Translations under genes and position numbers: made by a program
IMG/VR virus record: IMGVR_UViG_3300024239_000014
Span: 62,001 to 126,000 of that record
Reading direction: 5' to 3' (one strand)
DNA: 64,000 bases
Notes under the pieces: generated by a model
Seen by the model: the letters and a program-made list of their open reading frames with translations, nothing else
Told to the model about the DNA's origin: nothing
The model's database searches: none
In this document: one piece after another, positions 1-64,000 of the stretch
Position numbering within the stretch: position 1 is the stretch's first letter
Layout: each line of letters starts with the position of its first letter

Positions 1-1287
1 GTCCACTTCCAACGACCGAGTGGTCGGTAAGATATCTCCCTTGAGCCGGTATACCGGCTTCTTCTTTGACACGTCTTCTTCATAGACATGGTCACTAATG
101 TCGGTAACTACCAGCGTATTCATCGCTGTACCGACGTCACCGCGAGCGTATTCGAGATAGGTATCGCGCAGCGCGTTCATTCGCAACTCGGCGTTCCACG
201 CCATCATGGGCGGATTAACTTGTTCCGTCAGGCTAACACCGCCGACGTATTCCAAGCTTTCCGTTACCCCAGGGCGATGTACATAACGAGATCCATGTTC
301 ACAAAGATCAGAATAGTTCTTTGCTGACAAGGTCCCCGAGAGGTTGCCAACGAACGGCGAGCCGTAAAGGCCCTTAGCAATCGATTCCTGATACGCTCGA
401 ATGCAATCCAGTACAGGCTCAGGTTCCTTCAGGAACAAAACAGCGAAGCTGCCGCTAGATTGCACTTTACCGTGGTCTTCATCGTCCTTGCCGTGTTTAC
501 CGGTATAGTAGATGTGGCGACCATCGGGTGCCAAACGTGCTTGGTTCGACATAGTCGAGAAGTACCAAGCATTCTGGCAAAACAACCGGTTATAATCCGC
601 CTTGAAGTTCCAGTAACCTTTAGCCGGCTTATACGTTGTGACGGGCTCCAACAAACCCTTACTGGCCAAGATCAACCCACGAGTCGCTTGGTTATCGGCC
701 GTGTCGTTACCGAGATTGCCCGAATGCCCCATGACCCAATACATCTGAACCGGAACTTTCTTGTCATCGAGTTGTCCGACCAACCCGTAGATCTTTTTCC
801 AGTATTCGACATTCTGGACCGGGATACCACCACCCTTGCACCAGTTATTCTTCACCCACTTGTGCATGTGGTTCAGCGTACCTTCAAGGACGTACTTGCT
901 ATCGGCCGCAACGACCACCGAACGCACTTCATTTTCCAGTGCCACTGTCAGGGCTGAAATCATCCCTTCAAGTTCACCGATGTTATTCGTGCCGTTGGGT
1001 ACAGGTACATGGGAGTCTACCATGACCAACGGTTTGACCACCCTGGCACCCATGCTGATTAGTTCAGCCAGATTGTTTTCATCCACATAGCCGTGGGTGG
1101 TCGGCGTTTCTTTCTTGGCGGGTGGTTCTTTGACCAACACTTCCAATTCTTCGCCTGGACTTGTTGCGTAAATATACGCATGCAGACCACCGCCTGCCAT
1201 CGGCGGTGTCCACCGGCACCCGCCATCAGAATACGCCACCAAATGGAGCGTCTTCCCTGCTTCGAGTGCTTTTGTCAATTCGCTCAT
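1..1287 (-). CDS. rnhA: Ribonuclease HI with long C-terminal extension (partial, runs off window start)
   Basis: Not in the ORF track. Hand translation from ATG at 1287 stays open to base 1: LVAYSDGGC..TNNIGELEG..VAADSKYVLEG..KWVKNNW..WVMGHSGNLGNDTAD, which are the D-E-D-H-D catalytic motifs of RNase HI. Confidence 0.9.
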   Translation of the reverse strand, partial: MSELTKALEAGKTLHLVAYSDGGCRWTPPMAGGGLHAYIYATSPGEELEVLVKEPPAKKETPTTHGYVDENNLAELISMGARVVKPLVMVDSHVPVPNGTNNIGELEGMISALTVALENEVRSVVVAADSKYVLEGTLNHMHKWVKNNWCKGGGIPVQNVEYWKKIYGLVGQLDDKKVPVQMYWVMGHSGNLGNDTADNQATRGLILASKGLLEPVTTYKPAKGYWNFKADYNRLFCQNAWYFSTMSNQARLAPDGRHIYYTGKHGKDDEDHGKVQSSGSFAVLFLKEPEPVLDCIRAYQESIAKGLYGSPFVGNLSGTLSAKNYSDLCEHGSRYVHRPGVTESLEYVGGVSLTEQVNPPMMAWNAELRMNALRDTYLEYARGDVGTAMNTLVVTDISDHVYEEDVSKKKPVYRLKGDILPTTRSLEVD

Positions 1288-1335
1288 GTAAAGCTCCACT
1301 GATTACGCCTACAGATTATCCGTCGACGTAAAGAC

Positions 1336-1818
1336 TTACCGGACACAAGTTTTCAACCAATCTTGATACGCCTTTGCCAGCGCAGCGTCGTAATCAATAA
1401 TGTGTTTCTTCAAGTCCAGTATGTAGTACTTCATGGCCAGGATAACTTCACGATCATCGCGAATATCTGACACCTTACCAATCACAGGCATCTGTGGCCG
1501 CTGTGGTGGTGTAAATTCCTTTGTACAGCTCATGCCGGCAGCTTGGGGTGGGGTGACAACCTTAGGAGTCGGCAAAGGTTCTATGGCCACGCGGTGGCGT
1601 TTCAGGTAATCGATGTAAGCATCCAGCTCAGCGACGTAAGCGGCGCTTTCATCGTGGTAATAAGTACCTTCAGGCAAACCTTCATTGGAAACTGGGACTG
1701 GGGGTGATAACAATTCGGCAGGATAAGCCGTATCAACTTGGCGATAATCAACGTGACTCTGAGGAGACAGTGTACAACCGGAGAGAAGAGCGATCGCAGC
1801 AAGAATAACAGCTTTCAT
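1336..1818 (-). CDS. Lipoprotein, o-spanin-like
   Basis: MKAVILAAIALLSGC is a signal peptide II with lipobox LSGC. Pro-rich; overlaps the upstream TM/coiled-coil gene by 4 nt. Confidence 0.6.
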   Translation of the reverse strand: MKAVILAAIALLSGCTLSPQSHVDYRQVDTAYPAELLSPPVPVSNEGLPEGTYYHDESAAYVAELDAYIDYLKRHRVAIEPLPTPKVVTPPQAAGMSCTKEFTPPQRPQMPVIGKVSDIRDDREVILAMKYYILDLKKHIIDYDAALAKAYQDWLKTCVR

Positions 1819-2360
1819 TTGGCACCTTCGGTCAATTCGTTGTACACGTCCGCACCGACCCCTTTCTTCTTAGGCGTCGAAGGAGTGGTTGTTGTGCAGA
1901 GCTTGCGCTTACGGAGTTCTGCTTCCATGCGAGCATTATCGCTCACCAGGATTGACAGATCCTGATTCATTTTGGCGTTTTCCAAAAGCGCCGTGCTCAA
2001 TTCACGTTCTTTATCTTCCAGCTCGAGTTCGAGCTCACGCGACTTAGTTTCATGCGCATCAGCTCTAAGTACCGTGGCTTCGAACTTTCCTCTCAACTCG
2101 GTGTACTTTTCGGTTTGTTCGTGAAGCTGCGTCTGTAGGCGTTCTTGCTGGAGCTTAGCCTCACTGCTTGCTTCCAACAGATTCACCTTTTCAAAGAAGT
2201 ACCAGGCGCCACTGGCGATGATGATGGCAATCAGGGTGGTGACTACCGGCATCAGTCTGTTCTTGGTGCGCCCGGCATTGGGGTACGCATCGGATGAATA
2301 AATCTCACTTACGTAAGCCTTAACCGCGGGCACCCACTTGAGAAACGCAAAAATATCCAT
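1815..2360 (-). CDS. Single-TM coiled-coil protein, i-spanin-like
   Basis: Probable start MDIFAF at 2360 (GAGGG SD). TM LMPVVTTLIAIIIASGAWYFF, then a long coiled coil and a C-terminal Cys. Confidence 0.55.
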   Translation of the reverse strand: MDIFAFLKWVPAVKAYVSEIYSSDAYPNAGRTKNRLMPVVTTLIAIIIASGAWYFFEKVNLLEASSEAKLQQERLQTQLHEQTEKYTELRGKFEATVLRADAHETKSRELELELEDKERELSTALLENAKMNQDLSILVSDNARMEAELRKRKLCTTTTPSTPKKKGVGADVYNELTEGAK

Positions 2361-2476
2361 AGGCGTGCCCTCATGGTATGGTTTTAAGTAGTTCAGCCCA
2401 TATAAAATCGAGCCATTTGTGCGAGTCATGGGTACAACTTACTGTTATCGATTCCGGGTGCATAAGCGAGGAACAC

Positions 2477-3877
2477 ATGATCACCGGCTTCATCCAATAT
2501 ACATCATTGCACGACCATGTTTCAGGTAACGTGGCCGTCTTGGGCGAACTGTCTGAATACAGCGCCACATACGCCATCGAGAACACCGTTCACGATATTC
2601 CCGCTACCTATCCGGGGATTCAGTTTGTCTCGTTCCGCAACCGTGGCCGGATCACCAATCCGGTACCCGCCGCGCCAACGTACGATCAGGTAAACCGCAT
2701 CCTTCAGATCGCTCACTGGATCTATGAAGAAGCGTCCGGCGGGTTCTTTACCGACGACCGTACAACCGCACTCCAGGCCTTCATGGCTGAATTTGATGCA
2801 GTGGGTACGGAATTCTCCATTGGTCAGATGGTGACCAACGGCAGCATTTATATGCCGGAATGGGTCTCCTGGAAAAACGTCGTCGACGATGGTAGCGGTA
2901 ACATGATTCCGAGTACACCGTTTAAGGTGTGGCTCTGTGATCAATCATTCCGTAACCAGTACAGCCAGTACGACATCGCGTTTGTCCCACCGGTCGCCAA
3001 CCTTGATGTACTCCACGGTTCCCGTACCCAGGTGCAAACCGCCCTGGGCGCCAAGACCATGGCACAGCTGATGCGTGACATCAAAGCCATCAAGAACAAG
3101 AACCCTGATACCGAGGTACAGACCCTCGAATACGAATGGGTCGATAAACTCGACCCTACCTTCAAGATCATGACCAATTGGTCGGTGATCATCTGGGGTG
3201 CAGCTGCGTTTAACGAAGACATCATCCGCGACGAGATGATGGAGTATATCCTGGATAACTCCACTTTCCCGCGGTCTGAATGGGAAGCAGTTCTTCCGGA
3301 CATGTTTGTGTCGACGGAGTTCCTCTTCGTTCCGAATTGGGACCAATACGCTATCCCAAACCAGACACTCCAGACAGGGATCTATTCGCCACTGGCTAAG
3401 CCGGGCGAGCTGGAGTTGCTTGGTGTTAAAGGGATGCCAGCGCTGTCGGAAGCACATCGTTCAGCGTACTTGCGTGCCGGGGTACACCCGTACCGCAGTA
3501 TTGGTTTTGTGGTTTGCGGCGGTGAACGCAATCTCAACGCTGTGTACGATTTTTCAGCCAAGTTCCCTGACTACTTCACCGTGCAGTCCACCACCCACGT
3601 CGACTTCAACCGCATGAGCCCTTCAACCCAGCAATGGTACATGAAGTTCAGCCAGGCGCTTAATGAAGCCGAGAAGATGGACGAGTCGTCAGAAGTCCCA
3701 CAAGGCTTTTCGCGTCTGACCCGTAACAACCTTTACTACATCAGCTTCAACTTCGAGCGCGTGCAGTATCTGGTGTTGCTCAAGAAGGGTCAGTCGGCCG
3801 ATACGCCCATCCCATCCGACTTCACCGGTTGGCTGCGCGTTGATGGGACGTGGGTACAGCATACCTCCGGGGGTTAA
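2477..3877 (+). CDS. Putative virion structural protein (jumbo-phage type)
   Basis: Long clean ORF; start MITGFIQ after GAGGA. Position between RNase H and SbcC resembles phiKZ-like structural genes; function is inference. Confidence 0.6.
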   Translation: MITGFIQYTSLHDHVSGNVAVLGELSEYSATYAIENTVHDIPATYPGIQFVSFRNRGRITNPVPAAPTYDQVNRILQIAHWIYEEASGGFFTDDRTTALQAFMAEFDAVGTEFSIGQMVTNGSIYMPEWVSWKNVVDDGSGNMIPSTPFKVWLCDQSFRNQYSQYDIAFVPPVANLDVLHGSRTQVQTALGAKTMAQLMRDIKAIKNKNPDTEVQTLEYEWVDKLDPTFKIMTNWSVIIWGAAAFNEDIIRDEMMEYILDNSTFPRSEWEAVLPDMFVSTEFLFVPNWDQYAIPNQTLQTGIYSPLAKPGELELLGVKGMPALSEAHRSAYLRAGVHPYRSIGFVVCGGERNLNAVYDFSAKFPDYFTVQSTTHVDFNRMSPSTQQWYMKFSQALNEAEKMDESSEVPQGFSRLTRNNLYYISFNFERVQYLVLLKKGQSADTPIPSDFTGWLRVDGTWVQHTSGG

Positions 3878-3880
3878 TAG

Positions 3881-4492
3881 ATGCCAAGACGGACACCGCC
3901 ACTCAATACCGTTGGTCGGTATGAGCTTAATACACCCTGGCTGGCACAAACAACAAAGGTCTACACCTGTAAGGCCATTCGTACGTTTGACGACCTGCGG
4001 GCCCGTTCGATTGATCCGTTCAAATTTGCGTATCAACCTTACGGCGCCACTGACTCGGTTTACCAATCAGACCTGACTGAACGGGCAGCAATCGTTACCC
4101 TGATGTCGGCTGATGGCGAAATCATTTACGTACCAGATACACAGATTGTTAGTTACCCGAACATGGGTGATTATCATTATCGCCATCTGGTCTTGAGTGT
4201 TTCGCTCGGTGCCGTGCCTGATTCGTTGTCACTCGAGTGGTTGATGGAACAAATCAGTGAAACTACGCGATTGACCGTAGGGATCACTCCTGCGGTGAAC
4301 TTGCATGAAGCGCTGGTGCGTGATGCCATCGACCCAGTCGAACACGAGCAAATCCAAGCAGCCCGTGCTGCGGCGATTACCAACACCGTGACCTACAAGG
4401 CTCAGGTCGAAACCCTGACTCGAGTAGTGAACGAGCAAGCCGCTCGGTTGGCCGCATACGAGCAAAAGATGCGCGACGAAGGCCTACTGTAA
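3881..4492 (+). CDS. Hypothetical, probably virion-associated, C-terminal coiled coil
   Basis: 203 aa, starts 3 nt after the previous stop, followed by a hairpin. Confidence 0.6.
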   Translation: MPRRTPPLNTVGRYELNTPWLAQTTKVYTCKAIRTFDDLRARSIDPFKFAYQPYGATDSVYQSDLTERAAIVTLMSADGEIIYVPDTQIVSYPNMGDYHYRHLVLSVSLGAVPDSLSLEWLMEQISETTRLTVGITPAVNLHEALVRDAIDPVEHEQIQAARAAAITNTVTYKAQVETLTRVVNEQAARLAAYEQKMRDEGLL

Positions 4493-4504
4493 CCAAAAAA
4501 AAAA

Positions 4505-4537
4505 GAGCCCAGGGATTTACCCCTGGGCTCTATGCCG
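4505..4537. terminator. Bidirectional hairpin terminator with TATGCCG tail
   Basis: GAGCCCAGGG-ATTTAC-CCCTGGGCTC, A-run on the left and TATGCCG on the right, between convergent genes. Confidence 0.8.
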
Positions 4538-4538
4538 T

Positions 4539-5036
4539 TTACCAAGGGTCTTTGACGACCTGAACTTTCGGCTTCGGTGCCATGGGACGCAACACCGAAC
4601 AATGCATCGGCAAGTGGTTCAGGATGATCTTGCTGACACAGCTACCTTGCAGCGAATCGCACTCGCGTGTCCAACGGGCAGCGTAATCGTACGCTTCTTC
4701 GCGCTCGATGTCGCATTCGGCCAATTGCCGGTACGCTTGATCCACGTAGTCGTAAATCAAACGATCACTGGGATACTGGAGCACAAACCCTTGGTTACCG
4801 GCCACACACCACTTGAGGAAACTGATACAATCAATGTGGTATACCAGTTGTACGATTTTCCCACTGATCATCGCATCGTTGATCTCCTTGCGGAAATCAT
4901 GGTGGGAACGCGATGCATCGTAACGGATAATCGCCACTTCACGGTTTCCGATGCGAGTACGTTCCATGCCAGGCCAAACTACCATCAGGTAGGGTTTCAG
5001 TGTGCTGGTGGTCTGTGTAATCTTAGTCGCTTTCAT
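4539..5036 (-). CDS. Hypothetical protein
   Basis: 165 aa, AAGGA SD upstream, ends at the hairpin. Confidence 0.7.
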   Translation of the reverse strand: MKATKITQTTSTLKPYLMVVWPGMERTRIGNREVAIIRYDASRSHHDFRKEINDAMISGKIVQLVYHIDCISFLKWCVAGNQGFVLQYPSDRLIYDYVDQAYRQLAECDIEREEAYDYAARWTRECDSLQGSCVSKIILNHLPMHCSVLRPMAPKPKVQVVKDPW

Positions 5037-5082
5037 GTGTCGGGGTCCTTTTTATTGTTGGCGGCGGAGATTCACAGAGAGG

Positions 5083-5100
5083 ATATAGGTCTGAGAATCC
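5083..5100 (-). promoter_or_regulatory. Candidate phage promoter motif (minus strand GGATTCTCAGACCTATAT)
   Basis: Intergenic; 12-bp exact match plus AATCC to the site at 43544-43560. Confidence 0.45.
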
Positions 5101-5117
5101 GTCGATTCGGGAATAAA

Positions 5118-5137
5118 GAGAGCCCCGAAGGGCTCTC
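5118..5137 (-). terminator. Hairpin terminator after sbcC
   Basis: Minus strand GAGAGCCC-TTCG-GGGCTCTC-TTTATT; UUCG loop. Confidence 0.75.
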
Positions 5138-7607
5138 ATTCGATTTTCACGTGCTTGTTGTGCTGACGGGGTACGTGAATGTTCTCGCCGTCGATTACGC
5201 AGATTTCTGCATTCTCCATGGCAGCGTGTGTGGAGGCATAATGCGAAATGTAAAAGCACTGTGACGCTTTACCCATATCCACATAGTCCTTTACAAACGC
5301 CAGTACTGCTGAACGATGGGTCTCATCGAAAGAAGCACCGAGTTCATCCAAGTACAACGGCCAGTCGGTATGTTTCAAATACAGACCTACCGTCAGCTTA
5401 AATGCAAAGTCAATGACATCGCGTTGTGCTTCAGAGCCGCACGACACGTCAGGCGCCGTGTAACGTTCATCTGCCATTTCAATGGGGAAGTTGTAGTCCA
5501 ATTCACCGTCTTGTAAACCACACGGCAGTACCCGTAACGGGTACGTCCAAATGCGTTCCAAGATTTGGTTCATCTTTTCTACAAAGCAACCAATGAATCC
5601 GGAGATCTGTTCAGCAATCAACCCGTCTGTGGGAGAAAGCTCATCGAGCAGTTTCGCATATGCCACCTCCTGGGCCTTCAGTGATACCACAGAGGCATCG
5701 AGGTCTTTGACAATACCGATAGCTACCTTCTGTTGTCCCAAGCGGTTAACGAGCACACCAAGCTGGTTGTGGTGTCCTTCAATACAGCGCTCAATCGCCA
5801 GGTTTCGGAGTTCGCGTAACTTACCATCCAGGTAGTCGGCCACTTCTTTTTTGGTAACATTGACCGAGGTCTGGTTCTGTGACATTAACCGGAAGTTAGT
5901 GGCAATGTCTCCCCAGTAACGTTCCTCTTGCTGTAACTGTTCCAGAAGTTTAGTCTTCTCTTCAATCCCAGCATGTAGCGCATGTCCACGATCACTGACA
6001 TTATTCACGTCCTGATCATTGACCGCGTCGAGTCGAGCAATGGTTTCCTCGATTTCAGCAATGCGAGCCTTGAGTTGCTCACGGCGGTGTTCATTGATTA
6101 GCGCCACCTTCCATTGATGCACAACAGAAACCAATGACCGAGGAGAACAGAACGGGAATCCGCGTTCTGCCATGTAATCCCACAACCCACGATGGAGTGG
6201 GAAGCTGCGGCAGTAACCGCGCATTTCCGTTAACGCACCTTCAAATGCCACCTGAGCTTCAGCTAACCGCTTCTTCTCACCGAGTAGGGTTTCTAATTCA
6301 GTCACCTTTACCTTGGCGTTATCAAGAAACTCACCTAGTTGTTGGAGTTCGTTAGGTCGCATACCTACGATAAACCGGTGATTGCAGTTAGGACAAGTTT
6401 CGGCCTTTGCTGTTTCCAGCGTGTCAATGCGGATTGATGCTCGTCCCGACTGATCCCGTAACTTGATTAGTTGCATTTCCAACGATTCGATTTCCTGTCG
6501 AGTCGCTTCGATGCTACTGCGATCAAACCCGCCAGTACCGCTGGTGGGGTCTGGCATGTGCGTAAGAATATCGCACACTTTCATTGCCAGATTATCCAAC
6601 CCGTCTTCTTCGATGGCCATGCGGATTTGGTCGGGATACTTGAAGCGAGAATCCTGAGGAATTTGAGCCAACTCAGACGACAACTCGATTAAGCTCGCCT
6701 TTAATCCCTCCTTGTTCTCACCTTTGGTGCGGGCGATTTCAGCCATCTTCTTTTCGAGGTGGCCGTATTCTTCCAGCATCTGATCACGCAGTGCTGTCGT
6801 GGCTGCAATTCGCTTACCAACAGCGATGCGCTGTCCATCGATTTCTTCGTAACTGGCGCCGACCTTAGCGACAGTTTCACCGTTACCAAGCACACCCTTA
6901 GACTTTGTCGCAATGACATCAAGGAGATATGACAGGTAATCGTCACTCAGTTCCTGATTGGTCTGTGATAAATCACGGTTGGCCATCAAGACATTGAGTT
7001 CATCTTGCAGTAGGGTGACCTGTGTTTCCAGTGCCCGGTATTCTTCTTCCGGCATGAGTTTGGACGTTTCGCTTGCTAGCCGTCCTTCGGCGTGTTTGCG
7101 TGCACCAATCACATCGCGATACTGCGTCCGGAGTTTATTGTAGACACCTAGGGCGTAGCTTAAGTCAACCGGACAAAGTTCGGTGAATAGTTCGCGTCGC
7201 TTTGCCACTGACATGTGCTGAAACGTTACGGTACCGTTAAGCAAATCCAAGATGGTTGGTGTCAACCCGAAATAGCGCTTTACCAGTTCACGTTGGACAG
7301 TTGCTGTACCACCTTGGTTGAGCTGAACACCGTCGCACCAGAACTCGTGTTTCATCGTTGACTTGTTGATGCTCTTGATGATGTATTCTTGGCCGTTGTG
7401 TTCAATGACAACTTCCTTACCACCCATTGGGGCATAAGCGTTACTGTCAGCTGGCATCGGACTGAGTTCTTTGAGTACACTGGATTTGCCGCAACCATTT
7501 CTTCCTAGGATAACCTGGAGTGGCGAGGTGAAGGTAGCCGACAAATTACGGATGTTAGCCAATGCCAAGCGTCTGAATCCCTTGACCTGAAAAGACTTAA
7601 TGCGCAT
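5136..7607 (-). CDS. sbcC: SbcC/Rad50-like SMC ATPase
   Basis: Walker A GRNGCGKSS, long coiled coils, Zn-hook CPNC, signature-like GSEAQ, Walker B LYLDELG, H-loop SH. Confidence 0.92.
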   Translation of the reverse strand: MRIKSFQVKGFRRLALANIRNLSATFTSPLQVILGRNGCGKSSVLKELSPMPADSNAYAPMGGKEVVIEHNGQEYIIKSINKSTMKHEFWCDGVQLNQGGTATVQRELVKRYFGLTPTILDLLNGTVTFQHMSVAKRRELFTELCPVDLSYALGVYNKLRTQYRDVIGARKHAEGRLASETSKLMPEEEYRALETQVTLLQDELNVLMANRDLSQTNQELSDDYLSYLLDVIATKSKGVLGNGETVAKVGASYEEIDGQRIAVGKRIAATTALRDQMLEEYGHLEKKMAEIARTKGENKEGLKASLIELSSELAQIPQDSRFKYPDQIRMAIEEDGLDNLAMKVCDILTHMPDPTSGTGGFDRSSIEATRQEIESLEMQLIKLRDQSGRASIRIDTLETAKAETCPNCNHRFIVGMRPNELQQLGEFLDNAKVKVTELETLLGEKKRLAEAQVAFEGALTEMRGYCRSFPLHRGLWDYMAERGFPFCSPRSLVSVVHQWKVALINEHRREQLKARIAEIEETIARLDAVNDQDVNNVSDRGHALHAGIEEKTKLLEQLQQEERYWGDIATNFRLMSQNQTSVNVTKKEVADYLDGKLRELRNLAIERCIEGHHNQLGVLVNRLGQQKVAIGIVKDLDASVVSLKAQEVAYAKLLDELSPTDGLIAEQISGFIGCFVEKMNQILERIWTYPLRVLPCGLQDGELDYNFPIEMADERYTAPDVSCGSEAQRDVIDFAFKLTVGLYLKHTDWPLYLDELGASFDETHRSAVLAFVKDYVDMGKASQCFYISHYASTHAAMENAEICVIDGENIHVPRQHNKHVKIE

Positions 7608-7711
7608 GGAATTTACCCAAAACTGCCGTGTTATACATAGAGTAGTTTACCGTGTATTAGTTTACAGAGATCTTATCCGTATAGTGCAGCCTACTCATTT
7701 TGGAGTTATAC

Positions 7712-8296
7712 ATGGGTACTTTTTCTACTGTTTCGGTTGGAAATGACTTGGAGTTACCGCACTACACCCATGCCAATAACCCCATTGTGACGGCTTTGGC
7801 AGAAGACCCGCTTGCCGCGGCACTTTTCACGTCCTGCATTAACAACGATGATCCAGCCGGATCGTTCGTCGAGGCAATCAACACCCTCTTTGCTGAAGGA
7901 CTACTGAAGTACCGTTGGTTCGGTTGTAATGTCGACCTCGTGCGCGCTGCCGTGCTTTCTTTGCTGTATCGTCCGGAACACCCACTTTACCGGTCCCGGT
8001 ACATGATGCTTGAGGTATATCCGCCCACACCACTCAAGTGGCTCTTGGGTCAACGCTTGCAGGTTAGTGAGTTTTGCCATATCAATCTTCCACTGCCGCC
8101 CAGCGCTGACATCCGATACGTCCTAAGGACTTTCTGGAGTCAAAATAGCAAGCACATTGAATCCCTGTACGATGTTGGTATTCCCAAGGCTATCGTCGGT
8201 GATCTGGTGCGGGTAATGGCTTACCTATCTACCGGTTACGTACCTGATGTGTACGTGGCTGTAGCGGACAACGAACTTGTTGTCACGCTGAAATAA
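7712..8296 (+). CDS. Hypothetical protein
   Basis: ATG at 7712 after GGAG (ORF track starts at TTG 7700); divergent from sbcC. Confidence 0.6.
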   Translation: MGTFSTVSVGNDLELPHYTHANNPIVTALAEDPLAAALFTSCINNDDPAGSFVEAINTLFAEGLLKYRWFGCNVDLVRAAVLSLLYRPEHPLYRSRYMMLEVYPPTPLKWLLGQRLQVSEFCHINLPLPPSADIRYVLRTFWSQNSKHIESLYDVGIPKAIVGDLVRVMAYLSTGYVPDVYVAVADNELVVTLK

Positions 8297-8313
8297 CCTT
8301 CCTCGAGGTCTGT

Positions 8314-9210
8314 ATGAAAGTCAGTGTCTTCCGTCCGATCTCCATCGGCATCGTGACTGAAAACAAAGCATTGATGGCACACGACATCAAGGTAACCATT
8401 CCTGAAATCACTCCTTTCTTGGACGGTGAGTTGAAATCAGAGCCCACGAAGCATGAAGCCGAAGGCATTGATGCTGACGGGAACGCCTATCGTGAAGAAA
8501 TCGTGTCTGACAATTGCATCATAGCGACTTGGTTGCCGCGTGGTGGTAATCGCCAGACCCCACCGAATGTCCGTCGTGGTCAGCGGGTTCATGTGTACCA
8601 AGTAGGTGACACCGATAAGTATTATTGGGAGTACTTTGGTGCTGATGATGGGATGTTTCGTCTAGAAACAATCGTCCTTGCAATCAACAACAACCCAGAA
8701 GTTGAAAGCGAAGATACCGTTGATTTGACCAATTGCTATTATCTGGAAATTTCGACACACGCCCAGCACGTGACGTTCCAGACATGTAAGTCAAACAACG
8801 AACCCTTCGCCTACACCTTCCAGTTGAACACCAAAGACGGGTCGTTCACCATTACTGACGACATCGATAACTTTATCACCTTAAATAGCCCAGACCACAT
8901 CATCCGTATTCAAAACACAGATGGAACTTGGGCAGAGGTGAACCGTAAGAACATCAATGCGTACGCTCCTGATTCCATCACGATGGTGGCTGAGAAGAAC
9001 ATCACGTTCCAGTGTCAGGTGTTCACGGTCGAAGCAAAAAACAAGGTTGAAATCAGTACACCGATCACCCTGGTGTCTGACAAGATGTCTGTCGGCAGTG
9101 ATTTGTCAGTAGGCGGTAGCTTCACTCTAAGTGGTGGTGCCACCGTTGGTGGTGTCATTAATTGCCTGAAGCTTAATTCTACGCTGCCTATCACAGCGCC
9201 GAACGTGTAA
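8314..9210 (+). CDS. Putative baseplate central spike (OB-fold plus beta-helix, phiKZ gp164-like)
   Basis: N-terminal IGIV..ATWLP..PPNVRRGQRV and a C-terminal beta-rich Gly/Val repeat SVGSDLSVGGSFTLSGGATVGG; next to sbcC. Confidence 0.6.
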   Translation: MKVSVFRPISIGIVTENKALMAHDIKVTIPEITPFLDGELKSEPTKHEAEGIDADGNAYREEIVSDNCIIATWLPRGGNRQTPPNVRRGQRVHVYQVGDTDKYYWEYFGADDGMFRLETIVLAINNNPEVESEDTVDLTNCYYLEISTHAQHVTFQTCKSNNEPFAYTFQLNTKDGSFTITDDIDNFITLNSPDHIIRIQNTDGTWAEVNRKNINAYAPDSITMVAEKNITFQCQVFTVEAKNKVEISTPITLVSDKMSVGSDLSVGGSFTLSGGATVGGVINCLKLNSTLPITAPNV

Positions 9211-9215
9211 GCGGT

Positions 9216-9251
9216 CATACGGGAGGGCCAGAAGGCCCTCCCGTTATGCCG
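9216..9251. terminator. Bidirectional hairpin with CATA/TATGCCG flanks
   Basis: CGGGAGGGCC-AGAA-GGCCCTCCCG between convergent genes. Confidence 0.8.
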
Positions 9252-10508
9252 TTAATCAACCCGGTAGGTGATCTCAACGCTGTCGATATCGATGACCCTT
9301 GCGTTAACAAACCATCTGGGTAACCCAGTGGCTTCATAGTCAACAATCACGCCGGTTTTCTCGTACCGGTAAGTATCGATAACCTTTCTCGGTTCGCGGT
9401 AGTGTTCCATCGCAACCACGTACTTGCCGTGCTCAGGAAACACCAGATACTCTGGCAATATCCCATGCGCACCCTGCACCATCCCAACGATGTGGTGATC
9501 TGCTAGATACCGACCGGGTAGTCCTGTGTGCTCCAGTGTTCTGTAAGAAATCTGAAGATTAGGCGCATCAAGCAGTACCAAGAAGCTTTGTGACAATTGC
9601 AGCATGGCACGAACAGTGTCGTCGCTGGTCAGTTCAGCATAACTACGTCGACTGTCAGTCGGGTCATCATCGATCGTGTCGATTGGTAACGAAGATAAGT
9701 CGATCAACGCATTGCTTTGGTAATACCGTTCTACCCACGGCAACCGGTTGATCTTCACCATCACTGTGTCTTCAGACACCTTTACCAGCGTGTCGTTCAT
9801 CACATGCAAATAGCCGCCTAACACCACCATTGGTGTTTTCCCTTCAAAGGGGGTTGGGAATTTGATGTAGACGTTATCTTTCATCTGGTGACGTGTCGTT
9901 GGCTTCAGAATCTGGTTTGCTGCGATACTGAAGGTTTCAAGCTTGCCGATGTCCTGAAAGTCCAGAATACCAACCTGGTTGCTTTTAGCCACCCGAACAC
10001 TCTTCATTCCATCCACAATGTACAATCCGTGAATAGACGGGATTGCACGGTGAATCAGTCCGTTCACGGTAACGAGACAGTAATCGTGAATATCGACTGG
10101 GTCGGTACCTTCGCGTGACATCAACACATCAGTTTGTTCATATTCCGACAATTCAGTATCGGGATGTACCGTGTGTTTGGTTGGCTTGAAGTGGTAGTTA
10201 GCGGCAAAGGCGTCACCGCAGCGCAACGATTTCTTGGTCAACACCGGCACGCCATCATGGTGCGGTAGAGCACCGGAACCATTGATCAATAACCAATTGG
10301 TGAATGAAACAGATTCATTGACCAGTGCGTCGCGGATATCTTCGAGATGAACCGTCACACGTGTCGGTAACGATACATGGAATAAAACGAACATCACATC
10401 GCGATAGAGTCGGCAGATTTCACTGCAGGTCATTGCTGCAACGTCGACCTCTACCCAAGGTGATCCGGGGTTAACAGATTTCCCCAATGCATATCGATAC
10501 TGATACAT
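9252..10508 (-). CDS. Putative virion structural protein
   Basis: 418-aa clean ORF divergent from the fibre cluster; function inferred from context. Confidence 0.6.
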   Translation of the reverse strand: MYQYRYALGKSVNPGSPWVEVDVAAMTCSEICRLYRDVMFVLFHVSLPTRVTVHLEDIRDALVNESVSFTNWLLINGSGALPHHDGVPVLTKKSLRCGDAFAANYHFKPTKHTVHPDTELSEYEQTDVLMSREGTDPVDIHDYCLVTVNGLIHRAIPSIHGLYIVDGMKSVRVAKSNQVGILDFQDIGKLETFSIAANQILKPTTRHQMKDNVYIKFPTPFEGKTPMVVLGGYLHVMNDTLVKVSEDTVMVKINRLPWVERYYQSNALIDLSSLPIDTIDDDPTDSRRSYAELTSDDTVRAMLQLSQSFLVLLDAPNLQISYRTLEHTGLPGRYLADHHIVGMVQGAHGILPEYLVFPEHGKYVVAMEHYREPRKVIDTYRYEKTGVIVDYEATGLPRWFVNARVIDIDSVEITYRVD

Positions 10509-10653
10509 GGCAGTTCCTCAAACTAAGGATAAAGGGTAGGGCGGTTTATCGTATGGTACCTACCCTCTGACGGTAACATTCAGCCATAGATTGAGAGGGT
10601 GAAATACGCTTTTTATTCCCCCATTCAGTCCGATGGTCCACACGGAGTCGCCC

Positions 10654-12576
10654 ATGATCGTAAAGAATTTTGCATGGCCCCTTGACCCTCACGCGTCAAG
10701 CGTAGACAACTACATCAAGGGCGAACGTCATGTTATCACTGCTGCCAACGGCAGCTCGTACCGCGTTATCATGCCTCGCGGTGCCCCTTTCTTTGTTAAA
10801 GACCTGAAGGTCACCTTTGTTCCCATGAATCGCGTTCTTCAAGAGAACGTCGATTATGCACTTGGTTACCAGTTTGAATTGATTAGTCGCCGTACCTACA
10901 TGCCGGTGTTCTGCGGTATTGTGATCCTCGACCACACCCTTTCCGGTACCTTTGAAATCGAGTACCGCACCCTAGGTGGTGAATTTACTCTGGATCAGCA
11001 GTCACTGGCCACGCTGCTGTCCAATGCCATTACCGATCCGCGCACCACCAGCTGGGAAGCGTTGACCGAAGTGCCGTGGTACTTCACGCCTATTGAGCAC
11101 CGCTTTGACGTGCAGGATATGGTCGGGATGTCCGGCGTGGTGGCTGCGGTTGACCGTATTTCTGCTGCACTGGCCGCACGTGAAACCGAAAATGAACTCT
11201 TGATTGAGCACATTCAGGAAACCAATAATCCGCACGGGACGGATAAAGAGCAGATTGGCTTGGGTCTTGTCCCGAACTGTCGCATGGCCACCGAGGCCGA
11301 AGCGTTGGCCATGCTTCGTACAGACCTCTTCTTGTCTCCGGCACACATGGCGATCGTACTGGCCCGGTTGAACAGCGAGACAGTGGCTGGTCATGCGGCC
11401 GACCGCAATAACCCACACTTCGTGACCAAGGCGCAGGTGGGTCTGCCGAATGTCGATAACTTCCCGACAGCAAACGACACCCAAGCGATCGACGTCAATA
11501 ATGACAACACTTTCGTGACACCACGTAAAGTGTGGCTCATGATTTCGACACGGGTGTTGGCGGCCATCAACGGTCACATCGCTGCTACCGGGAACGTCCA
11601 CGGATTGAATAAAGGCGATATCGGTTTGGACAAGGTGTCCAACATCGGTAAGGCCTCAGCTGTGGAGCTGGATAACCCGGCCAACCTGGATACTCATTAT
11701 CCGACCATTGCAGGTGTGGTGCGCATCTTTAACCGCATCTTCGGCGATGCCTTTACGTCTCACGCAGGCGCCAGTAACCCGCACAGGACAAGTAAAGGAG
11801 ACATCGGTCTCGGCGAAGTCCCGAACTACGCGGTTGCCGGTGCGGCAGAAGCGTTGTCCAACAGCGGTTCTCACTTTTCGACACCTCTGACAACTTACCT
11901 CCAGATCCAAGCGTTTGGCGGCGGCGTCGCTGAGGTCGAGAATAAGGTTGACGTTACCGGTACCTTTACGACCGATGACTTGAACAAGTACCTGCGCATT
12001 GCTCAGCCGTCGGATGGTACGTACTACGTTGGTCCCGATGCTACGGCTAACTGGCCAGACCATGCCACCTTGAACTTGCGTGCAGCTGGCCCTGGGATCT
12101 TGACCTTGGCCGGTAGTGGTGGGGTAACCCTCCATGCGCCAGCTGGTGGTAGCCTTCGTTTGGCGCCGGGTATGGCTGTATCGCTTAAACGCATCGCAGT
12201 CGATTCCTGGGATGTAATCGGCCAGACGATCAGTACTACGCCGGTGGGTACAGGTAATTCACGCATTGTCGTTAAGACACTCACTGACGTGGCTTACACG
12301 TTTGGTTTGGACGATGATGGGTCCTACCTGCGCCCAGATACCGACGTAGTATCTGAATACACCGTCCCGTCTCAAGCGGTTGTAGCTTGGGAGAATGATA
12401 CCGAAATCCATCTCCATAAGGCGGGTGTGAGTACGCTTATTCTAGCGGCTATGCCAGGAGTGACGCTCAATCCACCGGCTGATGGCACACTCCAGGTTGG
12501 ACCGTCGATGACGGTGGTTCTCAAACGTGTCGGTGTCAACATCTGGGATGTCGTCGGCCAGACCATCAGTCTGTGA
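10654..12576 (+). CDS. Tail fibre / baseplate-anchored fibre protein
   Basis: N-terminal WPLDP..ERH..APFF anchor domain, paralogous to the 29844 gene. Four NPH-x-x-K-x-x-[IV]GL repeats and two tandem ~95-aa C-terminal domains ending LKR-x-x-x-x-x-WDV-x-GQT. Confidence 0.75.
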   Translation: MIVKNFAWPLDPHASSVDNYIKGERHVITAANGSSYRVIMPRGAPFFVKDLKVTFVPMNRVLQENVDYALGYQFELISRRTYMPVFCGIVILDHTLSGTFEIEYRTLGGEFTLDQQSLATLLSNAITDPRTTSWEALTEVPWYFTPIEHRFDVQDMVGMSGVVAAVDRISAALAARETENELLIEHIQETNNPHGTDKEQIGLGLVPNCRMATEAEALAMLRTDLFLSPAHMAIVLARLNSETVAGHAADRNNPHFVTKAQVGLPNVDNFPTANDTQAIDVNNDNTFVTPRKVWLMISTRVLAAINGHIAATGNVHGLNKGDIGLDKVSNIGKASAVELDNPANLDTHYPTIAGVVRIFNRIFGDAFTSHAGASNPHRTSKGDIGLGEVPNYAVAGAAEALSNSGSHFSTPLTTYLQIQAFGGGVAEVENKVDVTGTFTTDDLNKYLRIAQPSDGTYYVGPDATANWPDHATLNLRAAGPGILTLAGSGGVTLHAPAGGSLRLAPGMAVSLKRIAVDSWDVIGQTISTTPVGTGNSRIVVKTLTDVAYTFGLDDDGSYLRPDTDVVSEYTVPSQAVVAWENDTEIHLHKAGVSTLILAAMPGVTLNPPADGTLQVGPSMTVVLKRVGVNIWDVVGQTISL

Positions 12577-12584
12577 GGTGAACC

Positions 12585-13055
12585 ATGATACCTGGAGTCA
12601 TTGCTTGGCGCGGTGGTAAGAAGGATACGAGCAGCTATGCGCTATCGTGGACTTACCCGGTCTTAGTGTCAGATGGTTTCGCCTCTCAAGTCGCGCCAGG
12701 TAACGGCTACGCCTTATCGTTCGGTAATGAAATACCTTCTTACCAGGTAGGGTTGGGGATCGCTCCTGGTGCCATACTGCTTGACGCAGAAGAAGTGGTA
12801 ATGAAAAGAACGACCGTCGATGACGGTGGTGGTTATGTATCGTCAATTGGTTTAGCTGCCACCGCCGTACTTAAAAACGTGCTGGTTAGCAGACATCTGC
12901 CAATGGACGACAATAGCCAGTGCTACTCGTCATCGATGAGCATTGTCGCTGGAGCCGTGCTAAAAGAAACGTTGGTTGGCTACACAGTCGACTACGAAGC
13001 CGGTACAGGTCTTATCGCCCAGCTCGGTTTTGCCGGCACGGCATCGCTTTATTAG
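12585..13055 (+). CDS. Tail-associated hypothetical protein
   Basis: 156 aa, begins MIPGVIA, GAGG SD, co-oriented in the fibre operon. Confidence 0.6.
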   Translation: MIPGVIAWRGGKKDTSSYALSWTYPVLVSDGFASQVAPGNGYALSFGNEIPSYQVGLGIAPGAILLDAEEVVMKRTTVDDGGGYVSSIGLAATAVLKNVLVSRHLPMDDNSQCYSSSMSIVAGAVLKETLVGYTVDYEAGTGLIAQLGFAGTASLY

Positions 13056-13065
13056 GAGACGAAGA

Positions 13066-13974
13066 ATGTTTACAGTAGACATGCGAATGCAGGGTATCGT
13101 CGGTGTCGGCAAAATGGTCAATGGCAAATACGTTCATGCCAATACGACCGAAAACATGATTGTTGATAGCGGTCTCGAGTTAATCGGTAACGTGGATGCC
13201 GACGTTGCCAGCAAATACTGTCTGGTCGGCAGCGATGGAACACCGACCAATGCTGCGATGACAACGCTCTTATCGCGAATCGGTACCGCCTCCGCTTACG
13301 CGTCGGGTTCGTCGGATGTTTTTGGCGGAACCCCGGGTGTTGATGCCTATGTGTCACTTATCCGAACTTACACCTTTGCTCTGGGTGCGGTTACTGGTAA
13401 CGTTGCCGAGATTGGGTTCTTTGATACGTCGGGGACGAGTAGAAAAATGTTCTCCCGTATGATTCCCAAGGACGCAGAACAAACCCCGGTCACGATCCCC
13501 ATTTCAAACGAAGAACAACTCGTCGTCACCTACGAACTACGCGCGTATCTGCCACCGGTTGTTGATACCACCATGACCATCGACCTCAAAGGAGTACCTA
13601 CCGTTATTCCGGTAAAAATCACCCCATTGACTGCAAACTCCACCGTCTGGTCGCCGGGTACAAATGTTGTGACCACGACAAACACTTACGTTCAAGACAG
13701 TTTGATTACGCCCGTTCCTGGTGTATCGTCGGGGTATCTCTTAGGTAACAGAGAATACGTCACTAATTGGAGCAACCCTGCCTATGTTCCAGGTAGCTAC
13801 GAACGGGTGAAGGCTTTGACGATCCCGATCAACCTCGCTGCTTGGCCGGGTGGTATTCAGTCGATGGTTATCCATTCTAAGTACTACATCGGTTTCTCGA
13901 TCCCGATCCCAAAACAAGCGGGCGACACTCTAACGATTCCCTTTAAGTGGTCGTGGGGGCGCTACGGCGAATAA
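13066..13974 (+). CDS. Tail-associated protein
   Basis: Start MFTVDM after AGGAG; beta-rich, ENMIVDSGL..YTFALGAVTGNVAEIG..LVVTYELR. Confidence 0.65.
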   Translation: MFTVDMRMQGIVGVGKMVNGKYVHANTTENMIVDSGLELIGNVDADVASKYCLVGSDGTPTNAAMTTLLSRIGTASAYASGSSDVFGGTPGVDAYVSLIRTYTFALGAVTGNVAEIGFFDTSGTSRKMFSRMIPKDAEQTPVTIPISNEEQLVVTYELRAYLPPVVDTTMTIDLKGVPTVIPVKITPLTANSTVWSPGTNVVTTTNTYVQDSLITPVPGVSSGYLLGNREYVTNWSNPAYVPGSYERVKALTIPINLAAWPGGIQSMVIHSKYYIGFSIPIPKQAGDTLTIPFKWSWGRYGE

Positions 13975-13987
13975 CACATGGTCTAAT

Positions 13988-14019
13988 AGGGCGGGGCAGA
14001 AGCCCCGCCCTTTTATCCG
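13988..14019 (+). terminator. Hairpin terminator
   Basis: AGGGCGGGGC-AGAA-GCCCCGCCCT then TTTATCCG. Confidence 0.7.
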
Positions 14020-14028
14020 GAGGTTGTA

Positions 14029-16920
14029 ATGATACCGAGTAACAGCTGGTCAAACGCACCATACCCGACAAAGGTAAAGCGCTATCAAACGAGTACGTTT
14101 GCCACCCAACAAACAAGTAGTTCACTTGGACCTGTGGCGGTCGGCGATATTAGTAAAGGTCTTCAACATCGCCAATGGTTCTGCAAGTGGGATGAAACTA
14201 CAGGCAACGTTCTTCTTGACGGTAGCACGGTGTTGTTCAATGCACCTAACCTCGAAACATTGAGTCTGGCATTTGATCAAGTCGGTCGGGCTGTGGTGGC
14301 CTACATGGCCAATAATATTGTTAGTATTTGGCATTACGATGCCAATGCTGACGGTTTCGTGTCGACACAGCTCTGTTTCGGCGACCAGCCGTTGTTGGCC
14401 ATGGACCTGCACGAACAGATCTATGTTGCCATGTCCGACGTACTTCTTTTCTACCGGCGCGGCGAGTTCATCTATTACCGCACTCAGCGTGATAAATACC
14501 GAATTGAACGAAAACCGCCCGTGAATAACGACGGTTGGATTTCTTTGCTTGGAATCGGGATGGGCGATAATCGCCGGTTTGTTGTCAAATATCGCAGTAA
14601 CCATCCGTTGGCCGCCGAACCTGTTTCGCTGTCGGTTGTGCGTGAATTTAATGCGCACGTTGTTCGTGATCCGCATCTTGACTTTGTAAAAGCAACACAG
14701 TCGGAATTAGATCCAGCCACCGGCTGGAGCACGGTTAACGTTGCAGGCACAGCAAACGTTACAACGCTTGACCACGAACTTCAGGTTACGGCCAGTACGA
14801 GCGCGTACCGTATTCTACATCACGCAACCCCTATCGGCGTTGTCCCCAATATTTTTGTTGAGGGTATTTGCACCGATATCGGAAATGGTTACGCTGGCGT
14901 CGGCGTGTACAACACAGCCGGTGGCCGCCACATTTCCGCGGTCTTTAACAGTAACACAAACGAAGTATACATCGCATCCGGCTCAGGCGGTGTTGATGTC
15001 GCCATTTCAGCAAGAGTTGCGCTTACCGTCCAATCGGGGGACCGCATTGGTCTTGGTTTCGTAGCTGGTGTTTACCACCTGTGGTACTATTCACCAACCA
15101 CCACTACCGGATGGTTCAAGGTTCTGGAGTTTAACGCAGCTTCCACAATTTACGACCTAGCCACCGCCGACCTTTCGACCTACAGACCTTCAATCGTGGT
15201 TAACGCTCTTGCAGCCAGCACTTGGGGTGTATCTGAATTTGTGGCTTCTCGCTTCGGTTTTACCGGAGTGAAGGATTTGACGCTGGTTACCAAATCAGAT
15301 GGTCAGCCGTACCTTTTCGAAGGCAAATATTATTTTGCCACGACACTGGAAGTACCAGGTAATCGTACCCAGTTTGCAATCTGTACGGTTGACGTCGATA
15401 CCGGAACATTGCGGATAAAGTCACTGTTTCAGTTCAACCGTGGTGGTCCGTCGCCGGATGCTTACGGGTCGGTGTGTTTGGTTAACGGAGTGTGGAACTT
15501 CTTTACTATACAGTCATCCGGCGCTAACGCCGGTCAACCGCAGTTGTCGCTATTTTACGGCGATCTTTCAGCGGGTGCCCATCTGCTTGAGAGACAAAAT
15601 CTTGTTTTGCCACAAACTGCAGGCAAACAGGTGTTTTCAGTTGCGGCTGTTAGACCAGGTCAGTCTGTTTGGACCATTCAATACAGTACTTCAGCCACTG
15701 AAAGGTTTGGTTCGGATACTGTTCTTCATTTGGCTTCAACGTCTAACTTCGTTACTTTTAATTCGGTGTACAATGGGACGGCCGAGCCAGGTGTAGGTGG
15801 TGGGAAGTTTTCGTACTTAAACAACCGCCTTCTGATTCTTGCAGGTGATGATCAAGGTAACCTGGTCGTTAAGGATATCTTCGGTTTAACGCGCGAAGTA
15901 GTGAATGGCTTCATCGCTCCAGTTGGTGGTGTGTCAGTTGGTGCCAACTTGGTCCAGTACGGATCATTTATTTACCTGGTGTCGACATCGCCTGCCGATG
16001 GCTTGCGGATTCACGACAACATCCCAGCTGAATTTGACGACCGTTATCGGTTTGTTGTTGGTTGCGATGATCCTGAATTTGCACGCTTTTTCGACAGTGC
16101 ACTCGGGACGCCGGCGACCACGGACTTGTCCTTTAACCAGAAACCAACGGTATCTGCCATTACGTCAGATGGGCAACGTCTAGCGGTTTATGACTCCAGA
16201 ATCATTCTGTACAAAATTGTTTTGGGGGTCGGTGAAACATCACCGCTGGTGATTGTCGCTGACCATGTCACCGCGTTGGCGTTTAGCCAAGATGGTCGGT
16301 TCTTGTATATTGGGCGAAGTGTTGCACCGTACATCAGGGTGTATGATGTAATCAGAGAAATCGAAGTACCTGCACCCATTGTGTCGGCAGCAGTAACATC
16401 ATTCGATATCTCGTCTACGGGGTTGATTCTTGCAGTAGGGATTAATTCGGTAGCAGGTGTCGCGCTGTTTTCAACGGCCGACTTGTCAGTAATTTCTTTC
16501 CCACTGCATGGGGCGGCTGGAACATTCGTTAAGTTTGTTCTTGATGATCAACTCCTGGTCGTTGGCGATGGCATTCTGTCTACGGTATACCGAACTGCTG
16601 ACTGGACTACTGTTAAGAAAGCAGTACTTCCACCAGGGCCGGTGACCGCCATCACTGAGACTCCTGACCAAGAGTACCTCATTGTAGCAACCGATACAGA
16701 AACCAAAGCGATCCGCATGCTGGATTGGTCTGTCGATACTACCATGCCTTCGTTTTCTGGAGTGACTTCTGCTCAACTGGTTAACAGTGGCCGTTGGTTA
16801 TTCCTGACAGGCTCTTTTGCTGAAGGGTATATTGTACTCAACACGTCTAATTTCGGTGTCGAACAAAGCGGGTCTGCTATCACCGGTGTGACAACGGGCT
16901 TTGCTTATCGCATTGAATAA
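14029..16920 (+). CDS. Multidomain tail protein with C-terminal WD40-like beta-propeller
   Basis: 963 aa; blade-like repeats VTALAFSQDGRFLYIG, VTSFDISSTGLILAVG, VTAITETPDQEYLIVA. Confidence 0.65.
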   Translation: MIPSNSWSNAPYPTKVKRYQTSTFATQQTSSSLGPVAVGDISKGLQHRQWFCKWDETTGNVLLDGSTVLFNAPNLETLSLAFDQVGRAVVAYMANNIVSIWHYDANADGFVSTQLCFGDQPLLAMDLHEQIYVAMSDVLLFYRRGEFIYYRTQRDKYRIERKPPVNNDGWISLLGIGMGDNRRFVVKYRSNHPLAAEPVSLSVVREFNAHVVRDPHLDFVKATQSELDPATGWSTVNVAGTANVTTLDHELQVTASTSAYRILHHATPIGVVPNIFVEGICTDIGNGYAGVGVYNTAGGRHISAVFNSNTNEVYIASGSGGVDVAISARVALTVQSGDRIGLGFVAGVYHLWYYSPTTTTGWFKVLEFNAASTIYDLATADLSTYRPSIVVNALAASTWGVSEFVASRFGFTGVKDLTLVTKSDGQPYLFEGKYYFATTLEVPGNRTQFAICTVDVDTGTLRIKSLFQFNRGGPSPDAYGSVCLVNGVWNFFTIQSSGANAGQPQLSLFYGDLSAGAHLLERQNLVLPQTAGKQVFSVAAVRPGQSVWTIQYSTSATERFGSDTVLHLASTSNFVTFNSVYNGTAEPGVGGGKFSYLNNRLLILAGDDQGNLVVKDIFGLTREVVNGFIAPVGGVSVGANLVQYGSFIYLVSTSPADGLRIHDNIPAEFDDRYRFVVGCDDPEFARFFDSALGTPATTDLSFNQKPTVSAITSDGQRLAVYDSRIILYKIVLGVGETSPLVIVADHVTALAFSQDGRFLYIGRSVAPYIRVYDVIREIEVPAPIVSAAVTSFDISSTGLILAVGINSVAGVALFSTADLSVISFPLHGAAGTFVKFVLDDQLLVVGDGILSTVYRTADWTTVKKAVLPPGPVTAITETPDQEYLIVATDTETKAIRMLDWSVDTTMPSFSGVTSAQLVNSGRWLFLTGSFAEGYIVLNTSNFGVEQSGSAITGVTTGFAYRIE

Positions 16921-16929
16921 GGAGTTTTC

Positions 16930-18690
16930 ATGATCATGGGAATTTGGGCAGGTATTCCTAGCCCATACGCTATCCCCGAAGTTGGTTTCTGGCATCAGAA
17001 TAACTTCGTCCACGTGCACGATCCGGACGCACGGACGACCGCGTGGACGGCGCCGACGGTTCTGTATTCGTCCGAAGGCGGTTGGGATATATTACAGGTT
17101 ACCGGAACTAAGTTCGCCGGCCTAAGGCCCACCGCCATCGAGTTTGACGTATCATTCAGTAACCCCACCTCCACGACCGAGTTGGGCATTATGATCTACG
17201 ATTCTACCGTGGTCGACATCTATGGCGTGGCAACTGCCGGTAAGTATATCTACAGCCCAGGTACCGTGAGGATACCGATAGTTCTTAATGGCGATATCGA
17301 GCACATCGGGTTGACTCAGAACATGGAATGGTTCCCGTTCTCGATCACGGATATGCGCCTGATCTTCGAACCGCCTATCACCTGGTACGATGTCCCACTG
17401 GGCGGTGTTGACAACGCCTTTATTGCTGGCCAGTTCAACAACGACAGCATTAATCTACCCGGTACCATTACTGGGGCTACGAAGATTCGCCTAGTAGGTA
17501 CCTGGCAAGGCACATATTCGAACGGGGACTTAACCATCCGCGGTTACAGCGGGGAAGGAAATCACGACCTGTCCATGCGGTATCAAGAAACTTTCGGTAC
17601 CGAGAACTGGTCAGGCAGTATTGACGTCATCATCCCACTGCAACCTGAACTTGGTGTGGTTGATGGTCAGACTGGGCTGACAGGTTTCTTCCTTGGCGGT
17701 ACTGATATTGGATACCTAGAAATCTTCGATGGCGTTGGCACCGGGATTACGGGAATTAACATTAAACTCCAGATTGACGTACCATTCACTGAACCAACAG
17801 GTGGCGGCGGTGGCGGTCCTGGTCCAAGTGTTAACCTCTGGAGCACCACTAACTTTACAGTCACCGGGACGAACACTGTCACCAACGAATCATTCGCCTT
17901 CAATACTTCAGACGACCAATGGAGTACCGCAACGACGTCTAAACACCGGTTTTCGTGTACGGCGACACCCAAGGATGAAAACCTCTACCTCAGAGACAAA
18001 CAGCCGGATTGGATTGATATCGAAGTGGCTAACTTCGAGAAGCTACCCGGGTATGAGTCTGACCCAACTGCCTTTGGTCAGTTTGTGGTAGTCGGTGTGG
18101 ATAACCAAATCATCGGTGAAGTCAACATTACCGGTAACGGCGTATTCCGTGTGTCGCCCGACTTTGTCACCTTCAGTAACATGGGTATTGAGTTCTTCGT
18201 CGTCGACACGACAGGTCTCTTGCACCTGTATCTGGATCTGTGGGATTACTCACGACCGCCGAAAGTCAAGTTCGACATCGTCGCTATGCAAATTGAAGGG
18301 GTGGCTGAAAACCCAATCTTCTGGCACCAGGATAACTTCTCGTCCAACGCCGGTAGCTGGACGAGTCCGACAACCCTTGAACTACCGTTCCCTGATACCG
18401 CGAGCTTTAAGGCAACGGTCATCAGCACAGTATTCCAAGGCCTCCGTCCAGAATACATTTACCTCGACATCGACCGTAACGGCGAATCCGATGAACTTGA
18501 AATCCGTGTCATGGAAGTAGGTAAGAACTATCCGGATGTGATAGGGCTTAACTATTCTTGGGGTAGCGGAGTCGTTGAAATCTACATCGATGGTCAGGTA
18601 GACGACATCGGCTCGATTGGGTTCTTCCAGAACCAAGGGGTGTCTAATTCCTACGTCATTAAACGGATGTGGTTCGCCTTTCCGCTTTAA
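16930..18690 (+). CDS. Repeat-domain virion/adhesin protein
   Basis: 586 aa; first and last ~120-aa domains both begin FWHQ-x-NF..WT-x-PT-x-L..GLRP; central Gly6 linker. Confidence 0.6.
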   Translation: MIMGIWAGIPSPYAIPEVGFWHQNNFVHVHDPDARTTAWTAPTVLYSSEGGWDILQVTGTKFAGLRPTAIEFDVSFSNPTSTTELGIMIYDSTVVDIYGVATAGKYIYSPGTVRIPIVLNGDIEHIGLTQNMEWFPFSITDMRLIFEPPITWYDVPLGGVDNAFIAGQFNNDSINLPGTITGATKIRLVGTWQGTYSNGDLTIRGYSGEGNHDLSMRYQETFGTENWSGSIDVIIPLQPELGVVDGQTGLTGFFLGGTDIGYLEIFDGVGTGITGINIKLQIDVPFTEPTGGGGGGPGPSVNLWSTTNFTVTGTNTVTNESFAFNTSDDQWSTATTSKHRFSCTATPKDENLYLRDKQPDWIDIEVANFEKLPGYESDPTAFGQFVVVGVDNQIIGEVNITGNGVFRVSPDFVTFSNMGIEFFVVDTTGLLHLYLDLWDYSRPPKVKFDIVAMQIEGVAENPIFWHQDNFSSNAGSWTSPTTLELPFPDTASFKATVISTVFQGLRPEYIYLDIDRNGESDELEIRVMEVGKNYPDVIGLNYSWGSGVVEIYIDGQVDDIGSIGFFQNQGVSNSYVIKRMWFAFPL

Positions 18691-18705
18691 CGTTGCAGCA
18701 TAGGT

Positions 18706-18726
18706 GGCGGGAGGAAACCTCCCGCC
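18706..18726 (+). terminator. Hairpin terminator
   Basis: GGCGGGAGG-AAA-CCTCCCGCC-TTTA, preceded by GCATA. Confidence 0.7.
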
Positions 18727-18744
18727 TTTACTTAAGGAACCGCT

Positions 18745-19158
18745 ATGTTCAATCTTGCAAGTCTCAAGGTCTGGGGCGTTGTCGGTCTTGTCTTTGTCGC
18801 AATGGCAGGGTTTGGTGTTTATCAGTATCAGCAGATTGCGCTGCTAAAGAGCCAAGCAGAAACCCATGCTCAGGTCCTTGAGACCAAGGCACAGGAAATG
18901 AAGAATGTGCAGGACCAACTCCGAGGTGCTCAAGAGGCATACCGGACGGCCATCGCTGAAAAGCACGCGCTGGTGAGCGACCTGTACGATAACCGATTGC
19001 GGCTGGAGCAACGCACCAAGGAACTCCAGACCCTGCAAACCCAACACAAAACCAAAGTGGACGTTGTCCGTAGGAGTACCGATGCAAAAGGTAATCTTGA
19101 TGCTTGTTTGCCTGCTGACGTGCTCAGCTTGTATCCCAACGCCACCCCCTGCCACTGA
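18745..19158 (+). CDS. i-spanin (Rz-like)
   Basis: N-terminal TM VWGVVGLVFVAMAGFGVY, coiled coil, C-terminal ACLPADVL. Confidence 0.8.
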   Translation: MFNLASLKVWGVVGLVFVAMAGFGVYQYQQIALLKSQAETHAQVLETKAQEMKNVQDQLRGAQEAYRTAIAEKHALVSDLYDNRLRLEQRTKELQTLQTQHKTKVDVVRRSTDAKGNLDACLPADVLSLYPNATPCH

Positions 19159-19384
19159 GGTTATCTACAAAGACGTTATCGTCTACGTAGGTCCAGACCC
19201 TCTGTATTTCCAACCCACGTTTGCTCCGACCTTTACAGGCAATAGCTGTCGCAACTACATCGAATACGGTCTCGAACTCGAGCTCGCTCTCGGTAGCTGC
19301 AACCTCGATAAAGCCATGATTCAGGAATGGGCAGACAAACACCTGACCCCGATTCAATACAACAACCCCATGAAGGAGGAGTGA
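19082..19384 (+). CDS. o-spanin (Rz1-like lipoprotein)
   Basis: TAGGAG SD inside the i-spanin gene; MQKVILMLVCLLTCSAC lipobox, Pro-rich IPTPPP, LGSCNLDKAMI; overlaps the i-spanin 3' end by 77 nt. Confidence 0.8.
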   Translation: MQKVILMLVCLLTCSACIPTPPPATEVIYKDVIVYVGPDPLYFQPTFAPTFTGNSCRNYIEYGLELELALGSCNLDKAMIQEWADKHLTPIQYNNPMKEE

Positions 19385-19734
19385 TGGAAGTTCTGTTAAT
19401 CGTCCCGGCAATCCTAGCGCTGGCTGGGTTGCCTTGGTTTCTCGTTTGCCTGCTGCTGTGTTTCATCTTCAAGCCAGGCACCAATATCTGGCTGTACTGT
19501 TACAATGTCTGCATCAGTTATGATCAATGGGTGAATTCTGCTCTAGGTGGCGATCACGACCAGACGATTTCGGCACGTGCTGGTATCGCCAGGAACGAAG
19601 GATCGAAGTGGGGTACTCGCTTTGCTAACTTCATTGATTGGCTCTTTAGCCCCCTGGAAAAGAACCATTGCGAGAAGGCCATCCTTTTCGATCAAAAGAG
19701 ACCTAAAAGTTATGAGACCGTGAGATGGGATTAA
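19384..19734 (+). CDS. Membrane-anchored phage protein in lysis cassette
   Basis: Start ATG overlaps the o-spanin stop; hydrophobic N-terminus, then DQWVNSALGGDHDQTISARAG. Confidence 0.7.
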   Translation: MEVLLIVPAILALAGLPWFLVCLLLCFIFKPGTNIWLYCYNVCISYDQWVNSALGGDHDQTISARAGIARNEGSKWGTRFANFIDWLFSPLEKNHCEKAILFDQKRPKSYETVRWD

Positions 19735-19767
19735 CCCGTCTCATTCAACCACACCGCAGGAGTCGTT

Positions 19768-20004
19768 ATGGAAGGATTGTTGACTGGTCAAGAATTTGGC
19801 GTACTACTGATCAGCGCCCTGTACAAAATCGTGCTGGGGTTGATCGCAATGTGCCTCGGCTTTGGCTGCATGCTCGGCATGCTTAAGATGCTGGGTATCA
19901 GTATTCGTGAGTGGGGTGTCAATGCTGAAAAACAAGACCTGGGCGTCTTTTTTGGCCTGCTGTCTATTGGTGTCTGTCTCCTGTACGGCCTTATCCTCTC
20001 CTAA
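19768..20004 (+). CDS. Small two-TM membrane protein, putative holin
   Basis: 78 aa, AGGAG SD, two hydrophobic segments, directly upstream of the transglycosylase. Confidence 0.55.
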   Translation: MEGLLTGQEFGVLLISALYKIVLGLIAMCLGFGCMLGMLKMLGISIREWGVNAEKQDLGVFFGLLSIGVCLLYGLILS

Positions 20005-20524
20005 GTTCACGAATAAGTACGATGTGTCCATCCAGCATGCGACGGATCTATTTACTCCGGGAGTGGACTGGCTGTATTACAAGGCGCAGTTCTATCAAGA
20101 GTCCAGGTTAAATCCTGATGCCATCAGTCCGGTAGGTGCACGCGGTATCGCACAATTCATGCCGGGTACGTGGAAGGACATGTCAGTACTGATGAACGTC
20201 AACGGGACACCACATGACCCGGAGCTGTCCATCTTGCTGGGTGTTCGGTATATGGCGCAGCTACGTCGCACGTGGCGTGCTAATCCCAAACCCAACGTAA
20301 CGCGGTCTGATTACGACCGGCACAGTCTTGCACTGTGTAGTTACAACGCTGGTGCTGGTAACTGCTTGAAGGCTCAGAAGCTGTGTAACAACGCGGTGAC
20401 TTGGGCTGACATCAAAGCGTGTCTACCGCAAGTCACCGGTAAACACCACAAGGAAACGTGGGACTACCAGAACAAGATCATGCATGTCTGGTATCCTGCA
20501 ATGAAACGTGCAACATTGTTCTGA
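19922..20524 (+). CDS. SLT-family lytic transglycosylase (endolysin) with N-terminal signal/SAR-like segment
   Basis: KAQFYQESRLNPDAISPVGARGIAQFMPGTW..ALCSYNAGAG..KETWDY; probable start MLKNKTWASFLACCLLV. Confidence 0.9.
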   Translation: MLKNKTWASFLACCLLVSVSCTALSSPKFTNKYDVSIQHATDLFTPGVDWLYYKAQFYQESRLNPDAISPVGARGIAQFMPGTWKDMSVLMNVNGTPHDPELSILLGVRYMAQLRRTWRANPKPNVTRSDYDRHSLALCSYNAGAGNCLKAQKLCNNAVTWADIKACLPQVTGKHHKETWDYQNKIMHVWYPAMKRATLF

Positions 20525-20547
20525 TGGTGCAATCTTTTATCCGTCAG

Positions 20548-20571
20548 AGGCGAGGGGAATTCCCCTCGCCT
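20548..20571 (+). terminator. Hairpin terminator
   Basis: Perfect palindrome AGGCGAGGGGAATTCCCCTCGCCT followed by TTTATT. Confidence 0.75.
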
Positions 20572-20590
20572 TTATTCAAGGAGTGCTAAT

Positions 20591-23038
20591 GTGAGCGCTG
20601 CACAGAAACTACTGGATATGATCAACCGGGATAACCCCGGTGCCAATCTGGTGCTCAACGACGTTGTGATTGCTCAGGCTGAAGACAACACCAACACGCT
20701 GGTTCAACGCGATACCACAGTGCTGGTTTACTCCGGTCCTAGTCGGCGGATGAAAGGTTCAATCCGCATTTGGTATAACCGATTGGACCTCAATGCGCTG
20801 TTCTTGAACATCGATGCCAGCATCAACTACGAAATCCCGGTCGATACGGGTATCGTCTACACCACTCACCACATCCTGCCTATCTTTAACGAGAAGTACG
20901 GTCTGGATCTTCAGTTAGCCGATGTTCTCCCGCAACCACTGACAGTGGTCAACGGCGTAGGTCGTGCCACCATCATGGCAACCCCCGGCAATCCCGCCTG
21001 GAAAGGCTTCGTGGAGTTTACCTTCGGTACCAGTATCCCGTCGTTGTCCCAGGTAATTCTGACTACGACCCTGACTTCCTTTAACCTCATTGGTGATGAT
21101 CCAACCAAAGGTCAGGCGGCGGTGTACTCGTACAACCTCAACGGCACCGACGACCCCGATTTCTTCTGGCAGCAGCTCAATGAAGGTCAGGTCACCGAAG
21201 AACTGGTCGAGCACTTCAACCTGCTTCAGGGTCTGGGTGCTACCTGGGTACATACACCCACTCCGAGTCCGTATAACCTGTACGGCGCTACGGTGGATTA
21301 CAGCGGTGACAATGAAGTTGGTTCCGTACCGTCAAACATCATCCAACCACTGAACCCCGTGTTCGACAACGTGGCCATCATCACTCTTTCAGCCACCTAT
21401 TGCGTGAACTTCGCCGGTAAGCTGACGGTGTATTCCAATGACGTGGTGATTGTTGAACCAACTCCAGATTGGCACACCAGCCATTACACATTGGAAGGAA
21501 TGGTCGGTAATAATGCATGGTTGACTGATACCCAGCTGTTCGTCGACTCGTCCATTAAGCTGGTGCCGCAGGCATCTCTGGTGGCTGGCAAACGACCACT
21601 GGAAGTTCACTTCGACATTATCAACTTCGGTATCGATGCGGGTGCTGAAGGTGGTAGCGGTTGGACGTTGCGGATCACGGCCCATAATGCAGCTGATGTT
21701 ATTTTGGGTAGCGCTGATGTCACATCCGATGGCGTGACCGTCCTTGAAATCGACAACCATGACCACGATATTGCGTATTTTCTATTCAACGACCAGGTGG
21801 GTAATGGCGGCTGTCATGCTACTATTATCAGCGTTGCACTGAGCGGTGTTTACGTTCCCCCGGTCGACCCTGAGGAGCCTGTCGATCCGGAAGAACCTGG
21901 TACTGAAGTCGGTGCCTTTGTGTTCCGCATGGTGCCGACCGTTGCCGGCACACTGGATAGCGAACTGCGACTTGGTGGTCACGATCCGGATTATGCAGTC
22001 ACCATGACCGATGCTCAGGGTACCGAACTCGTCATAGACATCGGCACCAGCCTGACATTGACTGGTGGTATGCCAACACAGCGCCAGATCTTCGAAGACT
22101 TCTCGACTGCTGAAATCGGTGTCAAGATCGATGCGCGCGCCGAACTCGGTACCTGGGATACAGCAGACTCACTGCAGATGACCAACGGGGTTTACCAGCC
22201 AGGTGGTCGTAACGGCCGTCCATGTATCTACTTCTACGACCATCGCTACGACACGAAAGCTCGCCGTGACTTCATGATTCCTGAAGGGTTTGATGAAGTG
22301 TTCTTCGGTGCGGCATTCCGTGTTCCTGCTGGTAAAGCCTTCACGGGCGCTAACCAGTACTGGCCCAATAGTACACCGATCCCTGAGACGTTCGTAAACC
22401 GTTCGTCCTGGAAGGTGCTCTGGTGTGATTACGGTGATGATGGCGGTTTGAATGGTTCTGACTTCATCCTACCGTCCTATGCGCAAGATGACGCCATGAT
22501 GCTCTTTGGTGGTAACTCCCACACTGTGGGTGCGACTGCTTCGTCGCTGAAGCCGTCGTCGTTCTGGCACTTTGGTGAAGGTTGGAACTGTGGCCGCTTC
22601 TGGGTGAAGCACAACGCCGCCACACCACTGCTCGGCATCATCCACCAGGAATGGTTTACACCCAAAGCCACTACCCGGTCTGAAGGTCAAGGCAGCATCC
22701 TCGATGATGTCGCCAATCCAACCAAGTTCACTCAGGGTGCGCTCTGTAAGTGGATCGAAGGGAACGACCTGTGTCAAGTAATCGGTGGTGAGTCCTACGT
22801 GGCTATCGGCGAGAATGCACCCTGCCGTGTAGAGATCGGGGACCATCCCGATTACTACAAGAACCGTCAACTTGCACTGTGCCCACCTCTGCTATGGGAT
22901 AAAGTGAACAAGCGTATTCGCGCCCGCCGCAACAACGGCGACTTTGTGCCCGGCAAACCGCAGTTTGTGTTTGTCATCCTCGAAAACAACCTACCACTGA
23001 GCCGTTATGGGCTTCTGTGGCGTCCGGAGGACGTGTAA
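20591..23038 (+). CDS. Virion fibre/adaptor protein with phiKZ gp131-type N-terminus
   Basis: KLLDMINRDN..RDTTVLV..GSIRIWYNRLDLNALF anchor motif, acidic Pro linker PVDPEEPVDPEEP, lectin-like beta-sandwich C-terminus. Confidence 0.7.
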   Translation: MSAAQKLLDMINRDNPGANLVLNDVVIAQAEDNTNTLVQRDTTVLVYSGPSRRMKGSIRIWYNRLDLNALFLNIDASINYEIPVDTGIVYTTHHILPIFNEKYGLDLQLADVLPQPLTVVNGVGRATIMATPGNPAWKGFVEFTFGTSIPSLSQVILTTTLTSFNLIGDDPTKGQAAVYSYNLNGTDDPDFFWQQLNEGQVTEELVEHFNLLQGLGATWVHTPTPSPYNLYGATVDYSGDNEVGSVPSNIIQPLNPVFDNVAIITLSATYCVNFAGKLTVYSNDVVIVEPTPDWHTSHYTLEGMVGNNAWLTDTQLFVDSSIKLVPQASLVAGKRPLEVHFDIINFGIDAGAEGGSGWTLRITAHNAADVILGSADVTSDGVTVLEIDNHDHDIAYFLFNDQVGNGGCHATIISVALSGVYVPPVDPEEPVDPEEPGTEVGAFVFRMVPTVAGTLDSELRLGGHDPDYAVTMTDAQGTELVIDIGTSLTLTGGMPTQRQIFEDFSTAEIGVKIDARAELGTWDTADSLQMTNGVYQPGGRNGRPCIYFYDHRYDTKARRDFMIPEGFDEVFFGAAFRVPAGKAFTGANQYWPNSTPIPETFVNRSSWKVLWCDYGDDGGLNGSDFILPSYAQDDAMMLFGGNSHTVGATASSLKPSSFWHFGEGWNCGRFWVKHNAATPLLGIIHQEWFTPKATTRSEGQGSILDDVANPTKFTQGALCKWIEGNDLCQVIGGESYVAIGENAPCRVEIGDHPDYYKNRQLALCPPLLWDKVNKRIRARRNNGDFVPGKPQFVFVILENNLPLSRYGLLWRPEDV

Positions 23039-26000
23039 TGCCGATTATCTATCTGGGTAACCAAGCACCCACAGCCGCAACACCAGTAAGGGTGTATGTC
23101 CGCAACACGAACCTGTTATTGGCGAGTACTGCGCCATATCGTGCCGCCGAAGGCGATGTCATCACTTCGATCTACATCACGCGCGGTGACAACATCAACG
23201 CCAGTGGCAGCTTTAAGGGTGTCATTTACGTTTCAGACGTCGACGATATCGCAACAGCCACTCTGTTGAAGGTTGTTGCGTTTCCGCTGGTAACGGCGCC
23301 GGCGTGGTCGATGCAAAAGACCACCATTGAACCGGTACCGCTGGTGTCTGGTAAGTACTACTGGTTCGCGTTCCGCAACTTCCCCGGTGCGTATGTGGCT
23401 AAACCAGGCACCATGACCCATCAGAGCGCACTTGCAACTATCCTCTCCACCGACCCGGATCACCCGAGTCTGGCTGGTCTGACGTTCACTAACGTCAGTG
23501 GTGGGTGTTTGGTCGGCTTTGAAGCCATGAACTTGTTTGGTCGCGATACCGTTATTCTCGGCAGTGCTCAGACATCTCCGAACAATCACATTGCTCGTGA
23601 TGCTGCTCAATACCGTGCCGAAAACGTTCGAGTACGTTTCGGCGAATTCACCAACCGCGGTATCCGTGTAGAAGTACGTACCAATGGATCGTTCATGATC
23701 CATGGGGAGGGTAACCACACCTTCCCGGTGCAGTTCTCAACCGATAGCGGCAATACCTGGTCGCCTGAACAAGCAGTCACCGTTCGCGATGCTACTGTGG
23801 CTGCACCGGTGACCACACCTAACCGTCCGCCGGTGGTGGCAGGTGCTGCTGTGTTGCCGGTAATGCAAATCAATGCAGATAACACCCTGACCGCCTCGTC
23901 ACTCCTGCAAGGGGCTACTGACGCCGACGGTAATGCAATGGTTATCGAAGATCTGGTATTGACCGCAGGTGTAGCCACGATCACTGGTACTGGCCCGTGG
24001 GTGGTGCGTCCGACCACGTCTGCTCAGCTCACGTTCGGTTATACCGTGTCTGACGGCAACGGTGGTACAGTGCAACAGACCGCTACGGCACTGGTCAACC
24101 GTCCGCCGGTATCGTCCGGTGTACTGTCTCTTGCCAACACAGATGTTGGTGTTGGTCTTGTGGTATCGACCAACGACCTTCTTGCCAACGTCAGCGACCC
24201 AGATGGTGATGCACTGACAATCACCAACGTTGTGGTAACCATGGGTACAGGTACCGTCACCGGCACTGGCCCGTATACCATCACCGGTACTGCAGCAGGG
24301 ACCCTACAGCTCGCTGTGACCGTGTCCGATGGGCGCGGCGGTACCGTGGTACAACAGGTAAGCATGCAGGCTGTAACCCCGATGGTGGTTGCTCAGAACC
24401 TCGCTGTCTTTAACGGTACCTCGGCCTATTCGACGATCGAGAATTGGGCGCCAACTGGGAAGTATGGTGTTTACGCTGTGTTCGATACCATCCCGACTGT
24501 TCAGGATGCGTACCTGCTAGTGGATTCGAACAACCGGTACATCTCGGTGCTCGGTAACCAAGGTAAAGCGCAGTTTGGGGCTCTGTTTCCAGCAGCTACG
24601 CTGCCACAGTTGCCGGTAACCAAGTACTTCAGCGCTATCGTTGAAAACGGCAAGGTAACGTTCAGCGACGGCGTGAACGATGTCTCCGTCACCGATCCCG
24701 AAATCACGCTTGGATCTACTTATAGCGTCATTGGTAAGCGCGGTAGCGTATTCTCCAACATGTCGCTGTCAACTCTGATCCTATTTGATTTCCAGACGGA
24801 GTCCAACAGCCGGGTGTACCGTGCCGATGCTTCTGGTCAGCTTCTGTCAATTGTGGCAGGCAAAGCAAACCCAGCCAACATCAACTTGACTGCAGCGGGT
24901 ACGCCCAATGCGATGTACGAACCGGCAGAACTAACCAACATCAACACCGCGGCAGCATGGTCAACGTGGTATGACTCCACCTTCACCGGTGGTCTGGTTC
25001 CATCGCGTATCACCAGTCCTACGCGTGTGTCTGATTTCGGTACGTTGTTCTCAGGCGCCGGCCAAGCCTGGCTTCAGACTTTTGTAGCCATGCACCGTCT
25101 GACTGGCAGCGACATCTACCTGACCCGCGCGAAGGATCTGGTAGACTACATGTTCAACTACACCGACGATAAGCGCCTGTCGCGCAGCGAGATTCATCTG
25201 ACAACCACTCCGGAAGATGACCGCTATGTGGAAGCGCCTAAACAGTACCTGTACACCGGCGATGGTGGTACCCGTGTTACTGGGCTGGCCGCTAAAGGCT
25301 GGCGCCGTCACAACGGCACTGGGTGGGTTGTGGATGTGCAGACTTCTGGTCTGATTGCTTCCGGGATCGCTCGTCTGGCCGATTACATGTTGTCACAAAC
25401 CAACCTGTCGTCGTACCACGTTTGGGCGGCTCAGGTGCTGACGGATCTCCGTCCAATCCTGAATGAACACGACACCAGCTGGTCGGATACCAAGAACACC
25501 GTCAGTGTGGGCGGTTTCTGGTATTACCTCAACGTGATTGATGGTGCCCAGAATGCTAATAGCTTCGGGGATACCGGGAAGCTGAGCAATCCGCTGCCAT
25601 TCAACCATGGGTTGCCGATGGGTGTGGCTATGGCCATTATCAATCGCTGGCAGACCGTACCGACCTACAACACCAAAGCTGCTGCTGTGGTTGATTTCTT
25701 CCGCCGTCATTGGTGGGCAGGTACCAACAGCGATCGTCTGTGGTGGGCAGGTTGGGATGTCACAGCCAACAACCGTAAAACGGTGGATGTGGCGACTGCT
25801 GCTAATGTTGACGTGCCGTCGGTCTACTGGCTCCACAAGCTGGGTTACAACTTCTCGCAAGCGGAAGTCGTGGCTATGGCTCGCGGTATCTTGGGCGCCG
25901 AATACGCAGGTACCGGTGTGCTCCATAACCGCATTGATCGCGTGGCGAAAGATGTTGGTGACGACTTCGCCAAAGATGATGCGGCGCAAGCAGTCGGCCA

Positions 26001-28239
26001 GTTCCTGTTGTCGGTCCAGCAACTCGACTCCTCGCTCTACAGGCTGGCTAAGCGCGCCATGCGCCGCTATCTGACCCGCCCGGTGTCTAACAGCACTGCT
26101 TGGGGCGTTTACGCTGTGGCTGCTTTTGATCTGCTGGTACAAGGCGCCAAAACCGATCTCTTTGGTGCTTACGATGTTAGTCCCACGGTTACGAACGCAG
26201 CACCGACTGGTACTGCAAGTATTAACTTGGGTCAAAGCAATGTTGGCGACATCATTGAAATCACCCCTGCCGTACTCTTGGCCGGTATTACGGATGCCGA
26301 CGGCGACCCGCTGACTGTGGTTGATTTGGAAATCATCTCCGGTACTGGTGTACTTGAGTCGGTTGCCAGCAACCCGCCCACTGTAACCGGCCCTGTCAGT
26401 CTGGCTGGCCCTATCGAGGGTCAGAGCATCGTTGTTGAAGTCGAAACGCTTCTCGAGGGTGCTGTAGACCCAGATGGCGATGTGTTGAGTGTGCGTAACG
26501 TATCGGTTGTTTCTGGCCCCATTACGATTTCTGGCACAGGTCCGTATACCGTCACCGCCACTGGCGTTGGCGCAGCGACACTGAGTTACGAAATCACTGA
26601 CGGTACAGGCAACACCCTTGCTCAGACTGCGACCATGACTACTCGCGCAGCGCCTGTGCTGAGCGGTACAGTACCTGTTGTTAGTGGGTTCACGGGTACG
26701 GTTGCAACTGGTCAGACGATCCGTGTCTCCGGTAGTAACCTGGCGTTGTCTCCGACCATTCTGGCAATCAAAGGTAACGAAGCAGCCGCCGGCACCAAGG
26801 TGGCCGACCACGCGCCATTTGGTCTGTTGGAGCATGGCCCTGTACCAGATACTTGGCGCTTTGCAGGCGACGGCACGATCGTGCTGACAGGTCAGGTATC
26901 TGATGTGGTGGAAGTGTACAAAGTCTTCCCGACGAAGAAGCACTCCGTCTTCGCGCATTACCATCTTCGTTACGAAAATGTGATGCCGAGAGCGAACTTC
27001 CCAGTTGGCGCACAGACTAAGGAACTCCGGTTCAGTCCGAATCAGAGCAACCTCCACAGCACCGGCCTCGTAATTGGTACTGGCTGGAATGCCATTGCCG
27101 ACCAGCTCTGGATCTACACCGGCGGCGGTAGCAATACCACCATCAGCGGTATGACCAAAGAAATGGCTGAGCAGTGGCACACACGCTCAACAGGTGCGAA
27201 GGTCACCAATGGTGTCGCCGTTCTGTCGAATATCGTATCAGGGCCCCTTACTGGTCAGCGGTATAACGAAAACGTTAGCGTCGCAGCCGATTACGACGGC
27301 TTTGGCAATGTGCTGATGCCGTTCTTCATTCGCGACGGTCTGACGCTCGATATGCGCATCCGCAACCTGATCGTACTTGACGGTTACGCTCGTGTCGAAT
27401 TGGGTAACCGCCCGAACCGTGCTGAGTGTACGATTCAGGATACGCAGTACGCTGCCATGGCTGGTAGCGACATTGACGTGAACCTGGATCTGAGCATGTT
27501 CTCTAGTAATGACGACATTTACTTGTTCGCCATTAACGAAGATAACGTGTATTCAAACGCCATCAAGATTCGTGACAAGCAGGTGGTGGCCTACAACCGT
27601 ATTGCCGATACGCTCGGCCTGTCTCGCGCCATGAATAACGGCGCGAGTTATCTCACCATGGATACTGCGTACGCAGCGTCTGTGCTTGAGAAGGCTTGGG
27701 TCGATTACCGGATTGGGTTCAAGGTCAATGGCTGGAATTCCACAACGTCGACCGAAACCGATCTTGGCTTCAGTGCCAGCTTGGCTTCGGCCAGCCGTGG
27801 TAACCTGGCCGTCAACCGGACCACAGGTGCAGTGACGCTCAAATCTCAAGTGAACAACGTTTCGGTAACTGTAGCAACTGTTAACCCAGCGACCTTCTTG
27901 GGTAACCGGTACGATTGGGTGCTGCGGATTCCGAAGAACACCGGTGAGATGATCCAGCTGTATAACGAAACAGTGGCTGATGGTCTGGTGCTCCTGGGTG
28001 AGGTGGCTCGTCCGGCAACGTTCGACAACTTTGCACCTGAGCGCTGGATGGCAGGTTACAGCAGCGCGCGCATGAATGGCGTGCTGTACTACCTGGGTTG
28101 TTTCGGTCACGATGGTCTGCCGATCTTCGATCTGCGTTTGAACGAAGGTTCTGGCCTGGTCGCTTACTCGGAAGGCGGGGTGGTCGCTCAGGCAACCATC
28201 AGTCAGAGTGGTGCGTCCATGACCTGGGTCACGGCGTAA
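23038..28239 (+). CDS. Giant modular receptor-binding protein: cadherin-like repeats, LamG-like domains, helical enzyme-like domain
   Basis: About 1733 aa; start overlaps the previous stop. Repeats N-x-PP..LL..D-[AP]-DG-[DN]..GTGP[WY]..[ST]DG-x-G at 23821, 24097, 26194 (half) and 26371. Confidence 0.8.
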   Translation: MPIIYLGNQAPTAATPVRVYVRNTNLLLASTAPYRAAEGDVITSIYITRGDNINASGSFKGVIYVSDVDDIATATLLKVVAFPLVTAPAWSMQKTTIEPVPLVSGKYYWFAFRNFPGAYVAKPGTMTHQSALATILSTDPDHPSLAGLTFTNVSGGCLVGFEAMNLFGRDTVILGSAQTSPNNHIARDAAQYRAENVRVRFGEFTNRGIRVEVRTNGSFMIHGEGNHTFPVQFSTDSGNTWSPEQAVTVRDATVAAPVTTPNRPPVVAGAAVLPVMQINADNTLTASSLLQGATDADGNAMVIEDLVLTAGVATITGTGPWVVRPTTSAQLTFGYTVSDGNGGTVQQTATALVNRPPVSSGVLSLANTDVGVGLVVSTNDLLANVSDPDGDALTITNVVVTMGTGTVTGTGPYTITGTAAGTLQLAVTVSDGRGGTVVQQVSMQAVTPMVVAQNLAVFNGTSAYSTIENWAPTGKYGVYAVFDTIPTVQDAYLLVDSNNRYISVLGNQGKAQFGALFPAATLPQLPVTKYFSAIVENGKVTFSDGVNDVSVTDPEITLGSTYSVIGKRGSVFSNMSLSTLILFDFQTESNSRVYRADASGQLLSIVAGKANPANINLTAAGTPNAMYEPAELTNINTAAAWSTWYDSTFTGGLVPSRITSPTRVSDFGTLFSGAGQAWLQTFVAMHRLTGSDIYLTRAKDLVDYMFNYTDDKRLSRSEIHLTTTPEDDRYVEAPKQYLYTGDGGTRVTGLAAKGWRRHNGTGWVVDVQTSGLIASGIARLADYMLSQTNLSSYHVWAAQVLTDLRPILNEHDTSWSDTKNTVSVGGFWYYLNVIDGAQNANSFGDTGKLSNPLPFNHGLPMGVAMAIINRWQTVPTYNTKAAAVVDFFRRHWWAGTNSDRLWWAGWDVTANNRKTVDVATAANVDVPSVYWLHKLGYNFSQAEVVAMARGILGAEYAGTGVLHNRIDRVAKDVGDDFAKDDAAQAVGQFLLSVQQLDSSLYRLAKRAMRRYLTRPVSNSTAWGVYAVAAFDLLVQGAKTDLFGAYDVSPTVTNAAPTGTASINLGQSNVGDIIEITPAVLLAGITDADGDPLTVVDLEIISGTGVLESVASNPPTVTGPVSLAGPIEGQSIVVEVETLLEGAVDPDGDVLSVRNVSVVSGPITISGTGPYTVTATGVGAATLSYEITDGTGNTLAQTATMTTRAAPVLSGTVPVVSGFTGTVATGQTIRVSGSNLALSPTILAIKGNEAAAGTKVADHAPFGLLEHGPVPDTWRFAGDGTIVLTGQVSDVVEVYKVFPTKKHSVFAHYHLRYENVMPRANFPVGAQTKELRFSPNQSNLHSTGLVIGTGWNAIADQLWIYTGGGSNTTISGMTKEMAEQWHTRSTGAKVTNGVAVLSNIVSGPLTGQRYNENVSVAADYDGFGNVLMPFFIRDGLTLDMRIRNLIVLDGYARVELGNRPNRAECTIQDTQYAAMAGSDIDVNLDLSMFSSNDDIYLFAINEDNVYSNAIKIRDKQVVAYNRIADTLGLSRAMNNGASYLTMDTAYAASVLEKAWVDYRIGFKVNGWNSTTSTETDLGFSASLASASRGNLAVNRTTGAVTLKSQVNNVSVTVATVNPATFLGNRYDWVLRIPKNTGEMIQLYNETVADGLVLLGEVARPATFDNFAPERWMAGYSSARMNGVLYYLGCFGHDGLPIFDLRLNEGSGLVAYSEGGVVAQATISQSGASMTWVTA

Positions 28240-28253
28240 CTCGATGTTTGGTC

Positions 28254-28290
28254 AGCTACGCTTGGGAAAAGGGTTTTCCTAGGCGTAGCT
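28254..28290 (+). terminator. Long hairpin between the two cadherin-fibre genes
   Basis: 17-bp stem with two G-U pairs and a GGG loop: AGCTACGCTTGGGAAAA-GGG-TTTTCCTAGGCGTAGCT. Confidence 0.7.
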
Positions 28291-28326
28291 TTCCTCATCT
28301 AACGTATTTTAAAGGAGGGTTTAGAC

Positions 28327-29709
28327 ATGCCGGTTATTGCAACACCGCCAGGTCAGCATCCAGGTCCGTGGCAGCTCACGATCCCTGAAGCAGGGTCGGT
28401 AACACTGCGGTACCGCGTTTCAGACGGTAAAGGCGGGTTCTTCACTCGCACGGCCATCGCATCTGCCATCGTACCTGTGGTCGGGTATGACTACTACGCC
28501 AATAAGTTCGGCCTCTATCGCAAAACTGTGAACTCGCTGGCCGCGTTTTTGACAGTGCCATCTCACTCGGTCGTTGCGGGCACAGTGTCCGACGAATGGC
28601 GGTTCGGTATCAAACTTAAAACCTGGGAGCCTTACACAGCTGGTACCCAAGGCATTGCTTGTCTATGTCGAGGTACGACGTCGAACACAGAAGAGGTCTT
28701 CATCATCAGTAACCTGGGACCGATCTCGATCAAGTATGTCGGCGGTACCACGGTAACTTTGACTGGAAACCATGGGATTCAACTTGGTCAGCGCGTTGAT
28801 TTTCGTTTGATTGTACCGTCAGTTGTCGGTCAACCAATCGAACTTTACGCCAGGATTAACAACGGCGCTGAATTTCTGATGGGTAGTGCGCTGACGCCTG
28901 CATCGTCTGGATTCAATCCGAATCGTTGGCTCTCCGGTAACCAGGGCATCAACGGGATGCTGTTCTACGTAGAGCGGTATCGTGATGGCGTACCTCTTTA
29001 CCAGTTCACGTTTAATGACTTCTGGTCCACGACGTTCTTGTCGCGTCACGATCCTCAGGTAACCGCAGTCTTGACAAAAGTCAGCGGCCACATTGAGCCT
29101 CAGGTGGATGTCACTGAATGGACGCCAGCGACGCCGGCTGACGACTTAGTCGCTGTAACACGTGTCACGACGGCGTCGCTGTCGGTCGATCGACGGATGG
29201 TGCTGACGGGTATTAGCGCACGACCTGCTGGCGTTGCCAGGCGTTATCTGTCGTGGGTGCGCACTCACGACCTGACGTACGACCTGGGTCTTTGCAGTAT
29301 CGGCACCACCGAAACCGTTCGGTTCAATGCCGATGGATCGATCAGCGCGCGTGTTACTGGCATGAGCAGCACTGTCGTAATGCGACCTGCCGGTCCTCAT
29401 GTCTTGACGGGCACGAAGCAGTTGATCGAATTGGTCGTGACTGATGACCGTTTCCAGGTCAAGGTGGATGGTGTGTTGGTTGCTGAACACGTGGCCAATG
29501 GTCTGTCGTTCATTCCTGGCCAATACCTGGAAGGTGCGTCTGGTACCACCATCTGGCGCGGTCGCCTGTACAACCTCGCAGTGTACAACGACGACACCCT
29601 GATTGAGTACTGGCCATTGGATGTAGGCGAAGGAGTCGGTGTAATGACCAACACAGTTGGTACTGCTGTTGCGACATTGGGTTCTGCCAATACGTGGGTC
29701 CACGGATAA
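28327..29709 (+). CDS. Fibre-associated protein: half cadherin-like repeat plus two LamG-like domains
   Basis: AAGGAGG SD. Starts GPWQLT..TLRYRVSDGKGG; next domain is paralogous to the C-terminus of the 23038 gene; C-terminal FQVKVDG..WRGRLYNLAVY..YWPLD. Confidence 0.75.
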   Translation: MPVIATPPGQHPGPWQLTIPEAGSVTLRYRVSDGKGGFFTRTAIASAIVPVVGYDYYANKFGLYRKTVNSLAAFLTVPSHSVVAGTVSDEWRFGIKLKTWEPYTAGTQGIACLCRGTTSNTEEVFIISNLGPISIKYVGGTTVTLTGNHGIQLGQRVDFRLIVPSVVGQPIELYARINNGAEFLMGSALTPASSGFNPNRWLSGNQGINGMLFYVERYRDGVPLYQFTFNDFWSTTFLSRHDPQVTAVLTKVSGHIEPQVDVTEWTPATPADDLVAVTRVTTASLSVDRRMVLTGISARPAGVARRYLSWVRTHDLTYDLGLCSIGTTETVRFNADGSISARVTGMSSTVVMRPAGPHVLTGTKQLIELVVTDDRFQVKVDGVLVAEHVANGLSFIPGQYLEGASGTTIWRGRLYNLAVYNDDTLIEYWPLDVGEGVGVMTNTVGTAVATLGSANTWVHG

Positions 29710-29718
29710 GTGTCATAG

Positions 29719-29755
29719 CGGGAGGGTCGAAAAGACCCTCCCGTTTTTTCTTTTT
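29719..29755 (+). terminator. Intrinsic terminator
   Basis: CGGGAGGGTC-GAAAA-GACCCTCCCG plus long U-tract. Confidence 0.85.
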
Positions 29756-29843
29756 GCTTATGTAAAAAATTACCGAATTTATATGAACGGCTTCGTTTTT
29801 CATACCGACCAGGCAGGTAACGTCCCCTTACAGGAGCAGAGAG

Positions 29844-31922
29844 ATGCCTCAGAATTTGGTGATTAAGTACCCTCTTGACCTGTCAGGGAATAACCCCACG
29901 AACCTGGTCAAGAATGAACCGCACACGATTGAGCCTACGGCCACGAATCGCGGTTTTGCATTGAACTACGGCCCTTTCTACACCAAGAGTGTAGTGGTCA
30001 AACACGTGGAATCAGGGAACTACCTGAGACCACGCCTGGATTACCTGTGCCTCCATCTGGATGAAATCGCTACGCGTGAATCTGGATACGAGGTCTGCAT
30101 CGCCATCCTCATTACCAACCAGACCTACAATGGTGAATTTGAAGTCACCTATCAGGTCGTGGGTGGCGAGTACAGTAGCTACGTGTCAGTGATTCAGCAG
30201 CTGGTAGAAGCACTCCAGCTCGATGACCGTCCTGTCAAGTGGGGCGATGTGATTGGTAAGCAGGATGAATACCCACCTGCGCCACACCTGCATACCCCGG
30301 ATGATCTGTACGGCTTTGAATTCCTTGTTGACGCATTGATGCGTCTGCACCAGGCGATTCTGCACGGCGATGCAACAGATCATGCGCAGATGAGACAAAA
30401 CATTCTCAATGCGCGCGCTTACGCCGAGCAATTGGCCGCCGGTGTACGCGAAGTCCTCGATCTTCACGTTACCAACCAGAACGATCCTCACAACGTCACT
30501 AAACTCCAGGTGGGTTTGGGGAATGTCGATAACTTTGCTACCGCCACGCCAGAAGAAGCGGCCAGTGCAACGGTGGCTAATAAGTTCCTGACGCCAGCGT
30601 TGTTGCATGGGGCAATACCGAACAGTTTGCCGATTACCCAGATCAATGGCGAAATTCAGCGTTTGTGGGACGCCATCAACGCCATCAACGCCATCCTCGC
30701 CCTCGGCAAGGGCACCACCACGATCTGGAACACCCTGACTGCGTGGTCGACACTGCGTCAGACGATGGCGGTGGCAAGTCGTAGCACGACTGTGCTTATC
30801 CCGGCTGGCCCGGATCGAACCAGTTCGTGGAATACTTCTTTCACAACTGCGTGGTCGTCTGATCGCCTGACAAACCGCATGACATCCATCGGTAGCAACT
30901 GGAACACGTCCTTCACTCAGAACACGACACGAACTACAAACGTGTCGGTGGTGACGGTATGGAACACCAATACGTCCCGCAACACCGGGTACAGTAAGGT
31001 GACCCAGACGTCTGAGAATATCGTGCAGAACACGTCAGTGTCATCAAGTAAGATCACGTCGTATCAGACCAGTTGGACGACGGAGATGGGGGTGGTAACC
31101 CGTACTTCTTCGTGGGTGACCGGTTTCTATTCGATCGCTTATATCGGACGTGAAACGTCGACTACAAACTACCAACAAGTATGGCAGGAACAGTCGAAGA
31201 ACACGAACACGTCGTGGTACAGTTACACTCCCATTGTGTCGTACCGTGCAGATGGGGCCGGCGGTAACGGGTGGCAAACGGTAGGTTTTACCCGTACGCT
31301 TAAATCACGTACGACGTCAACGACCGTAGGGCCGAGCAGCCGTGCCACGCAAACGACCTTTGCCACTGAATGGACCAGTGGTGGTTTCCGTCAGATGATC
31401 ATGACATGGAAAACCACGAGTACGCAGATTGGTGGCAACGTGTCGGCGTATGTCAGTACGACCTTCAACACTAACTTCTACACTGCGTTCCCGAAAGAAA
31501 GGTCCACATCGACCACAGTCTCGTCGCCGAACCTGGTACCTATGAGTCGCCAGACCAGCAAAACGACCAACACCACATTTAGTCGTGTGACATCGTTTAA
31601 CCAATCGCGCGACACCACCACGGCATGGACCATTGCTACGTCTTGGGCTACTCAGTATTCCAAGACAACCGCATGGGATCGTACCACGGACGTGATCACC
31701 AACATTGTTCAACAGACCAGTAATGCAGCAATGGTGCAAACCAACTTCAATACTGCTGTTGCAATGTCCAAAAGTACATCTGTGGTCACATCTGTGACAG
31801 TGGCTGGAGATAGCGAACGCCATAGTTCACGCCAGACCTCTTGGGATTCGACGTGGGGTACTGAGGCGAACACCAGCCAGATGACCCAGTTCATCCGCAA
31901 CACGCAGACGAGCTTTACGTAA
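29844..31922 (+). CDS. Virion fibre with Thr/Ser-rich (mucin-like) C-terminal domain
   Basis: N-terminal KYPLDLSG..EPH..YGPFY anchor domain and DPHNVTKLQVGLGNVDN repeat; last 403 aa contain 155 Thr+Ser by hand count. Confidence 0.8.
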   Translation: MPQNLVIKYPLDLSGNNPTNLVKNEPHTIEPTATNRGFALNYGPFYTKSVVVKHVESGNYLRPRLDYLCLHLDEIATRESGYEVCIAILITNQTYNGEFEVTYQVVGGEYSSYVSVIQQLVEALQLDDRPVKWGDVIGKQDEYPPAPHLHTPDDLYGFEFLVDALMRLHQAILHGDATDHAQMRQNILNARAYAEQLAAGVREVLDLHVTNQNDPHNVTKLQVGLGNVDNFATATPEEAASATVANKFLTPALLHGAIPNSLPITQINGEIQRLWDAINAINAILALGKGTTTIWNTLTAWSTLRQTMAVASRSTTVLIPAGPDRTSSWNTSFTTAWSSDRLTNRMTSIGSNWNTSFTQNTTRTTNVSVVTVWNTNTSRNTGYSKVTQTSENIVQNTSVSSSKITSYQTSWTTEMGVVTRTSSWVTGFYSIAYIGRETSTTNYQQVWQEQSKNTNTSWYSYTPIVSYRADGAGGNGWQTVGFTRTLKSRTTSTTVGPSSRATQTTFATEWTSGGFRQMIMTWKTTSTQIGGNVSAYVSTTFNTNFYTAFPKERSTSTTVSSPNLVPMSRQTSKTTNTTFSRVTSFNQSRDTTTAWTIATSWATQYSKTTAWDRTTDVITNIVQQTSNAAMVQTNFNTAVAMSKSTSVVTSVTVAGDSERHSSRQTSWDSTWGTEANTSQMTQFIRNTQTSFT

Positions 31923-31937
31923 CAAACTCACCTATGT

Positions 31938-31966
31938 AGGGGGCTTCGGCCCCCTCATTTATTCCG
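31938..31966 (+). terminator. Short hairpin (attenuator or processing site) inside the fibre-GT operon
   Basis: AGGGGGC-TTCG-GCCCCCT then CATTTATTCCG. Confidence 0.6.
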
Positions 31967-31976
31967 GAAGTTGAAA

Positions 31977-32225
31977 ATGGACAAATCCGTTGCTATCGAA
32001 TTTGAAAAGCTCAACACACGCGTTGCCGAGCTTGAAAAGCGCCTGGTTGCTGCTGAGGAACAGGCAAAGAACGCCGAGCAATTGGCACAAGAGTCGTTGC
32101 GCCTTGTTGAACGTGCGTCATCGCTCCTGGTGGAACATATCGCTACCTTCGATACCCGTGTGGCGGAAGCCTCGGATATTATCGTGGCTCGTGTGACCAA
32201 GCAGATCCCGCACTTGATGTTGTAA
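31977..32225 (+). CDS. Small coiled-coil protein
   Basis: About 82 aa with heptads LNTRVAELEKRLVAAEEQA; lies between the fibre and the GT genes. Confidence 0.7.
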   Translation: MDKSVAIEFEKLNTRVAELEKRLVAAEEQAKNAEQLAQESLRLVERASSLLVEHIATFDTRVAEASDIIVARVTKQIPHLML

Positions 32226-32240
32226 CGGAGTAGTTGACCC

Positions 32241-33104
32241 ATGAGTGATAGCAATAAAAAGAAAAAGGCTTCGTTGGACATTGTCCTGGCTAACACTTAT
32301 GCTTCTGAAGCCAATAAGGTAGCACACAGCGGGTACCTGACTCGCGCCGGTAAGATTCGTGAATCAAACCGCATTGCTGAGCTGCTGGTGGCCGGGGCCG
32401 CGAAGCGCAAGATCAAAATCCAGTACGATATTGCTTACGATGGCCATCCTCATGAGTTATCGTTCACGGAATGCTTTGGTGGCATGGGTGGTGTTTATAT
32501 CAGACCTGCGGACAGCAACCTGTCGCGGCAGATGCTGGCTTCACCGTTTAGAGCAACTCGTGATATCAACTTTCTCTTGAATGCTGAAGACAAATACGCG
32601 CAGCTACCCATCCACTGTCCGGTTGATCACGTGATCTTCCTGCCCGGTACGAACCTTCTGGATCGGTATAAGGCCGAAGTGTTCCGACCCTATTACAGAG
32701 AAGGCGTTAAGGTCAAACCACACCCCATCACGAGCGAGTATTTCCGTTTTCTGCTCCTGCGTGAATTTGGTTCAGACGTCCTTCCTCTTAAGGGTTCGGC
32801 ACAGTCGATCCTAAAGCAGGTGAAAGAAGTCACCGTGACGCAGCACACGGAGATGGGTCTTTACGCCCTATTGCAAGGCAAGAAGGTTAACGTCATCCCA
32901 GCAATGAAGGGACTGTTACCGGTGTACCGGTACTTCTACGAAACAGGTGAGCGCCTCAAGGAGGTGTTGTCGTCCCACCTGTCGGGTTTGTTCTTCATGA
33001 ACGATAACATCGAAGAACAGATCGAAGAATGGTTCGATTATTATCAATCCCAGTCCCAACTGCGTCAAACACGTTTCTTCGACGTGTTTGGAGGTAAACG
33101 ATGA
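32241..33104 (+). CDS. Putative GT-B glycosyltransferase, capsule-synthesis (KpsC/KpsS-like) type
   Basis: VKVKPHP and EVTVTQHTEMGLYALLQGKKV resemble the KxHP and V-x-T-x-x-S-x-x-G-x-EA-x-x-x-GK-x-V motifs of that fold. Confidence 0.5.
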   Translation: MSDSNKKKKASLDIVLANTYASEANKVAHSGYLTRAGKIRESNRIAELLVAGAAKRKIKIQYDIAYDGHPHELSFTECFGGMGGVYIRPADSNLSRQMLASPFRATRDINFLLNAEDKYAQLPIHCPVDHVIFLPGTNLLDRYKAEVFRPYYREGVKVKPHPITSEYFRFLLLREFGSDVLPLKGSAQSILKQVKEVTVTQHTEMGLYALLQGKKVNVIPAMKGLLPVYRYFYETGERLKEVLSSHLSGLFFMNDNIEEQIEEWFDYYQSQSQLRQTRFFDVFGGKR

Positions 33105-34054
33105 TTCTGTTCTCCTGCACTAACCGCGCTTATCAGGACGTGTCCTTGGTTTGGGCTCATTCGTTCAAGAACAGCTGCGAGAAGTTCGAAAACAATAAGA
33201 AGTTCACACCAATTCTTTTTTGCACGACCGATGTCGATACCGAACTCTTTGCTGATACAGGCATTGAAATTCGGTACTTGCCCACCATTGGTGGGGTGGA
33301 AGAAGGATTGTTCAATCAGACGACCACCGAAGGGATGGTGATGCGACTGAAAGCCATGGATCTCTTGCACGCTGAAGGCGTGGAAAAGGTCGCGTACATG
33401 GACACAGACACTTTGATCCGTGGTGACATCAGTGAATTGTTGTTGGCACCACTGACGCCCGAGAAACCAATAGCAGCGGCTTCCGACTTCGTGTACATCG
33501 ATGACGACCGCCTGGGATCGACGTACCAACAAATCGTCCCCGATTATCCGCGCAGAACATCGATCAACAAGAAGTACTTCAACTCCGGTGTGATGGTTCT
33601 GCTTCTAAGGCCGTTGGTGGAAGAAACCAAACGCTACGGCTGTACGTCGTTGGAATCCTTTTATCTGAAGCACAAGGAAATGTGCCGGTTCCCTGATCAA
33701 GACGCACTCAATAAGCTGGCAAGGGAATATGTCGGCCTACCGCGTCGGTACAACTTCTTCCCTGAGCTGCACATCTTCGCGATCATGTCCAGTGATGAAC
33801 TAATGCACCACCGTGCACGTATCTTCCGTGAAGGGGTGATCGTGCACTTCTTGTCATTGTTCAAACCCTGGGTCAAACATGATTATGTTAACACGGCAAC
33901 AATGCAAGTCCCATTTGAAATGTACTGGGAAGCATTGAAGCCCATCCGACACAAGCTGTCGCCTTCGTTCGTTGAAAATGTGCGTTATAACGTGGAAACG
34001 CATCGCATCATCATCGAGCAGGCCAGACACGGTCATTACAACGCCGAGGATTAA
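33101..34054 (+). CDS. Glycosyltransferase family 8
   Basis: VAYMDTD (DxD), YFNSGVMVL, FPDQDALN, IVHF..KPW. Confidence 0.92.
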   Translation: MILFSCTNRAYQDVSLVWAHSFKNSCEKFENNKKFTPILFCTTDVDTELFADTGIEIRYLPTIGGVEEGLFNQTTTEGMVMRLKAMDLLHAEGVEKVAYMDTDTLIRGDISELLLAPLTPEKPIAAASDFVYIDDDRLGSTYQQIVPDYPRRTSINKKYFNSGVMVLLLRPLVEETKRYGCTSLESFYLKHKEMCRFPDQDALNKLAREYVGLPRRYNFFPELHIFAIMSSDELMHHRARIFREGVIVHFLSLFKPWVKHDYVNTATMQVPFEMYWEALKPIRHKLSPSFVENVRYNVETHRIIIEQARHGHYNAED

Positions 34055-34055
34055 C

Positions 34056-34883
34056 ATGGCCGACGTTACAGTGATCATTCCAGCTTCTCGAGCTTTTACC
34101 TTAGAAGAGTGTTTGGTACACCTTAAGAGAAGCGTCGGGGTAACCTATCGCCTGATTGTAGTGCTGGCAAATCGTGATCCAGCATTGCGTAAACTGGCTC
34201 AGGGCGCCGGGGCTGAGATCATTGAACATTATGCCAAAGGTGACCAGCATAAGGCCAGGGCAATTGCCCTGGCCTCTGTAACCACCGAATTTGTTCATTT
34301 CTTAGATGACGACGATTTCATCTGCCCTGAATTCTTAAGAGACGGTGTTGCACTACTAAGAGATGATTCTACATGTGGCGTTGCGTTCAGTCTGCCATTT
34401 AAATCGGTGGGTGTTAGGAACGTACTCATTGGTCCGCATTTTCAAGCAGGGTTTGTTAATCCAAGCTGCACGATTTATCGCACCAAGATGATCCGTGAAG
34501 TCTTTGCGATGCTACCTGAGCCGGTGCTTTCCTCTTCTGAGGACAAGTTGTACACGCTTGTGTTAGCTTCGATCTTCCGTGCGAAATTCCGGTGTTTCAG
34601 AGCACCTGTAGTCCGCGGTTCCTTCGTAGAGAACCGGAAGGTCTGGGACACCCTAATGTCGAAATCTCTCTACGACTTTTGGTACCGGATCTTGCTACTT
34701 TTACCGGAATATCAAGACGATGCCGTTGCTGATCATTACGTCAGAACGGTATTGGCAGAAACCCGACAATGGTACACCCGATGCGTCACCTACTCTTTAC
34801 CTGTATCAATCGACATTATGAAAATCAGGGGATCGTTTGGTTATCAGCACTTAGAACCTTGGCCCAATCAGCACCAGTGTTGA
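34056..34883 (+). CDS. Glycosyltransferase family 2
   Basis: Start MADVTVIIPA; FVHFLDDDD and a downstream ED motif (SSEDKL). Confidence 0.85.
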   Translation: MADVTVIIPASRAFTLEECLVHLKRSVGVTYRLIVVLANRDPALRKLAQGAGAEIIEHYAKGDQHKARAIALASVTTEFVHFLDDDDFICPEFLRDGVALLRDDSTCGVAFSLPFKSVGVRNVLIGPHFQAGFVNPSCTIYRTKMIREVFAMLPEPVLSSSEDKLYTLVLASIFRAKFRCFRAPVVRGSFVENRKVWDTLMSKSLYDFWYRILLLLPEYQDDAVADHYVRTVLAETRQWYTRCVTYSLPVSIDIMKIRGSFGYQHLEPWPNQHQC

Positions 34884-35779
34884 AGGATTGTCGGATCATT
34901 CTTTTCCACGCCCACGATGTAAATCTTCAGCGATTTAAAGACGCCTTCCCTGACATCGAGTACCGTCTCGTCAAAAGTCCGATCGAAGGTAAGACCAAGC
35001 TGTTCAGCGCTCCGGTTAGCGAAGGAATGTGCTTGCGCATTGACGCTATGGATCAACTAATCCAAGAAGGAGTTGACAAGGTAGTCTACTCTGATGCCGA
35101 TGCGGTGTGGTTCAAGGATCCTGCCAAATTGTTCGACACACCGGTTGACGCGGTTCATCGTTTTGCAGCGGTACGCGACATGGTGTATCAAAAGCACCCT
35201 GAGTTTAAAGAAGCCTACCCCATTGCATGTCGCGATTGGGGTCACCGACAGGCTATCAGTGACAACTACTTCAACTCAGGTGTGATGGTTGTTTCGCTCA
35301 AGGGGTTATCGGATTACCTAACACTATTGGGTAATGCGTCACTGACAGAATACGTACAGCAGAACCAACACCGGTACCTCTTTCCGGACCAAGATCCGCT
35401 GAACGAACTAGGCCACAATCGCATCGAGCTTCCACGCGAATTCAATGCCTACATTGATCACGTGGTCGGTCATTCGATGACTGCCTGTGAAGTAATGGAA
35501 AACCGTTACAAGATTTCGCAGTCTGCTATCATTCATTGGATCACCATGACCAAACCCTGGTTACATGAACGTGAACCGAGTTTGACTAGCGCTGCCATGC
35601 CCCACGAGAAGTACTGGGAAGCTATGCAACCCGTACTGGAGTTTCTTGATGGGGGTTTTATTAAAGCTGTCTCGATCAAGCTTCGGCAGTATGCCCACCT
35701 CGTGGAGCATGCCAAGCGCGATTTCAAGGAAGTCGGAGGCTACCACCATGACACGTACCGTTGTTTCGTGCGTAAATAA
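34781..35779 (+). CDS. Glycosyltransferase family 8
   Basis: VVYSDAD, YFNSGVMVV, FPDQDPLN, IIHW..KPW; start MRHLLFTC. Confidence 0.92.
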   Translation: MRHLLFTCINRHYENQGIVWLSALRTLAQSAPVLKDCRIILFHAHDVNLQRFKDAFPDIEYRLVKSPIEGKTKLFSAPVSEGMCLRIDAMDQLIQEGVDKVVYSDADAVWFKDPAKLFDTPVDAVHRFAAVRDMVYQKHPEFKEAYPIACRDWGHRQAISDNYFNSGVMVVSLKGLSDYLTLLGNASLTEYVQQNQHRYLFPDQDPLNELGHNRIELPREFNAYIDHVVGHSMTACEVMENRYKISQSAIIHWITMTKPWLHEREPSLTSAAMPHEKYWEAMQPVLEFLDGGFIKAVSIKLRQYAHLVEHAKRDFKEVGGYHHDTYRCFVRK

Positions 35780-36653
35780 GGCGTACAGTGATCCATTAAA
35801 AGTCTGGCTCAGTGTAATGGCTGAGCAACCCTCGCACCCTCACGTGATCCTGTATCACGCCAGCGACATTGATCCCAATGATTTCCCCACCTCAGTGGAG
35901 GTCACGTGGCGGTTGCTGGATGTGCCTACTCAGAAGTCCACCAGACCTCATCGCCGTCAAGGTATCCTGATGCGGTTTCTGGCGTTCGATGATCTCCATG
36001 CGCGCAAGATGACCCACATCGTGTACATGGATCTCGATGCGTTACCTTTTGGTAACCTGTCACCACTTCTGAATGTGCCGGTGCGTGCATCCTCACCCAT
36101 TGCCGCTGTACCTGATTTGGTGTTCCTGGGGTCTAAGCAGTACGACGCGTACTACGACCGGAGTCGTCCTGAAATCGTACATCGTTTGAACTTCAATCCG
36201 CGGTATTTCAATGCTGGGGTGATGGCGATTTATTTGCCAGGACTCTATGCGCGGTTAAACGGCAAGACGTTGTACGAGTATTGGGAAGAAAACAAACACC
36301 GGTACTTGTTTCATGGTCAGGACCCATTGAATGAACTGGTACCTGATTATACGCCTTTACCGGCGACCTTTAACGCCTTTGCCGATCTGTACATTGCACC
36401 GAAGATGACTGAACATCAACGTGAGTTGCACACCTCGGTGATTAGCAATGCCGCTATCGTGCATTGGCTATCCAATACAAAGCCGTGGGAGGCGCTTAGC
36501 AACATTCCAGTTGCTTGGGCTATGATGCCTCACCAGTTGTACTGGGATGCAGCACAACGCGTTTTAGACCGCTTAAGCGAGGGGTTTGTAACGGCACTTA
36601 CTGAAAACCTCCGACGATACGAGGAACTGACGCATGACGAAGCCGTTGTGTAG
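35748..36653 (+). CDS. Glycosyltransferase family 8
   Basis: GGAGG SD; IVYMDLD, YFNAGVMAI, GQDPLN, IVHW..KPW. Confidence 0.9.
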   Translation: MTRTVVSCVNKAYSDPLKVWLSVMAEQPSHPHVILYHASDIDPNDFPTSVEVTWRLLDVPTQKSTRPHRRQGILMRFLAFDDLHARKMTHIVYMDLDALPFGNLSPLLNVPVRASSPIAAVPDLVFLGSKQYDAYYDRSRPEIVHRLNFNPRYFNAGVMAIYLPGLYARLNGKTLYEYWEENKHRYLFHGQDPLNELVPDYTPLPATFNAFADLYIAPKMTEHQRELHTSVISNAAIVHWLSNTKPWEALSNIPVAWAMMPHQLYWDAAQRVLDRLSEGFVTALTENLRRYEELTHDEAVV

Positions 36654-37677
36654 GGCACCGTTCACGACCTTTAACCACAAACCCGAAGGGTATCGGCCGT
36701 GTTGTCAACGTCAGAACCCGGCAGTAGTGCACACCGATGGTAACTGGTGGAATTCTGAATACCTGCGTGAATTCAGGAAATCCATGTTTTCCTACGACAC
36801 CCTATCAGACGTGTGTAAGCGGTGTTACGACCGCAAAACTGCCGATGATCCGGGATACAGTTTACCATTCGATCTCAAGGACTATAACCCCAAGACGGGC
36901 GAAGTATACGCACCGCCGAAACAAGTGCTGGTTTTTACAGGCACAAAGTGTGATCTGGCTTGCGATATGTGTGATTCGACTTTTTCGGATACGCATGCGA
37001 AGGTTTATCCTGACCGCATCATCGATATCGATGTGGTTACAGAAGACTCAGCCAGGCACATCATCGGCCGGTACAACCCAGAACAGGTGGTGATCTACGG
37101 TGGCGAACCTTTTGTTAGCCGTGAACTGTACCCGTTGGTACAGCTTGCTTTAATGAAACGGTCATCCATCACGTTCTTGACGAACGGTAACCGCGATCTG
37201 GCTAAACACCCGGTGTTTAAAGAGCTCGTACTGCCGAACGCTACTCGTTTCTCATTTATCTTTTCGATAGATGGGACTGCCGATGTCAACGAACAGATCC
37301 GCAAAGGAGTACGCACTGAACAGATCCTCAGCAATGTTGAATTGTGCAGAAGTGAAAAGATTTGGCACGAACTCCATTTTACGTGTTCGAAGCTTAATGC
37401 GCATAACCTGACTGCTTTCGTCCGTTGGGTTTTATCGCTCGAGTGTTACATGGTCCCGTTCTTTTCGCTCTCAGTAGGGATTGTCGATTTTCCGGATGAT
37501 TATCGTGCAAGTACCTTGCCGATGGGCGAACGGTTATCAATCTCCCGCGACCTTTGTGCGTTAAAGGAAGAAATCAACTCGGCAGTAGACGCTGGAACCA
37601 TGGTGTTTACACCCAAACAGTTTTCTGACTTGATGACGGGACTGGATGGCACACTTGCTTCGTTGGATTTAGAATAG
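36634..37677 (+). CDS. Radical SAM protein with N-terminal twitch/SPASM-like Fe-S domain
   Basis: N-terminal CRAPF..RPCC..WNSEYLREFRKSM..CKRC; radical SAM motif CDLACDMC; YGGEPF; SIDG. Confidence 0.9.
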   Translation: MTKPLCRAPFTTFNHKPEGYRPCCQRQNPAVVHTDGNWWNSEYLREFRKSMFSYDTLSDVCKRCYDRKTADDPGYSLPFDLKDYNPKTGEVYAPPKQVLVFTGTKCDLACDMCDSTFSDTHAKVYPDRIIDIDVVTEDSARHIIGRYNPEQVVIYGGEPFVSRELYPLVQLALMKRSSITFLTNGNRDLAKHPVFKELVLPNATRFSFIFSIDGTADVNEQIRKGVRTEQILSNVELCRSEKIWHELHFTCSKLNAHNLTAFVRWVLSLECYMVPFFSLSVGIVDFPDDYRASTLPMGERLSISRDLCALKEEINSAVDAGTMVFTPKQFSDLMTGLDGTLASLDLE

Positions 37678-37686
37678 GGACATAAG

Positions 37687-37717
37687 CGGGAGGGCCTTTT
37701 GGCCCTCCCGTATGCCG
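37687..37717. terminator. Bidirectional hairpin with TATGCCG tail
   Basis: CATAAG-CGGGAGGGCC-TTTT-GGCCCTCCCG-TATGCCG at the convergence point. Confidence 0.8.
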
Positions 37718-37719
37718 CA

Positions 37720-37884
37720 TTACGCGTTCTCAGTTAACACCACTTTGGCCAATGAAACCCCAACGCACATGCAAGCGCTATACGGTGTTTCCAGGTCATC
37801 TGCTTTACAGTCGTTGAGTAACGAACGGTATTGCCGATCAATCTGCCGGCGGAGCCACTGCTGTAGTGTTTTCATTGATGTCAT
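37720..37884 (-). CDS. Small hypothetical protein
   Basis: About 54 aa from MTSMKT; fills the gap between the CYTH gene and the terminator. Confidence 0.4.
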   Translation of the reverse strand: MTSMKTLQQWLRRQIDRQYRSLLNDCKADDLETPYSACMCVGVSLAKVVLTENA

Positions 37885-38530
37885 CCCACGTAAGGTTAAT
37901 CTTCTCGTTGAATAACTCGTCAATGAGTGCTTGATCCTCAGCAGTACGTTTCCCGTACGGCTCAGTGATCGCCCGTTTCACCTGAAGCGGGAAAGCCGGT
38001 AACGTATCCAGCAGTGCAGGGACTTCCAAATCGGCCTTTACCCATGGACAGAACTGACCGTTCTTATCCTTGAAGAGATCGATCTCCCAACACAACGCTC
38101 CGTTGAACTTCGCATCGGGTTCCTTAAAAGTCCCCTCGGTGCCTGGAATAGGGAAGATGCAGCGGAGTTTCTGCCAGCCATTATCGGCAATTCGACGGAA
38201 GTGATCAAAGAGATCTTCGTTGACCTCCACAGTCACTTCAGGACGTCCTACAACGCCCTTGAGATTGAGTTTGCTGGTCAGCCAGTACGACGGTACACCT
38301 TCAACTGGTGTATTGTCTCTAAGGCCGCTTTCCGTGGCTTTGCGCACACGCACAGTTCCGGCCGGTTTACGAAGATGCCACTGTTCTTGCTCGATGAATT
38401 TGGCAGCACCTTTGACTGCCGCAATGTCTTCGAGTTCGTAGAAGTGGATGTATTCGATTTCATGTACCGTACCGGCACTATCGGATTCCTGCGACAGCGT
38501 CGCTAAGAGTGAGGTAATTGCACCTGTCAT
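37838..38530 (-). CDS. CYTH-domain (triphosphate tunnel metalloenzyme-like) protein
   Basis: HEIEY (ExE-x), VRVRK, LTSK..EV, K-x-R..F, WEIDLF, DLEV. Confidence 0.75.
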   Translation of the reverse strand: MTGAITSLLATLSQESDSAGTVHEIEYIHFYELEDIAAVKGAAKFIEQEQWHLRKPAGTVRVRKATESGLRDNTPVEGVPSYWLTSKLNLKGVVGRPEVTVEVNEDLFDHFRRIADNGWQKLRCIFPIPGTEGTFKEPDAKFNGALCWEIDLFKDKNGQFCPWVKADLEVPALLDTLPAFPLQVKRAITEPYGKRTAEDQALIDELFNEKINLTWDDINENTTAVAPPAD

Positions 38531-38591
38531 GGTATCACCTATAACACAAAACGGTTAGTCATACACAACATTAGAAGATTTGCGGCAAAAA

Positions 38592-38620
38592 AAAACAGAG
38601 GGTGGCAGTCCCTCTGTTTT
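38592..38620 (-). terminator. Intrinsic terminator
   Basis: AAAACAGAGGG-TGGCAGT-CCCTCTGTTTT with an A-run that reads as a U-tract on the minus strand. Confidence 0.75.
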
Positions 38621-38623
38621 CGT

Positions 38624-39514
38624 TTATGGTGTTGTGATTGCAACTTCGACCGTGTTGGCTAAAGTCTTGAATGCTTGTTCCAATACGCTTTGGATAGCAC
38701 GAATTGACTGTTCATCAACACCGCGACACCAAACCGGTAACTGGTACGTCCAACCAGCCAGTCGAATCTCAAAGACCACTGACGGGTCTCCGACTTCTTC
38801 CACTGTGGATGTCCGCATTTCCACCAAGGTCTTGAGGCTGTACACCCGTAAAGCATTGGCAACACTTTTAATGACATTTTCCGACATCAGTAAATGTTGA
38901 AATGCGTTGACCGACGCGAACTGGCGTTCCCGATTACTGTACTCGGGATTCGTTACAGTCATCTCAGCACCACCAGACCGATAATCCAACTGAATGGGAA
39001 CGTCAAAGATACGGGTCAAGTAGCCACTGAGGTTAGCCAAATAGGGCCCACGATGGGAACTTTTCATTGGCGGATCGTACCAGACTGGCATGGTGAGGAA
39101 TTCGCTCTGGTGGCACCAAAGGGAAATCTTCTTCCAATCTTGCTTGGGTGTAGCACTGACTCGACCTGATAAATATTCCAACACCTGGGTGACGCGTTGC
39201 TGATCCACCACTGCCAATGAATCACACAAGAAGTTATAGCCGAGTATTTTCACAACCACGGTATCGGCACCGAGGTCGAGGAGTTCCCAGCCATAACTCA
39301 CTGCGTTGGCAATTCCAGCTGCCCGCCCGACATCAGTCAGTGCGAGTCTATCACCCTTACCGAACGTTACGACCACTTCACGAACGGGATCGTAAATTTC
39401 GTAAACAACCGTGGTGCGTGTGATATCGGCCAGGTTCTTAAAGGTGGCTTCATCCGTGATGATGCCGTTACTCGGAGAATCCATCCGCCGCTTGAGGTAC
39501 TGTTCGTACATCAC
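38624..39514 (-). CDS. Hypothetical protein
   Basis: 296-aa clean ORF, AAGGA SD. Confidence 0.7.
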   Translation of the reverse strand: MMYEQYLKRRMDSPSNGIITDEATFKNLADITRTTVVYEIYDPVREVVVTFGKGDRLALTDVGRAAGIANAVSYGWELLDLGADTVVVKILGYNFLCDSLAVVDQQRVTQVLEYLSGRVSATPKQDWKKISLWCHQSEFLTMPVWYDPPMKSSHRGPYLANLSGYLTRIFDVPIQLDYRSGGAEMTVTNPEYSNRERQFASVNAFQHLLMSENVIKSVANALRVYSLKTLVEMRTSTVEEVGDPSVVFEIRLAGWTYQLPVWCRGVDEQSIRAIQSVLEQAFKTLANTVEVAITTP

Positions 39515-39600
39515 TCGCTTTCCTTATTCCAGCAGTCATTGAGTTGTCTGCTCATAGGTTAAAACGAACGGACAAAAAGAAAGGAAAGATGGTAAAAGTA

Positions 39601-39624
39601 GGTAGGAGAGAAGTCTCTCCTACC
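39601..39624 (-). terminator. Hairpin terminator
   Basis: GGTAGGAGAG-AAGT-CTCTCCTACC with a pyrimidine-rich tail on the minus strand. Confidence 0.65.
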
Positions 39625-39635
39625 CAGGGTGGTAG

Positions 39636-40016
39636 TTACTCGCCTTCGGTTTCGTCTTCCGCTGCTTCGAGCAGTTCCTCGTCGGTATACTCGAAGAAGT
39701 CGTACTCGGACGGTACCTGTTCAAATACCACCTTGATGACGCTCGAGTCAAACGAGTAGCGCCGGTCTTGTTCGATATCAAGGTCATCCACTACCTGGAA
39801 AGCCTTGTCGATCAGGGCGTCAGCGATCTTCTTGCAGCGCTCACTGTAGGCCGAACCGGACACCGACTTGACAGTGAGGTCTTCCAGAGCAACTGCCAGA
39901 TCGCCGTAGGTCGGCAATTGCACTTGGAGTTCTTGATGTTCCATCGCACCGTCCTCGCTGAGCAGCAGTACGATCTCAGGAGCCTTAAGCGTTACAGACA
40001 AACGAAATGTAGCCAT
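39636..40016 (-). CDS. Small acidic hypothetical protein
   Basis: 126 aa, 30 Asp/Glu vs 10 Lys/Arg by hand count. Confidence 0.75.
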   Translation of the reverse strand: MATFRLSVTLKAPEIVLLLSEDGAMEHQELQVQLPTYGDLAVALEDLTVKSVSGSAYSERCKKIADALIDKAFQVVDDLDIEQDRRYSFDSSVIKVVFEQVPSEYDFFEYTDEELLEAAEDETEGE

Positions 40017-40046
40017 GGTCTTCTTCCTTCTTTTAACAACGGTTTA

Positions 40047-40382
40047 TTAACGTTCGAGGTAATCGGCTTCGATGGTCAGGAAACAATGTGTTCCGTACCA
40101 ACTGTGGATTTCACCCACAGGTTTTCCGTGTCGCCATTCTGCCAGCGCACTACGCAAAGCAGACTCTTGGTTACCAATCTCGCGCAACGTTTTCGTTTGC
40201 GCATTATCGGCCAGATTGGGACTGTCGACCACTGTTTTGGTCAGTAGTTCAATCACCTGTTTGGTTAGTGTTGGCATTGTTTGCCCTTGGATCGGAATCT
40301 TAATCCGTTCGGCGGCAAAGGTGAACGGACCTTCGGTACCATGCCTCACACCGAGGTCGACAACAAACACTAACTCTCTCAT
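40047..40382 (-). CDS. Hypothetical protein
   Basis: 111 aa, AGGAGG SD. Confidence 0.75.
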   Translation of the reverse strand: MRELVFVVDLGVRHGTEGPFTFAAERIKIPIQGQTMPTLTKQVIELLTKTVVDSPNLADNAQTKTLREIGNQESALRSALAEWRHGKPVGEIHSWYGTHCFLTIEADYLER

Positions 40383-40390
40383 GTCGCCTC

Positions 40391-40846
40391 CTAAGGCAAA
40401 ATAGTGTAAGCCACTCGCTGGAATCGGGAGTGGTGTTCTGGTGCGTTACCTACGCCAAACAATGCGTTGTGTGACGTATAGGCCGCTTGCCAGGTGCCTT
40501 CCGGCTCCAGTTGCAGGAAAATTCCCTGCTTAACACTCATCCGCCGCGGATTAAACCACTGGCGGTTGTAGATGGTGTTAAACACCGGCTTGTATATTTC
40601 CAAGCATGTTCGCCCCTGCCGCTCGGCGAACTCAACACGTAGGTGGAAGACACCATCTCCAGCCAACCCACGTAACCGTTGGTTGACGAGTTTGGCCACT
40701 GCCTCGCAGACCTCGATGGTCAATGCGAGGCGTTCTGTTTGATCGGCTGCATGGTCGTCCTCCAGCGCGATCAGTCTTTTGTACTTCTCGTACAGCATAG
40801 AGGGCCTCTTAGCCGCATAAGCGGGCGACCCAAACAGGTCGCCCAA
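40391..40846 (-). CDS. Hypothetical protein
   Basis: 151 aa, tightly packed in the operon. Confidence 0.65.
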   Translation of the reverse strand: MGDLFGSPAYAAKRPSMLYEKYKRLIALEDDHAADQTERLALTIEVCEAVAKLVNQRLRGLAGDGVFHLRVEFAERQGRTCLEIYKPVFNTIYNRQWFNPRRMSVKQGIFLQLEPEGTWQAAYTSHNALFGVGNAPEHHSRFQRVAYTILP

Positions 40847-40854
40847 ATAGGTTG

Positions 40855-41427
40855 TTACAGTCGCCAGGTCTTGATGTTGACCTCTGGCGGTTCTTTCTTT
40901 TCAATCTCAGTGGCCCTGACTTCGGCCGTGAGCTTGAAGGTGATGTCGCGTTTACCGTCCACGTGCAGCCAATCGCGAGAAGCCAACAGGCGATCTTTGT
41001 ACGTCTCGATGAAGCGTTCACGGTCGTAACCGTCGTCTTTGGCGGTATACGTGAACACGTCCTTGCGGAACGTATTGCAATCCCGCAGCATGATGGCGAG
41101 TTCCTGCTTCAACTCGTTCATAGCGAGACTGGCTGACTGACCACAGGTCTTGGTGCACAGTCGTTGCAGAGCCGCCTGCACCGAGGTCTGCATATCCAGC
41201 AATAGGAACAGCTTCTCGGTAAAGACGGCTTGCGGGTCCTTGATTTCGTCGTTCCAGCAGATGACGAAACGGCCGATGCTTTGCTCATCGAGCACCTTAC
41301 CACCTTTGTCCACCATCGACAGTTTCACAGACAGTGCCGTATTAGGCGTCTGTGCAGCGAAACGGGGACCAAAGTTCTTACCTGCACCCAAACCGGTATT
41401 GGTTTCGACCATCACCACATACGACAT
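40855..41427 (-). CDS. Hypothetical protein
   Basis: Probable start MSYVVMV after AAAGGA. Confidence 0.7.
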   Translation of the reverse strand: MSYVVMVETNTGLGAGKNFGPRFAAQTPNTALSVKLSMVDKGGKVLDEQSIGRFVICWNDEIKDPQAVFTEKLFLLLDMQTSVQAALQRLCTKTCGQSASLAMNELKQELAIMLRDCNTFRKDVFTYTAKDDGYDRERFIETYKDRLLASRDWLHVDGKRDITFKLTAEVRATEIEKKEPPEVNIKTWRL

Positions 41428-41437
41428 AACTGTTCCT

Positions 41438-42019
41438 TTATTCCTTGTTGAGACGAGAAGCGATAGCGCTGTTCTGACCGCGATACTTCGCGTCAGCACG
41501 TGCACTATAGGGTTTATCAGCAGGTGACGACATCATCTCAAAGGACAATGCCCCGATTTTCATGCCAGGTTGCAATGCCAGCGGTAGCTTACCGGCATTG
41601 ACAAATTCAAGGACGATACGACCACTCCAACCCGGATCGATCCGGTGGGCCGTGACGTGTACCATGAGGCCCAAGCGTGCCAGAGAGGAACGACCGTCCA
41701 ACCAACCAACCAGGTCATCAGGGATCGTTACCGATTCATCAGTGACACCCAGAGCCAGTTGACCAGGATGTAGGTAGAAGTACTCAGACCCAGTGATGAA
41801 GATTTCATCTGACATCACATGGGAAATGGTCGAGGCAATTTCACGGCTGTCGCAGGAACAGTCGATATAAGGTGCTGTGTGGTCACGGAACACCCGGAAG
41901 AAGTTCCCCAACCGCAGATCTACCGTGCAACCACTAATGGCATCGGACTTCGGTTGAGGGTCGATAACAATCTTGCCGCTATCGAGATGTTCGATGATGT
42001 GTTTATCTGAAAGACGCAT
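41438..42019 (-). CDS. dcd: dCTP deaminase
   Basis: Start MRLSD at 42019; [35 protein letters not shown] matches the gammaproteobacterial Dcd core; 193 aa. Confidence 0.97.
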
Positions 42020-42029
42020 GGGGTTGTCC

Positions 42030-42548
42030 TCACTGAGGGTAATCGTACAGCCCGTGGACGTGATCGCGTCCTTCCAAAGCTCGTTTACGGAGCGCTTCAT
42101 TCGCCAGACGATTATCGCCCACCACAATCATGTAGCTGGCTTTTTCGTCCGTATCTGTCAGGTACAGAGTCACTTCGCCATTATGCGGCATGGACCCATT
42201 ATGGTTTGGCATGATGTACTGAGGAGCCATCCCAAAGACGTAAGGTGAAGCAGCAAGAGCTTCCATGATCTCACGGTAGCTCTCATATGGAATCGGGCCA
42301 CGCTGAAGCATCTGGATCAAATCGACCCCCTTGTACTTCTTGGAGATACGATCATCCACGATAGGTTTAGCAGTCACCTGGACGCGATAACCGCGGTCTG
42401 TCAGGTAACCAATGGTGTATTCCTTGATTCCAGGCACTGCAAAGAAGCGTGCCTTGTGGTGGTTACCGGTGACCTTTTTGACGATCACATCGGCAACGAC
42501 TTTTAACCAAGCCGGTACCACCTTGTACATTGCCGATAAGATACTCAT
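42030..42548 (-). CDS. Hypothetical protein
   Basis: 172 aa, AAGGA SD, between dut and dcd. Confidence 0.7.
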
Positions 42549-42577
42549 TTTCGTTTCCTTAACTAAAGAGAATAAAA

Positions 42578-42599
42578 GGGAGTCCTATAGCGGACTCCC
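42578..42599 (-). terminator. Hairpin after dut
   Basis: GGGAGTCC-TATAGC-GGACTCCC with a U-tract on the minus strand. Confidence 0.6.
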
Positions 42600-42609
42600 A
42601 TGGTAATGG

Positions 42610-43092
42610 TTAGCTGCCGACACCGCTGCTGCCGAAACCGGCTTCACCACGTTCACTTTCGACGAATTCAGTGACTTCTTCGTAGATCGGATGGATGACC
42701 GGCACAACGATGTACTGTGCCAGGCGGTCCATCGGTTTGACTTCGAACGGAACCGAACTGGAGTTCCAGGCTGACATTTTCAGGTCACCCTGATAATCGG
42801 AGTCGATGAGGCCGACCAGGTTACCCAGGACGATGCCGTTCTTGTGGCCGAGGCCAGAGCGCGGCAGAATCATCCCAGCGTAACGAGCCTGGTCCAGGTG
42901 GATGCGTAGGCCAGTACTGATCAGAACACGCTGACCAGGAGCGATAATTACTGGCTCGTCGATGCAAGCGCGAAGATCAAAACCGGCACTACCTGCAGTG
43001 GCAGGCTTAGTGGGTTCGAGTTCACGCAAACGCTCATCAAGAATGATGAACTGAACGCGAGGGTGAAGGAACTGAGACAGACAGCCAGACAT
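42610..43092 (-). CDS. dut: Trimeric dUTPase
   Basis: [24 protein letters not shown] and [10 protein letters not shown]: all five dUTPase motifs. Confidence 0.97.
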
Positions 43093-43144
43093 AGCGAACT
43101 CCTAGTTGATAAAACCAAAAACAAAACCCCGTCGGGTGGAAGTA

Positions 43145-43170
43145 GGAGAGTAGCCGAAAGGCTACTCTCC
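43145..43170 (-). terminator. Hairpin terminator
   Basis: GGAGAGTAGCC-GAAA-GGCTACTCTCC. Confidence 0.65.
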
Positions 43171-43180
43171 CGTGGGTTGG

Positions 43181-43483
43181 TTAACGCTTAATCCACTGCT
43201 TGACGACCTCCCAGCCGTCCTGCTCCCAGCCTCGAACGACGAACTCGATCGCAGCTACGGCACGCTCCTGCAACGTGAACGGCAGGCCGTCACTGAAGCT
43301 CCAAGCGACTTTCCCCGACTTATCGTCGAAGAAGCCTTCTACTGTGAAGTAGACCTGGAGCTTTTTGTGATAACGGAGCTCCATGTACTTCAGTCTTTTC
43401 CGTCGCAAGACGGAATACGAACGAATACAGGAGCTGCCCTTCTTGGGGTCGGGTATCGACACAGATTTCTGGATGTTATCCAT
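43181..43483 (-). CDS. Hypothetical protein
   Basis: 100 aa, AAGGA SD, own candidate promoter upstream. Confidence 0.7.
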   Translation of the reverse strand: MDNIQKSVSIPDPKKGSSCIRSYSVLRRKRLKYMELRYHKKLQVYFTVEGFFDDKSGKVAWSFSDGLPFTLQERAVAAIEFVVRGWEQDGWEVVKQWIKR

Positions 43484-43543
43484 TAAGCTTAGTCCTTTTA
43501 ACCATGGTCCGATTACGAGCAGGCGTCCCTACTCATTTTAACC

Positions 43544-43560
43544 ATATAGGTCTGAAATCC
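43544..43560 (-). promoter_or_regulatory. Candidate phage promoter motif (minus strand GGATTTCAGACCTATAT)
   Basis: Intergenic twin of the 5083-5100 motif. Confidence 0.45.
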
Positions 43561-43584
43561 ATTTGTTTTCGATTCGAAGCATTA

Positions 43585-44181
43585 TTAGTTACCTGACAGC
43601 ATCTTCTGGATAATCGCCCAATTGCTTTCTAGCGACGAGTAGCGCTTGGTAGCACTCTCGTGGATGCTGGTAACCACAGCATCAAAGACGTCCTGCATCA
43701 AATGGAAGGTGAAGATCTTCACAGGTGATGACGAGGTCTTGTCATTGAACAGTATAGTCATCTGTGCCAGCACACCGACGTGTTCAGCCGATACGTGGGG
43801 GTCGTCAATGATGATCGGGAGTAGTTCCCGTATCTTTGAAATCGCAGTTTCAAGGACGTCCCAGTTAATTGGCTTACCGCTACGGTGCCGCCGCGCCCAG
43901 TATTCCGTTTCGGATTCCAGCAACAGTTTCAGTGCTGAGATGTCCTTAAAGGTCTGTGGGGTATAACGTTCCGAACACTTGATTTCCGGGGCCTGTACTC
44001 GGTATTCTTCAGCTACCGGGTTGAAGTAACACGCCACTGGACCGTAGACGGTTTTGAGGTGGATGTTCGTACCGCCGAAGGCAATGTCTTCTTTGAGCGA
44101 TATGAACGGCAATGGCGCTAACTTCTGTCGCCGTTCAAGTCCGGCGCAAAGGTTACGCCACTGCTCGAGTTTCGTGGTCAT
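43585..44181 (-). CDS. Hypothetical protein
   Basis: Probable start MTTKLEQ after GAGGAG; the longer ORF-track version overlaps another gene. Confidence 0.7.
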   Translation of the reverse strand: MTTKLEQWRNLCAGLERRQKLAPLPFISLKEDIAFGGTNIHLKTVYGPVACYFNPVAEEYRVQAPEIKCSERYTPQTFKDISALKLLLESETEYWARRHRSGKPINWDVLETAISKIRELLPIIIDDPHVSAEHVGVLAQMTILFNDKTSSSPVKIFTFHLMQDVFDAVVTSIHESATKRYSSLESNWAIIQKMLSGN

Positions 44182-44590
44182 GGCGGCGCTCCTCGCGCAG
44201 ATAGTTGTAGTACCAAGTAGCAAAGTCAGTGTCGGTTTTAAAGCGTCGATTAGAACGCTTTTCTTCCTTCGCCTTGAGCTTTGCCAGTCGGTAAGCAAAA
44301 CGACGTTCACGCCGCTGCTCCGTTGCCCAGTGAGTGTAGATATCGGTCGTCGTGTGGCGCACCGCCTTAGAACGTACCTGATATACTTCTTCCAACACGC
44401 GATCTGGCCGAACACTTGTATGGTGTTGACATGCACAAAAGCCAAGTGATTCAACAGACACCTGCGGTGCACGGAAGGCATGTCGCGGTGAGACATGAAA
44501 GTTCTTAATGCAGCATACTGGATACCCGTAACGCACACCCCGAAAAAACCAAGCAGATTTGAACGGTTTTTTGAAATTCTTGGACACCAT
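44153..44590 (-). CDS. Basic Cys/His-containing protein
   Basis: GVRYGYPVCCI..FCACQHH, Arg/Lys-rich C-terminus. Confidence 0.65.
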   Translation of the reverse strand: MVSKNFKKPFKSAWFFRGVRYGYPVCCIKNFHVSPRHAFRAPQVSVESLGFCACQHHTSVRPDRVLEEVYQVRSKAVRHTTTDIYTHWATEQRRERRFAYRLAKLKAKEEKRSNRRFKTDTDFATWYYNYLREERRHDHETRAVA

Positions 44591-44635
44591 GGTCGTAGTT
44601 CCTAGGTAGGGATTCAACCGAGTGATGTAGGTTTA

Positions 44636-45121
44636 TTATTCTTTTACCTTCGGTACCCAAGGCAGTGCATTACCCGGATCGACTTCTACACCAGCCTGTT
44701 CCAAGATCTTACCCATCCGTACATAAGCCGACTTCAGATCTTGCTTGTACTGCTCGAGGTTCTTTTCTTGATCCAAGTAAATGGACAGCCCGTTGGATTC
44801 GATGACCTTGACCAGGTCAATGAACCGATCGGTGAACCACGTGCTCAGAGGCGGTACATCCATCGTTTTACCCAGCAGCGCTTCAACATCTACACCTTGC
44901 GGTAACTTCTGTGATATGAATGAAAGCACGTAGTCCTTTACCGCTACAGCTTCAGCGTGACATTCTTCGTAGTCAACGTAATCGCAGTTATCCACCATGG
45001 TCCACAGGAAGCTACGGATGTTTGCCAGAACCGCGGGGTCGGTGCCAAGGGCTTCCAATTGAGCAATACACGCTTTGGCGCGTTCTTCTCTGGTGAAATT
45101 AGCGGGGATATAAAAGCTCAT
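44636..45121 (-). CDS. Hypothetical protein
   Basis: 161 aa, AAGGTG SD. Confidence 0.7.
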   Translation of the reverse strand: MSFYIPANFTREERAKACIAQLEALGTDPAVLANIRSFLWTMVDNCDYVDYEECHAEAVAVKDYVLSFISQKLPQGVDVEALLGKTMDVPPLSTWFTDRFIDLVKVIESNGLSIYLDQEKNLEQYKQDLKSAYVRMGKILEQAGVEVDPGNALPWVPKVKE

Positions 45122-45176
45122 AGCACACCTTCGAACGGTAGCGGGATTATAGATGTTTGAAATGCGTATAACTTAA

Positions 45177-45213
45177 CGGCATAAGAGGAGGGGTTACCCC
45201 TCCTCGCTTTATG
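45177..45213 (-). terminator. Hairpin with TATGCCG tail after helicase
   Basis: Minus strand GCATAAAGC-GAGGAGGGG-TAA-CCCCTCCTC-T-TATGCCG. Confidence 0.75.
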
Positions 45214-45216
45214 CAC

Positions 45217-47241
45217 TTACCAGAATACCGACGCTGGCTTATCAGTACCCGTTAACACGGTAACCGTGGACGGTAGTTCGTTATGCGGGCTAATCCCCAT
45301 GGATTCCAATACCACATCATCCAATGCAGAACTGTTACCCATGATGACGTCTACCTGCTGACGACTCCATTCCACCAGATCCATCGACCGTGTGGAAATG
45401 TTCGGTTGACCCTTGGTATCTAACAGGACGTTGACGATATGTACTGGTGAATCCTGATCCAACCGAGCTACACGAGCGGTAGCCTGCTCCACCACGTACT
45501 GGCGGAACGGTTGGTTAAACAAGATACAGGTATTGGCCATCACCAACGGCACTGCGGTACTCAGGGAATCGTACGTCGCAATCAACGGATTGGTTTCAAA
45601 GTCCTGATCGAACTGTTTGACGATCGCAGGGAGATTCTTCACCGTGTCACCGTAGACGACGATCGGTTTATACCCACGATCTTCAAAGTACTTCTTGAGG
45701 TTATCCACCACATCCACGTAGCTCGTAAAAATCACGGTTTTCTTTTCAGACCGGTCTACGAACGTTTCAATCCCCGAATGCTCCACCATGGCTGCAAAGC
45801 AATCGATTCTACGGCGCCCCAGTATGCGTCCTAGCGCTTCGCCGCGGATCTTCAGGTCTACGTACTTCACGACGCTGCGCGCGTCCATAAAGGGCTTACG
45901 GAGCCTGTCAGGCAGACTCGGCAATACCTTCTCCTTCTCGTACTTCGTACAGTACCGCGCAATCTCCTTGTGCAGTACCGGATCAAAACCTTTACGGATA
46001 GTCCTGACGTATTCGTTGTAGCGTTGATAGTCCTGCAACTGTGATCCGTGTAACGTACCTTCATGAATCTTCAGGCACGTGAAGTACAGATCTTCGAATT
46101 CCTTGAAGTGTTTTTTGTAGTACTCAGTACGTTCCACCACAAAGGCCGAGATTTCTATCCGAATCGCATCCAAGGTAAACCGGTCAGCACCGGGGAAACT
46201 GAACTTGTGGTCAATGGTGTCGACCGTCAGGGTCACGACCTCGGCCTTCTCCACTTTAAAGCTAGTCAACCCAATCCGGTTGGCCAGGATGTCGTTAGCA
46301 CGGCTGGCCGACTTGCCAAAGACTTTCATCATGGCCTGTGCGGCTTGGTCGTTAAACAGCGGATCGATGGTGCGCAGGAATGGAATGGCTTCAGAGCCAA
46401 TGGCTTTGATCGGCGTCCCTGACATCCAGGTAATACCGTCAGACTTTGACAGCTTACACAAGTCAATAAACTGCTGGGTGCGCAAGGATTCCGACGTATT
46501 CATGTTGTGGCATTCATCGAGGATGATGCTAAAAGACCGGTCCTGATGCTCACGTACAAACTGCAAAGCAGACGCCAACGATTCGTAATGGAACACTAAG
46601 AACTCATGTTCCTTGGTGGGTTTACCGGGCTTGATGGAGGTCCAGTATCGCGGAACCTCGTGGAACCACACTTCAAAGGTCTTGGACCAAACATCATGTA
46701 CTGCCACTTTAGGGCAAATTACAATGGTGTGGTCTTTCTTGGCTCCCAGTGCCACTGCCAGAGATGAAATGGTTTTACCAGTACCAGCGGCAGATGCGAG
46801 CATGTAGCCCAGCAGACCCATCTTCGGTCGAACACGACTAAAGATACGGAAGTATTCTTCCTGAGCCGGCTTCAAGTTAGCCTTCATGCGCTTGACTTGA
46901 GAAAAATCCAAGGTGTCGTGTTCCACGTCCTGGATCTTACTCAGCCAGGTGTGCTCATCCATCAGTTCGATGATGTGGCGGATGGCACGGACCTTGGTGT
47001 AACGACCAGGATTTTCCATGATCGTCTGCAATGCGTAACGCACTTCAATGGCAAAGAAGGATAAGAAGGTAAAGGAGTTCTTACCCAGGCTCAGGAACAT
47101 GTTGTTCCCAATACGGCTGGTTGACCAGATACGCATCAAATCGGATGAGATGTCATCGGCTGGAATCCCTTCGATGCGGATGATCCCTTTTTCTTCTACA
47201 ACCGTGGGGTTGCCAATCAACCGTTTCAACCCAGAAAACAT
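45217..47241 (-). CDS. Superfamily 2 helicase
   Basis: Walker A SAAGTGKT, DECH, MSGTP, C-terminal VIFT..QATARVARLDQ; start MFSGLKRL. Confidence 0.9.
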   Translation of the reverse strand: MFSGLKRLIGNPTVVEEKGIIRIEGIPADDISSDLMRIWSTSRIGNNMFLSLGKNSFTFLSFFAIEVRYALQTIMENPGRYTKVRAIRHIIELMDEHTWLSKIQDVEHDTLDFSQVKRMKANLKPAQEEYFRIFSRVRPKMGLLGYMLASAAGTGKTISSLAVALGAKKDHTIVICPKVAVHDVWSKTFEVWFHEVPRYWTSIKPGKPTKEHEFLVFHYESLASALQFVREHQDRSFSIILDECHNMNTSESLRTQQFIDLCKLSKSDGITWMSGTPIKAIGSEAIPFLRTIDPLFNDQAAQAMMKVFGKSASRANDILANRIGLTSFKVEKAEVVTLTVDTIDHKFSFPGADRFTLDAIRIEISAFVVERTEYYKKHFKEFEDLYFTCLKIHEGTLHGSQLQDYQRYNEYVRTIRKGFDPVLHKEIARYCTKYEKEKVLPSLPDRLRKPFMDARSVVKYVDLKIRGEALGRILGRRRIDCFAAMVEHSGIETFVDRSEKKTVIFTSYVDVVDNLKKYFEDRGYKPIVVYGDTVKNLPAIVKQFDQDFETNPLIATYDSLSTAVPLVMANTCILFNQPFRQYVVEQATARVARLDQDSPVHIVNVLLDTKGQPNISTRSMDLVEWSRQQVDVIMGNSSALDDVVLESMGISPHNELPSTVTVLTGTDKPASVFW

Positions 47242-47313
47242 AAAGATTCCTCTACCTAAAAATACCTCGACTATAACATGGAACAAGCAAAGATTTAAAA
47301 CTGATTTTGCGAC

Positions 47314-47350
47314 ATAATGGGAGGGTCTTTCGACCCTCCCACCTATTCCG
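47314..47350 (-). terminator. Hairpin with TATGTCG/TATTCCG flanks
   Basis: TGGGAGGGTC-TTTC-GACCCTCCCA. Confidence 0.75.
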
Positions 47351-47353
47351 TGA

Positions 47354-47647
47354 TCACACTTCTTTGATGTTGATTAAAGCGTCTACCAGGTAAGGTCTAA
47401 CCCAGAAACCTCCGGGTTCGTTTGCCCCACAAGCCATGCCGCCATAATCACGTACCAGCTCATACCCGTAATCTTCATCATCAGGCTGGCTTACTGAAAT
47501 GCAGCAATGAATCTCTCCTTCGGATAATTGGACAAACGAAATCGCTTTATCCAACGCCACCGTAGACCCTTTGATTTCAGAAATGACTTGATGAAGTTCG
47601 TACCAGGTGTTGGCCTTGAGCTTTGCGTTCTTCAGCGTCAATGGCAT
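47354..47647 (-). CDS. Small virion-associated protein, paralog of 53110-53400
   Basis: 97 aa from MPLTLKN after GAGG; shares KGSTV..AISF..LSEGE..Y-x-L-x-R-x-YGG..IN-x-x-EV. Confidence 0.75.
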   Translation of the reverse strand: MPLTLKNAKLKANTWYELHQVISEIKGSTVALDKAISFVQLSEGEIHCCISVSQPDDEDYGYELVRDYGGMACGANEPGGFWVRPYLVDALINIKEV

Positions 47648-47658
47648 AACTACCTCTG

Positions 47659-49305
47659 TTAAATAATCGCACCAAAGGCAGTATGCCTTACGGGACCGAC
47701 ACCAATCCAATCCAGCGCCATGACGTCAGCGACTGCCAGGTGTGACCCGACGACCACGACACCGGCTCCAAGGGCCCGTGTTGCGTTAGCGGCTGGAATG
47801 TTGCTGGTCAAAGTTTCAGCGAACACCAATGTGTTATCGGTATCATTGTACACGGAAAACCGTACTTCAGATGACGAAATCACATCAATGTGCAGGACGT
47901 ACCACTTCAACTGTACGATTGAAAATGCAGCACCTATAGTCCTTACGGAGTTACTGGATGCCACGAAGTTACAGTTCAATCCATCTAACTTGATGTAAAC
48001 GCCGTCGACTGGATCGGCTTTGGCTGATGCATCATGCAATCCATTAATCATCCACGCCGTGGTCATCCCTGCGATGGGAATCATAAACCGCGATGTGTAG
48101 TGTGTACCCGGCATCAAATGCAGCTGCGTAGCGCTGTTGGTGATCCTGTAACCAGTGTTTGCAGTTGCCGTGCATCGTAACAACACTACCCCGTAGAAAT
48201 CGGGGTCGGCCGTCACCATTGCTGCCGAGAAGGTATTGGTGACCGTCCCGGAACTAATGGCCGCACCAGTCCACGGAGCTGCCGATGCGTCGAAATCCAT
48301 CCACGAGTACCGCAGGTCGCCGATGGTTTGCCCACCAAGGCCGGCGGGTTTGTTCAGGATGTGTCCAGGCTGACCTGCGGCAGCATTCCAATCTGCCTGT
48401 GCCAATCCTGCTAGTTTGGTCTTTTCTTCATTGGTGTAGTCGTTCGTAGAAAGACCTTTACCGGCAACTACATCAACCTTGCTATCTGGATCAAACGGTT
48501 CTCCAGAGCCGGCTGCCTCTAGTGTATCCAGCCGGCTTTCGTGTTCACCGATAGTTGTGCTGTGAGCGGACAGCTGCCCTTGCTGACCTGACAAGGTATC
48601 GTTGAGCCCACTGACCTGTCCCTGAAGATTACCTTGGCCAGTTTCAACAGCGCTTACCCGACCGACCAGCGCATTGTGGGCGTCTATCTGGTTACCTGCC
48701 GCAGTGGTTAAGTTCCCGACCGTTGTCGATAAATCGCTCAACGAGCTATTGACGCCGCCTGCCCATGTGCTCATACTGCCCAGCGTATTTTCGATACCCT
48801 CGAAGCGTACGTTGTACGCAGATAGCGTGCCCGCAACCGAGGTGTTCGTCAGTCCTTGCGTAGTTTGCTGGCTCTCAAGTACCTCGATTCGTCCAGTGTG
48901 GTTACTGGAAGCGCTACCGAGACCACCTACCGTCGATGCTAACGAAGCTAAGTCACTAAGCGCATCCTCGGCATCGTCAAGACGAGTAGACAGTTCGTTG
49001 AGCGTTGTACTGTGGTCATTGACCGTTTGTGTCAGACCGTTAACTGCAATCGAGATATTGCCGATTAGAGCAACAGTGGCGCTCGACATAAAGCCGTGGC
49101 GTTCGGTGGTTGCCAAGTCGTGTGCCAGCGCTCCTTTAGCCTCGTGCTCACCGGCAGTCATACCTGGCGTAGTACCAGCACCTGATCCACCGTCACCGCC
49201 TCCACCGGTGTTTCCGCCGGTACCGCTACCTGTACCGGGATCAACTGGCTCTACAGGCTCGGTCAGCCCACGCAAACGAGTAAAACGAAAATTGTACAAT
49301 GGCAT
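47659..49305 (-). CDS. Coiled-coil fibre protein with C-terminal beta-sandwich
   Basis: Gly-rich linker, about 190 aa of heptads, KVDVVAGKGLSTNDYTNEEKTKL and QADWN..ILNKP fibre motifs. Confidence 0.7.
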   Translation of the reverse strand: MPLYNFRFTRLRGLTEPVEPVDPGTGSGTGGNTGGGGDGGSGAGTTPGMTAGEHEAKGALAHDLATTERHGFMSSATVALIGNISIAVNGLTQTVNDHSTTLNELSTRLDDAEDALSDLASLASTVGGLGSASSNHTGRIEVLESQQTTQGLTNTSVAGTLSAYNVRFEGIENTLGSMSTWAGGVNSSLSDLSTTVGNLTTAAGNQIDAHNALVGRVSAVETGQGNLQGQVSGLNDTLSGQQGQLSAHSTTIGEHESRLDTLEAAGSGEPFDPDSKVDVVAGKGLSTNDYTNEEKTKLAGLAQADWNAAAGQPGHILNKPAGLGGQTIGDLRYSWMDFDASAAPWTGAAISSGTVTNTFSAAMVTADPDFYGVVLLRCTATANTGYRITNSATQLHLMPGTHYTSRFMIPIAGMTTAWMINGLHDASAKADPVDGVYIKLDGLNCNFVASSNSVRTIGAAFSIVQLKWYVLHIDVISSSEVRFSVYNDTDNTLVFAETLTSNIPAANATRALGAGVVVVGSHLAVADVMALDWIGVGPVRHTAFGAII

Positions 49306-49374
49306 GACGGTACTCCAGGTCAATAACCCGTTACTTTAGAATACTTGAAGATCATAAAATTTCGAATAAGAAAG

Positions 49375-49402
49375 GAGAGGAGGGGCGCTTACCCCTCCTC
49401 TC
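49375..49402 (-). terminator. Hairpin terminator
   Basis: GAGAGGAGGGG-CGCTTA-CCCCTCCTCTC with a pyrimidine tail on the minus strand. Confidence 0.7.
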
Positions 49403-49416
49403 AGTCTACGCCTAGC

Positions 49417-52400
49417 TTAGCTGTGACGTTCCGTCACCGTAATGCCAACCCCTTTACCTGAGGCCGCATTACGCAGATCGCCTGCGTAAATAAGCGCCCC
49501 GAGATTAACTGACCCTGCTTCATTGGGGTGAGTAGAATCAATCAACCAGGAATTGTTGCTGTACACGGAATAATCACCCACAGCAGCAACAGTCGACATG
49601 AACCGGCAATTGTACTTAAGCGCAGTGGTCTCCCAGATACCGCACAATGCGTTAACACCGCCAGTACCTGTGGTACCCTGGGTACCGCCGTCGTTGTTCG
49701 GACGAAGCAGCAGAACGTTAGCGGCACCGACCTTCGATACAAAGACCCCAGTCAACGCATCAAGCGCAGCCAGGACCGTTGCATACGGGTCAGACTTATC
49801 GTTCATACCGCCGTTCAGGATGACGCGTTCGGCGCCGATGGCGTCGCACCATTCGGACCACTTCGAGTCATCGAACCCAGTGATCTTCTGGCTAGCCCGT
49901 GCAAAGTTGGCCAACTGGAAGGCATTGGGCTGCCCGTAGTTCTCAGTGCGACACATTGCGCCGTAAACCGCAACATCGCCGGTGAACTGATCGAACCGTA
50001 GGATGGTGAACCCGCCTGGTACATCTACATCCACGTACGCCAACCCAAGTGTAGCTGCGTAGCAGTTCACGACCAACGGTGAGCCTGGTTGCTGTATCCG
50101 GAAGGTGCCTTGTGAAGGCCCTGCGAGATAAAACACCCTTGCATGATAGTAGGTCGTGTAGCTATTGATCTGGAACCATTCGGTTCCAGCCAACGACGCA
50201 GGTACTGTAGCGATACCGCGCGCATGGGGTGACCAATCTCGACTGGCGTTACCGGCCGCAATGGAGTCCACCGTCTTGATCCCCGTGCCGAGCCCGGAGT
50301 TTGACGTGAAGATGTTCTGGTTCTCACGACCGATAGTGTCCGCACAAAGGAAACGCCCGCCGAGGCGGTTATCAGCCCTCGCACTTTCAGCCAGGTAGTG
50401 CGGCCAAGACCGCAAGTTAGCTACACCAGCAGTCAGTGAATCCAGCCCGACCAGAACTGTTCCAGAGAGCGTGAACGGTTGAGTGATCGTTCGTTCACCT
50501 ACCTGTACGAAGGTTCCTGTATCGTCAGCGATGTATTCAAAGCTGTTCGCAGCATTGGCCAGGTCGGTAAACGTTACCCCACCGATTTCGCCGATGTAGT
50601 TTGTCGCACCGCCAGACACACCACCAATCGAGCCATTAAAATGCAACCTCAACCCAGACACCGCGGCAATCGTCGAACTGCCAATCAACTGTCCGTTGAT
50701 GTAGCAACTCATGGTACCACCACGGCGTGTGAAGGTCAGTTCCGCCAGGGTGTCTGGAGTGATAACCCCCTGACCACCGAAGATGAACCGATGCAGAGTG
50801 TTGCTACCGTTGATCCCGATTAAGAACTCCCAGCCATCTGGTACGTCGTAGTAAATACGCACTGAGTTGGGTTCAAATGGCCCTGTGTTGGCAATCAGCT
50901 GACGGTCTATCGTCGTGGTCCCAAGCGTTACCGGGAACGTTAGGTCAAAGTCACCCGTCGACACCCACGACGGCATGATGACACGATTGGTGGTTGAACC
51001 AGAGAATGCCGCAGCATATACCGGCACATCGACAGTACCTGCCACACCGCTGGCAGTCTGGGTGATACTGCGACCACGACGCGTGGAGATGGTATACGAC
51101 AAAGTCACCGTCCCACCAGCAGTCGGTGTCACCGTCCAAGGACCAAAACCATCGCCGACCACCGTTGCATTTGTAGCCGACACGTCAATGGCGAACAGTG
51201 TTCGACCATCTTCTTCCACAGCACCGGCAAGCAACATTTCTTGGGTTACGACAAACGGCTCACCTACGACCAGGTCTGTCAGTGCAACAGGGCCGATGAC
51301 AGTCGGTACTCTGGGTGCTTTGGCCTGCTTACCGATACCGCTGTACAAGGTAACCGGAGTCAATACGGCGTTAATGCTTGGCAGCGTGAAGTTGTTGTTC
51401 TGCACGTACTTAGCACCATTACCTTCGAAGGTGTAATCGGAGATACTTCCTTCGTTGGTACAATTCACCGCCCACAGTGGACCCAGGGTCGCACTGAAAT
51501 CACTGGCCGATACGCCAGGGCTGTCGCGCGATACCACCCCTACACAGAGCACACCGCCAGAGCTGACAGAGATCACCACATCGCCTGCAACGCTGTAGTA
51601 GTCACCGCCGATCAAAATAGCATTACCACTACCGTGCATGGTGTTAGCGTTATTACTCCCAGACATCGGGCAATCAAACCCGTAGGAGTTGACGTATACT
51701 GCATTCGCACTGGACTGAAGACTGAAAGCATCCAGTCGATGACCGAAGGATTCGCATTCCGTCAGGTATGACACAAACCCGGTGTTGGAACCGGGGTTAG
51801 CCAGAAATCCAGAGTCATCCTGCCCGTGCTGATAACCGAACTCACAACGGTACAGATGGTTGCGGATGCCCACACCGTTGACGTTCGGCATAACCGAACC
51901 ACCATACCAGCTGATGTTCTTCCAGTACAGGTCAATGTTCGACTTACCGATGTAACAACGACGCTGACGGAACACTTTCAATCGAGCATCAGGTACTCGA
52001 CCATTCTTAAGGTGAACGTACAGATTCACGCCATTGCTGTAATAGCTGTTGGGGTTTGCAGCAACATCAGCAAGCGACGTTTGCTTGGTCACCCAACCCC
52101 AGGTACCGAACCTGGTGGGCCATGCTTCATCGCGAACATCGAAGATGGTATTTGACCCCGCCCAAACATACACGTTCGGGTAGGTACCTTCAGGTACGAA
52201 GTTCGTAGATGAATTCAAGAGACCTGCAAAGAACCTGGCTTGGCCGTCGTCGCAAATGAGTCCGCGGAAGTTGTTCTGGAAAGAAACGTCTCCCCAGAAC
52301 CCGTTTTCGTAATCCCCGGCAGCGGCCATCACGATAACACAATCCGCCATACCAGCGGCCGCTGCAACGGTTTTCTTAGGTGAGGCAGGAGTCAGACCGT

Positions 52401-53100
52401 TGTTGGTGTCAACACCGTTAGGTGCGATGTAATACGTCTTCCCATTGGGACGGAACAAGTCAGGGTGATAGGTCGTGGTGTTATCGGCTTTGATCTGGTA
52501 CGGGAACCAGGAGAACTGAGACGGAAGTGCCAGGTTATTATAGACGATGTCGATTGCATTGAACGTCATCGTAGCCAGAATGTTGCCGCCGTGGCCATCG
52601 GAGACGCGATACTGAATAACAGATGACCCAGCAGATGGTGCACTAATCCCCCAGGGACCAGTACCCGTGATCACCGCGTTACCAGACAGAACCACGACAT
52701 CAGACACGGTCAGCGTGTCCCCGTCAGCATCGGTGATGACCGACGTCAGTTCAGCTGCAGAGAGATTCAAGACAGTATTGACGACTGTATTAGCTGGCGT
52801 ATAACTGCCAGACGCGACAGGTACGCGGTTCACCGCAGGGATGGTACCCATCGAGCGAATATACCGTACACTGTACTCGACGCTGATTTCTTTGTTGAAG
52901 TAGGCTTCACCGAGATCTGGAGAACGGGCCGAAGTTGCACCAGAAATATTGACACCGTCACTTTTCCACTGCACTGACAGGATTGTCCCATCAGTCGGCG
53001 GAACAATAGAGAACGCTTTATTGATCCCACTGGCTACCGCAGGCTTCACCTGAGGTCCGCTAATCGTAGGTCGTTCGCCGTGTGCAAACTTGCGTGCCAT
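49417..53100 (-). CDS. Modular adhesin/depolymerase: Ig-like, cadherin-like x2, beta-helix, LamG-like, SGNH esterase
   Basis: DADGDTLTV..GTGPW..YRVSDG; YYIAPNGVDTNNGLTPASPKKTV beta-helix cap; SGNH blocks GLDSLT, NGGMND, DSTHPN. Confidence 0.8.
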   Translation of the reverse strand: MARKFAHGERPTISGPQVKPAVASGINKAFSIVPPTDGTILSVQWKSDGVNISGATSARSPDLGEAYFNKEISVEYSVRYIRSMGTIPAVNRVPVASGSYTPANTVVNTVLNLSAAELTSVITDADGDTLTVSDVVVLSGNAVITGTGPWGISAPSAGSSVIQYRVSDGHGGNILATMTFNAIDIVYNNLALPSQFSWFPYQIKADNTTTYHPDLFRPNGKTYYIAPNGVDTNNGLTPASPKKTVAAAAGMADCVIVMAAAGDYENGFWGDVSFQNNFRGLICDDGQARFFAGLLNSSTNFVPEGTYPNVYVWAGSNTIFDVRDEAWPTRFGTWGWVTKQTSLADVAANPNSYYSNGVNLYVHLKNGRVPDARLKVFRQRRCYIGKSNIDLYWKNISWYGGSVMPNVNGVGIRNHLYRCEFGYQHGQDDSGFLANPGSNTGFVSYLTECESFGHRLDAFSLQSSANAVYVNSYGFDCPMSGSNNANTMHGSGNAILIGGDYYSVAGDVVISVSSGGVLCVGVVSRDSPGVSASDFSATLGPLWAVNCTNEGSISDYTFEGNGAKYVQNNNFTLPSINAVLTPVTLYSGIGKQAKAPRVPTVIGPVALTDLVVGEPFVVTQEMLLAGAVEEDGRTLFAIDVSATNATVVGDGFGPWTVTPTAGGTVTLSYTISTRRGRSITQTASGVAGTVDVPVYAAAFSGSTTNRVIMPSWVSTGDFDLTFPVTLGTTTIDRQLIANTGPFEPNSVRIYYDVPDGWEFLIGINGSNTLHRFIFGGQGVITPDTLAELTFTRRGGTMSCYINGQLIGSSTIAAVSGLRLHFNGSIGGVSGGATNYIGEIGGVTFTDLANAANSFEYIADDTGTFVQVGERTITQPFTLSGTVLVGLDSLTAGVANLRSWPHYLAESARADNRLGGRFLCADTIGRENQNIFTSNSGLGTGIKTVDSIAAGNASRDWSPHARGIATVPASLAGTEWFQINSYTTYYHARVFYLAGPSQGTFRIQQPGSPLVVNCYAATLGLAYVDVDVPGGFTILRFDQFTGDVAVYGAMCRTENYGQPNAFQLANFARASQKITGFDDSKWSEWCDAIGAERVILNGGMNDKSDPYATVLAALDALTGVFVSKVGAANVLLLRPNNDGGTQGTTGTGGVNALCGIWETTALKYNCRFMSTVAAVGDYSVYSNNSWLIDSTHPNEAGSVNLGALIYAGDLRNAASGKGVGITVTERHS

Positions 53101-53109
53101 ACGGCCTCC

Positions 53110-53400
53110 TTAGACCTCTCTGAGGTTGATCTTGATCTCACCGAACGGTGCCTTGAACCAGATGTTGCTTTCACCGGCATCGAATTCGACGCCACCGTAA
53201 CCACGGATCAGGTCGTAAGCATCATCGTTAATCGGTTCAACTGGCGCGATGCAGTAGTAAAGCTCGCCTTCAGAGAGCATGGAGAAGGAGATGGCTGCAC
53301 CGGGATTCACAGTAGATCCTTTCGCAGCGCTCAGCAAGGTAAAGGCATTATACCACTTACCGTCTCCCGGTACAGTGGTATTTTTGACTGTATCGACCAT
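53110..53400 (-). CDS. Small virion-associated protein, paralog of 47354-47647
   Basis: 96 aa, AAGGA SD, same motif set. Confidence 0.75.
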   Translation of the reverse strand: MVDTVKNTTVPGDGKWYNAFTLLSAAKGSTVNPGAAISFSMLSEGELYYCIAPVEPINDDAYDLIRGYGGVEFDAGESNIWFKAPFGEIKINLREV

Positions 53401-53462
53401 GTTACATTCCTTTTGAAAATGAGGGGTGAGGGCGGGTTCATACTGTTAACGAGGCAAAAAAA

Positions 53463-53494
53463 GAGGGAGGGGTCTAACCCCTCCCTCTATGGCG
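53463..53494 (-). terminator. Intrinsic terminator with TATGGCG on the opposite flank
   Basis: GAGGGAGGGG-TCTAA-CCCCTCCCTC, A-run at 53456-53462. Confidence 0.75.
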
Positions 53495-53500
53495 CTTTGG

Positions 53501-54982
53501 TTACACGATCACAGTGAACTTTGATGTTTCACCGGTTTCGATGTTGTTGGCCACGACATCAAAGCGACACTTCGTGGTCAACGTAAACACCGTATGGAAG
53601 TCGTGATGACAAATGGCCAGTTTACTGACTAGGTCATCGATTTCTCTGCGATACGGAGCAAAGTCTTCCTTGACATCAAATGTGATGTCTTCTGAGGCGA
53701 TAAGTGGACAGCGACACACGAGTGTGTAATACGGTTCACTTATTTTTGCAATGGATCTAAGCTCAAACTGTCCTCGGTATACGTTTCTGTGCGGCCATCT
53801 GTACCCTTCCAGGATTTTCCCGTTATTCTCAGGGAACAACGGTACGACAATGGCTTGCCGATCGGCACGCACGTGCGACCCATCGTGCACCATGGTAACC
53901 ATCAGTGAGGAGCTGCCGTAACGACCGCGGACAGCGTTTTCGCTGAATTCAGCGAAAGTGATTGTTTCAGTACTTTCGCTGTCATCGTTCCCGCTTGCTC
54001 CTAACACCAGTTCCTTTAACAGGATATCGGGATTAGGCTTCGCGGTAAAGTGATGGACATCGTGCATCGCACCAAAGGCGATGTCATTCGCATCACCCAT
54101 GCGCATCATCAGCGATCTAGCACCGCCGTGTTTCATGATCAGCGCATGCAGCTCTTTACGGTACTCCTCGTAGACGGCCGTTCGCACGGCCGGGTCAACG
54201 TCGGGCATATGTGCCCGTTCATCCAATTCAAAGAACGTTCGTTTGATCGGTTCCTTTTTCGGGTTAGCACGACACAGTGCCTTGAAGAAGGTACTCCCTT
54301 CCACGGCGAGACAGTACCAGCGCAGATACCGACCCGGACCTTTCCCGAGACGCTTTTCATTGAGTGCCTTGCGAAACATGGCTACCTGGCGTTCGTCAAA
54401 ATCTGGGTAGAGGCGAACATAGGTGTCGATTACCAGCTGCATCTCGTCGCAGGAAAGTCTGTTAAGCGTCATCGCCGGCGTAGTGTCATAGACGCCAACG
54501 CACTCGCCTAGCATTACATTGGCCAGTCCGATCAGCTTCACGTGACCCAGCGACAGTTTGAATTGATCGGGGTCAACAAAGAACCCGAAACTGCTCGGCA
54601 CTTCGTAATTCGAGTGTTTACTGAGACTGTGGTCGGGTAGTGTCAGTTTGCGAGCAGCGATCACCGCGCTGGCGAACGGTTCTTCCAGTTCACTCGGGTC
54701 AGGCCAAGCCACCGGGGTGATGTGAAACAGTTCGCCTTCACCGAGATTGGCTTTAACGACCGACATGTTGCCAAACACATGAAAGTTGTTACGAAAGAGT
54801 TCCCAGTCGTAACGATCACGTACATCCACGGGCAGGCTGGCCAGGAATGCACCATAAACCTTCTTGCCCGGTATCTTGGACTTGACGACATGATCACCGT
54901 CTTTGGGTGAAAAGGTAGCGATCACCTTCTCAAAGTGCGCCTTGAAGATTCGATTCAGATCCAAAAGCGATTGCATAGTCAT
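53501..54982 (-). CDS. Hypothetical protein, N-terminal domain paralogous to the next gene
   Basis: 493 aa; KSKIPG..FLASLP..R..GN..WP..L-x-x-P. Confidence 0.75.
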   Translation of the reverse strand: MTMQSLLDLNRIFKAHFEKVIATFSPKDGDHVVKSKIPGKKVYGAFLASLPVDVRDRYDWELFRNNFHVFGNMSVVKANLGEGELFHITPVAWPDPSELEEPFASAVIAARKLTLPDHSLSKHSNYEVPSSFGFFVDPDQFKLSLGHVKLIGLANVMLGECVGVYDTTPAMTLNRLSCDEMQLVIDTYVRLYPDFDERQVAMFRKALNEKRLGKGPGRYLRWYCLAVEGSTFFKALCRANPKKEPIKRTFFELDERAHMPDVDPAVRTAVYEEYRKELHALIMKHGGARSLMMRMGDANDIAFGAMHDVHHFTAKPNPDILLKELVLGASGNDDSESTETITFAEFSENAVRGRYGSSSLMVTMVHDGSHVRADRQAIVVPLFPENNGKILEGYRWPHRNVYRGQFELRSIAKISEPYYTLVCRCPLIASEDITFDVKEDFAPYRREIDDLVSKLAICHHDFHTVFTLTTKCRFDVVANNIETGETSKFTVIV

Positions 54983-55009
54983 TCCTCTATGTGTTGTTTC
55001 AGCAGGCGA

Positions 55010-56527
55010 TCACGGCTGAACCAGAAAACCACTCCGATTGTTAGCGCTGTCCTGAATGTTGACGCTGATGGGATTGGAACCATTTTTAATGGTTTTGATG
55101 CGCGATATTTCGCCACGGTAGCGCAGTAGCCCAACCATTAACCGTGTCAGCTTGTCGCAGTAGTTGGCAAATTCCATGGTTGTCGTCACCCTAACGGTGT
55201 AGTCGGTCGTTTCAGCGTTCTCGATGATAAGTACGAGGTCGTCCGATGGAGATACACCAACGTAAGCAACATCAGCGCATATGCCGCGGTGACGGTCTGT
55301 CGGTACCACTTCGAGACGATGAATCGCCGGGTGCTTCGACGTACCAGCAATAACATCACTACCTTCGTAGACTTCGGGTCCGACCATCAACCGGTATCCC
55401 CGGTATTCGCCGTTCTTGATGTTATCAAGAAATTGCCGTTTAGTGATGATGCCTTGTTCTTTTCCAGCTACTGGTTCAGCCAGACCTAGTAACAGATTCA
55501 CTGCTTCTTCGGTGTTGTACGGCGATACGGCTGTTTGAGCGGTTGAATAGTGCTCCTTCAGTCCCGCAAGAACATCAGTTACCGTGTAGTCCGGTGCACA
55601 CATGAGGTCGTCGAGACTACCGCGTTGTTTGAGGAGTTCCAACAGTTCCCGGCTATGGTTCTTCTCGATGGGAATAGCACCCTTGGAACCAACAATCATC
55701 CCGTCGGCACGGAGTGCCTGCAAGGTCCCGTATTCCAACGAAAACGGGCCTCTAAGGACTCGCATAGCAACCTTGAAGAACTTGGGTCCATGAGTTACAT
55801 GTAACGCCATGGCGAATTTGTCGAGCGGTGTCAGGCCAGTACGTCTTGCCCGGCAGAAGCTTTTTAACAACAGCGTTGCTTTGGCGATATTTTCGAAACT
55901 GTCCACGCCCAGACTATTGTAAGTTCTCAGGATTTCTTCCAGAGCTTCGTCCGACGCATTCAACAGTGGGCCGATGTCGTCAAACATTTTGGTGTTGGAT
56001 AGAAAGTTACCGATGTGGAAATAGTAGTTGTAAACATCGGTACTGTAACCACTCCAGTGACCCAAGTGCTTACGAGTCGTGTCCTTGGCAGCGCTATAAA
56101 GCACTTTTCGTTGATTATTCACCGCTTTTGCAAAGACCATACCCAGTTGCAGTTCAAAGTCATTCGCATTGATGACATCAATCACGGCACTGACGGCATC
56201 GCAATATGGTTGTGGGAGTGCCTTGGCGTTGGGCCACATGAGACAATGCAGCTTGAACATGTTTGGTTCTGCTTCAGGGGTATGTACCGCAGTGCAGATG
56301 TTTCCAATCAGTTCCATTACGCTTCGACATGCCTTGCAACGCCACACCTGCCGGTATTCTTCCGGCAACGCGTCGATGAACACATCAAAGAGTTCGGCAC
56401 CGCTAACCTTTGAACGGATCAGCGGTATCGCAGTCTTCTTTTCCCTTAACAGCATCAGCGTATTCAGCGACTGATTGTTGAACGCCTCGATGATAGCCGA
56501 TGCAGTAGAGATAATTTCTGTATTCAT
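55010..56527 (-). CDS. Hypothetical protein with CxxC in N-terminal domain
   Basis: 505 aa; RSKVSG..FIDALPEEYRQVWRCKACR..GN..WPN..LPQP. Confidence 0.75.
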   Translation of the reverse strand: MNTEIISTASAIIEAFNNQSLNTLMLLREKKTAIPLIRSKVSGAELFDVFIDALPEEYRQVWRCKACRSVMELIGNICTAVHTPEAEPNMFKLHCLMWPNAKALPQPYCDAVSAVIDVINANDFELQLGMVFAKAVNNQRKVLYSAAKDTTRKHLGHWSGYSTDVYNYYFHIGNFLSNTKMFDDIGPLLNASDEALEEILRTYNSLGVDSFENIAKATLLLKSFCRARRTGLTPLDKFAMALHVTHGPKFFKVAMRVLRGPFSLEYGTLQALRADGMIVGSKGAIPIEKNHSRELLELLKQRGSLDDLMCAPDYTVTDVLAGLKEHYSTAQTAVSPYNTEEAVNLLLGLAEPVAGKEQGIITKRQFLDNIKNGEYRGYRLMVGPEVYEGSDVIAGTSKHPAIHRLEVVPTDRHRGICADVAYVGVSPSDDLVLIIENAETTDYTVRVTTTMEFANYCDKLTRLMVGLLRYRGEISRIKTIKNGSNPISVNIQDSANNRSGFLVQP

Positions 56528-56541
56528 GTCCCAGACCCCAG

Positions 56542-56889
56542 TTAATTCACGTTGACGTTAAACCAACCGAAGTCGGTTGTGACTTTATACACGCGTTCTT
56601 TGAACGCATTTTCGGCTTCCGTAAGGTCACAGACTCCGTCATCACGCAGTCGTTCTACAGTGGCCGACAATACACCCGGACCGTCTACCTCGTACAGTGC
56701 AAATCCGACGGTAGTCCTGACCGAGTCAAAGGTTGTATAGCCGCGTTTCTTCTTTGACAGGAACGCAGCCAGGTCGGTCTCCTTTGAAAACCGAGTCTTG
56801 CGGAAATGGCGGTGCAGGACTTCCTTCAGGTAATCCAAATCGCGTTTGATTACCGCCATTGCATTGAGGTTCGGCTTGTGCTCGGTCAT
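56542..56889 (-). CDS. Hypothetical protein
   Basis: 115 aa, AGGAGG SD. Confidence 0.75.
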   Translation of the reverse strand: MTEHKPNLNAMAVIKRDLDYLKEVLHRHFRKTRFSKETDLAAFLSKKKRGYTTFDSVRTTVGFALYEVDGPGVLSATVERLRDDGVCDLTEAENAFKERVYKVTTDFGWFNVNVN

Positions 56890-56906
56890 AGACCCTCCTT
56901 AACACG

Positions 56907-57581
56907 TTATTCGGCTTTCGGACGATACCGCATCCACTTCAAGGTGGTGAGTTTGGGACGAGGCGGCTCAGCATCACCGTAGCGCTGGCTCTTCACTGCA
57001 CTATTGAACTGCTGAAAGACCTTGACTTTGATCGGTTTACCGTCTTTGTAGTTTTCAACCAGGACTTTGTCCTCGACATCCGTGTGCACGAACGTGCCTT
57101 TGATCACGCTGTCATCGTTGCTGTCGAAGTAGGTATCAGCTTCCCAAGTACCAGGTACCTGCGTGATAATCAGCTTCTCCACCATGTTACAGACGGAGTT
57201 ATACAGCTTCGCACCACCGATGAAGAAGATCGTCTTCCCTGGATACTCGGCATACGCCTTACCAAGCGCAGCGGGGATAGAATGCACGAAATGCAGCGGG
57301 CTATTTTCATACACGCCATTGAGCTCAATGGCAGGCAGGGTGGTCGATACGACGATGTTCACACGGTTCTTGAGCGGGGTCTCGTTCAACGATTCCCAGG
57401 TGTTGCGCCCCATGACCACGATGTGGTCGGTTGTCGTTTCACGGAAGTGCTTCATGTCTTCCTTGATCCGCGGCCAGGGAAGATCGTTATTCAGGCCGAT
57501 CTCACCGTTGTCACCGTGGGCAACAATCAATGCGGTATTCGGCCAGTAGTTCTTCTGAGAAGTCTTAGTCATCTGAGCCAT
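56907..57581 (-). CDS. folA: Dihydrofolate reductase with C-terminal extension
   Basis: ALIVA..IGLNNDLPW..EDMKHFRETT..VVMGRNTWESL..PLKNRVNIV..FIGGAKLY..ADTYF. Confidence 0.96.
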   Translation of the reverse strand: MAQMTKTSQKNYWPNTALIVAHGDNGEIGLNNDLPWPRIKEDMKHFRETTTDHIVVMGRNTWESLNETPLKNRVNIVVSTTLPAIELNGVYENSPLHFVHSIPAALGKAYAEYPGKTIFFIGGAKLYNSVCNMVEKLIITQVPGTWEADTYFDSNDDSVIKGTFVHTDVEDKVLVENYKDGKPIKVKVFQQFNSAVKSQRYGDAEPPRPKLTTLKWMRYRPKAE

Positions 57582-58041
57582 CCTTCAATGAAATCGGTGT
57601 GAATGTGGAGGGCGTGGTTACCGCAACAGTAGCAGCTTCAGTCGGTCTATTCCGTGCTCGATGGTCGACGGTCACGATGTACACGTGCGAGTCTTTGTTG
57701 CGCAAAGACCGTATCGAAAAATCAAGCAGGCCAACCATCTCAGCAGTATAAAGCTCGGTGTACCGAACCTTAATGAACAGCTTTTCTACGATACCTTCGG
57801 CATCGTACATAGGCAATGCATCGACAATCGCGAGATCGCTGGTGTCACCTTTTAATTCAACCACAGAAAGTCGTTGATTGAGTTTAGGGAAGTAATCACT
57901 CTGCGAGGTATCGACCTGCGACATTATTACATCAATGTCTTCAGAAACGGTAGGAAGACGATGTAGGAAATCTTCCATTGTCATCTTCCGAAGCACACCG
58001 GTGTCGATGTGCACAGGTAACCAATCGGATACCGTATTCAT
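57565..58041 (-). CDS. Hypothetical protein
   Basis: 158 aa, overlaps the DHFR start. Confidence 0.7.
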   Translation of the reverse strand: MNTVSDWLPVHIDTGVLRKMTMEDFLHRLPTVSEDIDVIMSQVDTSQSDYFPKLNQRLSVVELKGDTSDLAIVDALPMYDAEGIVEKLFIKVRYTELYTAEMVGLLDFSIRSLRNKDSHVYIVTVDHRARNRPTEAATVAVTTPSTFTPISLKDGSDD

Positions 58042-58044
58042 GAT

Positions 58045-58218
58045 TCATTCCTTGGTAAGGGATTTAACACGCGAATCGAGGTAGCGAGCACCGGAGACCA
58101 ACTCCTGCGCCAACTTCGCTTCCTCAACGGGTAAGGTATCGTCCTTTTCAATCTGATTGGCTACATAACGCATGCGGCCTGTCAGATTGCGCAGTCTTGA
58201 CAGATGTTTCTTGTTCAT
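58045..58218 (-). CDS. Small hypothetical protein (57 aa, not in ORF track)
   Basis: MNKKHLSRLRNLTGRMRYVANQIEKDDTLPVEEAKLAQELVSGARYLDSRVKSLTKE; fills the gap with 3-nt spacers on both sides. Confidence 0.65.
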   Translation of the reverse strand: MNKKHLSRLRNLTGRMRYVANQIEKDDTLPVEEAKLAQELVSGARYLDSRVKSLTKE

Positions 58219-58221
58219 GTG

Positions 58222-58701
58222 TCAATGCATCGCTGTTGATCTAACCGGCGAGAGCGATAATTCCGTGATGAAGTACTCGTCCGTCCACGAGTGACTGCGT
58301 GTCATCGAGTTTTCTTTATCGAGACCAAGCTCGTTGTTGATCGCATTTAGATACAGAGTTACCGCGTGGTGCTCAGGATAATCGAACAGTGTCGCTGACA
58401 TCGTGTACAAGTCATTGACGTCGGCAATCTCAAGGGACTCCATCGCAGCGGTAACATATTCGCGTGGGATGGCGTAAAGATGACCAGACACTTCGTCGGT
58501 ATCCAGAGACGACATCCCTGCCCGTCCTACACCGTGGTTATTGCCTATACAGATGGCAGCGGTGCCCAGCTCATTAACGACCCCTGCACCGAAGACATTT
58601 TCGAATAAGGCGTTGACGTGGTGACCGGAGAATAACCCCGATTCTGTAGAACACGCCGAATCAAGCGCATCAGCGTCCATAAAGACGTTGTACTGTTTCA
58701 T
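58222..58701 (-). CDS. Hypothetical protein
   Basis: 159 aa, acidic. Confidence 0.7.
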   Translation of the reverse strand: MKQYNVFMDADALDSACSTESGLFSGHHVNALFENVFGAGVVNELGTAAICIGNNHGVGRAGMSSLDTDEVSGHLYAIPREYVTAAMESLEIADVNDLYTMSATLFDYPEHHAVTLYLNAINNELGLDKENSMTRSHSWTDEYFITELSLSPVRSTAMH

Positions 58702-58715
58702 GATATCTTCACCCC

Positions 58716-58901
58716 TTAACCTTGTTTGATGACACTGATGTCAATGACTTCGGCATCAGTGCTGTTTTGTAGCCGACATTCAATCCGACCATCGGGTAAC
58801 CGTTTGAAGCTGACTTCATCCCAACTACCGTCAGGACAGTCAAGCAATAAGTCACGGATCTTGTAGATTACGAGCCAGCGAAGCGATTGCAGAAATGCCA
58901 T
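58716..58901 (-). CDS. Small hypothetical protein
   Basis: 61 aa from MAFLQSL; the longer ORF-track start overlaps the real upstream gene. Confidence 0.55.
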   Translation of the reverse strand: MAFLQSLRWLVIYKIRDLLLDCPDGSWDEVSFKRLPDGRIECRLQNSTDAEVIDISVIKQG

Positions 58902-58906
58902 GGGAA

Positions 58907-59035
58907 TTACTCGCGATAGTAGAACCGGTAAATCAGGTACAGAAGCGGGATGACAATGAAACACAGGTACACCCCAACTGACCAGATAAGACCGATTAAC
59001 CACCGGTAAAACCAGCGAATATGCCAGGGTTCCAT
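58907..59035 (-). CDS. 42-aa single-TM membrane protein (not in ORF track)
   Basis: GGAGG SD; MEPWHIRWFYRWLIGLIWSVGVYLCFIVIPLLYLIYRFYYRE. Confidence 0.65.
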   Translation of the reverse strand: MEPWHIRWFYRWLIGLIWSVGVYLCFIVIPLLYLIYRFYYRE

Positions 59036-59048
59036 GTCATCCTCCCGG

Positions 59049-59633
59049 TTACGAAAATAGGTTAACGAACCAGCGACTTAGACGCGTAAGCGGATTGGCC
59101 ACGCGGTCGTATTGCTCGATGATCGGTCGTCCTTGGACGTGAACCAGGTCATCGCGCTCCACTAGCTCGTACAGAAGCGGTTGCTCCGCAGCGTCAAAAA
59201 CAAAGAACAGAAATTCGTATTCTTTGCCTTCAAAAGCAATTACGGTACAACCTACCGAATTAGGAGATAAACGATCCAGTAGTTTGGTGTATCGCGCGGC
59301 TTCTCCGGCGCAGAAGGTCATGTTAGTCATCAATTCCGCATCGTCGTACGGAATGACCGACTGTGCGAAAAGCTTGCAGGTCTCCTTAGCTCGGCTACAC
59401 GCAACAAGTACCAGTGCCTGTTTTGTATCAGGATACTTATCGGTTTTAGCGTGTAGGATAAAATGGTCCACCGTTTCAGGTGCGGGTCCCGTGGTGTAGA
59501 TGTGTAGCTCCAGTCCATCAAGCATTTGCTCCACAGGCTGCCCGAGCTCTTTCAAAACAGCGTGGTGAAATTCAGCCTGTCGGAGAACTGCCTCACACCC
59601 AGCATGCCCTGGGTTGGCGTAGATAAAAAGCAT
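59049..59633 (-). CDS. Hypothetical protein (possible paralog array member)
   Basis: 194 aa; VACSRAKETCKLF motif. Confidence 0.7.
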   Translation of the reverse strand: MLFIYANPGHAGCEAVLRQAEFHHAVLKELGQPVEQMLDGLELHIYTTGPAPETVDHFILHAKTDKYPDTKQALVLVACSRAKETCKLFAQSVIPYDDAELMTNMTFCAGEAARYTKLLDRLSPNSVGCTVIAFEGKEYEFLFFVFDAAEQPLLYELVERDDLVHVQGRPIIEQYDRVANPLTRLSRWFVNLFS

Positions 59634-59664
59634 ACTGGGGGTTCCTTGTGATGTTGTCTTAGCT

Positions 59665-59703
59665 GCATAAAGGACGGAGAGGAAGTCCTCTCCGTCTATG
59701 CCG
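59665..59703. terminator. Hairpin flanked by GCATA and TATGCCG
   Basis: GACGGAGAGG-AAGT-CCTCTCCGTC. Confidence 0.75.
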
Positions 59704-59708
59704 CAGCA

Positions 59709-60323
59709 TTAGGCTTGTGGTGTGCCGTCGATGTTTTCGATGTCGACATCAACGTCTTCAGCAGGTACCTGAATCTCAGCGCCTGCTTGAAGGCCCATGA
59801 AGGTTTTGACTGACTCCAGAGCATCTTTGATGATCAGGAAAATCACATCTTCCTTGGTGTCTTTGTCACTCGGGTCAGCGAATTCAAAGACCTGGAAACC
59901 CACCTTGGCGGAAGTGCCAACCGGAACGCTGAGCAGGTCCAGCTGACGATTGATTTCATCAATCACAATACCCGCATAACCGCTCACCGTTACTTCTTCA
60001 CCTTCTTCGCGGTCGGCGGTGTAGAAACGGTAGACTTCCTCGGCGCTCGGACACACGAAGCCAACGATGACATCGTTACAAGGAGCGCCTTCTTGATCGA
60101 CCACGGCCATAGCGTAGCGTTGTTCCGGGCTGATGCTGCCGGGGGCCATACAGGCCACCGTTACATTAGCCTCAGGGTTTTCGGCATAAAAGGCTTTGAT
60201 GGCTTCATCGTCACAATTGAACATCAACGCCCAGACCAGTGCGCTGGCAATCGTCCCTTCAGGATCGTTGAAGACATAGTTACCTACGGTAGCAGACGGC
60301 ATGAAGTGAATGGTAATGGCCAT
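59709..60323 (-). CDS. Acidic hypothetical protein (paralog array member)
   Basis: 204 aa; FVCPSAEEVYRFYTADRE. Confidence 0.75.
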   Translation of the reverse strand: MAITIHFMPSATVGNYVFNDPEGTIASALVWALMFNCDDEAIKAFYAENPEANVTVACMAPGSISPEQRYAMAVVDQEGAPCNDVIVGFVCPSAEEVYRFYTADREEGEEVTVSGYAGIVIDEINRQLDLLSVPVGTSAKVGFQVFEFADPSDKDTKEDVIFLIIKDALESVKTFMGLQAGAEIQVPAEDVDVDIENIDGTPQA

Positions 60324-60337
60324 GGGTTGCTTTTCCT

Positions 60338-60871
60338 TTATTGAAGAACTTGAGGGGCGGTTGCTGTTTCCAGTGCCGGGAACAGCGACTTGAGAACACT
60401 GACGCCATTGGGAATCTTGGCGAGGTAGGCCCGTTCGATCAGATTGTGGTCGTCGTCGACAAGATCGATGACAATGGTGCCCATGGCGACATCGAAACTA
60501 CCGGTTAAACGTGACAGTGACTCTGTCGCTGAAGCAGAGCGTTCACCGACCACGTGGGCTTCTTTCGACGGCATCGGGATGGCGTCCTGGTTACCACCTA
60601 CTTTTTCCAGAGCAGTCATGTACTCGTCGATTTCCTCGAAATGGCGAGACAGAACGAACAACGTGATGCTGTCGGTATTGACCACATCAGTCAGGATAAC
60701 GGTAAACCCGTTGGGCAGGTCTGTCATCACCAAAGACATGGTGGTGCCGTCTTTGATGTTCTCCTGAGCATACGCAATGCCCAGCAACCGGTCAACCAGT
60801 GCTCTGGAGTTTTCGTTGTGTACGTTATAACCTGCAAAGACGCTATCGGGTTCGATTTTCACAAGGATCAT
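60338..60871 (-). CDS. Hypothetical protein (possible paralog array member)
   Basis: 177 aa; FVLSRHFEEIDEY. Confidence 0.7.
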   Translation of the reverse strand: MILVKIEPDSVFAGYNVHNENSRALVDRLLGIAYAQENIKDGTTMSLVMTDLPNGFTVILTDVVNTDSITLFVLSRHFEEIDEYMTALEKVGGNQDAIPMPSKEAHVVGERSASATESLSRLTGSFDVAMGTIVIDLVDDDHNLIERAYLAKIPNGVSVLKSLFPALETATAPQVLQ

Positions 60872-60878
60872 GGTGGTG

Positions 60879-61364
60879 TTACCGTTTTGTGGGTTGGGGT
60901 TTAATGAACTTCACCAAGATGAGGTTCGTCTTCTTATCGCCATGCTCGACTTCGACGAGCGAGATTTCGTAATCAGGCTTGTTAATCCGTTCACGATACG
61001 TGTGGAGTACCGTGCCGATCCGTTCATTGTGCTCCGCTAAATCGCCAAAGAATTCGTAGGGGTCGTAGATTCCCTCGTTACTGATCTTCTCGCGCGCTGC
61101 CAAGTAGAGTCGGTACCACTCATCCGCACGATCAAAGGCAAATGCCAAGATCAGTGGAATCTGTTTGCTGTTGGCAATCATGAAAGTGGACTTCAATTCA
61201 GACGTTGTCCACTGGGTGGTGTAGGTTTCCAGCTGATAAGACAGGGTCTTACTAAATGGAATCTTCTCTCCTACTTGACGCAGCATCCCGATGACTCGGG
61301 TATTCTGGCCGAAGAAGATAGGTTCAAACGCGCAGTCTTCAAACACAGTGATAATAACGGACAT
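60879..61364 (-). CDS. Hypothetical protein (paralog array member)
   Basis: 161 aa; FAFDRADEWYRLYLAARE. Confidence 0.7.
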   Translation of the reverse strand: MSVIITVFEDCAFEPIFFGQNTRVIGMLRQVGEKIPFSKTLSYQLETYTTQWTTSELKSTFMIANSKQIPLILAFAFDRADEWYRLYLAAREKISNEGIYDPYEFFGDLAEHNERIGTVLHTYRERINKPDYEISLVEVEHGDKKTNLILVKFIKPQPTKR

Positions 61365-61546
61365 AGGTCTTCCTAACGACGGATGCGGATGTATGCGCTC
61401 CTACAGATAATATCTGTTTCAAAAAAATTTACGTAGATTGTCTTAGGGTTGTTATTATGACAGATCCTCGCGTAACTCTATCCGGTATACCGTTACGCAC
61501 TTTAGGGTCGTCGATTTCAAAATCACGTGATTAAGGAACTGAAACA

Positions 61547-62833
61547 ATGTCTAATCTGCTGAAAGATCTGCTGAAGAACCAAGGCCTGGCTCTGGAAAGC
61601 GAAGAAGTGGTCGGCGCCCCGGTGGAAGAAGTACCTGCCGAAGAAGCCCAGGAAGCTACTGACGAAGTCGTGGCTGATGCGGATGCCATCGGCGAAGCCG
61701 GTGCAGATGCCGACAAGGTTGAAGAAGCCGTCGCCTCCCTGGAATCGCTGTGCCTGGCCATGGAAAGCGCCCTGAAGACCACCCGTGGTATGTCTGCTCG
61801 TGAGCTCGCCATGACTCAGCGTGCCGCCGCCTACGCGGTTGCTTCACTGGGCGTCGCAGTACCTTCCCACGCGGTATCGCTGGAATCGATCGAAGAAGCC
61901 GAAGCCCTCCAGGCCGTTGAACCGCCGGTCGCCCCAGTGGCCGAACCGGTCGAAGGCGAAGAACTCGATCCGGCCGTCGTCGCCCGTCAGGAACGCACCG
62001 AAGTCGCTCTGGAAGGTTTCAAGGAAATGGCCAGCAAACTGGCCGAAACCCTGAAAGCTCTCTGGGCCAGAATGAAAAACATGCTGGTCGGCTTCTGGAA
62101 GAAACTGACTGACTGGTCTGGCATCCAGATCAAGCGTGTTGCTGCGCTGAAGAAGAAAGTTGAAGCCGCCAAGCCGGTGAACGGTAAGGTCGACTCCACC
62201 AAGCTGGCGGGTATTTCTTCGTTCGTTGGTGGTAACCTGTCTTCCAGCAACGCAGCGGGCGCTGCTGCCACGCTGGCTTCTGTTACTAACGAAATTCTGA
62301 ACGGTTACGGCAAGAACCTGGTACACGCGTTCCGCGCCGTGGTCACTGCTGAAGGTCAGCAGTCTGACCTCCCCACGCTGTCCGTAAATCTCGGCACTAT
62401 CACCGGTCTGAAGATTGTCGAAAAGGATGGTGCCTACGCCATCGAGACCGTTAAGACCGGCGAAGTCAAAGGTGCAGTACAGGTCGATAAAGCCGACCTG
62501 GAGAAGATCTGTACTTCCCTGGAAGCTGCACTGAAGGCCGTTCAGGCCTACCGCGCGATCTGGAAGGAAACCGAAGGCGCCGCTGAAGCCGCGATCAAGG
62601 CCGTTGAAAACTACGGCAAGAAGACCGAAGGCGAAGCTGCCGGTAGTGCTCTGGCCAAAAACATGGTTAGCGACACCAAGAAGGCAATGAGCGCTGCCAG
62701 CAAACTGCCCGTCTCCTGGGGTAAGGTAGTGACCAACGGCACCAACGGCTTTATTAAGTACGTTGAAAAGGCCCTGAAAGCTACCGGCAAATCTCTCGGT
62801 GAAACTGAAGGCAAAGAGCTCGCTACTGCCTAA
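61547..62833 (+). CDS. phiKZ-like internal head (ejection) protein
   Basis: Acidic propeptide with ALE, SLE, AME, SLE, ALE sites, then the amphipathic helix GFKEMASKLAETLKALWARMKNMLVGFWKKL. Confidence 0.85.
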   Translation: MSNLLKDLLKNQGLALESEEVVGAPVEEVPAEEAQEATDEVVADADAIGEAGADADKVEEAVASLESLCLAMESALKTTRGMSARELAMTQRAAAYAVASLGVAVPSHAVSLESIEEAEALQAVEPPVAPVAEPVEGEELDPAVVARQERTEVALEGFKEMASKLAETLKALWARMKNMLVGFWKKLTDWSGIQIKRVAALKKKVEAAKPVNGKVDSTKLAGISSFVGGNLSSSNAAGAAATLASVTNEILNGYGKNLVHAFRAVVTAEGQQSDLPTLSVNLGTITGLKIVEKDGAYAIETVKTGEVKGAVQVDKADLEKICTSLEAALKAVQAYRAIWKETEGAAEAAIKAVENYGKKTEGEAAGSALAKNMVSDTKKAMSAASKLPVSWGKVVTNGTNGFIKYVEKALKATGKSLGETEGKELATA

Positions 62834-62857
62834 GGCGGACTGATACGTCAGTAACAG

Positions 62858-62886
62858 TACAGGAGGCCGTTAGGCCTCCTGTATTT
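62858..62886 (+). terminator. Hairpin terminator
   Basis: TACAGGAGGCC-GTTA-GGCCTCCTGTA-TTTCCG. Confidence 0.7.
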
Positions 62887-62907
62887 CCGTCATCAAGGAG
62901 TTACGTT

Positions 62908-64000
62908 ATGTTGAAAGAATTATTCGCGCAATCTGGATTAACTCTGGAAGGCGATGTTCCTGACAGCGCCCCAATTGCCTTGGCGGTGCAAGAAGGCTCG
63001 AATGCGATTGATGCTGAATACGATGACGGTGAAAAGGTTATTGATAACCTCGTCGCGCTTGAATCATTGATTATCGATTTTACCGATCGTGGCCAGGCGA
63101 CGCCTGACCAGACTCAGCGTTTCCAGGTAGCCTGTGAAGGCTTCTTTAAAAACCTGACACCGGAAATGACACCGGTCGACCCCGTTGCTCTGGCGTCTGG
63201 TGGGTTGGTTAAAACCGGTTCTCTGGATCAAGGCTACGGTCTGTCCGTAGAAAGCTTCCGTGAATCCGCTCGTCAAATCTGGGAAGTGGTCAAGAAGTGG
63301 TGGGTCAGCTTTAAGACCATGATCAAAGACTGGTGGGTCAGATTGTGGGACGTCGAAGGGCGTACACGGGCTCGTCTGATCAAGGCTCACGAGAACGTTC
63401 ATCGAAGCGGCAAACACTTTCGCGACGGGATAACCATCCCGGAGTCTTTCTTCAAGTCCCATTGCCGGATTGGTTGGGGTGACATTACCGACGGCCGTAA
63501 GTTCACTGATAAAGTGTACGAAACCGGTAAGGCATCGCACTACATCTTCAATGACTACATGAAGGAAATGGAAGAATTCACCGATGGTTGGATACAGATC
63601 CTCAAAACCGGTAAAGACTTCTTGGGTCGTGATGTAATCAAGAATTATCGGGTACGACATCCTAGAGCTTTCGGCTTTGACGTCGAATTCGAACGTGTGC
63701 CGTACATGCCGAAGATTATGAATACTGTCCAGGAACATTGGAAACTGCCGAAATACAAACTTATCATGATGGATGCAGAGGAATCGAAGATTGCCGATGT
63801 AACCATCGATGAAGCGTTTGTGAAGCTGTGCTTTAATGCAACGGTTGCACTGCTCGATTGGGTATCGGGTTTCCGCAAAGATTGGCGCGCTAAGGAAGAG
63901 CGTTTGGATCGCATGTTTAAGGCCGCTGAAGCTGAATTCAATGAAGCCATGAAGGAATTTGGTGCCACGACCCGCACCATGACCTTCGAACAGACGGCTT
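62908..64000 (+). CDS. Second internal head protein paralog (partial, runs off window end)
   Basis: Not in the ORF track. AAGGAG SD, open to the end: MLKELF..TLEG..VALES..LSVESFRESARQIWEVVKKWWVSFKTMIKDWW. Confidence 0.85.
   Translation, partial: MLKELFAQSGLTLEGDVPDSAPIALAVQEGSNAIDAEYDDGEKVIDNLVALESLIIDFTDRGQATPDQTQRFQVACEGFFKNLTPEMTPVDPVALASGGLVKTGSLDQGYGLSVESFRESARQIWEVVKKWWVSFKTMIKDWWVRLWDVEGRTRARLIKAHENVHRSGKHFRDGITIPESFFKSHCRIGWGDITDGRKFTDKVYETGKASHYIFNDYMKEMEEFTDGWIQILKTGKDFLGRDVIKNYRVRHPRAFGFDVEFERVPYMPKIMNTVQEHWKLPKYKLIMMDAEESKIADVTIDEAFVKLCFNATVALLDWVSGFRKDWRAKEERLDRMFKAAEAEFNEAMKEFGATTRTMTFEQTA

What the first reader, a model, noticed from the sequence alone, without database searches (positions are those of the whole stretch)
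26194..28470. Cadherin-like domain split between two genes: possible fold-complementation branch point
Seen: intact repeats read N-x-PP..LL..D[AP]DG[DN]..[SM]G-x-x-x-[IV]-[TS]GTGP[WY]..[ST]DG-x-G..Q. The third repeat of the giant protein (26194-26370) stops right after ISGTGVL and jumps into repeat 4. The next gene (28327) begins with exactly the missing half: PGPWQLTIPEAGSVTLRYRVSDGKGGFFTRTAIAS. Both halves keep their consensus residues. Inference: the 460-aa protein docks onto the giant fibre by completing this Ig-like fold, building a branched receptor-binding complex, conceptually like pilus donor-strand complementation. The alternative is a relic of a ~2-kb insertion or duplication.
Basis: partly seen in the sequence, partly recalled or inferred. 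Interest (0 to 1): 0.78.

Follow-up and report, generated by a model that had tools for sequence, protein, structure and literature searches.

The report
Ig-like domain split across two phage genes
In a jumbo phage's tail-fibre gene cluster, one cadherin-like (Ig-fold) domain is cut in two, with its first four strands inside a 1733-residue protein and its last three strands at the start of the next, lectin-like protein; both halves are conserved in four phages, so they may re-join to dock the small protein onto the large one, but that docking is not yet shown.

Summary
The giant gene (23038-28239) has three full Cadherin_5 repeats and one N-terminal half (26194-26370, profile positions 1-52 of 92). 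The next gene (28327-29709, own RBS and ATG) opens with the matching C-terminal half (residues 13-45, positions 58-90; E=2e-5 over the six-frame window). Four independent assemblies show the same split.

Origin:
- Distant homologues (P0021, P0023, P0024) have an intact cadherin domain directly before the same LamG-like domain.
- The giant's last ~620 residues align end to end with a stand-alone 648-aa protein (P0029), native stop included.
- So a complete module most likely landed inside a domain and split the gene.

Present function:
- Neither half is decaying. The N-terminal 57 codons of the 460-aa gene show 21 synonymous and 0 non-synonymous changes; the giant's half has dN/dS ~0.17, like intact repeats.
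- In the fourth phage both halves diverge together.
- The split pair carries an unusual Glu/Arg pair and enhanced opposite net charge.

Fold complementation is the best single reading (~0.45), but no complex could be modelled. One AF2 model was uninformative; the other showed only a loosely attached N-terminal hairpin.

The parts
20591..23038 (+). 815-aa virion protein with an N-terminal DUF7941 domain. Its TAA stop overlaps the giant gene's ATG (TAATG), so the two are probably translationally coupled.
23038..28239 (+). Giant 1733-aa multidomain fibre-like protein. Domain order: N-terminal domain, two cadherin-like repeats, a LamG-like region, an alpha-helical domain (weak Pectate_lyase_2 hint), the half repeat, a full repeat, an IPT-like domain plus beta domain, and a C-terminal LamG-like domain.
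23821..24372 (+). Intact cadherin-like repeats r1 (residues 262-353) and r2 (residues 354-445).
   Evidence: 127 and 121 bits, profile positions 1-92
26194..26370 (+). Half repeat r3h (residues 1053-1111). It holds strands A, B, C and C' of a Cadherin_5 domain, then the conserved linker LESVA(S/T). Net charge is -8.
26371..28239 (+). Inserted module: intact repeat r4 (26371-26643), IPT-like and beta domains, C-terminal LamG-like domain and its native stop. It aligns end to end with the stand-alone 648-aa protein P0029.
28254..28290 (+). Perfect 17-bp hairpin in the 87-nt spacer. Its structure is conserved in L002 and L006; the L002 stem has an unrelated sequence. The U-tract is weak, so it is not a canonical terminator.
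28311..28319 (+). Ribosome-binding site AAAGGAGGG, 7 nt before ATG 28327, identical in all four phages.
28327..29709 (+). 460-aa protein: 12-residue leader, C-terminal half of a cadherin-like domain, then two LamG/pentraxin-like lectin-fold domains (about residues 51-255 and 256-460).
28363..28467 (+). C-terminal half domain (residues 13-47): strands E, F and G, with 4 basic residues and net charge +2. It is invariant in three phages despite 21 synonymous changes.
29717..29755 (+). Canonical intrinsic terminator (12-bp GC-rich stem plus T-run) right after the 460-aa gene. The 815-aa, giant and 460-aa genes are therefore probably one transcription unit.

Best explanation
Origin (inferred, well supported). 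An ancestral fibre gene ended in [cadherin-like domain]-[LamG]-[LamG]. A complete receptor-binding module of the P0029 type landed inside that cadherin domain, between strands C' and E. The module was cadherin repeat, IPT-like domain, beta domain and LamG, with its own stop codon. The upstream part became the present 1733-aa protein, which carries the orphan A-B-C-C' half. The downstream part acquired a hairpin, a strong RBS and a 12-residue leader and became the 460-aa gene, which starts with the orphan E-F-G half.

Present function (inferred, not shown). The two halves re-associate during assembly. Strand E slots between B and C' in one sheet, and the F-G hairpin adds next to C in the other. 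This rebuilds one beta-sandwich and non-covalently hangs the 460-aa lectin-like protein on the side of the giant protein, so the fibre becomes branched with two different distal binding modules. Opposite charge (-8 on the acceptor half, +2 on the donor half) and a Glu/Arg pair not seen in intact repeats would help the fragments find and hold each other.
For: Split and complementarity. Strand map from the DSSP of r4.

Intact ancestral state. P0021, P0023 and P0024 have a full Cadherin_5 domain immediately followed by the LamG domain homologous to residues 51-255. Their alignment to the 460-aa protein starts at its residue 12.

Inserted module. P0029 (648 aa) aligns with giant residues ~1105-1733 right up to the stop, at 32% identity.

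Not relics. The first 57 codons of the 460-aa gene show 21 synonymous and 0 non-synonymous differences between the window and L002, against 26/17 in the next 57 codons. dN=0 at dS=0.65. The giant's half has dN/dS ~0.17, like intact repeats at 0.10-0.18. The Pfam score per position of the giant's half (about 0.53 bits) equals that of intact domains in the homologues.

The two halves change together. In L006 the giant's half is the most divergent segment: pN is 0.29-0.33 against 0.07-0.17 in both flanks. Only in L006 does the donor half change, at 8 residues.

Unusual residues. Among 41 non-redundant intact repeats, position 46 is never acidic and position 73 is never basic. The split pair has E46 and R73, and L006 has lost both (A46, S73). 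Charge is -8/-8/-9 with +2 in three phages and -5 with +1 in L006. None of the 41 intact C-halves has 4 basic residues.

Structure and expression. In the AF2 model of residues 1-260, the lectin domain is confident (pLDDT ~90). Residues 1-56 are a low-confidence hairpin (41-69) joined by a linker below 50, so they are not modelled with confidence as part of the protein's own fold. The genes are adjacent and share a terminator.
Against: No direct test of binding was possible. The single-chain AF2 model of the giant segment was uninformative (mean pLDDT 33), so packing of the giant's half against its own neighbours is not excluded.

The two halves evolve at very different rates: the donor is invariant while the acceptor differs at about 24% of residues. 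This could mean the donor's main partner is something more conserved.

The DxDGD loop of the giant's half is relaxed in two phages (DADAD, and D-DDD with a deletion).

The joint divergence rests on one lineage (L006) among four related genomes. The proposed closeness of E46 and R73 rests on generic Ig-fold strand pairing, not on coordinates.

Only 64 kb of a 250-kb genome was scanned for other half domains. No un-split allele was found.
Confidence: 0.45

Rival explanations
1. The N-terminal 50 residues of the 460-aa protein are a true docking element, but their partner is not the giant's half repeat. The partner could be the very conserved IPT-like/beta region of the giant, the DUF7941 protein, or a baseplate protein outside the window. 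On this view the giant's half repeat is just a structured spacer that packs on its own neighbouring domains.
For: The donor half is invariant (dN=0), while the giant's half differs at about 24% of residues. The most conserved part of the giant is residues 1203-1515, with dN 0.08. N-terminal conserved peptides that dock on unrelated domains are the known rule in branched receptor-binding systems (PMC13352976). Only a quarter of the genome was scanned.
Against: This reading requires two orphan, mutually complementary half-sandwiches, each with a full set of exposed core hydrophobic residues, to be satisfied by two different unrelated partners. It does not explain why both halves diverge together in L006, nor the matched charge shift.
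Confidence: 0.27
2. The half domains self-associate. For example, three E-F-G sheets of the 460-aa protein form a trimerisation element, and the giant's halves pair between subunits of an oligomeric giant protein. There is no contact between the two gene products through these segments.
For: Many phage fibres are trimers whose N-terminal beta structures intertwine. Strong conservation of the donor half would fit an oligomerisation core.
Against: The domain types here (Ig-like, LamG, alpha-helical enzyme-like) are typical of monomeric bead-on-string proteins. Like-charged halves (-8 with -8) would repel each other. This reading gives no reason for the joint divergence in L006.
Confidence: 0.1
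3. The halves are pure scars of the insertion with no present role. The 460-aa protein works on its own, soluble or attached by its lectin domains, and the half domains are tolerated leftovers.
For: Insertion as the origin is well supported. The DxDGD loop of the giant's half is somewhat degraded in two phages.
Against: Zero non-synonymous against 21 synonymous changes in the donor half. dN/dS of the acceptor half equals that of intact repeats, at dS above 1. Both halves keep the family signature at full density. No frame-disrupting indels appear in four diverged genomes.
Confidence: 0.1
4. Artefact or one protein: the assembly is wrong, or the two genes are translated as one chain by read-through or frameshifting, so that the domain is merely interrupted by a nested insertion.
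For: The two genes are in the same reading frame, 5310 nt apart.
Against: Four independent assemblies agree. Two in-frame TAA stops, a 17-bp hairpin and a perfect RBS plus ATG are conserved. The giant's stop is the native C-terminus of the module, since homologues end at the same W-V-x-x position.
Confidence: 0.03

Closest known systems
Branched receptor-binding protein systems of Klebsiella and Escherichia phages (KP32, K11, KP34, CBA120, G7C). The T4 gp10-like branching domain of RBP1 binds the conserved N-terminal peptide of RBP2 (PMC13352976).
   Same: Two adjacent genes. The second protein has a short, highly conserved N-terminus followed by a variable binding body. The proposed result is a branched fibre with two specificities.
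   Different: No gp10-like branching domain was found in the giant protein. The proposed acceptor is half of an Ig-like domain and the donor is the other half, that is three strands of a shared fold rather than a peptide binding on the surface of a complete domain.
Donor-strand complementation or exchange in chaperone-usher pili, and related strand-insertion fibres such as type V pili and Ena appendages (from my own knowledge; the Ena preprint was only listed, not read).
   Same: An incomplete Ig-like beta-sandwich in one polypeptide is completed by N-terminal strand(s) of another, giving a very stable non-covalent link.
   Different: Pilins lack one strand (G) and need a chaperone and usher. 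Here three strands (E, F, G) are missing, no chaperone is evident, the link would be a single 1:1 side branch rather than a polymer, and the split arose by a cassette insertion.
Naturally split proteins that reassemble: split inteins such as DnaE-N/DnaE-C, Phd-Doc type fold complementation, and the split TcA subunit YenA1/YenA2 (PMC6486591, gene fission or fusion).
   Same: One fold is encoded by two genes, and the fragments stay associated. Split inteins also carry oppositely charged fragments (from my own knowledge).
   Different: Those are enzymes, toxin-antitoxin pairs or toxin shells. None is a phage fibre docking device, and none involves a cadherin-like domain.
Stand-alone cadherin-LamG phage proteins P0021, P0023 (in a P2-like phage), P0024 and P0029 (in a prophage).
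   Same: They share the Cadherin_5 domain and the LamG-like domain family. They are the nearest sequence relatives of both the 460-aa protein and the giant's C-terminal module.
   Different: Their cadherin domain is intact and lies in a single chain.

Membership tests
Pfam Cadherin_5 (PF17892) / Big_9 (PF17963) bacterial Ig-like domain | Match to the family profile above the curated cut-off | tested here: met
   The giant protein scores 154.8 bits over 4 stretches. The half repeat alone scores 29.9 bits against a 26.5-bit cut-off, but covers only profile positions 1-56 of 98.
Pfam Cadherin_5 (PF17892) / Big_9 (PF17963) bacterial Ig-like domain | The N-terminus of the 460-aa protein matches the C-terminal part of the profile | tested here: inconclusive
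   With Pfam it scores 15.4 bits (Cadherin_5 positions 72-93) and 14.7 bits (Big_9 positions 54-85), both below cut-off. It is significant with the locus-specific HMM: 19.4 bits, E=2e-5 over the whole six-frame window. Full-length homologues align from residue 12.
Pfam Cadherin_5 (PF17892) / Big_9 (PF17963) bacterial Ig-like domain | A complete seven-strand sandwich in one chain | tested here: not met
   Neither chain has it at this site. The giant carries positions 1-52 and the 460-aa protein carries positions 58-90.
LamG / pentraxin / concanavalin-A-like lectin fold (body of the 460-aa protein) | Structural match of a confident model to solved LamG or pentraxin domains | tested here: met
   AF2 gives pLDDT ~90 for residues 60-255. 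Foldseek against the PDB returns PTX3 pentraxin and the laminin alpha2 LG5 domain at probability 1.00, E about 2e-4, target TM 0.5-0.55. No Pfam family matches.
Branched RBP system (branching domain plus conserved peptide; Latka et al.) | T4 gp10-like branching domain in the primary protein | tested here: not met
   Pfam and PHROGs scans of the giant protein show only cadherin-type families.
Branched RBP system (branching domain plus conserved peptide; Latka et al.) | Conserved N-terminal docking segment on the secondary protein, with a variable body | tested here: met
   Residues 1-57 are identical in three phages, while the next domain is about 60% identical between the window and L002.
Branched RBP system (branching domain plus conserved peptide; Latka et al.) | Physical interaction of the two proteins, with both present in the virion | not testable with these tools
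   This needs a pull-down, virion proteomics or multimer modelling.
Donor-strand complementation (chaperone-usher type) | Acceptor Ig fold lacking exactly the C-terminal G strand; donor is a single N-terminal extension strand; periplasmic chaperone and usher genes present | tested here: not met
   Three strands are missing (with the strand map). No chaperone or usher families appear among the neighbours.

The most novel reading that the evidence does not exclude
A phage builds a branched receptor-binding fibre by trans-complementation of a naturally split Ig-like domain. The split was created in one step, when a complete receptor-binding module inserted into the middle of a domain. The orphan halves, tuned by opposite charge, now serve as a specific acceptor-donor pair. 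This would be a new docking principle for phage receptor-binding proteins and a general route by which module insertion immediately yields a two-chain, two-specificity fibre.
Probability: 0.4. Interest if true: 0.8.

Novelty: new variant of a known kind. Interest (0 to 1): 0.62.

Why it matters
Branched fibres let phages carry several receptor-binding proteins. The only docking pairs understood so far are gp10-like branching domains with short conserved peptides. A split beta-sandwich used as the connector would be a second, structurally different solution. It would also show how mosaic recombination can insert a new binding module without losing the old one, because the cut domain re-forms across the two chains. 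A small, natural, charge-matched split Ig domain of about 55 plus 35 residues could serve as a protein-ligation or docking tag. Even if docking fails, the locus is a clean, dated example of gene fission by cassette insertion within a domain, with both fragments held under selection.

Tried and rejected
- **Nucleotide and protein searches of the phage collection.** Queries with the giant and the 460-aa protein gave no match. Only the DUF7941 neighbour links the contig distantly to Erwinia/Salmonella-type jumbo phages.
- **Search for more relatives.** Locus searches in viral and metagenome contigs with the protein, an alignment and an exact DNA pattern returned only the window's own contig.
- **Search for an un-split allele.** A homologue search with giant residues 641-1111 found none.
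- **AF2 of giant residues 641-1733.** The alignment had 5 rows and the model reached mean pLDDT 33, so it says nothing about the half repeat.
- **First alignment of the full 460-aa protein (A2).** It mis-paired the two paralogous LamG domains and was discarded in favour of residues 1-260.
- **Which intact domain is nearest to each half.** No clear winner emerged; all lie at 35-46% identity. This neither proves nor disproves descent of both halves from one domain.
- **Direct repeats at the cassette borders.** None of note.
- **Recent tandem duplication.** Rejected. The LamG domain of the 460-aa protein and the giant's C-terminal LamG share only 27% identity.
- **Read-through fusion.** Rejected.
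- **Literature.** I found no report of a split Ig-like domain used for phage fibre docking in the searchable library.


Full report
**Context.** The window is part of a 249.6-kb uncultivated viral contig, IMGVR_UViG_3300024239_000014. It encodes many virion and tail-fibre-like proteins. One protein, with an N-terminal DUF7941 domain, is distantly related to virion proteins of Erwinia, Salmonella and Serratia jumbo phages.

The finding lies in a run of same-strand genes:
- an 815-aa DUF7941 protein (20591-23038);
- a 1733-aa protein (ATG 23038, stop 28239), whose start overlaps the previous stop as TAATG;
- a 460-aa protein (28327-29709);
- the only canonical intrinsic terminator of the region, at 29717-29745.

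**The observation.** The giant protein has four matches to Pfam Cadherin_5/Big_9. I built an HMM from the nine intact repeats of three related phages. It scores full-length matches at residues 262-353, 354-445 and 1112-1202 (120-127 bits). It also scores a partial match at residues 1053-1104, covering profile positions 1-52 of 92 (25.3 bits). After seven more residues (VLESVAS), the next full repeat begins.

The same HMM matches residues 13-45 of the 460-aa protein at profile positions 58-90 (19.4 bits). In all 1158 six-frame pieces of the window, this is the only other partial hit (E=2e-5). The only further hits are two full repeats in an unrelated 1227-aa protein on the minus strand.

Pfam gives the same complementary picture independently. 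The giant's half covers Cadherin_5 positions 1-56 of 98 at 29.9 bits, above the cut-off. The 460-aa N-terminus covers the last third of the profile, below the cut-off.

The DSSP of the one usable part of the giant-segment model (repeat r4) places the strands as follows, in profile positions: B 20-23, C 41-49, C' 52-55, E 60-64, F 68-77, G 83-92. The cut therefore falls between C' and E. The giant keeps A-B-C-C' and the small protein keeps E-F-G.

**The second gene is separate.** Between the genes lie two in-frame TAA codons and an 87-nt spacer. The spacer holds a perfect 17-bp hairpin and AAAGGAGGG 7 nt before the ATG. Both the hairpin and the RBS are present in the relatives. In L002 the hairpin has an entirely different stem sequence.

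**Relatives.** Searches of about 5.8 billion proteins, and a profile-free scan of 1.84 billion cluster representatives, found only three close relatives:
- L002 (ENA ERZ25038400; the 460-aa protein is 76% identical);
- L004 (Logan SRR27947107; 92% identical);
- L006 (JGI 3300035670, a 4.1-kb fragment; about 60% identical).

All three have the same half repeat in the giant and the same half domain at the start of the next gene. The four genomes are mosaics of one another.

**Origin of the split.** The representative scan found distant homologues of the 460-aa protein whose alignment starts at its residue 12-13, in the middle of a longer protein. In P0021 (693 aa), P0023 (681 aa) and P0024 (903 aa), a complete Cadherin_5 domain sits directly in front of the LamG-like domain homologous to residues 51-255. 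P0023 is encoded just upstream of gpV in a P2-like phage. The intact domain followed by LamG is therefore the usual, and most likely ancestral, arrangement.

Separately, P0029 (648 aa) lies in a prophage of assembly GCA_017425245.1. It aligns at 32% identity with the giant protein from the start of repeat r4 to the last residue. LamG modules of this family all end at the same W-V-x-x C-terminus.

The simplest history is that a whole P0029-type module, stop codon included, was inserted into the cadherin domain of a gene ending in cadherin-LamG-LamG. The downstream remainder then became an independent gene. No direct repeats mark the borders, and no un-split allele was found. The event is old, and its direction is inferred.

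A recent tandem duplication is excluded, because the paralogous LamG domains share only 27% identity.

**Are the halves relics?** They are not.
- Between the window and L002, the first 57 codons of the 460-aa gene carry 21 synonymous and 0 non-synonymous differences. The next 57 codons carry 26 and 17. By the Nei-Gojobori method, dN is 0 at dS 0.65.
- The giant's half repeat has dN about 0.2 and dN/dS about 0.17, in the range of intact repeats r1, r2 and r4 (0.10-0.18), at dS above 1.
- Its Pfam score per aligned position is the same as that of intact domains in the homologues.
- One sign of relaxation is the DxDGD loop, which reads DADAD in L002 and has lost a residue in L004.

**Signals that the halves belong together.**
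1. *L006.* On both sides of the half repeat, L006 is the closest relative of the window: 72-85% identity in the alpha-helical domain and 87% in r4. In the half repeat itself it is the most distant, at 61% against 76% for L002 and L004. Non-synonymous divergence there is 0.29-0.33 against 0.07-0.17 in the flanks. L006 is also the only phage in which the donor half differs, with changes G9S, E21A, A22D, S24Q, R28S, S46T, V49T and V51Q.
2. *Unusual residues.* Among 41 non-redundant intact repeats collected from all retrieved proteins, profile position 46 is T, S or V and never acidic. It is an outward-facing site on strand C. Position 73 is S, T, N or G and never basic. It is an outward-facing site on strand F. 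In three phages the split pair has Glu at 46 and Arg at 73 (R28), and L006 has Ala and Ser. C and F are neighbouring antiparallel strands in Ig-like sandwiches, so the two side chains are likely to be adjacent. That is an inference from the generic fold, because no coordinates were available.
3. *Charge.* The acceptor half has net charge -8, -8 and -9 in the three phages and -5 in L006. The donor half has +2 with four basic residues, and +1 in L006. Only 1 of 41 intact C-halves reaches +2, and none has four basic residues.

These three signals rest on few genomes and one divergent lineage. They are suggestive, not proof.

**Structure prediction.** An AF2 model of residues 1-260 of the 460-aa protein used a 12-row alignment and reached mean pLDDT 79.8. 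It gives a confident LamG/pentraxin-like domain (pLDDT about 90). Its Foldseek hits are the PTX3 pentraxin domain and laminin LG5, at probability 1.0. Residues 1-56 are a low-confidence beta hairpin (strands at 24-32 and 38-46, pLDDT 41-69) joined by a linker below 50. The model does not place the half domain with any confidence as part of the protein's own fold.

The model of giant residues 641-1733 failed (mean pLDDT 33). It says nothing about whether the acceptor half packs on its own neighbours.

**Conclusion.** Insertion of a module explains how the split arose. Fold complementation is the best explanation of why both halves are still under selection. I put it at about 0.45.

The main rival, at about 0.27, is that the invariant N-terminus docks somewhere else, in the manner of the conserved N-terminal peptides of secondary receptor-binding proteins in KP32-type phages (PMC13352976). 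Self-association, functionless scars and artefact are less likely.

The locus is not a member of the gp10-type branching system or of chaperone-usher donor-strand complementation. It would work like them in principle, but through a three-strand half of a cadherin-like domain.

Noticed in passing
window 28254-28290 (also L002 ~9926-9962 and L006 ~3330-3367): A long perfect hairpin sits between the giant and 460-aa genes (folding of the 94-nt spacer -34.8 kcal/mol, z=-4.5). Its structure is kept in all relatives, but the L002 stem has an unrelated sequence. The U-tract is weak, so it may be an attenuator or an mRNA-processing or stability element that sets the ratio of the two proteins.
   Followed up: partly
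window 29710-29843 compared with L002 11384-16454 and L004 6694 onward: L002 and L004 carry four extra genes between the 460-aa gene and the 691/692-aa virion protein: products of 222 aa, 305 aa (Polysacc_lyase PF14099), 550 aa and 521 aa. The window lacks them, so this is a variable receptor-binding or depolymerase cassette site.
   Followed up: partly
window 23038-29709 compared with L002, L004 and L006: The relatives are strongly mosaic. L002 and L004 are ~95% identical in the alpha-helical domain but only ~60% identical in the first LamG domain of the 460-aa gene, where L004 instead matches the window at 97%. Recombination breakpoints fall at domain borders.
   Followed up: partly
L009 10001-12046 (P0023) and L010 10001-11947 (P0029): Cadherin-LamG modules related to both parts of this locus occur as single genes in unrelated phages. 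One lies in a P2-like phage between HicAB-type toxin-antitoxin genes and gpV; that contig comes from the same ENA sample as L002. The other lies in a prophage between the lysis genes and the head genes. The module appears to move horizontally.
   Followed up: partly
window 49417-53100 (- strand): A 1227-aa protein carries two full cadherin-like repeats (69 bits each with the locus HMM) and a PHROG 'hydrolase' or tail-fibre match. It is a second cadherin-bearing virion protein in the same genome.
   Followed up: no
window 24958-26193: The alpha-helical domain of the giant protein (about 14 predicted helices) has a sub-threshold Pfam hit to Pectate_lyase_2 (E=0.009). It may be an alpha/alpha-toroid polysaccharide lyase, which would make the giant protein a depolymerase-bearing fibre.
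   Followed up: partly
P0020 (1170 aa): In another phage, a DUF7941 domain, a cadherin domain and a C-terminal LamG domain like the second LamG of the 460-aa protein are fused in one chain. This links the DUF7941 protein upstream of the giant gene (20591-23038) to the same module family.
   Followed up: no
window 10633-12576 and 29844-31922: Two paralogous virion proteins (647 aa and 692 aa) share a phrog_2163/13857 N-terminal domain and have different C-terminal parts. This looks like a second set of exchangeable fibre proteins on a common anchor.
   Followed up: no

Follow-up and report, generated by a model that had tools for sequence, protein, structure and literature searches.

In the 64,000-nucleotide stretch of viral DNA analysed here (hereafter the window), an open reading frame (ORF) at 29844-31922 (+), stop included, encodes a 692-aa protein, which matches phrog_2163 'virion structural protein' (E 3.7e-78) and is present as a single copy in a 249,640-bp virus record. 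We consider this ORF to be a tail-fibre paralogue of a chimallivirus-like jumbo phage. Its N-terminal part (aa 1-255, 29844-30608 (+)) is an anchor domain that contains the motif NPH..VGLGNVDN and is shared with jumbo-phage fibre proteins such as Goslar gp25 and gp29, both of which were detected in virions by mass spectrometry (PMC13742148); tblastn hits in 253 jumbo-phage records cover only aa 1 to about 270. The anchor is followed by a predicted helix (aa 266-289, 30639-30710 (+)), a likely oligomerisation neck, which is the only part of the AF2 model with pLDDT 70-74 (helix at model residues 3-25). The remainder (residues 290-692, 30711-31919 (+)) is a Thr/Ser-rich domain of 403 residues. 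The gene lies in a structural module next to a DUF7941 protein, a domain reported to be specific to chimalliviruses (PMC13742148). Only one real Thr-rich ORF exists in the 250-kb genome, since a second Thr-rich frame (236,834-237,316 of the genome) overlaps a longer ORF on the opposite strand and is taken as a shadow frame.

Genes downstream of the fibre gene

The fibre gene is followed by an 84-aa ORF at 31971-32225 (+) that resembles a coiled coil, although its coiled-coil Pfam hits are weak and sub-threshold. A 77-82-aa ORF is called at this position in the four relatives' contigs that include it, and analogous small acidic ORFs occur in KVP40 and QD01, with no detectable sequence homology. 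The next gene, at 32241-33104 (+), encodes a 287-aa phrog_26179 protein (E 2.1e-28). It is followed by a glycosyltransferase family 8 (GT8) gene at 33101-34054 (+) (PF01501, E 4.3e-17), a glycosyltransferase family 2 (GT2) gene at 33972-34883 (+) (PF00535, E 4.1e-7), whose true start is probably near 34056 by analogy with the 275-aa homologue in one relative's contig (L003), and two further GT8 genes at 34769-35779 (+) (PF01501, E 3.7e-18) and 35646-36653 (+) (PF01501, E 6.8e-22). The closest named NCBIfam model for the GT8 proteins is an LPS 3-alpha-galactosyltransferase, though far below its cut-off. The cluster is closed by a twitch-domain radical SAM gene at 36634-37677 (+) (PF04055; NF033640, E 7.8e-34). 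The order fibre, roughly 80-aa ORF, phrog_26179, GT8, GT2, GT8 and radical SAM is found in the window and in two relatives' contigs (L009 and L013); L003 and L002 show the same order until the contig ends, and L011 begins at phrog_26179. Thus, the synteny is conserved in every contig that reaches that far. Neither the Thr-rich domain nor these GT8 genes has a real match in 50,697 cultured-phage records.

The phrog_26179 protein matches no glycosyltransferase by sequence, but its predicted structure has a GT-B-like fold that is closest to CMP-Kdo and CMP-sialic-acid transferases. The AF2 model is only moderately confident (mean pLDDT 64.5, with a core at 85-92 and the N-terminal 90 residues poorly modelled). 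The resemblance to beta-Kdo transferases lies in the fold of the nucleotide-binding half. The top Foldseek hits were WbbB and KpsC (E 8e-5, probability 1.0), and VIA-align returned Z 9.1 for KpsC, 8.9 for a polysialyltransferase and 8.8 for WbbB, the values for the beta-Kdo transferases being 9.1, 8.8 and 8.3. However, the TM-scores are only 0.37-0.40, and Z 8-9 is only a little above the tool's stated background of 7-8. A KPHP motif at residues 159-162 is invariant in 10 sequences, a resemblance to the HP motif of CMP-sugar transferases that is seen at the motif level only, without residue-level superposition on an active site.

To see whether this family is associated with Thr-rich proteins beyond the window, we examined the IMG/VR loci that encode a phrog_26179 relative, and found a Thr-rich ORF just upstream in 55 of 56 of them, against 2 of 1677 control frames. 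The same holds in KVP40 and QD01 (T 29-30%), in Caulobacter phage Lullwater (gp41, T 26%) and, more weakly, in Cr30. In one locus, L039, the Thr-rich gene follows a tail-fibre gene and lies near a GT29-like gene. It should be noted that the IMG/VR loci collapse to two lineages at 40% identity, so that, counting the window clade, Lullwater-like phages and, more weakly, Cr30, there are about 4-5 independent lineages, not 55. Moreover, the Thr-rich partners in different lineages show no demonstrable sequence homology to the domain in the window, as its profile comparison with Lullwater gp41 and KVP40.0254 was not significant (hhalign probability 2-7%); the module shared across lineages is therefore defined by phrog_26179 homology plus the composition of its neighbour. 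In KVP40 the pair lies in a non-structural region beside QueC-like and radical SAM genes, and in phage DLP_6 phrog_26179 follows a fibre that is not Thr-rich.

Composition, conservation and residue alternation of the Thr-rich domain

The initial annotation had singled out this domain as a Cys-free Thr/Ser region with few Pro, Leu or charged residues, recurring T-[SA]-[WFY]-x-T units and a Gly-rich turn near its middle, and this observation is confirmed. The domain contains 23.6% T, 14.9% S, 4.5% W, 3.5% F, 2.7% Y, 1.7% P, 1.5% L, 4.0% D+E and no C. The claim of few charged residues holds only for the acidic ones, as R+K amounts to 7.7% (31 residues, net charge about +15) and these residues are periodic. 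The four strings given as examples of the unit are all present; T-[SA]-[WFY]-x-T occurs 5 times against 0.48 expected from 5000 shuffles (P = 6e-4), and the looser [ST][SA][WFY]x[ST] occurs 11 times against 1.26 expected (P < 2e-4). The sequence ADGAGGNG is at domain residues 180-187 (31248-31271 (+)) as claimed and is the richest Gly stretch, with smaller GG pairs at 224-225 and 241-242. The 11 N-x-S/T sequons against 10.5 expected (P = 0.50) are at chance, as had been stated, and N-glycosylation is rejected on this ground. The reading frame is real, as there are four full-length homologues at 57-85% identity, and dN/dS in this frame is 0.083.

The domain is highly constrained: its dN/dS of 0.083 compares with 0.103 for the N-terminal domain, there is only one gap column in 403 at 84% identity, and positions of W, R, T, F and Y are invariant. 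Furthermore, we found a strict two-residue alternation, in which the T/W/F/Y/R/K class shows an autocorrelation of -0.19 at lag 1 and +0.31 at lag 2 (z = 7.1, reached by 0 of 5000 shuffles), a pattern that is kept in all five homologues. The alternation runs unbroken through an N-arm (domain residues 1-125, 30711-31085 (+)) and a C-arm (domain residues 241-403, 31431-31919 (+)). In the N-arm, T, W, F, Y, R and K take the even positions and S, N, G, D and Q the odd ones, the even/odd counts being 24/8 for T, 4/17 for S, 0/12 for N, 7/0 for W and 7/0 for R; its block identity is 0.67-0.81, and it has no indels among the long-form relatives (57-85% identical), whereas the short-form relatives, i.e. 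P0111 and L009, lack 12 residues here. The C-arm ends in the 60 aa that are best conserved towards the short forms (49% identity). Between the arms lies a variable central module (domain residues 126-240, 31086-31430 (+)) with mixed parity, indels, and Arg/Lys spaced exactly 16 apart from 131 to 227 (autocorrelation 0.30, reached by 0 of 5000 shuffles at any lag). Together with residues up to about 303, most of this module from residue 177 on is missing in the short forms. ADGAGGNG is the least conserved block (0.38), carries indels of 3-4 residues in the 57-62% relatives, and is absent from the short forms.

The 16-residue period is clear only for the basic residues, as aromatics and S/T give 0.12, and it is lost in the short forms; the even spacing of basic residues (16, 8, 4) is compatible with an even-period beta structure but is not diagnostic. 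Self-comparison with hhalign found only weak internal repeats (P about 0.01), and a clean tandem-repeat architecture is therefore rejected. The domain does not show the regular 8-residue VxGxxxxx repeats of the T4 gp5C-type triple beta-helix, nor the 15-residue repeats with a conserved Gly/Pro turn of the adenovirus triple beta-spiral, and its Gly (4.7%) and Pro are not periodic. An exhaustive HMMER search for distant homologues of the domain found only three clusters, while Pfam, tblastn against phages and an IMG/VR pattern scan all found nothing, and a profile search against all PDB sequences gave no hit at E <= 10. Structure prediction, which had been proposed beforehand as a test of the domain's order, returned only low confidence: an AF2 monomer of the domain gave pLDDT 32.6 and an ESMFold2 trimer of the short-form domain gave pLDDT 26, neither showing a hairpin. 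With a six-sequence alignment, this says nothing either way. The ESM Atlas holds the sequence at pLDDT 0.44, with neighbours that score at chance level, and has no confident model for the wider class of Thr-rich proteins. The notion of a folded beta domain thus rests on sequence statistics.

Interpretation, rival readings and comparison with known systems

Taken together, the best explanation, in which we place an even degree of confidence, is that the ORF encodes one of several tail-fibre or host-recognition paralogues, in which the conserved anchor and the short helical neck carry a folded, beta-rich distal domain. In this view, one face of the two long arms carries Thr, Trp/Phe/Tyr and Arg/Lys, the other carries Ser, Asn and small residues, and the variable centre probably holds the specificity-determining part. 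The domain belongs to a compositional class of phage Thr-rich proteins that lie in or beside fibre modules and are encoded directly upstream of phrog_26179. The most likely mechanism is cytoplasmic O-glycosylation of the exposed Thr (and possibly Ser) ladder by the putative phrog_26179 transferase and the GT8, GT2 and radical SAM gene products, giving a glycan-coated fibre. While the composition, the alternation, the conservation, the synteny and the fold class of the neighbouring enzyme model are established by our analysis, the beta structure, the oligomeric state, the activity of the enzyme, the glycosylation itself, the sugar and the biological role (shielding, solubility, or adhesion to host glycans) are inferred; in particular, no glycan has been observed, the case for glycosylation is guilt by association, and the KVP40 context leaves another substrate possible.

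The interpretation offered in the initial annotation is only partly supported. It had proposed one giant beta-hairpin rather than a disordered mucin, each chain running out and back as in the T4 gp37 tip and turning at ADGAGGNG, with aromatics inside and hydroxyls outside, as a regular glycosylation scaffold or, alternatively, an ice- or mineral-binding surface. A constrained, beta-type structural domain is supported, and a glycosylation scaffold is supported by gene context, but as O-linked, not N-linked. Two register-locked arms around a variable centre, with the C-terminal 130 residues conserved, are what an out-and-back design would look like; in addition, a module near the start (domain 10-58) resembles the corresponding module near the C-terminal end of P0111 (BLASTP E 2e-4), which in a hairpin would lie side by side, and in the short forms the single parity break, a Gly-containing stretch, lies near the sequence midpoint. 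However, linear shaft-knob-shaft or beta-solenoid designs fit equally well. ADGAGGNG as the single apex is not supported, because the short forms that lack it also lack about 120 residues lying only on its C-terminal side but keep domain 2-176, so that the arms cannot be matched around it, and the Arg/Lys residues run in phase straight through it. The arrangement of aromatics inside and hydroxyls outside is contradicted, as aromatics share the parity of Thr and Arg/Lys, which cannot be reconciled with a two-faced strand of that kind. We therefore regard the hairpin model as a whole as very unlikely.

An unglycosylated fibre that binds host polysaccharide along its length, with phrog_26179 acting as a dedicated assembly factor or, together with the GT8 and GT2 genes, modifying host surface glycans or another acceptor, is possible but doubtful. 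Trp/Tyr plus Arg plus Thr surfaces are typical of carbohydrate-binding sites, the net charge of about +15 per chain would suit acidic polysaccharides, and the LPS galactosyltransferase-like GT8 model, the DLP_6 fibre and the KVP40 context are in line with this reading. On the other hand, the near-obligate pairing with extremely Thr-rich ORFs points to an enzyme-substrate or partner relation specific to Thr-rich proteins, a GT-B-like fold with an invariant KPHP is odd for a chaperone, and five glycosyltransferase-like genes placed directly after the fibre gene in every recovered contig argue for a shared task. A disordered, mucin-like spacer constrained only in composition might be suggested by the 38% Ser+Thr, the low pLDDT values and the lack of Pfam or PDB matches, but is very unlikely in view of the low dN/dS, the single gap column, the invariant aromatic and Arg positions, the 10.7% aromatics with only 1.7% Pro, and an alternation that a composition-only constraint would not maintain. 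Least likely of all is an ice- or mineral-binding array on a 16-residue-per-coil beta-solenoid in the manner of ice-nucleation proteins: Thr lies on one parity, Arg/Lys show the 16-residue period, and small residues on the other face would suit a narrow solenoid core, but bulky Trp and Arg interrupt the Thr face, and there is no ecological or contextual support, the context being a tail-fibre and glycosyltransferase module.

A broader reading, which is not excluded but remains tentative, is that many environmental phages of at least four unrelated lineages build a previously unrecognised kind of fibre protein, a register-locked 'Thr-ladder' beta ribbon (24-39% Thr overall and up to 69% in 80-aa windows) that current structure predictors cannot model, each paired with a dedicated CMP-ulosonic-acid-type transferase (phrog_26179) that O-glycosylates it. 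In this jumbo phage the module would have been fused to a chimallivirus fibre anchor and extended with three GT8 genes, one GT2 gene and a radical SAM enzyme to build a longer glycan. Tail fibres decide host range, and glycosylated virion proteins are so far documented only for mycobacteriophage capsids and tail tubes; our literature searches for Thr-rich phage fibre proteins or glycosylated tail fibres found nothing relevant. If the Thr face is glycosylated, virion glycosylation would be extended to receptor-binding fibres of jumbo and marine phages, whose cultured relatives infect Gram-negative bacteria. It would also assign a function to phrog_26179, an 'unknown function' family found in KVP40-like, Caulobacter and many uncultured phages, and to a class of 170- to 1500-aa Thr-rich ORFs now annotated as hypothetical or mislabelled (for example 'cell wall mannoprotein'). 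Cultured models exist in KVP40 (genes 0254-0256) and Lullwater (gp41-gp42). Independently of glycosylation, the alternation, unbroken for more than 100 residues and opaque to AlphaFold2 and ESMFold, marks a probable new fibrous beta architecture.

Among known systems, the closest are the tail-fibre paralogues of Chimalliviridae and phiKZ-like phages (Goslar gp25 and gp29; 'YomR-like' virion structural proteins, phrog_2163), with which the N-terminal 255 aa are homologous (33-40% identity in 253 phage records), but those proteins end in other domains, such as the Peptidase_S74 chaperone domain. The distal tip of T4 gp37 (needle domain, PDB 2XGF) is likewise a Ser/Thr/Gly-rich fibrous tip, with a possible out-and-back topology in which the variable part lies mid-sequence; however, gp37 residues 811-1026 contain seven iron-binding HxH motifs, and the tip has 14% Gly and 0.9% Trp, while the domain in the window has no HxH motif, a single His, 4.7% Gly and 4.5% Trp, a strict alternation that gp37 lacks, and no sequence similarity to the solved tip. 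Mycobacteriophage virion glycosylation (Freeman et al. 2023, as summarised in PMC12619734) similarly involves phage-encoded glycosyltransferases and C-terminal parts of virion proteins as glycan acceptors, a combination of genes that is also present here, but there the acceptors are the capsid and tail-tube C-termini of actinobacteriophages, whereas here the candidate acceptor is a 403-aa fibre domain, inferred to be structured, in phages related to phages of Gram-negative bacteria, with a Kdo/sialyl-transferase-like enzyme. The retaining beta-Kdo transferases (WbbB, GT99; KpsC/KpsS, GT107; KrkA) and bacterial polysialyltransferase are the best structural matches of the phrog_26179 model, although the phrog_26179 protein is shorter and has no sequence-level match to them. 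Finally, the serine-rich repeat adhesins of Gram-positive bacteria, which undergo cytoplasmic O-glycosylation by enzymes that include GT8 members, are also Ser/Thr-rich fibrous surface proteins encoded next to several cytoplasmic glycosyltransferases, but the system described here has no SRR dipeptide repeats and no GtfA/GtfB (GT4) pair, and its domain is aromatic-rich and positionally conserved.

The Thr-rich domain and the fibre protein that carries it

The domain under study comprises the C-terminal 403 codons of a 692-aa ORF located at 29844-31922 on the + strand of the window, which is part of a 249,640-bp virus record in which the domain occurs once. The initial annotation had described the domain as rich in Thr and Ser, lacking Cys, and poor in Pro, Leu and charged residues, and this observation held when we recomputed the composition: Thr makes up 23.6% of the residues, Ser 14.9%, Trp 4.5%, Pro 1.7% and Leu 1.5%, and there is no Cys, although the scarcity of charged residues is true only for Asp and Glu (4.0%), as Arg plus Lys make up 7.7%. 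The recurring T-[SA]-[WFY]-x-T unit occurs 5 times against 0.48 expected, and a looser form occurs 11 times against 1.26 expected, whereas the 11 N-x-S/T sequons equal the shuffle mean of 10.5. The Gly-rich stretch ADGAGGNG is located at domain residues 180-187 (nt 31248-31271), as had been claimed. The AT skew jumps to +0.106 in 30001-32000, against about -0.03 elsewhere, and the likely cause is the excess of ACN (Thr) and AGY/TCN codons in the domain.

The first ~255 residues of the ORF match phrog_2163 ('virion structural protein', E 3.7e-78), and in a tblastn search they matched 253 jumbo-phage records, always over aa 1 to about 270 only. One of these homologues is Goslar gp25, which a recent cryo-EM and mass-spectrometry study lists among the virion proteins likely to belong to the unresolved peripheral baseplate or tail fibres (PMC13742148). 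The window also holds a second phrog_2163 fibre paralogue (10633-12576, 647 aa, E 6.9e-95), which has several NPH..VGLG..V.N repeats and a different, duplicated C-terminal domain, and a DUF7941 protein (20591-23038), a domain reported only in chimalliviruses in the same study (PMC13742148). Directly upstream of the fibre gene lie a 1740-aa protein with four cadherin-like/Big_9 domains (23017-28239) and a 460-aa protein (28327-29709), the C-terminal parts of which look alike by eye. In addition, a 963-aa protein (14029-16920) has a 'tail fiber protein' N-terminus (phrog_4950) and weak WD40/beta-propeller hits, and may be the counterpart of phiKZ gp131, whose C-terminus is a seven-bladed propeller (PMC13250141). 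The ORF is therefore one of several fibre or host-recognition paralogues of a chimallivirus-like jumbo phage. A predicted helix (aa 266-289), the only confident part of the AF2 model, precedes the Thr-rich domain.

The domain itself is rare. An exhaustive HMMER scan of 1.84 billion representative proteins found only three clusters, i.e. its own, P0002 and P0111, and no hit was found in 50,697 phage records even at E <= 1, in Pfam, among PDB sequences, or in IMG/VR by a pattern scan. Its relatives are four long forms at 57-85% identity, and short forms of 669-671 aa, namely P0111/L002, L009 and L013 (here L numbers denote the contigs, phage genomes or loci compared, and P numbers proteins).

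Residue alternation and the topology of the domain

Against the relative in L003 (84% identity), the C-terminal domain has a dN/dS of 0.083 and one gap column, while the N-terminal domain has a dN/dS of 0.103. At 57-58% identity all indels fall in the centre of the domain, and Trp, Arg, Phe and Tyr positions are largely invariant, which is not how regions constrained only in composition evolve. In the present analysis we further found that the residue class T/W/F/Y/R/K has an autocorrelation of -0.19 at lag 1 and +0.31 at lag 2, continuing to lag 8, with z = 7.1 against shuffles. In domain residues 1-125 the even/odd counts are 24/8 for Thr, 4/17 for Ser, 0/12 for Asn, 7/0 for Trp and 7/0 for Arg. 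The phase is unbroken through residues 1-125 and again through 241-403, and is mixed in 126-240; all five homologues show the same two arms. The 31 Arg/Lys residues give 30 gaps, of which only four are odd (binomial probability about 3e-5), and a spacing of 16 dominates, with an autocorrelation of 0.30 that no shuffle reached at any lag. Such alternation is the signature of extended beta strands with two chemically different faces. It also means that aromatics sit on the same face as Thr and Arg/Lys, which contradicts the earlier suggestion that aromatics point inside and hydroxyls outside. By inference only, the small-residue face (Ser, Asn, Gly and Ala with some aliphatics) may be the buried one, and the Thr/Trp/Arg face the exposed one.

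The initial annotation had also proposed that each chain runs out and back as one beta-hairpin needle, as in the T4 gp37 tip, with its turn at ADGAGGNG, and this interpretation is only partly supported. In its favour, the two register-locked arms flank the least conserved part of the domain, with a block identity of 0.38-0.66 for residues 172-271 against 0.67-0.81 elsewhere, and the C-terminal 130 residues are as conserved as the N-terminal arm. Moreover, a module near the start (domain residues 10-58) resembles the corresponding module near the end of P0111, and in the short forms the single parity break lies near the midpoint. However, ADGAGGNG is the least conserved spot, with 3-4-residue indels, and the short forms lack it together with about 120 residues on its C-terminal side only, while keeping domain residues 2-176. 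Arg/Lys at 131, 147, 163, 179, 195, 211 and 227 run in phase straight through it, and the domain has no HxH motif against seven in the T4 gp37 tip, which in turn shows no comparable alternation. Structure prediction, which had been named in advance as a check, gave a pLDDT of only 32.6 for an AF2 monomer and 26 for an ESMFold2 trimer of the short form, and the ESM Atlas has no confident model for this protein or for the wider class, so none of these helps to choose between topologies. The domain may be an out-and-back fibre, a linear shaft-knob-shaft, or an even-period beta-solenoid or triple beta-helix, and we consider the exact hairpin model first proposed very unlikely.

Gene context and the neighbouring phrog_26179 protein

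In the window, L009 and L013, the gene order is fibre, a roughly 80-aa ORF, phrog_26179, GT8, GT2, GT8 (plus one more GT8 in the window), and then a twitch-domain radical SAM gene (36634-37677 in the window). L003 and L002 run out of contig partway through the same order, L011 begins at phrog_26179 and shows the downstream part, and L004 ends at the fibre gene; the synteny holds down to 41% fibre identity. These GT8 genes have no real homologues in cultured phages, and all three GT8 homologues recovered from a collection of 5.8 billion proteins belong to this lineage; the contig of one of them (P0124, in L013) was retrieved and shows the same gene order. Fibre homologues without the Thr-rich domain (Xoo-sp14 and DT01) lack the glycosyltransferase cluster. 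In Pseudomonas phage pPa_SNUABM_DT01 (L006, 10623-18756) the fibre homologue is instead followed by a cupin-like gene and six genes annotated as radical SAM, interspersed with hypothetical genes, so that the link between fibre genes and radical SAM genes is recurrent. The only cultured-phage homologues of the window's radical SAM protein are in 40 KVP40-like Vibrio phages, which also carry the Thr-rich/small ORF/phrog_26179 triad within about 12 kb, near QueC-like and GT1-family genes (KVP40, L012, 14814-24255).

The phrog_26179 protein has no sequence match in Pfam, NCBIfam or PDB. An AF2 model built from 10 sequences has a confident Rossmann-like core (pLDDT 85-92 over residues 120-220), though its mean pLDDT is 64.5. 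When this model was compared with known structures, Foldseek ranked the beta-Kdo transferases WbbB (GT99) and KpsC (GT107) first (E 8e-5, probability 1.0), the named matches in AlphaFold DB were mostly 'capsule polysaccharide biosynthesis protein', and VIA-align gave Z scores of 9.1 for KpsC, 8.9 for polysialyltransferase, 8.8 for WbbB and 8.3 for KrkA, followed by generic GT-B enzymes. The KPHP at residues 159-162 is invariant, and recalls the HP motif of CMP-sugar transferases, a resemblance that is no more than a lead.

The strongest result is the association of phrog_26179 with Thr-rich proteins across lineages. In Caulobacter podophage Lullwater the homologue gp42 directly follows gp41 (215 aa, T 26.0%, S 14.4%, W 3.3%), which shows the same alternation and follows the tail fibre gp40. 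In KVP40 and QD01 the homologue follows a small acidic ORF and a protein with T 29-30% and S 16-19%, which in Vibrio phage QD01 (L017, 3962-4468) is annotated as 'cell wall mannoprotein', presumably a composition-driven mislabel, and in Cr30 it follows proteins with 19-20% Thr. A scan of IMG/VR with the phrog_26179 alignment returned 62 loci, and of the 56 with at least 700 nt upstream, 55 have a Thr-rich ORF ending within 2 kb upstream on the same strand, while only 2 of 1677 other open frames qualify. These ORFs reach 1475 aa and up to 69% Thr in 80-aa windows, and show the same alternation (mean -0.27 at lag 1 and +0.33 at lag 2). However, the 56 loci reduce to two lineages at 40% identity, which, with the window clade, Lullwater-like phages and, more weakly, Cr30, makes about 4-5 independent lineages; the Thr-rich partners are alike in composition and pattern, but not demonstrably homologous, and in KVP40 the pair is not in an obvious structural module. 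Among the IMG/VR loci (L018-L078) is a family of ORFs of 900 to 1475 aa with 35-39% Thr overall (e.g. L021:1647-4661, L026:591-3542 and L068:3-4427), which have conserved N-termini with three 'VNDNGTLR'-like repeats and conserved C-termini ('..FWDGSQWSE'), each lying just upstream of a phrog_26179 relative, with no match in cultured phages and no confident Atlas model. In locus L039 the order is tail-fibre gene, a 71-aa ORF, a 925-aa Thr-rich ORF and phrog_26179, with a GT29-like (sialyltransferase) gene two genes further on. The window's own genome has only one genuine Thr-rich ORF among 629 frames, as a second Thr-rich open frame outside the window (236834-237316 of the virus record, 33 Thr in 100 aa) overlaps a longer ORF on the opposite strand and is probably a non-coding shadow frame.

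Possible glycosylation of the fibre and its precedents

Taken together, we propose a mechanism in which a fibre anchored by its N-terminal domain carries a beta-structured distal domain, whose exposed Thr/aromatic/Arg face is O-glycosylated in the cytoplasm. In this view phrog_26179 would add an ulosonic-acid-type sugar, in this lineage the GT8 and GT2 enzymes would extend or prime the glycan, and the variable centre would provide specificity. Our analysis establishes the sequence statistics, the conservation, the synteny and the fold class of the enzyme model, whereas everything biochemical in this proposal, including glycosylation itself, is inferred from them. The main rival, which we consider rather unlikely but do not dismiss, is an unglycosylated carbohydrate-binding fibre, with the neighbouring protein acting as an assembly factor or on another acceptor.

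In the library of papers searched, we found no description of Thr-rich phage fibre proteins paired with such an enzyme. There is a real chance, although we think it less likely than not, that the arrangement represents a widespread, undescribed glycoprotein-fibre system. The known precedent for glycosylated phage virions is the capsid and tail-tube C-termini of mycobacteriophages (summarised in PMC12619734).

What the first reader, a model, noticed from the sequence alone, without database searches (positions are those of the whole stretch)
29844..37677. Candidate virion-fibre glycosylation system: mucin-like fibre, five glycosyltransferases and a radical SAM enzyme in one operon
Seen: between strong hairpins (29719 and 37687) lie a virion-anchor fibre with 155 Thr/Ser in its last 403 aa, a small coiled-coil protein, a KpsS-like GT-B, GT8, GT2, GT8, GT8 and a twitch radical SAM enzyme. 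The enzyme genes abut or overlap. None shows an obvious signal peptide or TM, so their substrates should be cytoplasmic. Established: streptococcal serine-rich repeat adhesins are encoded beside GT8/GT2 enzymes that O-glycosylate them, and some mycobacteriophages and giant viruses glycosylate their virions. Inference: this jumbo phage builds a multi-sugar, possibly radical-SAM-modified glycan on its own fibre for shielding, adhesion or host-surface mimicry. I know of no characterised example in phiKZ-like phages. Alternatives are host LPS-core remodelling (GT8 includes WaaI/WaaJ) or DNA modification.
Basis: partly seen in the sequence, partly recalled or inferred. Interest (0 to 1): 0.92.

Follow-up and report, generated by a model that had tools for sequence, protein, structure and literature searches.

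The report
Phage fibre-modification gene module
A giant phage encodes a tail-fibre-like protein with a threonine/serine-rich end beside a row of sugar-transferring enzymes; the same fibre-plus-enzyme pairing recurs in many unrelated phages, which suggests these phages chemically decorate their own fibres.

Summary
Three GT8, one GT2 and a radical SAM enzyme pass Pfam thresholds with intact motifs.

Two descriptions need correcting. The Thr/Ser domain is not mucin-like: it has 1.7% Pro, conserved length and position, a two-residue beta-type periodicity and an Arg-x-Thr signature. A third hairpin separates the fibre gene from the enzyme genes.

The 287-aa 'KPHP' protein defines an unannotated family of 358 cluster representatives. 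In 23 of 31 assessable lineages it lies directly downstream of a Thr/Ser-rich Arg-x-Thr repeat protein, usually with a small helical protein between them. These lineages include KVP40-like Vibrio phages, Caulobacter phage Lullwater and many marine viral contigs. GT8-like and N-twitch radical SAM genes join the module in several lineages.

The KPHP protein looks like a very divergent GT-B enzyme with the HP motif of CMP-sugar transferases. It lacks the QXXXD motif of KpsC/KpsS-type enzymes.

Best reading: a phage-encoded system that O-modifies, most likely glycosylates, its own fibre. The genetic link is well supported. The chemistry is inferred only.

The parts
29717..29745 (+). Strong hairpin with T run; terminator of the preceding fibre-gene unit. 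A TTATG-containing spacer follows.
   Evidence: 12 bp stem, 8 GC pairs, then TTTTTTCTTTTT.
29844..30605 (+). Fibre residues 1-254: phiKZ-type virion/fibre anchor domain plus one NPH..VTK.QVGLG..N repeat.
   Evidence: phrog_2163 E 3.7e-78. tblastn gives 33-40% identity to virion structural and tail-fibre proteins of 253 jumbo-phage records. A paralogue lies at 10633-12576 in the window.
30627..30707 (+). Fibre residues about 262-288: short helical neck between the anchor and the repeat domain.
   Evidence: Sequence read; a helix in the low-confidence AF2 model; conserved in alignment A2.
30711..31922 (+). Fibre residues 290-692: Thr/Ser-rich (38%) Arg-x-Thr repeat domain, the proposed substrate.
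   Evidence: 155 T+S in 403 aa, 18 W, 7 P. Even spacing of aromatic and basic residues 0.73 vs 0.50. Thr at +2 of 16 of 22 Arg. Conserved position by position. No Pfam or PDB match.
31938..31955 (+). GC-rich hairpin (TTCG loop) followed by TTTATTCC, between the fibre gene and the enzyme genes. Candidate attenuator and/or internal promoter unit.
   Evidence: The same hairpin+TTTAT arrangement precedes other genes in the window.
31977..32225 (+). 82-aa helical protein with the conserved motif LVEHIATFDTR ('LEH-helix' protein).
   Evidence: The motif is shared by the equivalent small ORF in 8 of 11 compared modules. It occurs fused to the N-terminus of a KPHP protein in P0086.
32241..33104 (+). 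287-aa 'KPHP' protein: divergent GT-B-like enzyme with an HP motif. Proposed priming transferase acting on the repeat domain.
   Evidence: phrog_26179 E 2e-28. Family of 358 representatives. Invariant K118 Y119 N138 K159 H161 P162. Remote hits to KpsC, WbbB, Capsule_synth and GT52.
33101..34054 (+). GT8 glycosyltransferase a (317 aa).
   Evidence: PF01501 E 4.3e-17; motifs intact. A GT8-like gene directly follows KPHP also in L005, L007, L008, L019, L025, L026 and L120.
34056..34883 (+). GT2 glycosyltransferase (275 aa from the ATG).
   Evidence: PF00535 E 3.2e-7, 30.9 bits against a 23.3 cut-off; DDD motif; orthologues in L005, L007 and L008.
34769..35779 (+). GT8 glycosyltransferase b (336 aa). 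It overlaps the end of the GT2 gene by 115 nt in another frame.
   Evidence: PF01501 E 3.7e-18. The overlap is conserved: tblastn matches from residue 1 in L005 and L008.
35748..36653 (+). GT8 glycosyltransferase c (301 aa from the ATG). Present in L008, absent from L005.
   Evidence: PF01501 E 5.3e-22.
36634..37677 (+). Radical SAM enzyme with an N-terminal Cys cluster (N-twitch type), 347 aa.
   Evidence: PF04055. NF033640 at 117 bits, below the 170 cut-off. CDLACDMC and Cys 6/23/24/61/64. Homologues lie in the modules of L005, KVP40 and L020.
37685..37711 (+). Strong hairpin closing the unit. The downstream genes are on the opposite strand.
   Evidence: AGCGGGAGGGCC-TTTT-GGCCCTCCCGT; ORF list.

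Best explanation
The region encodes a phage system that post-translationally O-modifies, most likely glycosylates, the phage's own fibre in the host cytoplasm before assembly.

The substrate is the C-terminal 400-residue domain of the 692-aa fibre. It is a Thr/Ser-rich repeat with two-residue periodicity. One face carries Trp/Phe/Tyr/Arg and Thr, the other is almost purely Ser/Thr, and there is a recurrent [S/T]-R-x-T signature.

The conserved core of the machinery is the 287-aa KPHP protein and the 82-aa helical protein. KPHP is a very divergent GT-B-like enzyme with the HP motif typical of transferases that use cytidine-nucleotide-activated donors. The helical protein probably acts as its adaptor or as a substrate chaperone.

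I infer that KPHP puts the first residue on Ser/Thr of the repeats. The three GT8 enzymes (retaining) and the GT2 enzyme (inverting) then extend it with hexoses from host UDP-sugars, and the N-twitch radical SAM enzyme tailors the glycan or the repeat.

Shown here: the gene content, the motifs and the conserved linkage across phage lineages. Inferred: that the modification is a glycan, the order of steps, the donors and the benefit (adhesion, shielding or surface mimicry).
For: (1) Enzyme identities and intact catalytic motifs.
(2) Synteny of fibre, helix protein, KPHP, GT8, GT2, GT8 and radical SAM genes in a relative with only 54% KPHP identity (L005), and in L007 and L008.
(3) In unrelated phages the KPHP homologue directly follows a Thr/Ser-rich ORF. 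Examples: KVP40 0254-0255-0256; Caulobacter phage Lullwater gp40 (T7-type fibre)-gp41-gp42; Cr30 gp253-255; contigs L019, L020, L022, L025 and L026.
(4) Systematic count: 104 loci fall into 32 KPHP clusters. In 23 of 31 assessable clusters a same-strand Thr/Ser-rich ORF with the RxT signature lies within 2.5 kb upstream, usually within 0-320 nt. Pooled, 454 of 530 Arg have Thr at +2. Such ORFs are otherwise rare: 15 of 426 ORFs in the first set of loci, and 8 of those 15 are the KPHP neighbours.
(5) The repeats share statistics beyond composition: even spacing 0.72-0.97 against 0.50, and RxT in 108 of 128 Arg over nine lineages.
(6) The small helical protein is a real family with the motif (L/V)(L/V)EH..F(D/E).R, and it occurs fused to KPHP in P0086. 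KPHP also occurs fused to a methyltransferase-like domain in P0099, which fits an enzyme.
(7) KPHP shows a GT-B resemblance by three independent routes. Profile against PDB gives KpsC at E 0.02-0.07, aligning KxHP and S-E-x-G-x-x-A-x-L-x-G-K. Foldseek gives WbbB at E 7.8e-4, then KrkA, TagF and a CMP-bound capsule polymerase. Pfam gives Capsule_synth or GT52 for a few members.
(8) A GT8-like gene follows KPHP in at least five lineages. N-twitch radical SAM genes lie in the modules of the window, L005, KVP40 and L020.
(9) None of the enzymes has a TM segment or signal-like N-terminus.
Against: There is no biochemical evidence of any kind, and all links are guilt by association.

Every KPHP-to-GT-B signal is individually weak: E 0.02-0.07 against PDB, an AF2 model at pLDDT 59, and TM-score 0.38. 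The family lacks the QXXXD nucleophile motif of the beta-Kdo transferases it most resembles.

The repeat domain looks like a structured beta fibre, so its Thr/Ser richness could be purely architectural. AF2 gave no usable model (pLDDT 33).

Eight of 31 lineages lack an RxT neighbour. These include a 206-kb contig (L120) with coiled-coil protein, KPHP and GT8 genes only.

In most marine lineages no recognisable GT8, GT2 or radical SAM gene follows KPHP.

A hairpin separates the fibre gene from the enzyme genes.
Confidence: 0.6

Rival explanations
1. Fibre-assembly module. The small helical protein and KPHP would be dedicated folding or trimerisation chaperones (in the manner of T4 gp57A and gp38) for an unusually Thr/Ser-rich beta fibre. 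The GT8, GT2 and radical SAM genes of the jumbo phage would do something unrelated.
For: The helical protein has the size and character of small fibre chaperones. The repeat domain is length- and position-conserved with beta periodicity. Many lineages have only repeat protein, helix protein and KPHP, with no other recognisable enzyme. KPHP's GT-B similarity is sub-significant.
Against: KPHP has invariant polar residues typical of an active site (K118 Y119 N138 K159 H161 P162 over 111 sequences). They include the HP motif, which aligns with the catalytic His of KpsC. KPHP occurs fused to a methyltransferase-like domain. GT8-like genes follow it in at least five lineages.
Confidence: 0.15
2. Non-glycan modification of the fibre. 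KPHP would be a TagF-like phosphotransferase adding glycerol- or sugar-phosphate, or radical SAM enzymes would cross-link or otherwise alter the repeats as in RiPP maturation. The GT8 and GT2 genes would be secondary.
For: TagF and a CMP-bound TagF-like capsule polymerase are among the Foldseek hits. In L019 the module's radical SAM enzyme is a PapB-like SPASM peptide maturase, and the repeat protein there ends in a Cys-rich tail. Other modules carry QueC-like, NAPRTase-like or fatty-acid-desaturase-like genes instead of GTs.
Against: In the window the module holds four canonical Leloir glycosyltransferases with intact motifs. No phosphotransferase family gave a significant match.
Confidence: 0.12
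3. Host envelope remodelling. The GT block would modify LPS core or capsule of the infected cell, for example for superinfection exclusion, and would merely be parked beside fibre genes.
For: The best NCBIfam hit of two GT8 proteins is LPS 3-alpha-galactosyltransferase, at only 22-28 bits against a 461 cut-off. Jumbo-phage GT clusters have been read as surface-polysaccharide modification systems (PMC7824862). L120 has KPHP+GT8 with no Thr/Ser neighbour visible.
Against: This does not explain the recurrent placement of KPHP directly after RxT repeat proteins in 23 of 31 lineages, nor the fusion of the repeat domain to a virion anchor. The block has no flippase, polymerase, undecaprenyl-phosphate transferase or membrane protein.
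Confidence: 0.08
4. DNA hypermodification. The GTs and the radical SAM enzyme would glycosylate or otherwise modify phage DNA bases.
For: Phage GTs that hypermodify DNA are well known (cited in PMC12619734). Some database records auto-annotate the KVP40 homologues of the radical SAM enzyme as QueE, and a QueC-like gene sits in the KVP40-type module.
Against: QueE models score only about 24-30 bits against cut-offs of 206-260, while N_Twi_rSAM scores 112-135. No base-modification genes are in the block. Linkage is to fibre genes and repeat proteins, not to replication genes.
Confidence: 0.03

Closest known systems
Serine-rich repeat adhesin glycosylation of streptococci and staphylococci (GtfA/GtfB priming, then GT8/GT2-type extension)
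   Different: No GtfA/GtfB (GT4) pair and no accessory Sec genes are present. The proposed priming enzyme belongs to an unannotated HP-motif family. The repeats have Arg-x-Thr and aromatic residues with beta periodicity rather than SASx-type disordered repeats. The substrate is a virion fibre.
Mycobacteriophage virion glycosylation (Freeman et al. 2023, as cited in PMC12619734)
   Same: Phage-encoded glycosyltransferases decorate the phage's own structural proteins at C-terminal regions.
   Different: There the targets are capsid and tail-tube subunits of actinobacteriophages. Here the target is a fibre repeat domain or a separate repeat protein in phages of Gram-negative hosts, with a different enzyme set and extra radical SAM enzymes. 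That paper could not be read here.
Retaining beta-Kdo transferases KpsC/KpsS (GT107) and WbbB (GT99)
   Same: Closest structural and profile matches of the KPHP protein. The HP motif and the following S-x-x-G-x-x-A-L-L-x-G-K helix align with KpsC. These are reduced GT-B-like enzymes that were also not recognisable as GTs from sequence (PMC10148158).
   Different: No conserved QXXXD nucleophile motif. No Pfam Capsule_synth hit for the window's protein. KPHP is shorter (about 280 aa). The acceptor would be a protein, not a Kdo-lipid.
Cytoplasmic O-heptosylation of autotransporter adhesins (AIDA-I/Aah, TibA/TibC) and flagellin O-glycosylation with nonulosonic acids (Maf, FlmG)
   Same: How it would work: a dedicated cytoplasmic transferase, encoded next to its substrate, puts host-pathway nucleotide sugars on many Ser/Thr of a repetitive beta-structured surface protein (established knowledge; recalled, not tested here).
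   Different: No sequence relationship was found to those transferase families in any search. Here the protein ends up in a virus particle.
Glycosylated fibrils of giant viruses (Mimivirus) and chlorovirus capsid glycans
   Same: Virus-encoded multi-enzyme glycan synthesis independent of host ER-type machinery, decorating external virion fibres (established knowledge).
   Different: Those are eukaryotic viruses with different enzymes and substrates, and they encode their own nucleotide-sugar pathways. None of those pathway genes is in this block.

Membership tests
Glycosyltransferase family 8 (Pfam PF01501) | Profile match above the curated gathering score | tested here: met
   63.0, 66.5 and 79.0 bits against a cut-off of 24.3 for the three proteins.
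Glycosyltransferase family 8 (Pfam PF01501) | DxD metal/nucleotide-sugar motif and C-terminal H..KPW motif | tested here: met
   YMDTD / YSDAD / YMDLD and HFLSLFKPW / HWITMTKPW / HWLSNTKPW.
Glycosyltransferase family 8: LPS core enzymes WaaI/WaaJ (NF011718) | Equivalog-level score | tested here: not met
   22-28 bits against a cut-off of 461.
Glycosyltransferase family 2 (Pfam PF00535) | Profile match above the gathering score, and an acidic DxD motif | tested here: met
   30.9 bits against 23.3; DDD at residue 84.
Radical SAM superfamily (PF04055) | CxxxCxxC cluster motif and profile match above the gathering score | tested here: met
   CDLACDMC at 106-113; 34.2 bits against 29.5.
N-terminal twitch radical SAM subfamily (NCBIfam NF033640) | Score above the curated cut-off | tested here: not met
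   117.4 bits against 170. It is still by far the best family (next best 34 bits), covering residues 4-309. Relatives in Vibrio phage K566 score 193-202.
N-terminal twitch radical SAM subfamily (NCBIfam NF033640) | Extra Cys cluster N-terminal to the radical SAM core | tested here: inconclusive
   Cys 6, 23, 24, 61 and 64 precede the core. Cluster binding cannot be tested with sequence tools.
Retaining beta-Kdo transferases (KpsS/KpsC GT107, WbbB GT99) | HP motif (His protonates the CMP leaving group) | tested here: met
   K159-P-H161-P162 is invariant in 111 family members and aligns with the KpsC VKVHP motif. The role of the His is taken from PMC10148158.
Retaining beta-Kdo transferases (KpsS/KpsC GT107, WbbB GT99) | Invariant QXXXD motif carrying the Asp nucleophile | tested here: not met
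   No conserved Q...D in the family consensus. The conserved N-proximal motifs are D-K-Y and G-x-N.
Retaining beta-Kdo transferases (KpsS/KpsC GT107, WbbB GT99) | Significant sequence or profile match (Pfam Capsule_synth PF05159) | tested here: not met
   No hit for the window's protein. Only 4 of 111 members reach E<=0.01. Profile against PDB KpsC gives E 0.02-0.07.
GT-B fold glycosyltransferases | Two Rossmann-like domains with a C-terminal nucleotide-binding domain | tested here: inconclusive
   The AF2 model has pLDDT 59; the C-terminal half scores 70-89 and the N-terminal half is poor. Foldseek top hits are GT-B enzymes: WbbB E 7.8e-4 at TMq 0.38, then SpnG, KrkA and TagF in PDB, and RfaG-type GTs in BFVD.
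Serine-rich repeat protein glycosylation systems | GtfA/GtfB priming pair and an exported SRR substrate | tested here: not met
   No GT4 or GtfB-like domain in any of the eight proteins. The fibre has no signal-like N-terminus.
Mucin-like (PTS) domain | Pro/Thr/Ser-rich, compositionally driven, length-variable disordered region | tested here: not met
   Pro 1.7%. 11 of 438 alignment columns gapped among 57-85% identical relatives. W, R and T are positionally conserved, with two-residue periodicity.
phiKZ-type paralogous fibre / virion structural protein family (phrog_2163) | N-terminal anchor domain shared by several fibre paralogues of one jumbo phage | tested here: met
   E 3.7e-78. A second paralogue lies at 10633-12576 (E 6.9e-95). 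There are two matching places per genome in most related jumbo phages.
Virion glycosylation systems of phages (mycobacteriophage type) | Glycan demonstrably attached to a virion protein | not testable with these tools
   Needs glycan staining and mass spectrometry of virions or of co-expressed proteins.

The most novel reading that the evidence does not exclude
A widespread, so far unannotated phage system in which a new family of HP-motif transferases, working with a dedicated small helical partner, primes Arg-x-Thr sequons on a new kind of Thr/Ser-rich beta-repeat fibre. The donor would be a host cytidine-activated sugar acid such as Kdo or a nonulosonic acid. Lineage-specific enzymes would then elaborate the product: GT8 and GT2, N-twitch or SPASM radical SAM enzymes, desaturase-like, QueC-like or methyltransferase domains. 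The result would be LPS-core-like or flagellin-like glycans on virions of phages infecting Gram-negative bacteria, from podophages to jumbo phages. In marine phages the repeat proteins reach about 1,500 residues.
Probability: 0.25. Interest if true: 0.9.

Novelty: new variant of a known kind. Interest (0 to 1): 0.8.

Why it matters
Virion glycosylation has been shown experimentally only for a few mycobacteriophages and for giant viruses of eukaryotes. If this module does what its anatomy suggests, self-decoration of receptor-binding fibres would be common among phages of Gram-negative bacteria, with consequences for host recognition, adhesion to surfaces or mucus, and recognition of therapeutic phages by antibodies.

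It would also assign a function to three protein families now annotated only as 'hypothetical': the KPHP enzyme, the LEH-helix protein and the RxT repeat proteins. It would give the N-twitch radical SAM subfamily a biological context.

The module is present in phages with standard laboratory hosts (KVP40 and nt-1; Caulobacter phages Lullwater and Cr30), so the question can be tested directly.

Tried and rejected
- **DNA search.** Near-identity search of the block against 50,697 phage records found nothing. The window is an uncultured IMG/VR contig.
- **tblastn of the Thr/Ser domain alone.** No match, but the low-complexity filter was on. The word-indexed protein search found only four close relatives.
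- **Single-protein and family-wide scans for KPHP relatives.** The single-protein scans and the A1 alignment scans found only the contig itself, plus one short fragment in the metagenome scan. Alignments A3 and A7 were too divergent to scan with. Sub-family alignments A8-A10 worked. The genome-contig scan was therefore never run, so I cannot say whether bacteria carry the family outside prophages.
- **AF2 of the repeat domain.** With 5 sequences it gave pLDDT 33. The long strands it draws are not evidence.
- **AF2 of KPHP.** With 9 sequences it gave pLDDT 59.
- **Strict whole-protein RxT criterion.** It wrongly scored the window itself as negative. It was replaced by a criterion restricted to the Thr/Ser-rich segment.
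- **Literature.** Searches for phage fibre glycosylation, twitch radical SAM enzymes with GTs, and threonine-rich phage proteins found no description of this module. The Freeman et al. paper is not held.
- **N-glycosylation sequons.** I considered them (13 NxS/T in the fibre). No NGT/GT41-like enzyme is present, and the shared signature across lineages is RxT, not NxS/T, so I did not pursue this.
- **QueE identity of the radical SAM enzyme.** Rejected on scores.

Full report
**What is there**

The window is part of an uncultured 249,640-bp viral contig, IMGVR_UViG_3300024239_000014. It has no close DNA relative among 50,697 phage records.

Its gene content is that of a phiKZ-like jumbo phage. 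It carries an SbcC-like nuclease, a helicase, several fibre paralogues with the phrog_2163 anchor, and other tail-fibre and virion-protein homologues.

The gaps between successive genes from the KPHP gene to the radical SAM gene are -4, +1, -115, -32 and -20 nt. The 115-nt overlap of GT2 with the second GT8 is conserved in two relatives.

Three GT8 proteins, one GT2 and a radical SAM enzyme pass Pfam gathering scores and keep their catalytic motifs. None has a TM-like segment. The count of 155 Thr+Ser in the last 403 residues is exact.

**Corrections to the description**

(i) A third hairpin (31938-31955) followed by TTTATTCC separates the fibre gene from the enzyme genes. The same pattern, a GC-rich hairpin followed by TTTAT(G/C/T), precedes many genes of the window. 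It looks like a combined terminator/promoter unit. 'One operon' is therefore uncertain.

(ii) The Thr/Ser-rich domain is not mucin-like.
- Pro is 1.7%.
- Among four relatives at 57-85% identity only 11 of 438 columns have gaps, and W (79% invariant), R (83%) and T (73%) are the best conserved residues.
- Aromatic and basic residues lie at even spacings, 0.73 against 0.50+-0.03 in shuffles. That is the signature of extended strands with two different faces.
- Thr follows Arg at +2 in 16 of 22 cases.
- AF2 gave no usable model (pLDDT 33). There is no Pfam or PDB relative.

(iii) The 287-aa protein has no Pfam, NCBIfam or PDB sequence match of its own.

(iv) The radical SAM enzyme is closest to the N-terminal-twitch subfamily NF033640, but scores below its cut-off, 117 against 170 bits.

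**The decisive evidence: comparative context**

The 287-aa protein, here called KPHP after its invariant K-P-H-P, has close relatives in three contigs with the same gene order.
- L005 is a 202-kb contig at 54% KPHP identity. It carries an 830-aa fibre paralogue, a 671-aa Thr/Ser-rich fibre, a 77-aa helix protein, KPHP, GT8, GT2, GT8, a radical SAM enzyme and DUF1353.
- L007 (85% identity) and L008 show the same order over the parts they cover.

More telling are the remote homologues (24-32% identity) in unrelated cultured phages. Each follows a small Thr/Ser-rich ORF.
- **Vibrio phage KVP40:** 0254 (197 aa, 65% T/S, TSRST repeats), 0255 (72-aa helix), 0256 (KPHP), 0257, a QueC-like gene, a NAPRTase-like gene, then two N-twitch radical SAM genes.
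- **Caulobacter podophage Lullwater:** the T7-type tail fibre gp40, then gp41 (215 aa, 40-47% T/S), then gp42 (KPHP).
- **Caulobacter myophage Cr30:** a fibre-like gp253, then the T/S/Y-rich gp254, then gp255 (KPHP).

Metagenomic homologues repeat the pattern.
- **L019:** repeat protein, helix, KPHP, GT8-like, SPASM radical SAM.
- **L020:** repeat protein, helix, KPHP, a 220-aa protein, a QueC-radical SAM fusion.
- **L022:** repeat protein, helix, KPHP.
- **L025 and L026:** S74 fibre, repeat protein, helix, KPHP, GT8-like, desaturase-like.

**Systematic count**

A profile search of 1.84 billion representatives finds 358 family members, nearly all 270-340 aa. Sub-family alignments brought in 95 more viral loci.

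Over 104 loci the KPHP genes fall into 32 clusters at about 65-70% identity, of which 31 are assessable. In 23 of them a same-strand ORF with a Thr/Ser-rich segment of at least 80 aa, in which at least 60% of Arg are followed by Thr at +2, lies within 2.5 kb upstream. It is usually 0-320 nt away, with only the small helix gene between. Pooled, 454 of 530 Arg carry Thr at +2.

Such ORFs are otherwise rare. In the first set of loci 15 of 426 ORFs reached the Thr/Ser threshold; 8 of these are the KPHP neighbours and most of the rest are alternative-frame artefacts.

In marine contigs the repeat proteins reach 1,400-1,530 aa, with conserved short N- and C-terminal domains.

The exceptions are:
- the L073 group;
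- a DLP_6-like T4-type group, where a long ordinary fibre precedes the helix and KPHP genes;
- L030 and L121;
- L120, a 206-kb contig with coiled-coil protein, KPHP and GT8 genes but no repeat neighbour in view.

L084 is probably a further positive whose repeat ORF is broken or mis-called.

**What the parts are**

- **Helical proteins.** They are a true family with the motif (L/V)(L/V)EH..F(D/E).R in 8 of 11 compared modules. One database protein, P0086, is a fusion of this helix to KPHP, which argues that the two work together.
- **KPHP.** It keeps K118, Y119, N138, K159, H161 and P162 in all 111 aligned members, and D63, D117, G136, E204 and G249 in at least 90%. Only one kind of remote relative recurs:
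  - KpsC beta-Kdo transferases in profile-against-PDB searches, at E 0.02-0.07, aligning KxHP and the following S-E-x-G-x-x-A-x-L-x-G-K;
  - WbbB, KrkA, TagF and a CMP-bound capsule polymerase by Foldseek on a mediocre model;
  - Capsule_synth or GT52 for a few members in Pfam;
  - GT-B enzymes in BFVD.

  According to PMC10148158 beta-Kdo transferases share the HP motif with CMP-sialic-acid transferases, and their nucleophile sits in an invariant QXXXD motif. KPHP has the first and lacks the second. I therefore do not file it under GT107/GT99. I read it as a divergent GT-B-like enzyme that probably uses a cytidine-activated donor. Another member, P0099, carries a C-terminal methyltransferase-like domain, which fits an enzyme better than a chaperone.
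- **GT8-like genes.** They directly follow KPHP in the window-type phages and in L019, L025, L026 and L120. KVP40.0257 shows only weak similarity.
- **Radical SAM enzymes.** Those of the window, L005, KVP40 (three paralogues) and L020 all have N_Twi_rSAM as their best family. L019 has instead a PapB-like peptide maturase, beside a repeat protein with a Cys-rich tail.

**Mechanism proposed**

Shown: the fibre's repeat domain, the helix protein and KPHP form a conserved genetic unit across podo-, myo- and jumbo phages. In the window this unit is extended by four canonical glycosyltransferases and a radical SAM enzyme, all cytoplasmic.

Inferred: KPHP, helped by the helix protein, transfers the first residue to Ser/Thr of the R-x-T repeats. 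KPHP must act on the protein itself, if it acts at all, because in Lullwater and Cr30 it is the only recognisable enzyme next to the repeat protein. GT8 and GT2 enzymes extend the glycan from UDP-sugars, and the radical SAM enzyme tailors the sugar or the repeat.

Speculative: the donor (Kdo or a nonulosonic acid from the host's CMP-sugar pool) and the benefit (adhesion, shielding or mimicry of host surface glycans).

**Rivals**

- **Chaperone reading of helix+KPHP (0.15).** It fits the structured nature of the repeat but not the invariant active-site-like residues, the methyltransferase fusion or the recurrent GT8 partner.
- **Non-glycan O-modification or cross-linking (0.12).** The TagF-like hits and the variety of redox enzymes in other lineages keep this alive.
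- **Host LPS or capsule remodelling (0.08).** Iyer et al. favour this reading for jumbo-phage GT clusters (PMC7824862). It does not explain the linkage to repeat proteins, and the block has no membrane components.
- **DNA modification (0.03).** It has only the auto-annotated 'QueE' labels in its favour, and the scores contradict them.

**Novelty**

Only 29 of 50,697 cultured phage records carry a KPHP gene. These are KVP40-like Vibrio phages, Lullwater-like phages and Cr30 of Caulobacter, and Stenotrophomonas phage DLP_6, and all annotate it as hypothetical. The repeat proteins are phrog_30374 'unknown function' or unassigned, with no Pfam family. Six literature searches found no description of the module.

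Virion glycosylation by phage-encoded GTs is known for mycobacteriophages (cited in PMC12619734), and Ser/Thr-rich adhesin glycosylation is known in Gram-positive bacteria. I therefore rate this a new variant of a known kind, with new substrate, priming-enzyme and helper families.

**Limits**

All functional statements rest on gene neighbourhood, motifs and weak remote homology. Both structure predictions were made with shallow alignments. Bacterial genomes were not scanned. Locus flanks were only 5-10 kb, so the 'no neighbour' cases may have the repeat gene elsewhere in the genome.

Noticed in passing
window 10540-10632, 13990-14028, 20540-20590, 31938-31976, 43100-43180(-), 45130-45200(-), 47290-47370(-), 49330-49400(-), 59640-59700(-): Many genes are preceded by a GC-rich hairpin followed immediately by TTTAT(G/C/T) and then the ribosome-binding site. 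Several stems share the sequence GGGAGGG(T/C)C. This looks like a reused terminator-plus-promoter unit, reminiscent of the TATG-type late promoters of phiKZ-like phages (recalled, not tested).
   Followed up: partly
L010 (Pseudomonas phage pPa_SNUABM_DT01, MW735835.1) 10623-18756: The fibre paralogue most similar to the window's anchor is followed by a cupin-like gene, at least five radical SAM/SPASM genes and a 178-aa protein ending in CHTSCHTSCHS. This is a different, possibly RiPP-like, fibre-adjacent enzyme cluster in another jumbo phage.
   Followed up: no
L019 7199-11018: In this jumbo-phage fragment the repeat protein is a separate 195-aa ORF ending in a Cys-rich tail (SACACCNACGNT). 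The module's radical SAM enzyme is PapB-like (ranthipeptide thioether maturase type, E 1e-24, below cut-off), which hints at cross-linking of the repeat protein.
   Followed up: partly
L015 (KVP40 NC_005083.2 131224-137161) and L020 1641-8745: The KVP40-type module adds a QueC-like PP-loop protein, a NAPRTase-like protein and N-twitch radical SAM enzymes. In L020 the QueC-like domain is fused to the radical SAM enzyme. Some records label these radical SAM genes QueE, which their scores do not support.
   Followed up: partly
L025 5268-6044 and L026 3268-4023: A membrane fatty-acid-desaturase-like (di-iron) gene follows KPHP and the GT8-like gene in two related contigs. It is the only membrane protein seen in any version of the module.
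   Followed up: no
L022 2005-2832 (-), L084 131-4783 (-): Gene callers annotated the reverse strand of Thr/Ser-rich ORFs as Val/Leu/Asn-rich 'proteins' (VVVVLN...). The real plus-strand repeat ORF (L022 1919-2905) was missed. Repeat proteins of this kind are probably under-annotated in databases.
   Followed up: yes
L056, L057, L063, L101, L110, L111 (about 270-4890 in each): Marine viral contigs encode 1,400-1,530-aa proteins made almost wholly of T/S-rich ...TTTAFNTTF.TS(R/K).T... repeats. They have a conserved 45-aa N-terminus and a C-terminus ending ...RYWDGSQWTE.
   Followed up: partly
L018 (Stenotrophomonas phage DLP_6, KU682439.2) 177-1655: A 492-aa ORF just upstream of the helix and KPHP genes is not annotated in the GenBank record.
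   Followed up: no
window 10633-12576 and 14029-29709: In L005 the Thr/Ser-rich fibre sits directly after the first fibre paralogue. In the window about 17 kb of further fibre-like genes (963, 586, 815, 1,740 and 460 aa) lie between the two, which suggests an insertion or expansion of receptor-binding genes.
   Followed up: no
L005 14494-14838: In the 54%-identical relative a DUF1353 gene follows the radical SAM gene and the third GT8 is missing, so enzyme content varies even between close relatives.
   Followed up: no
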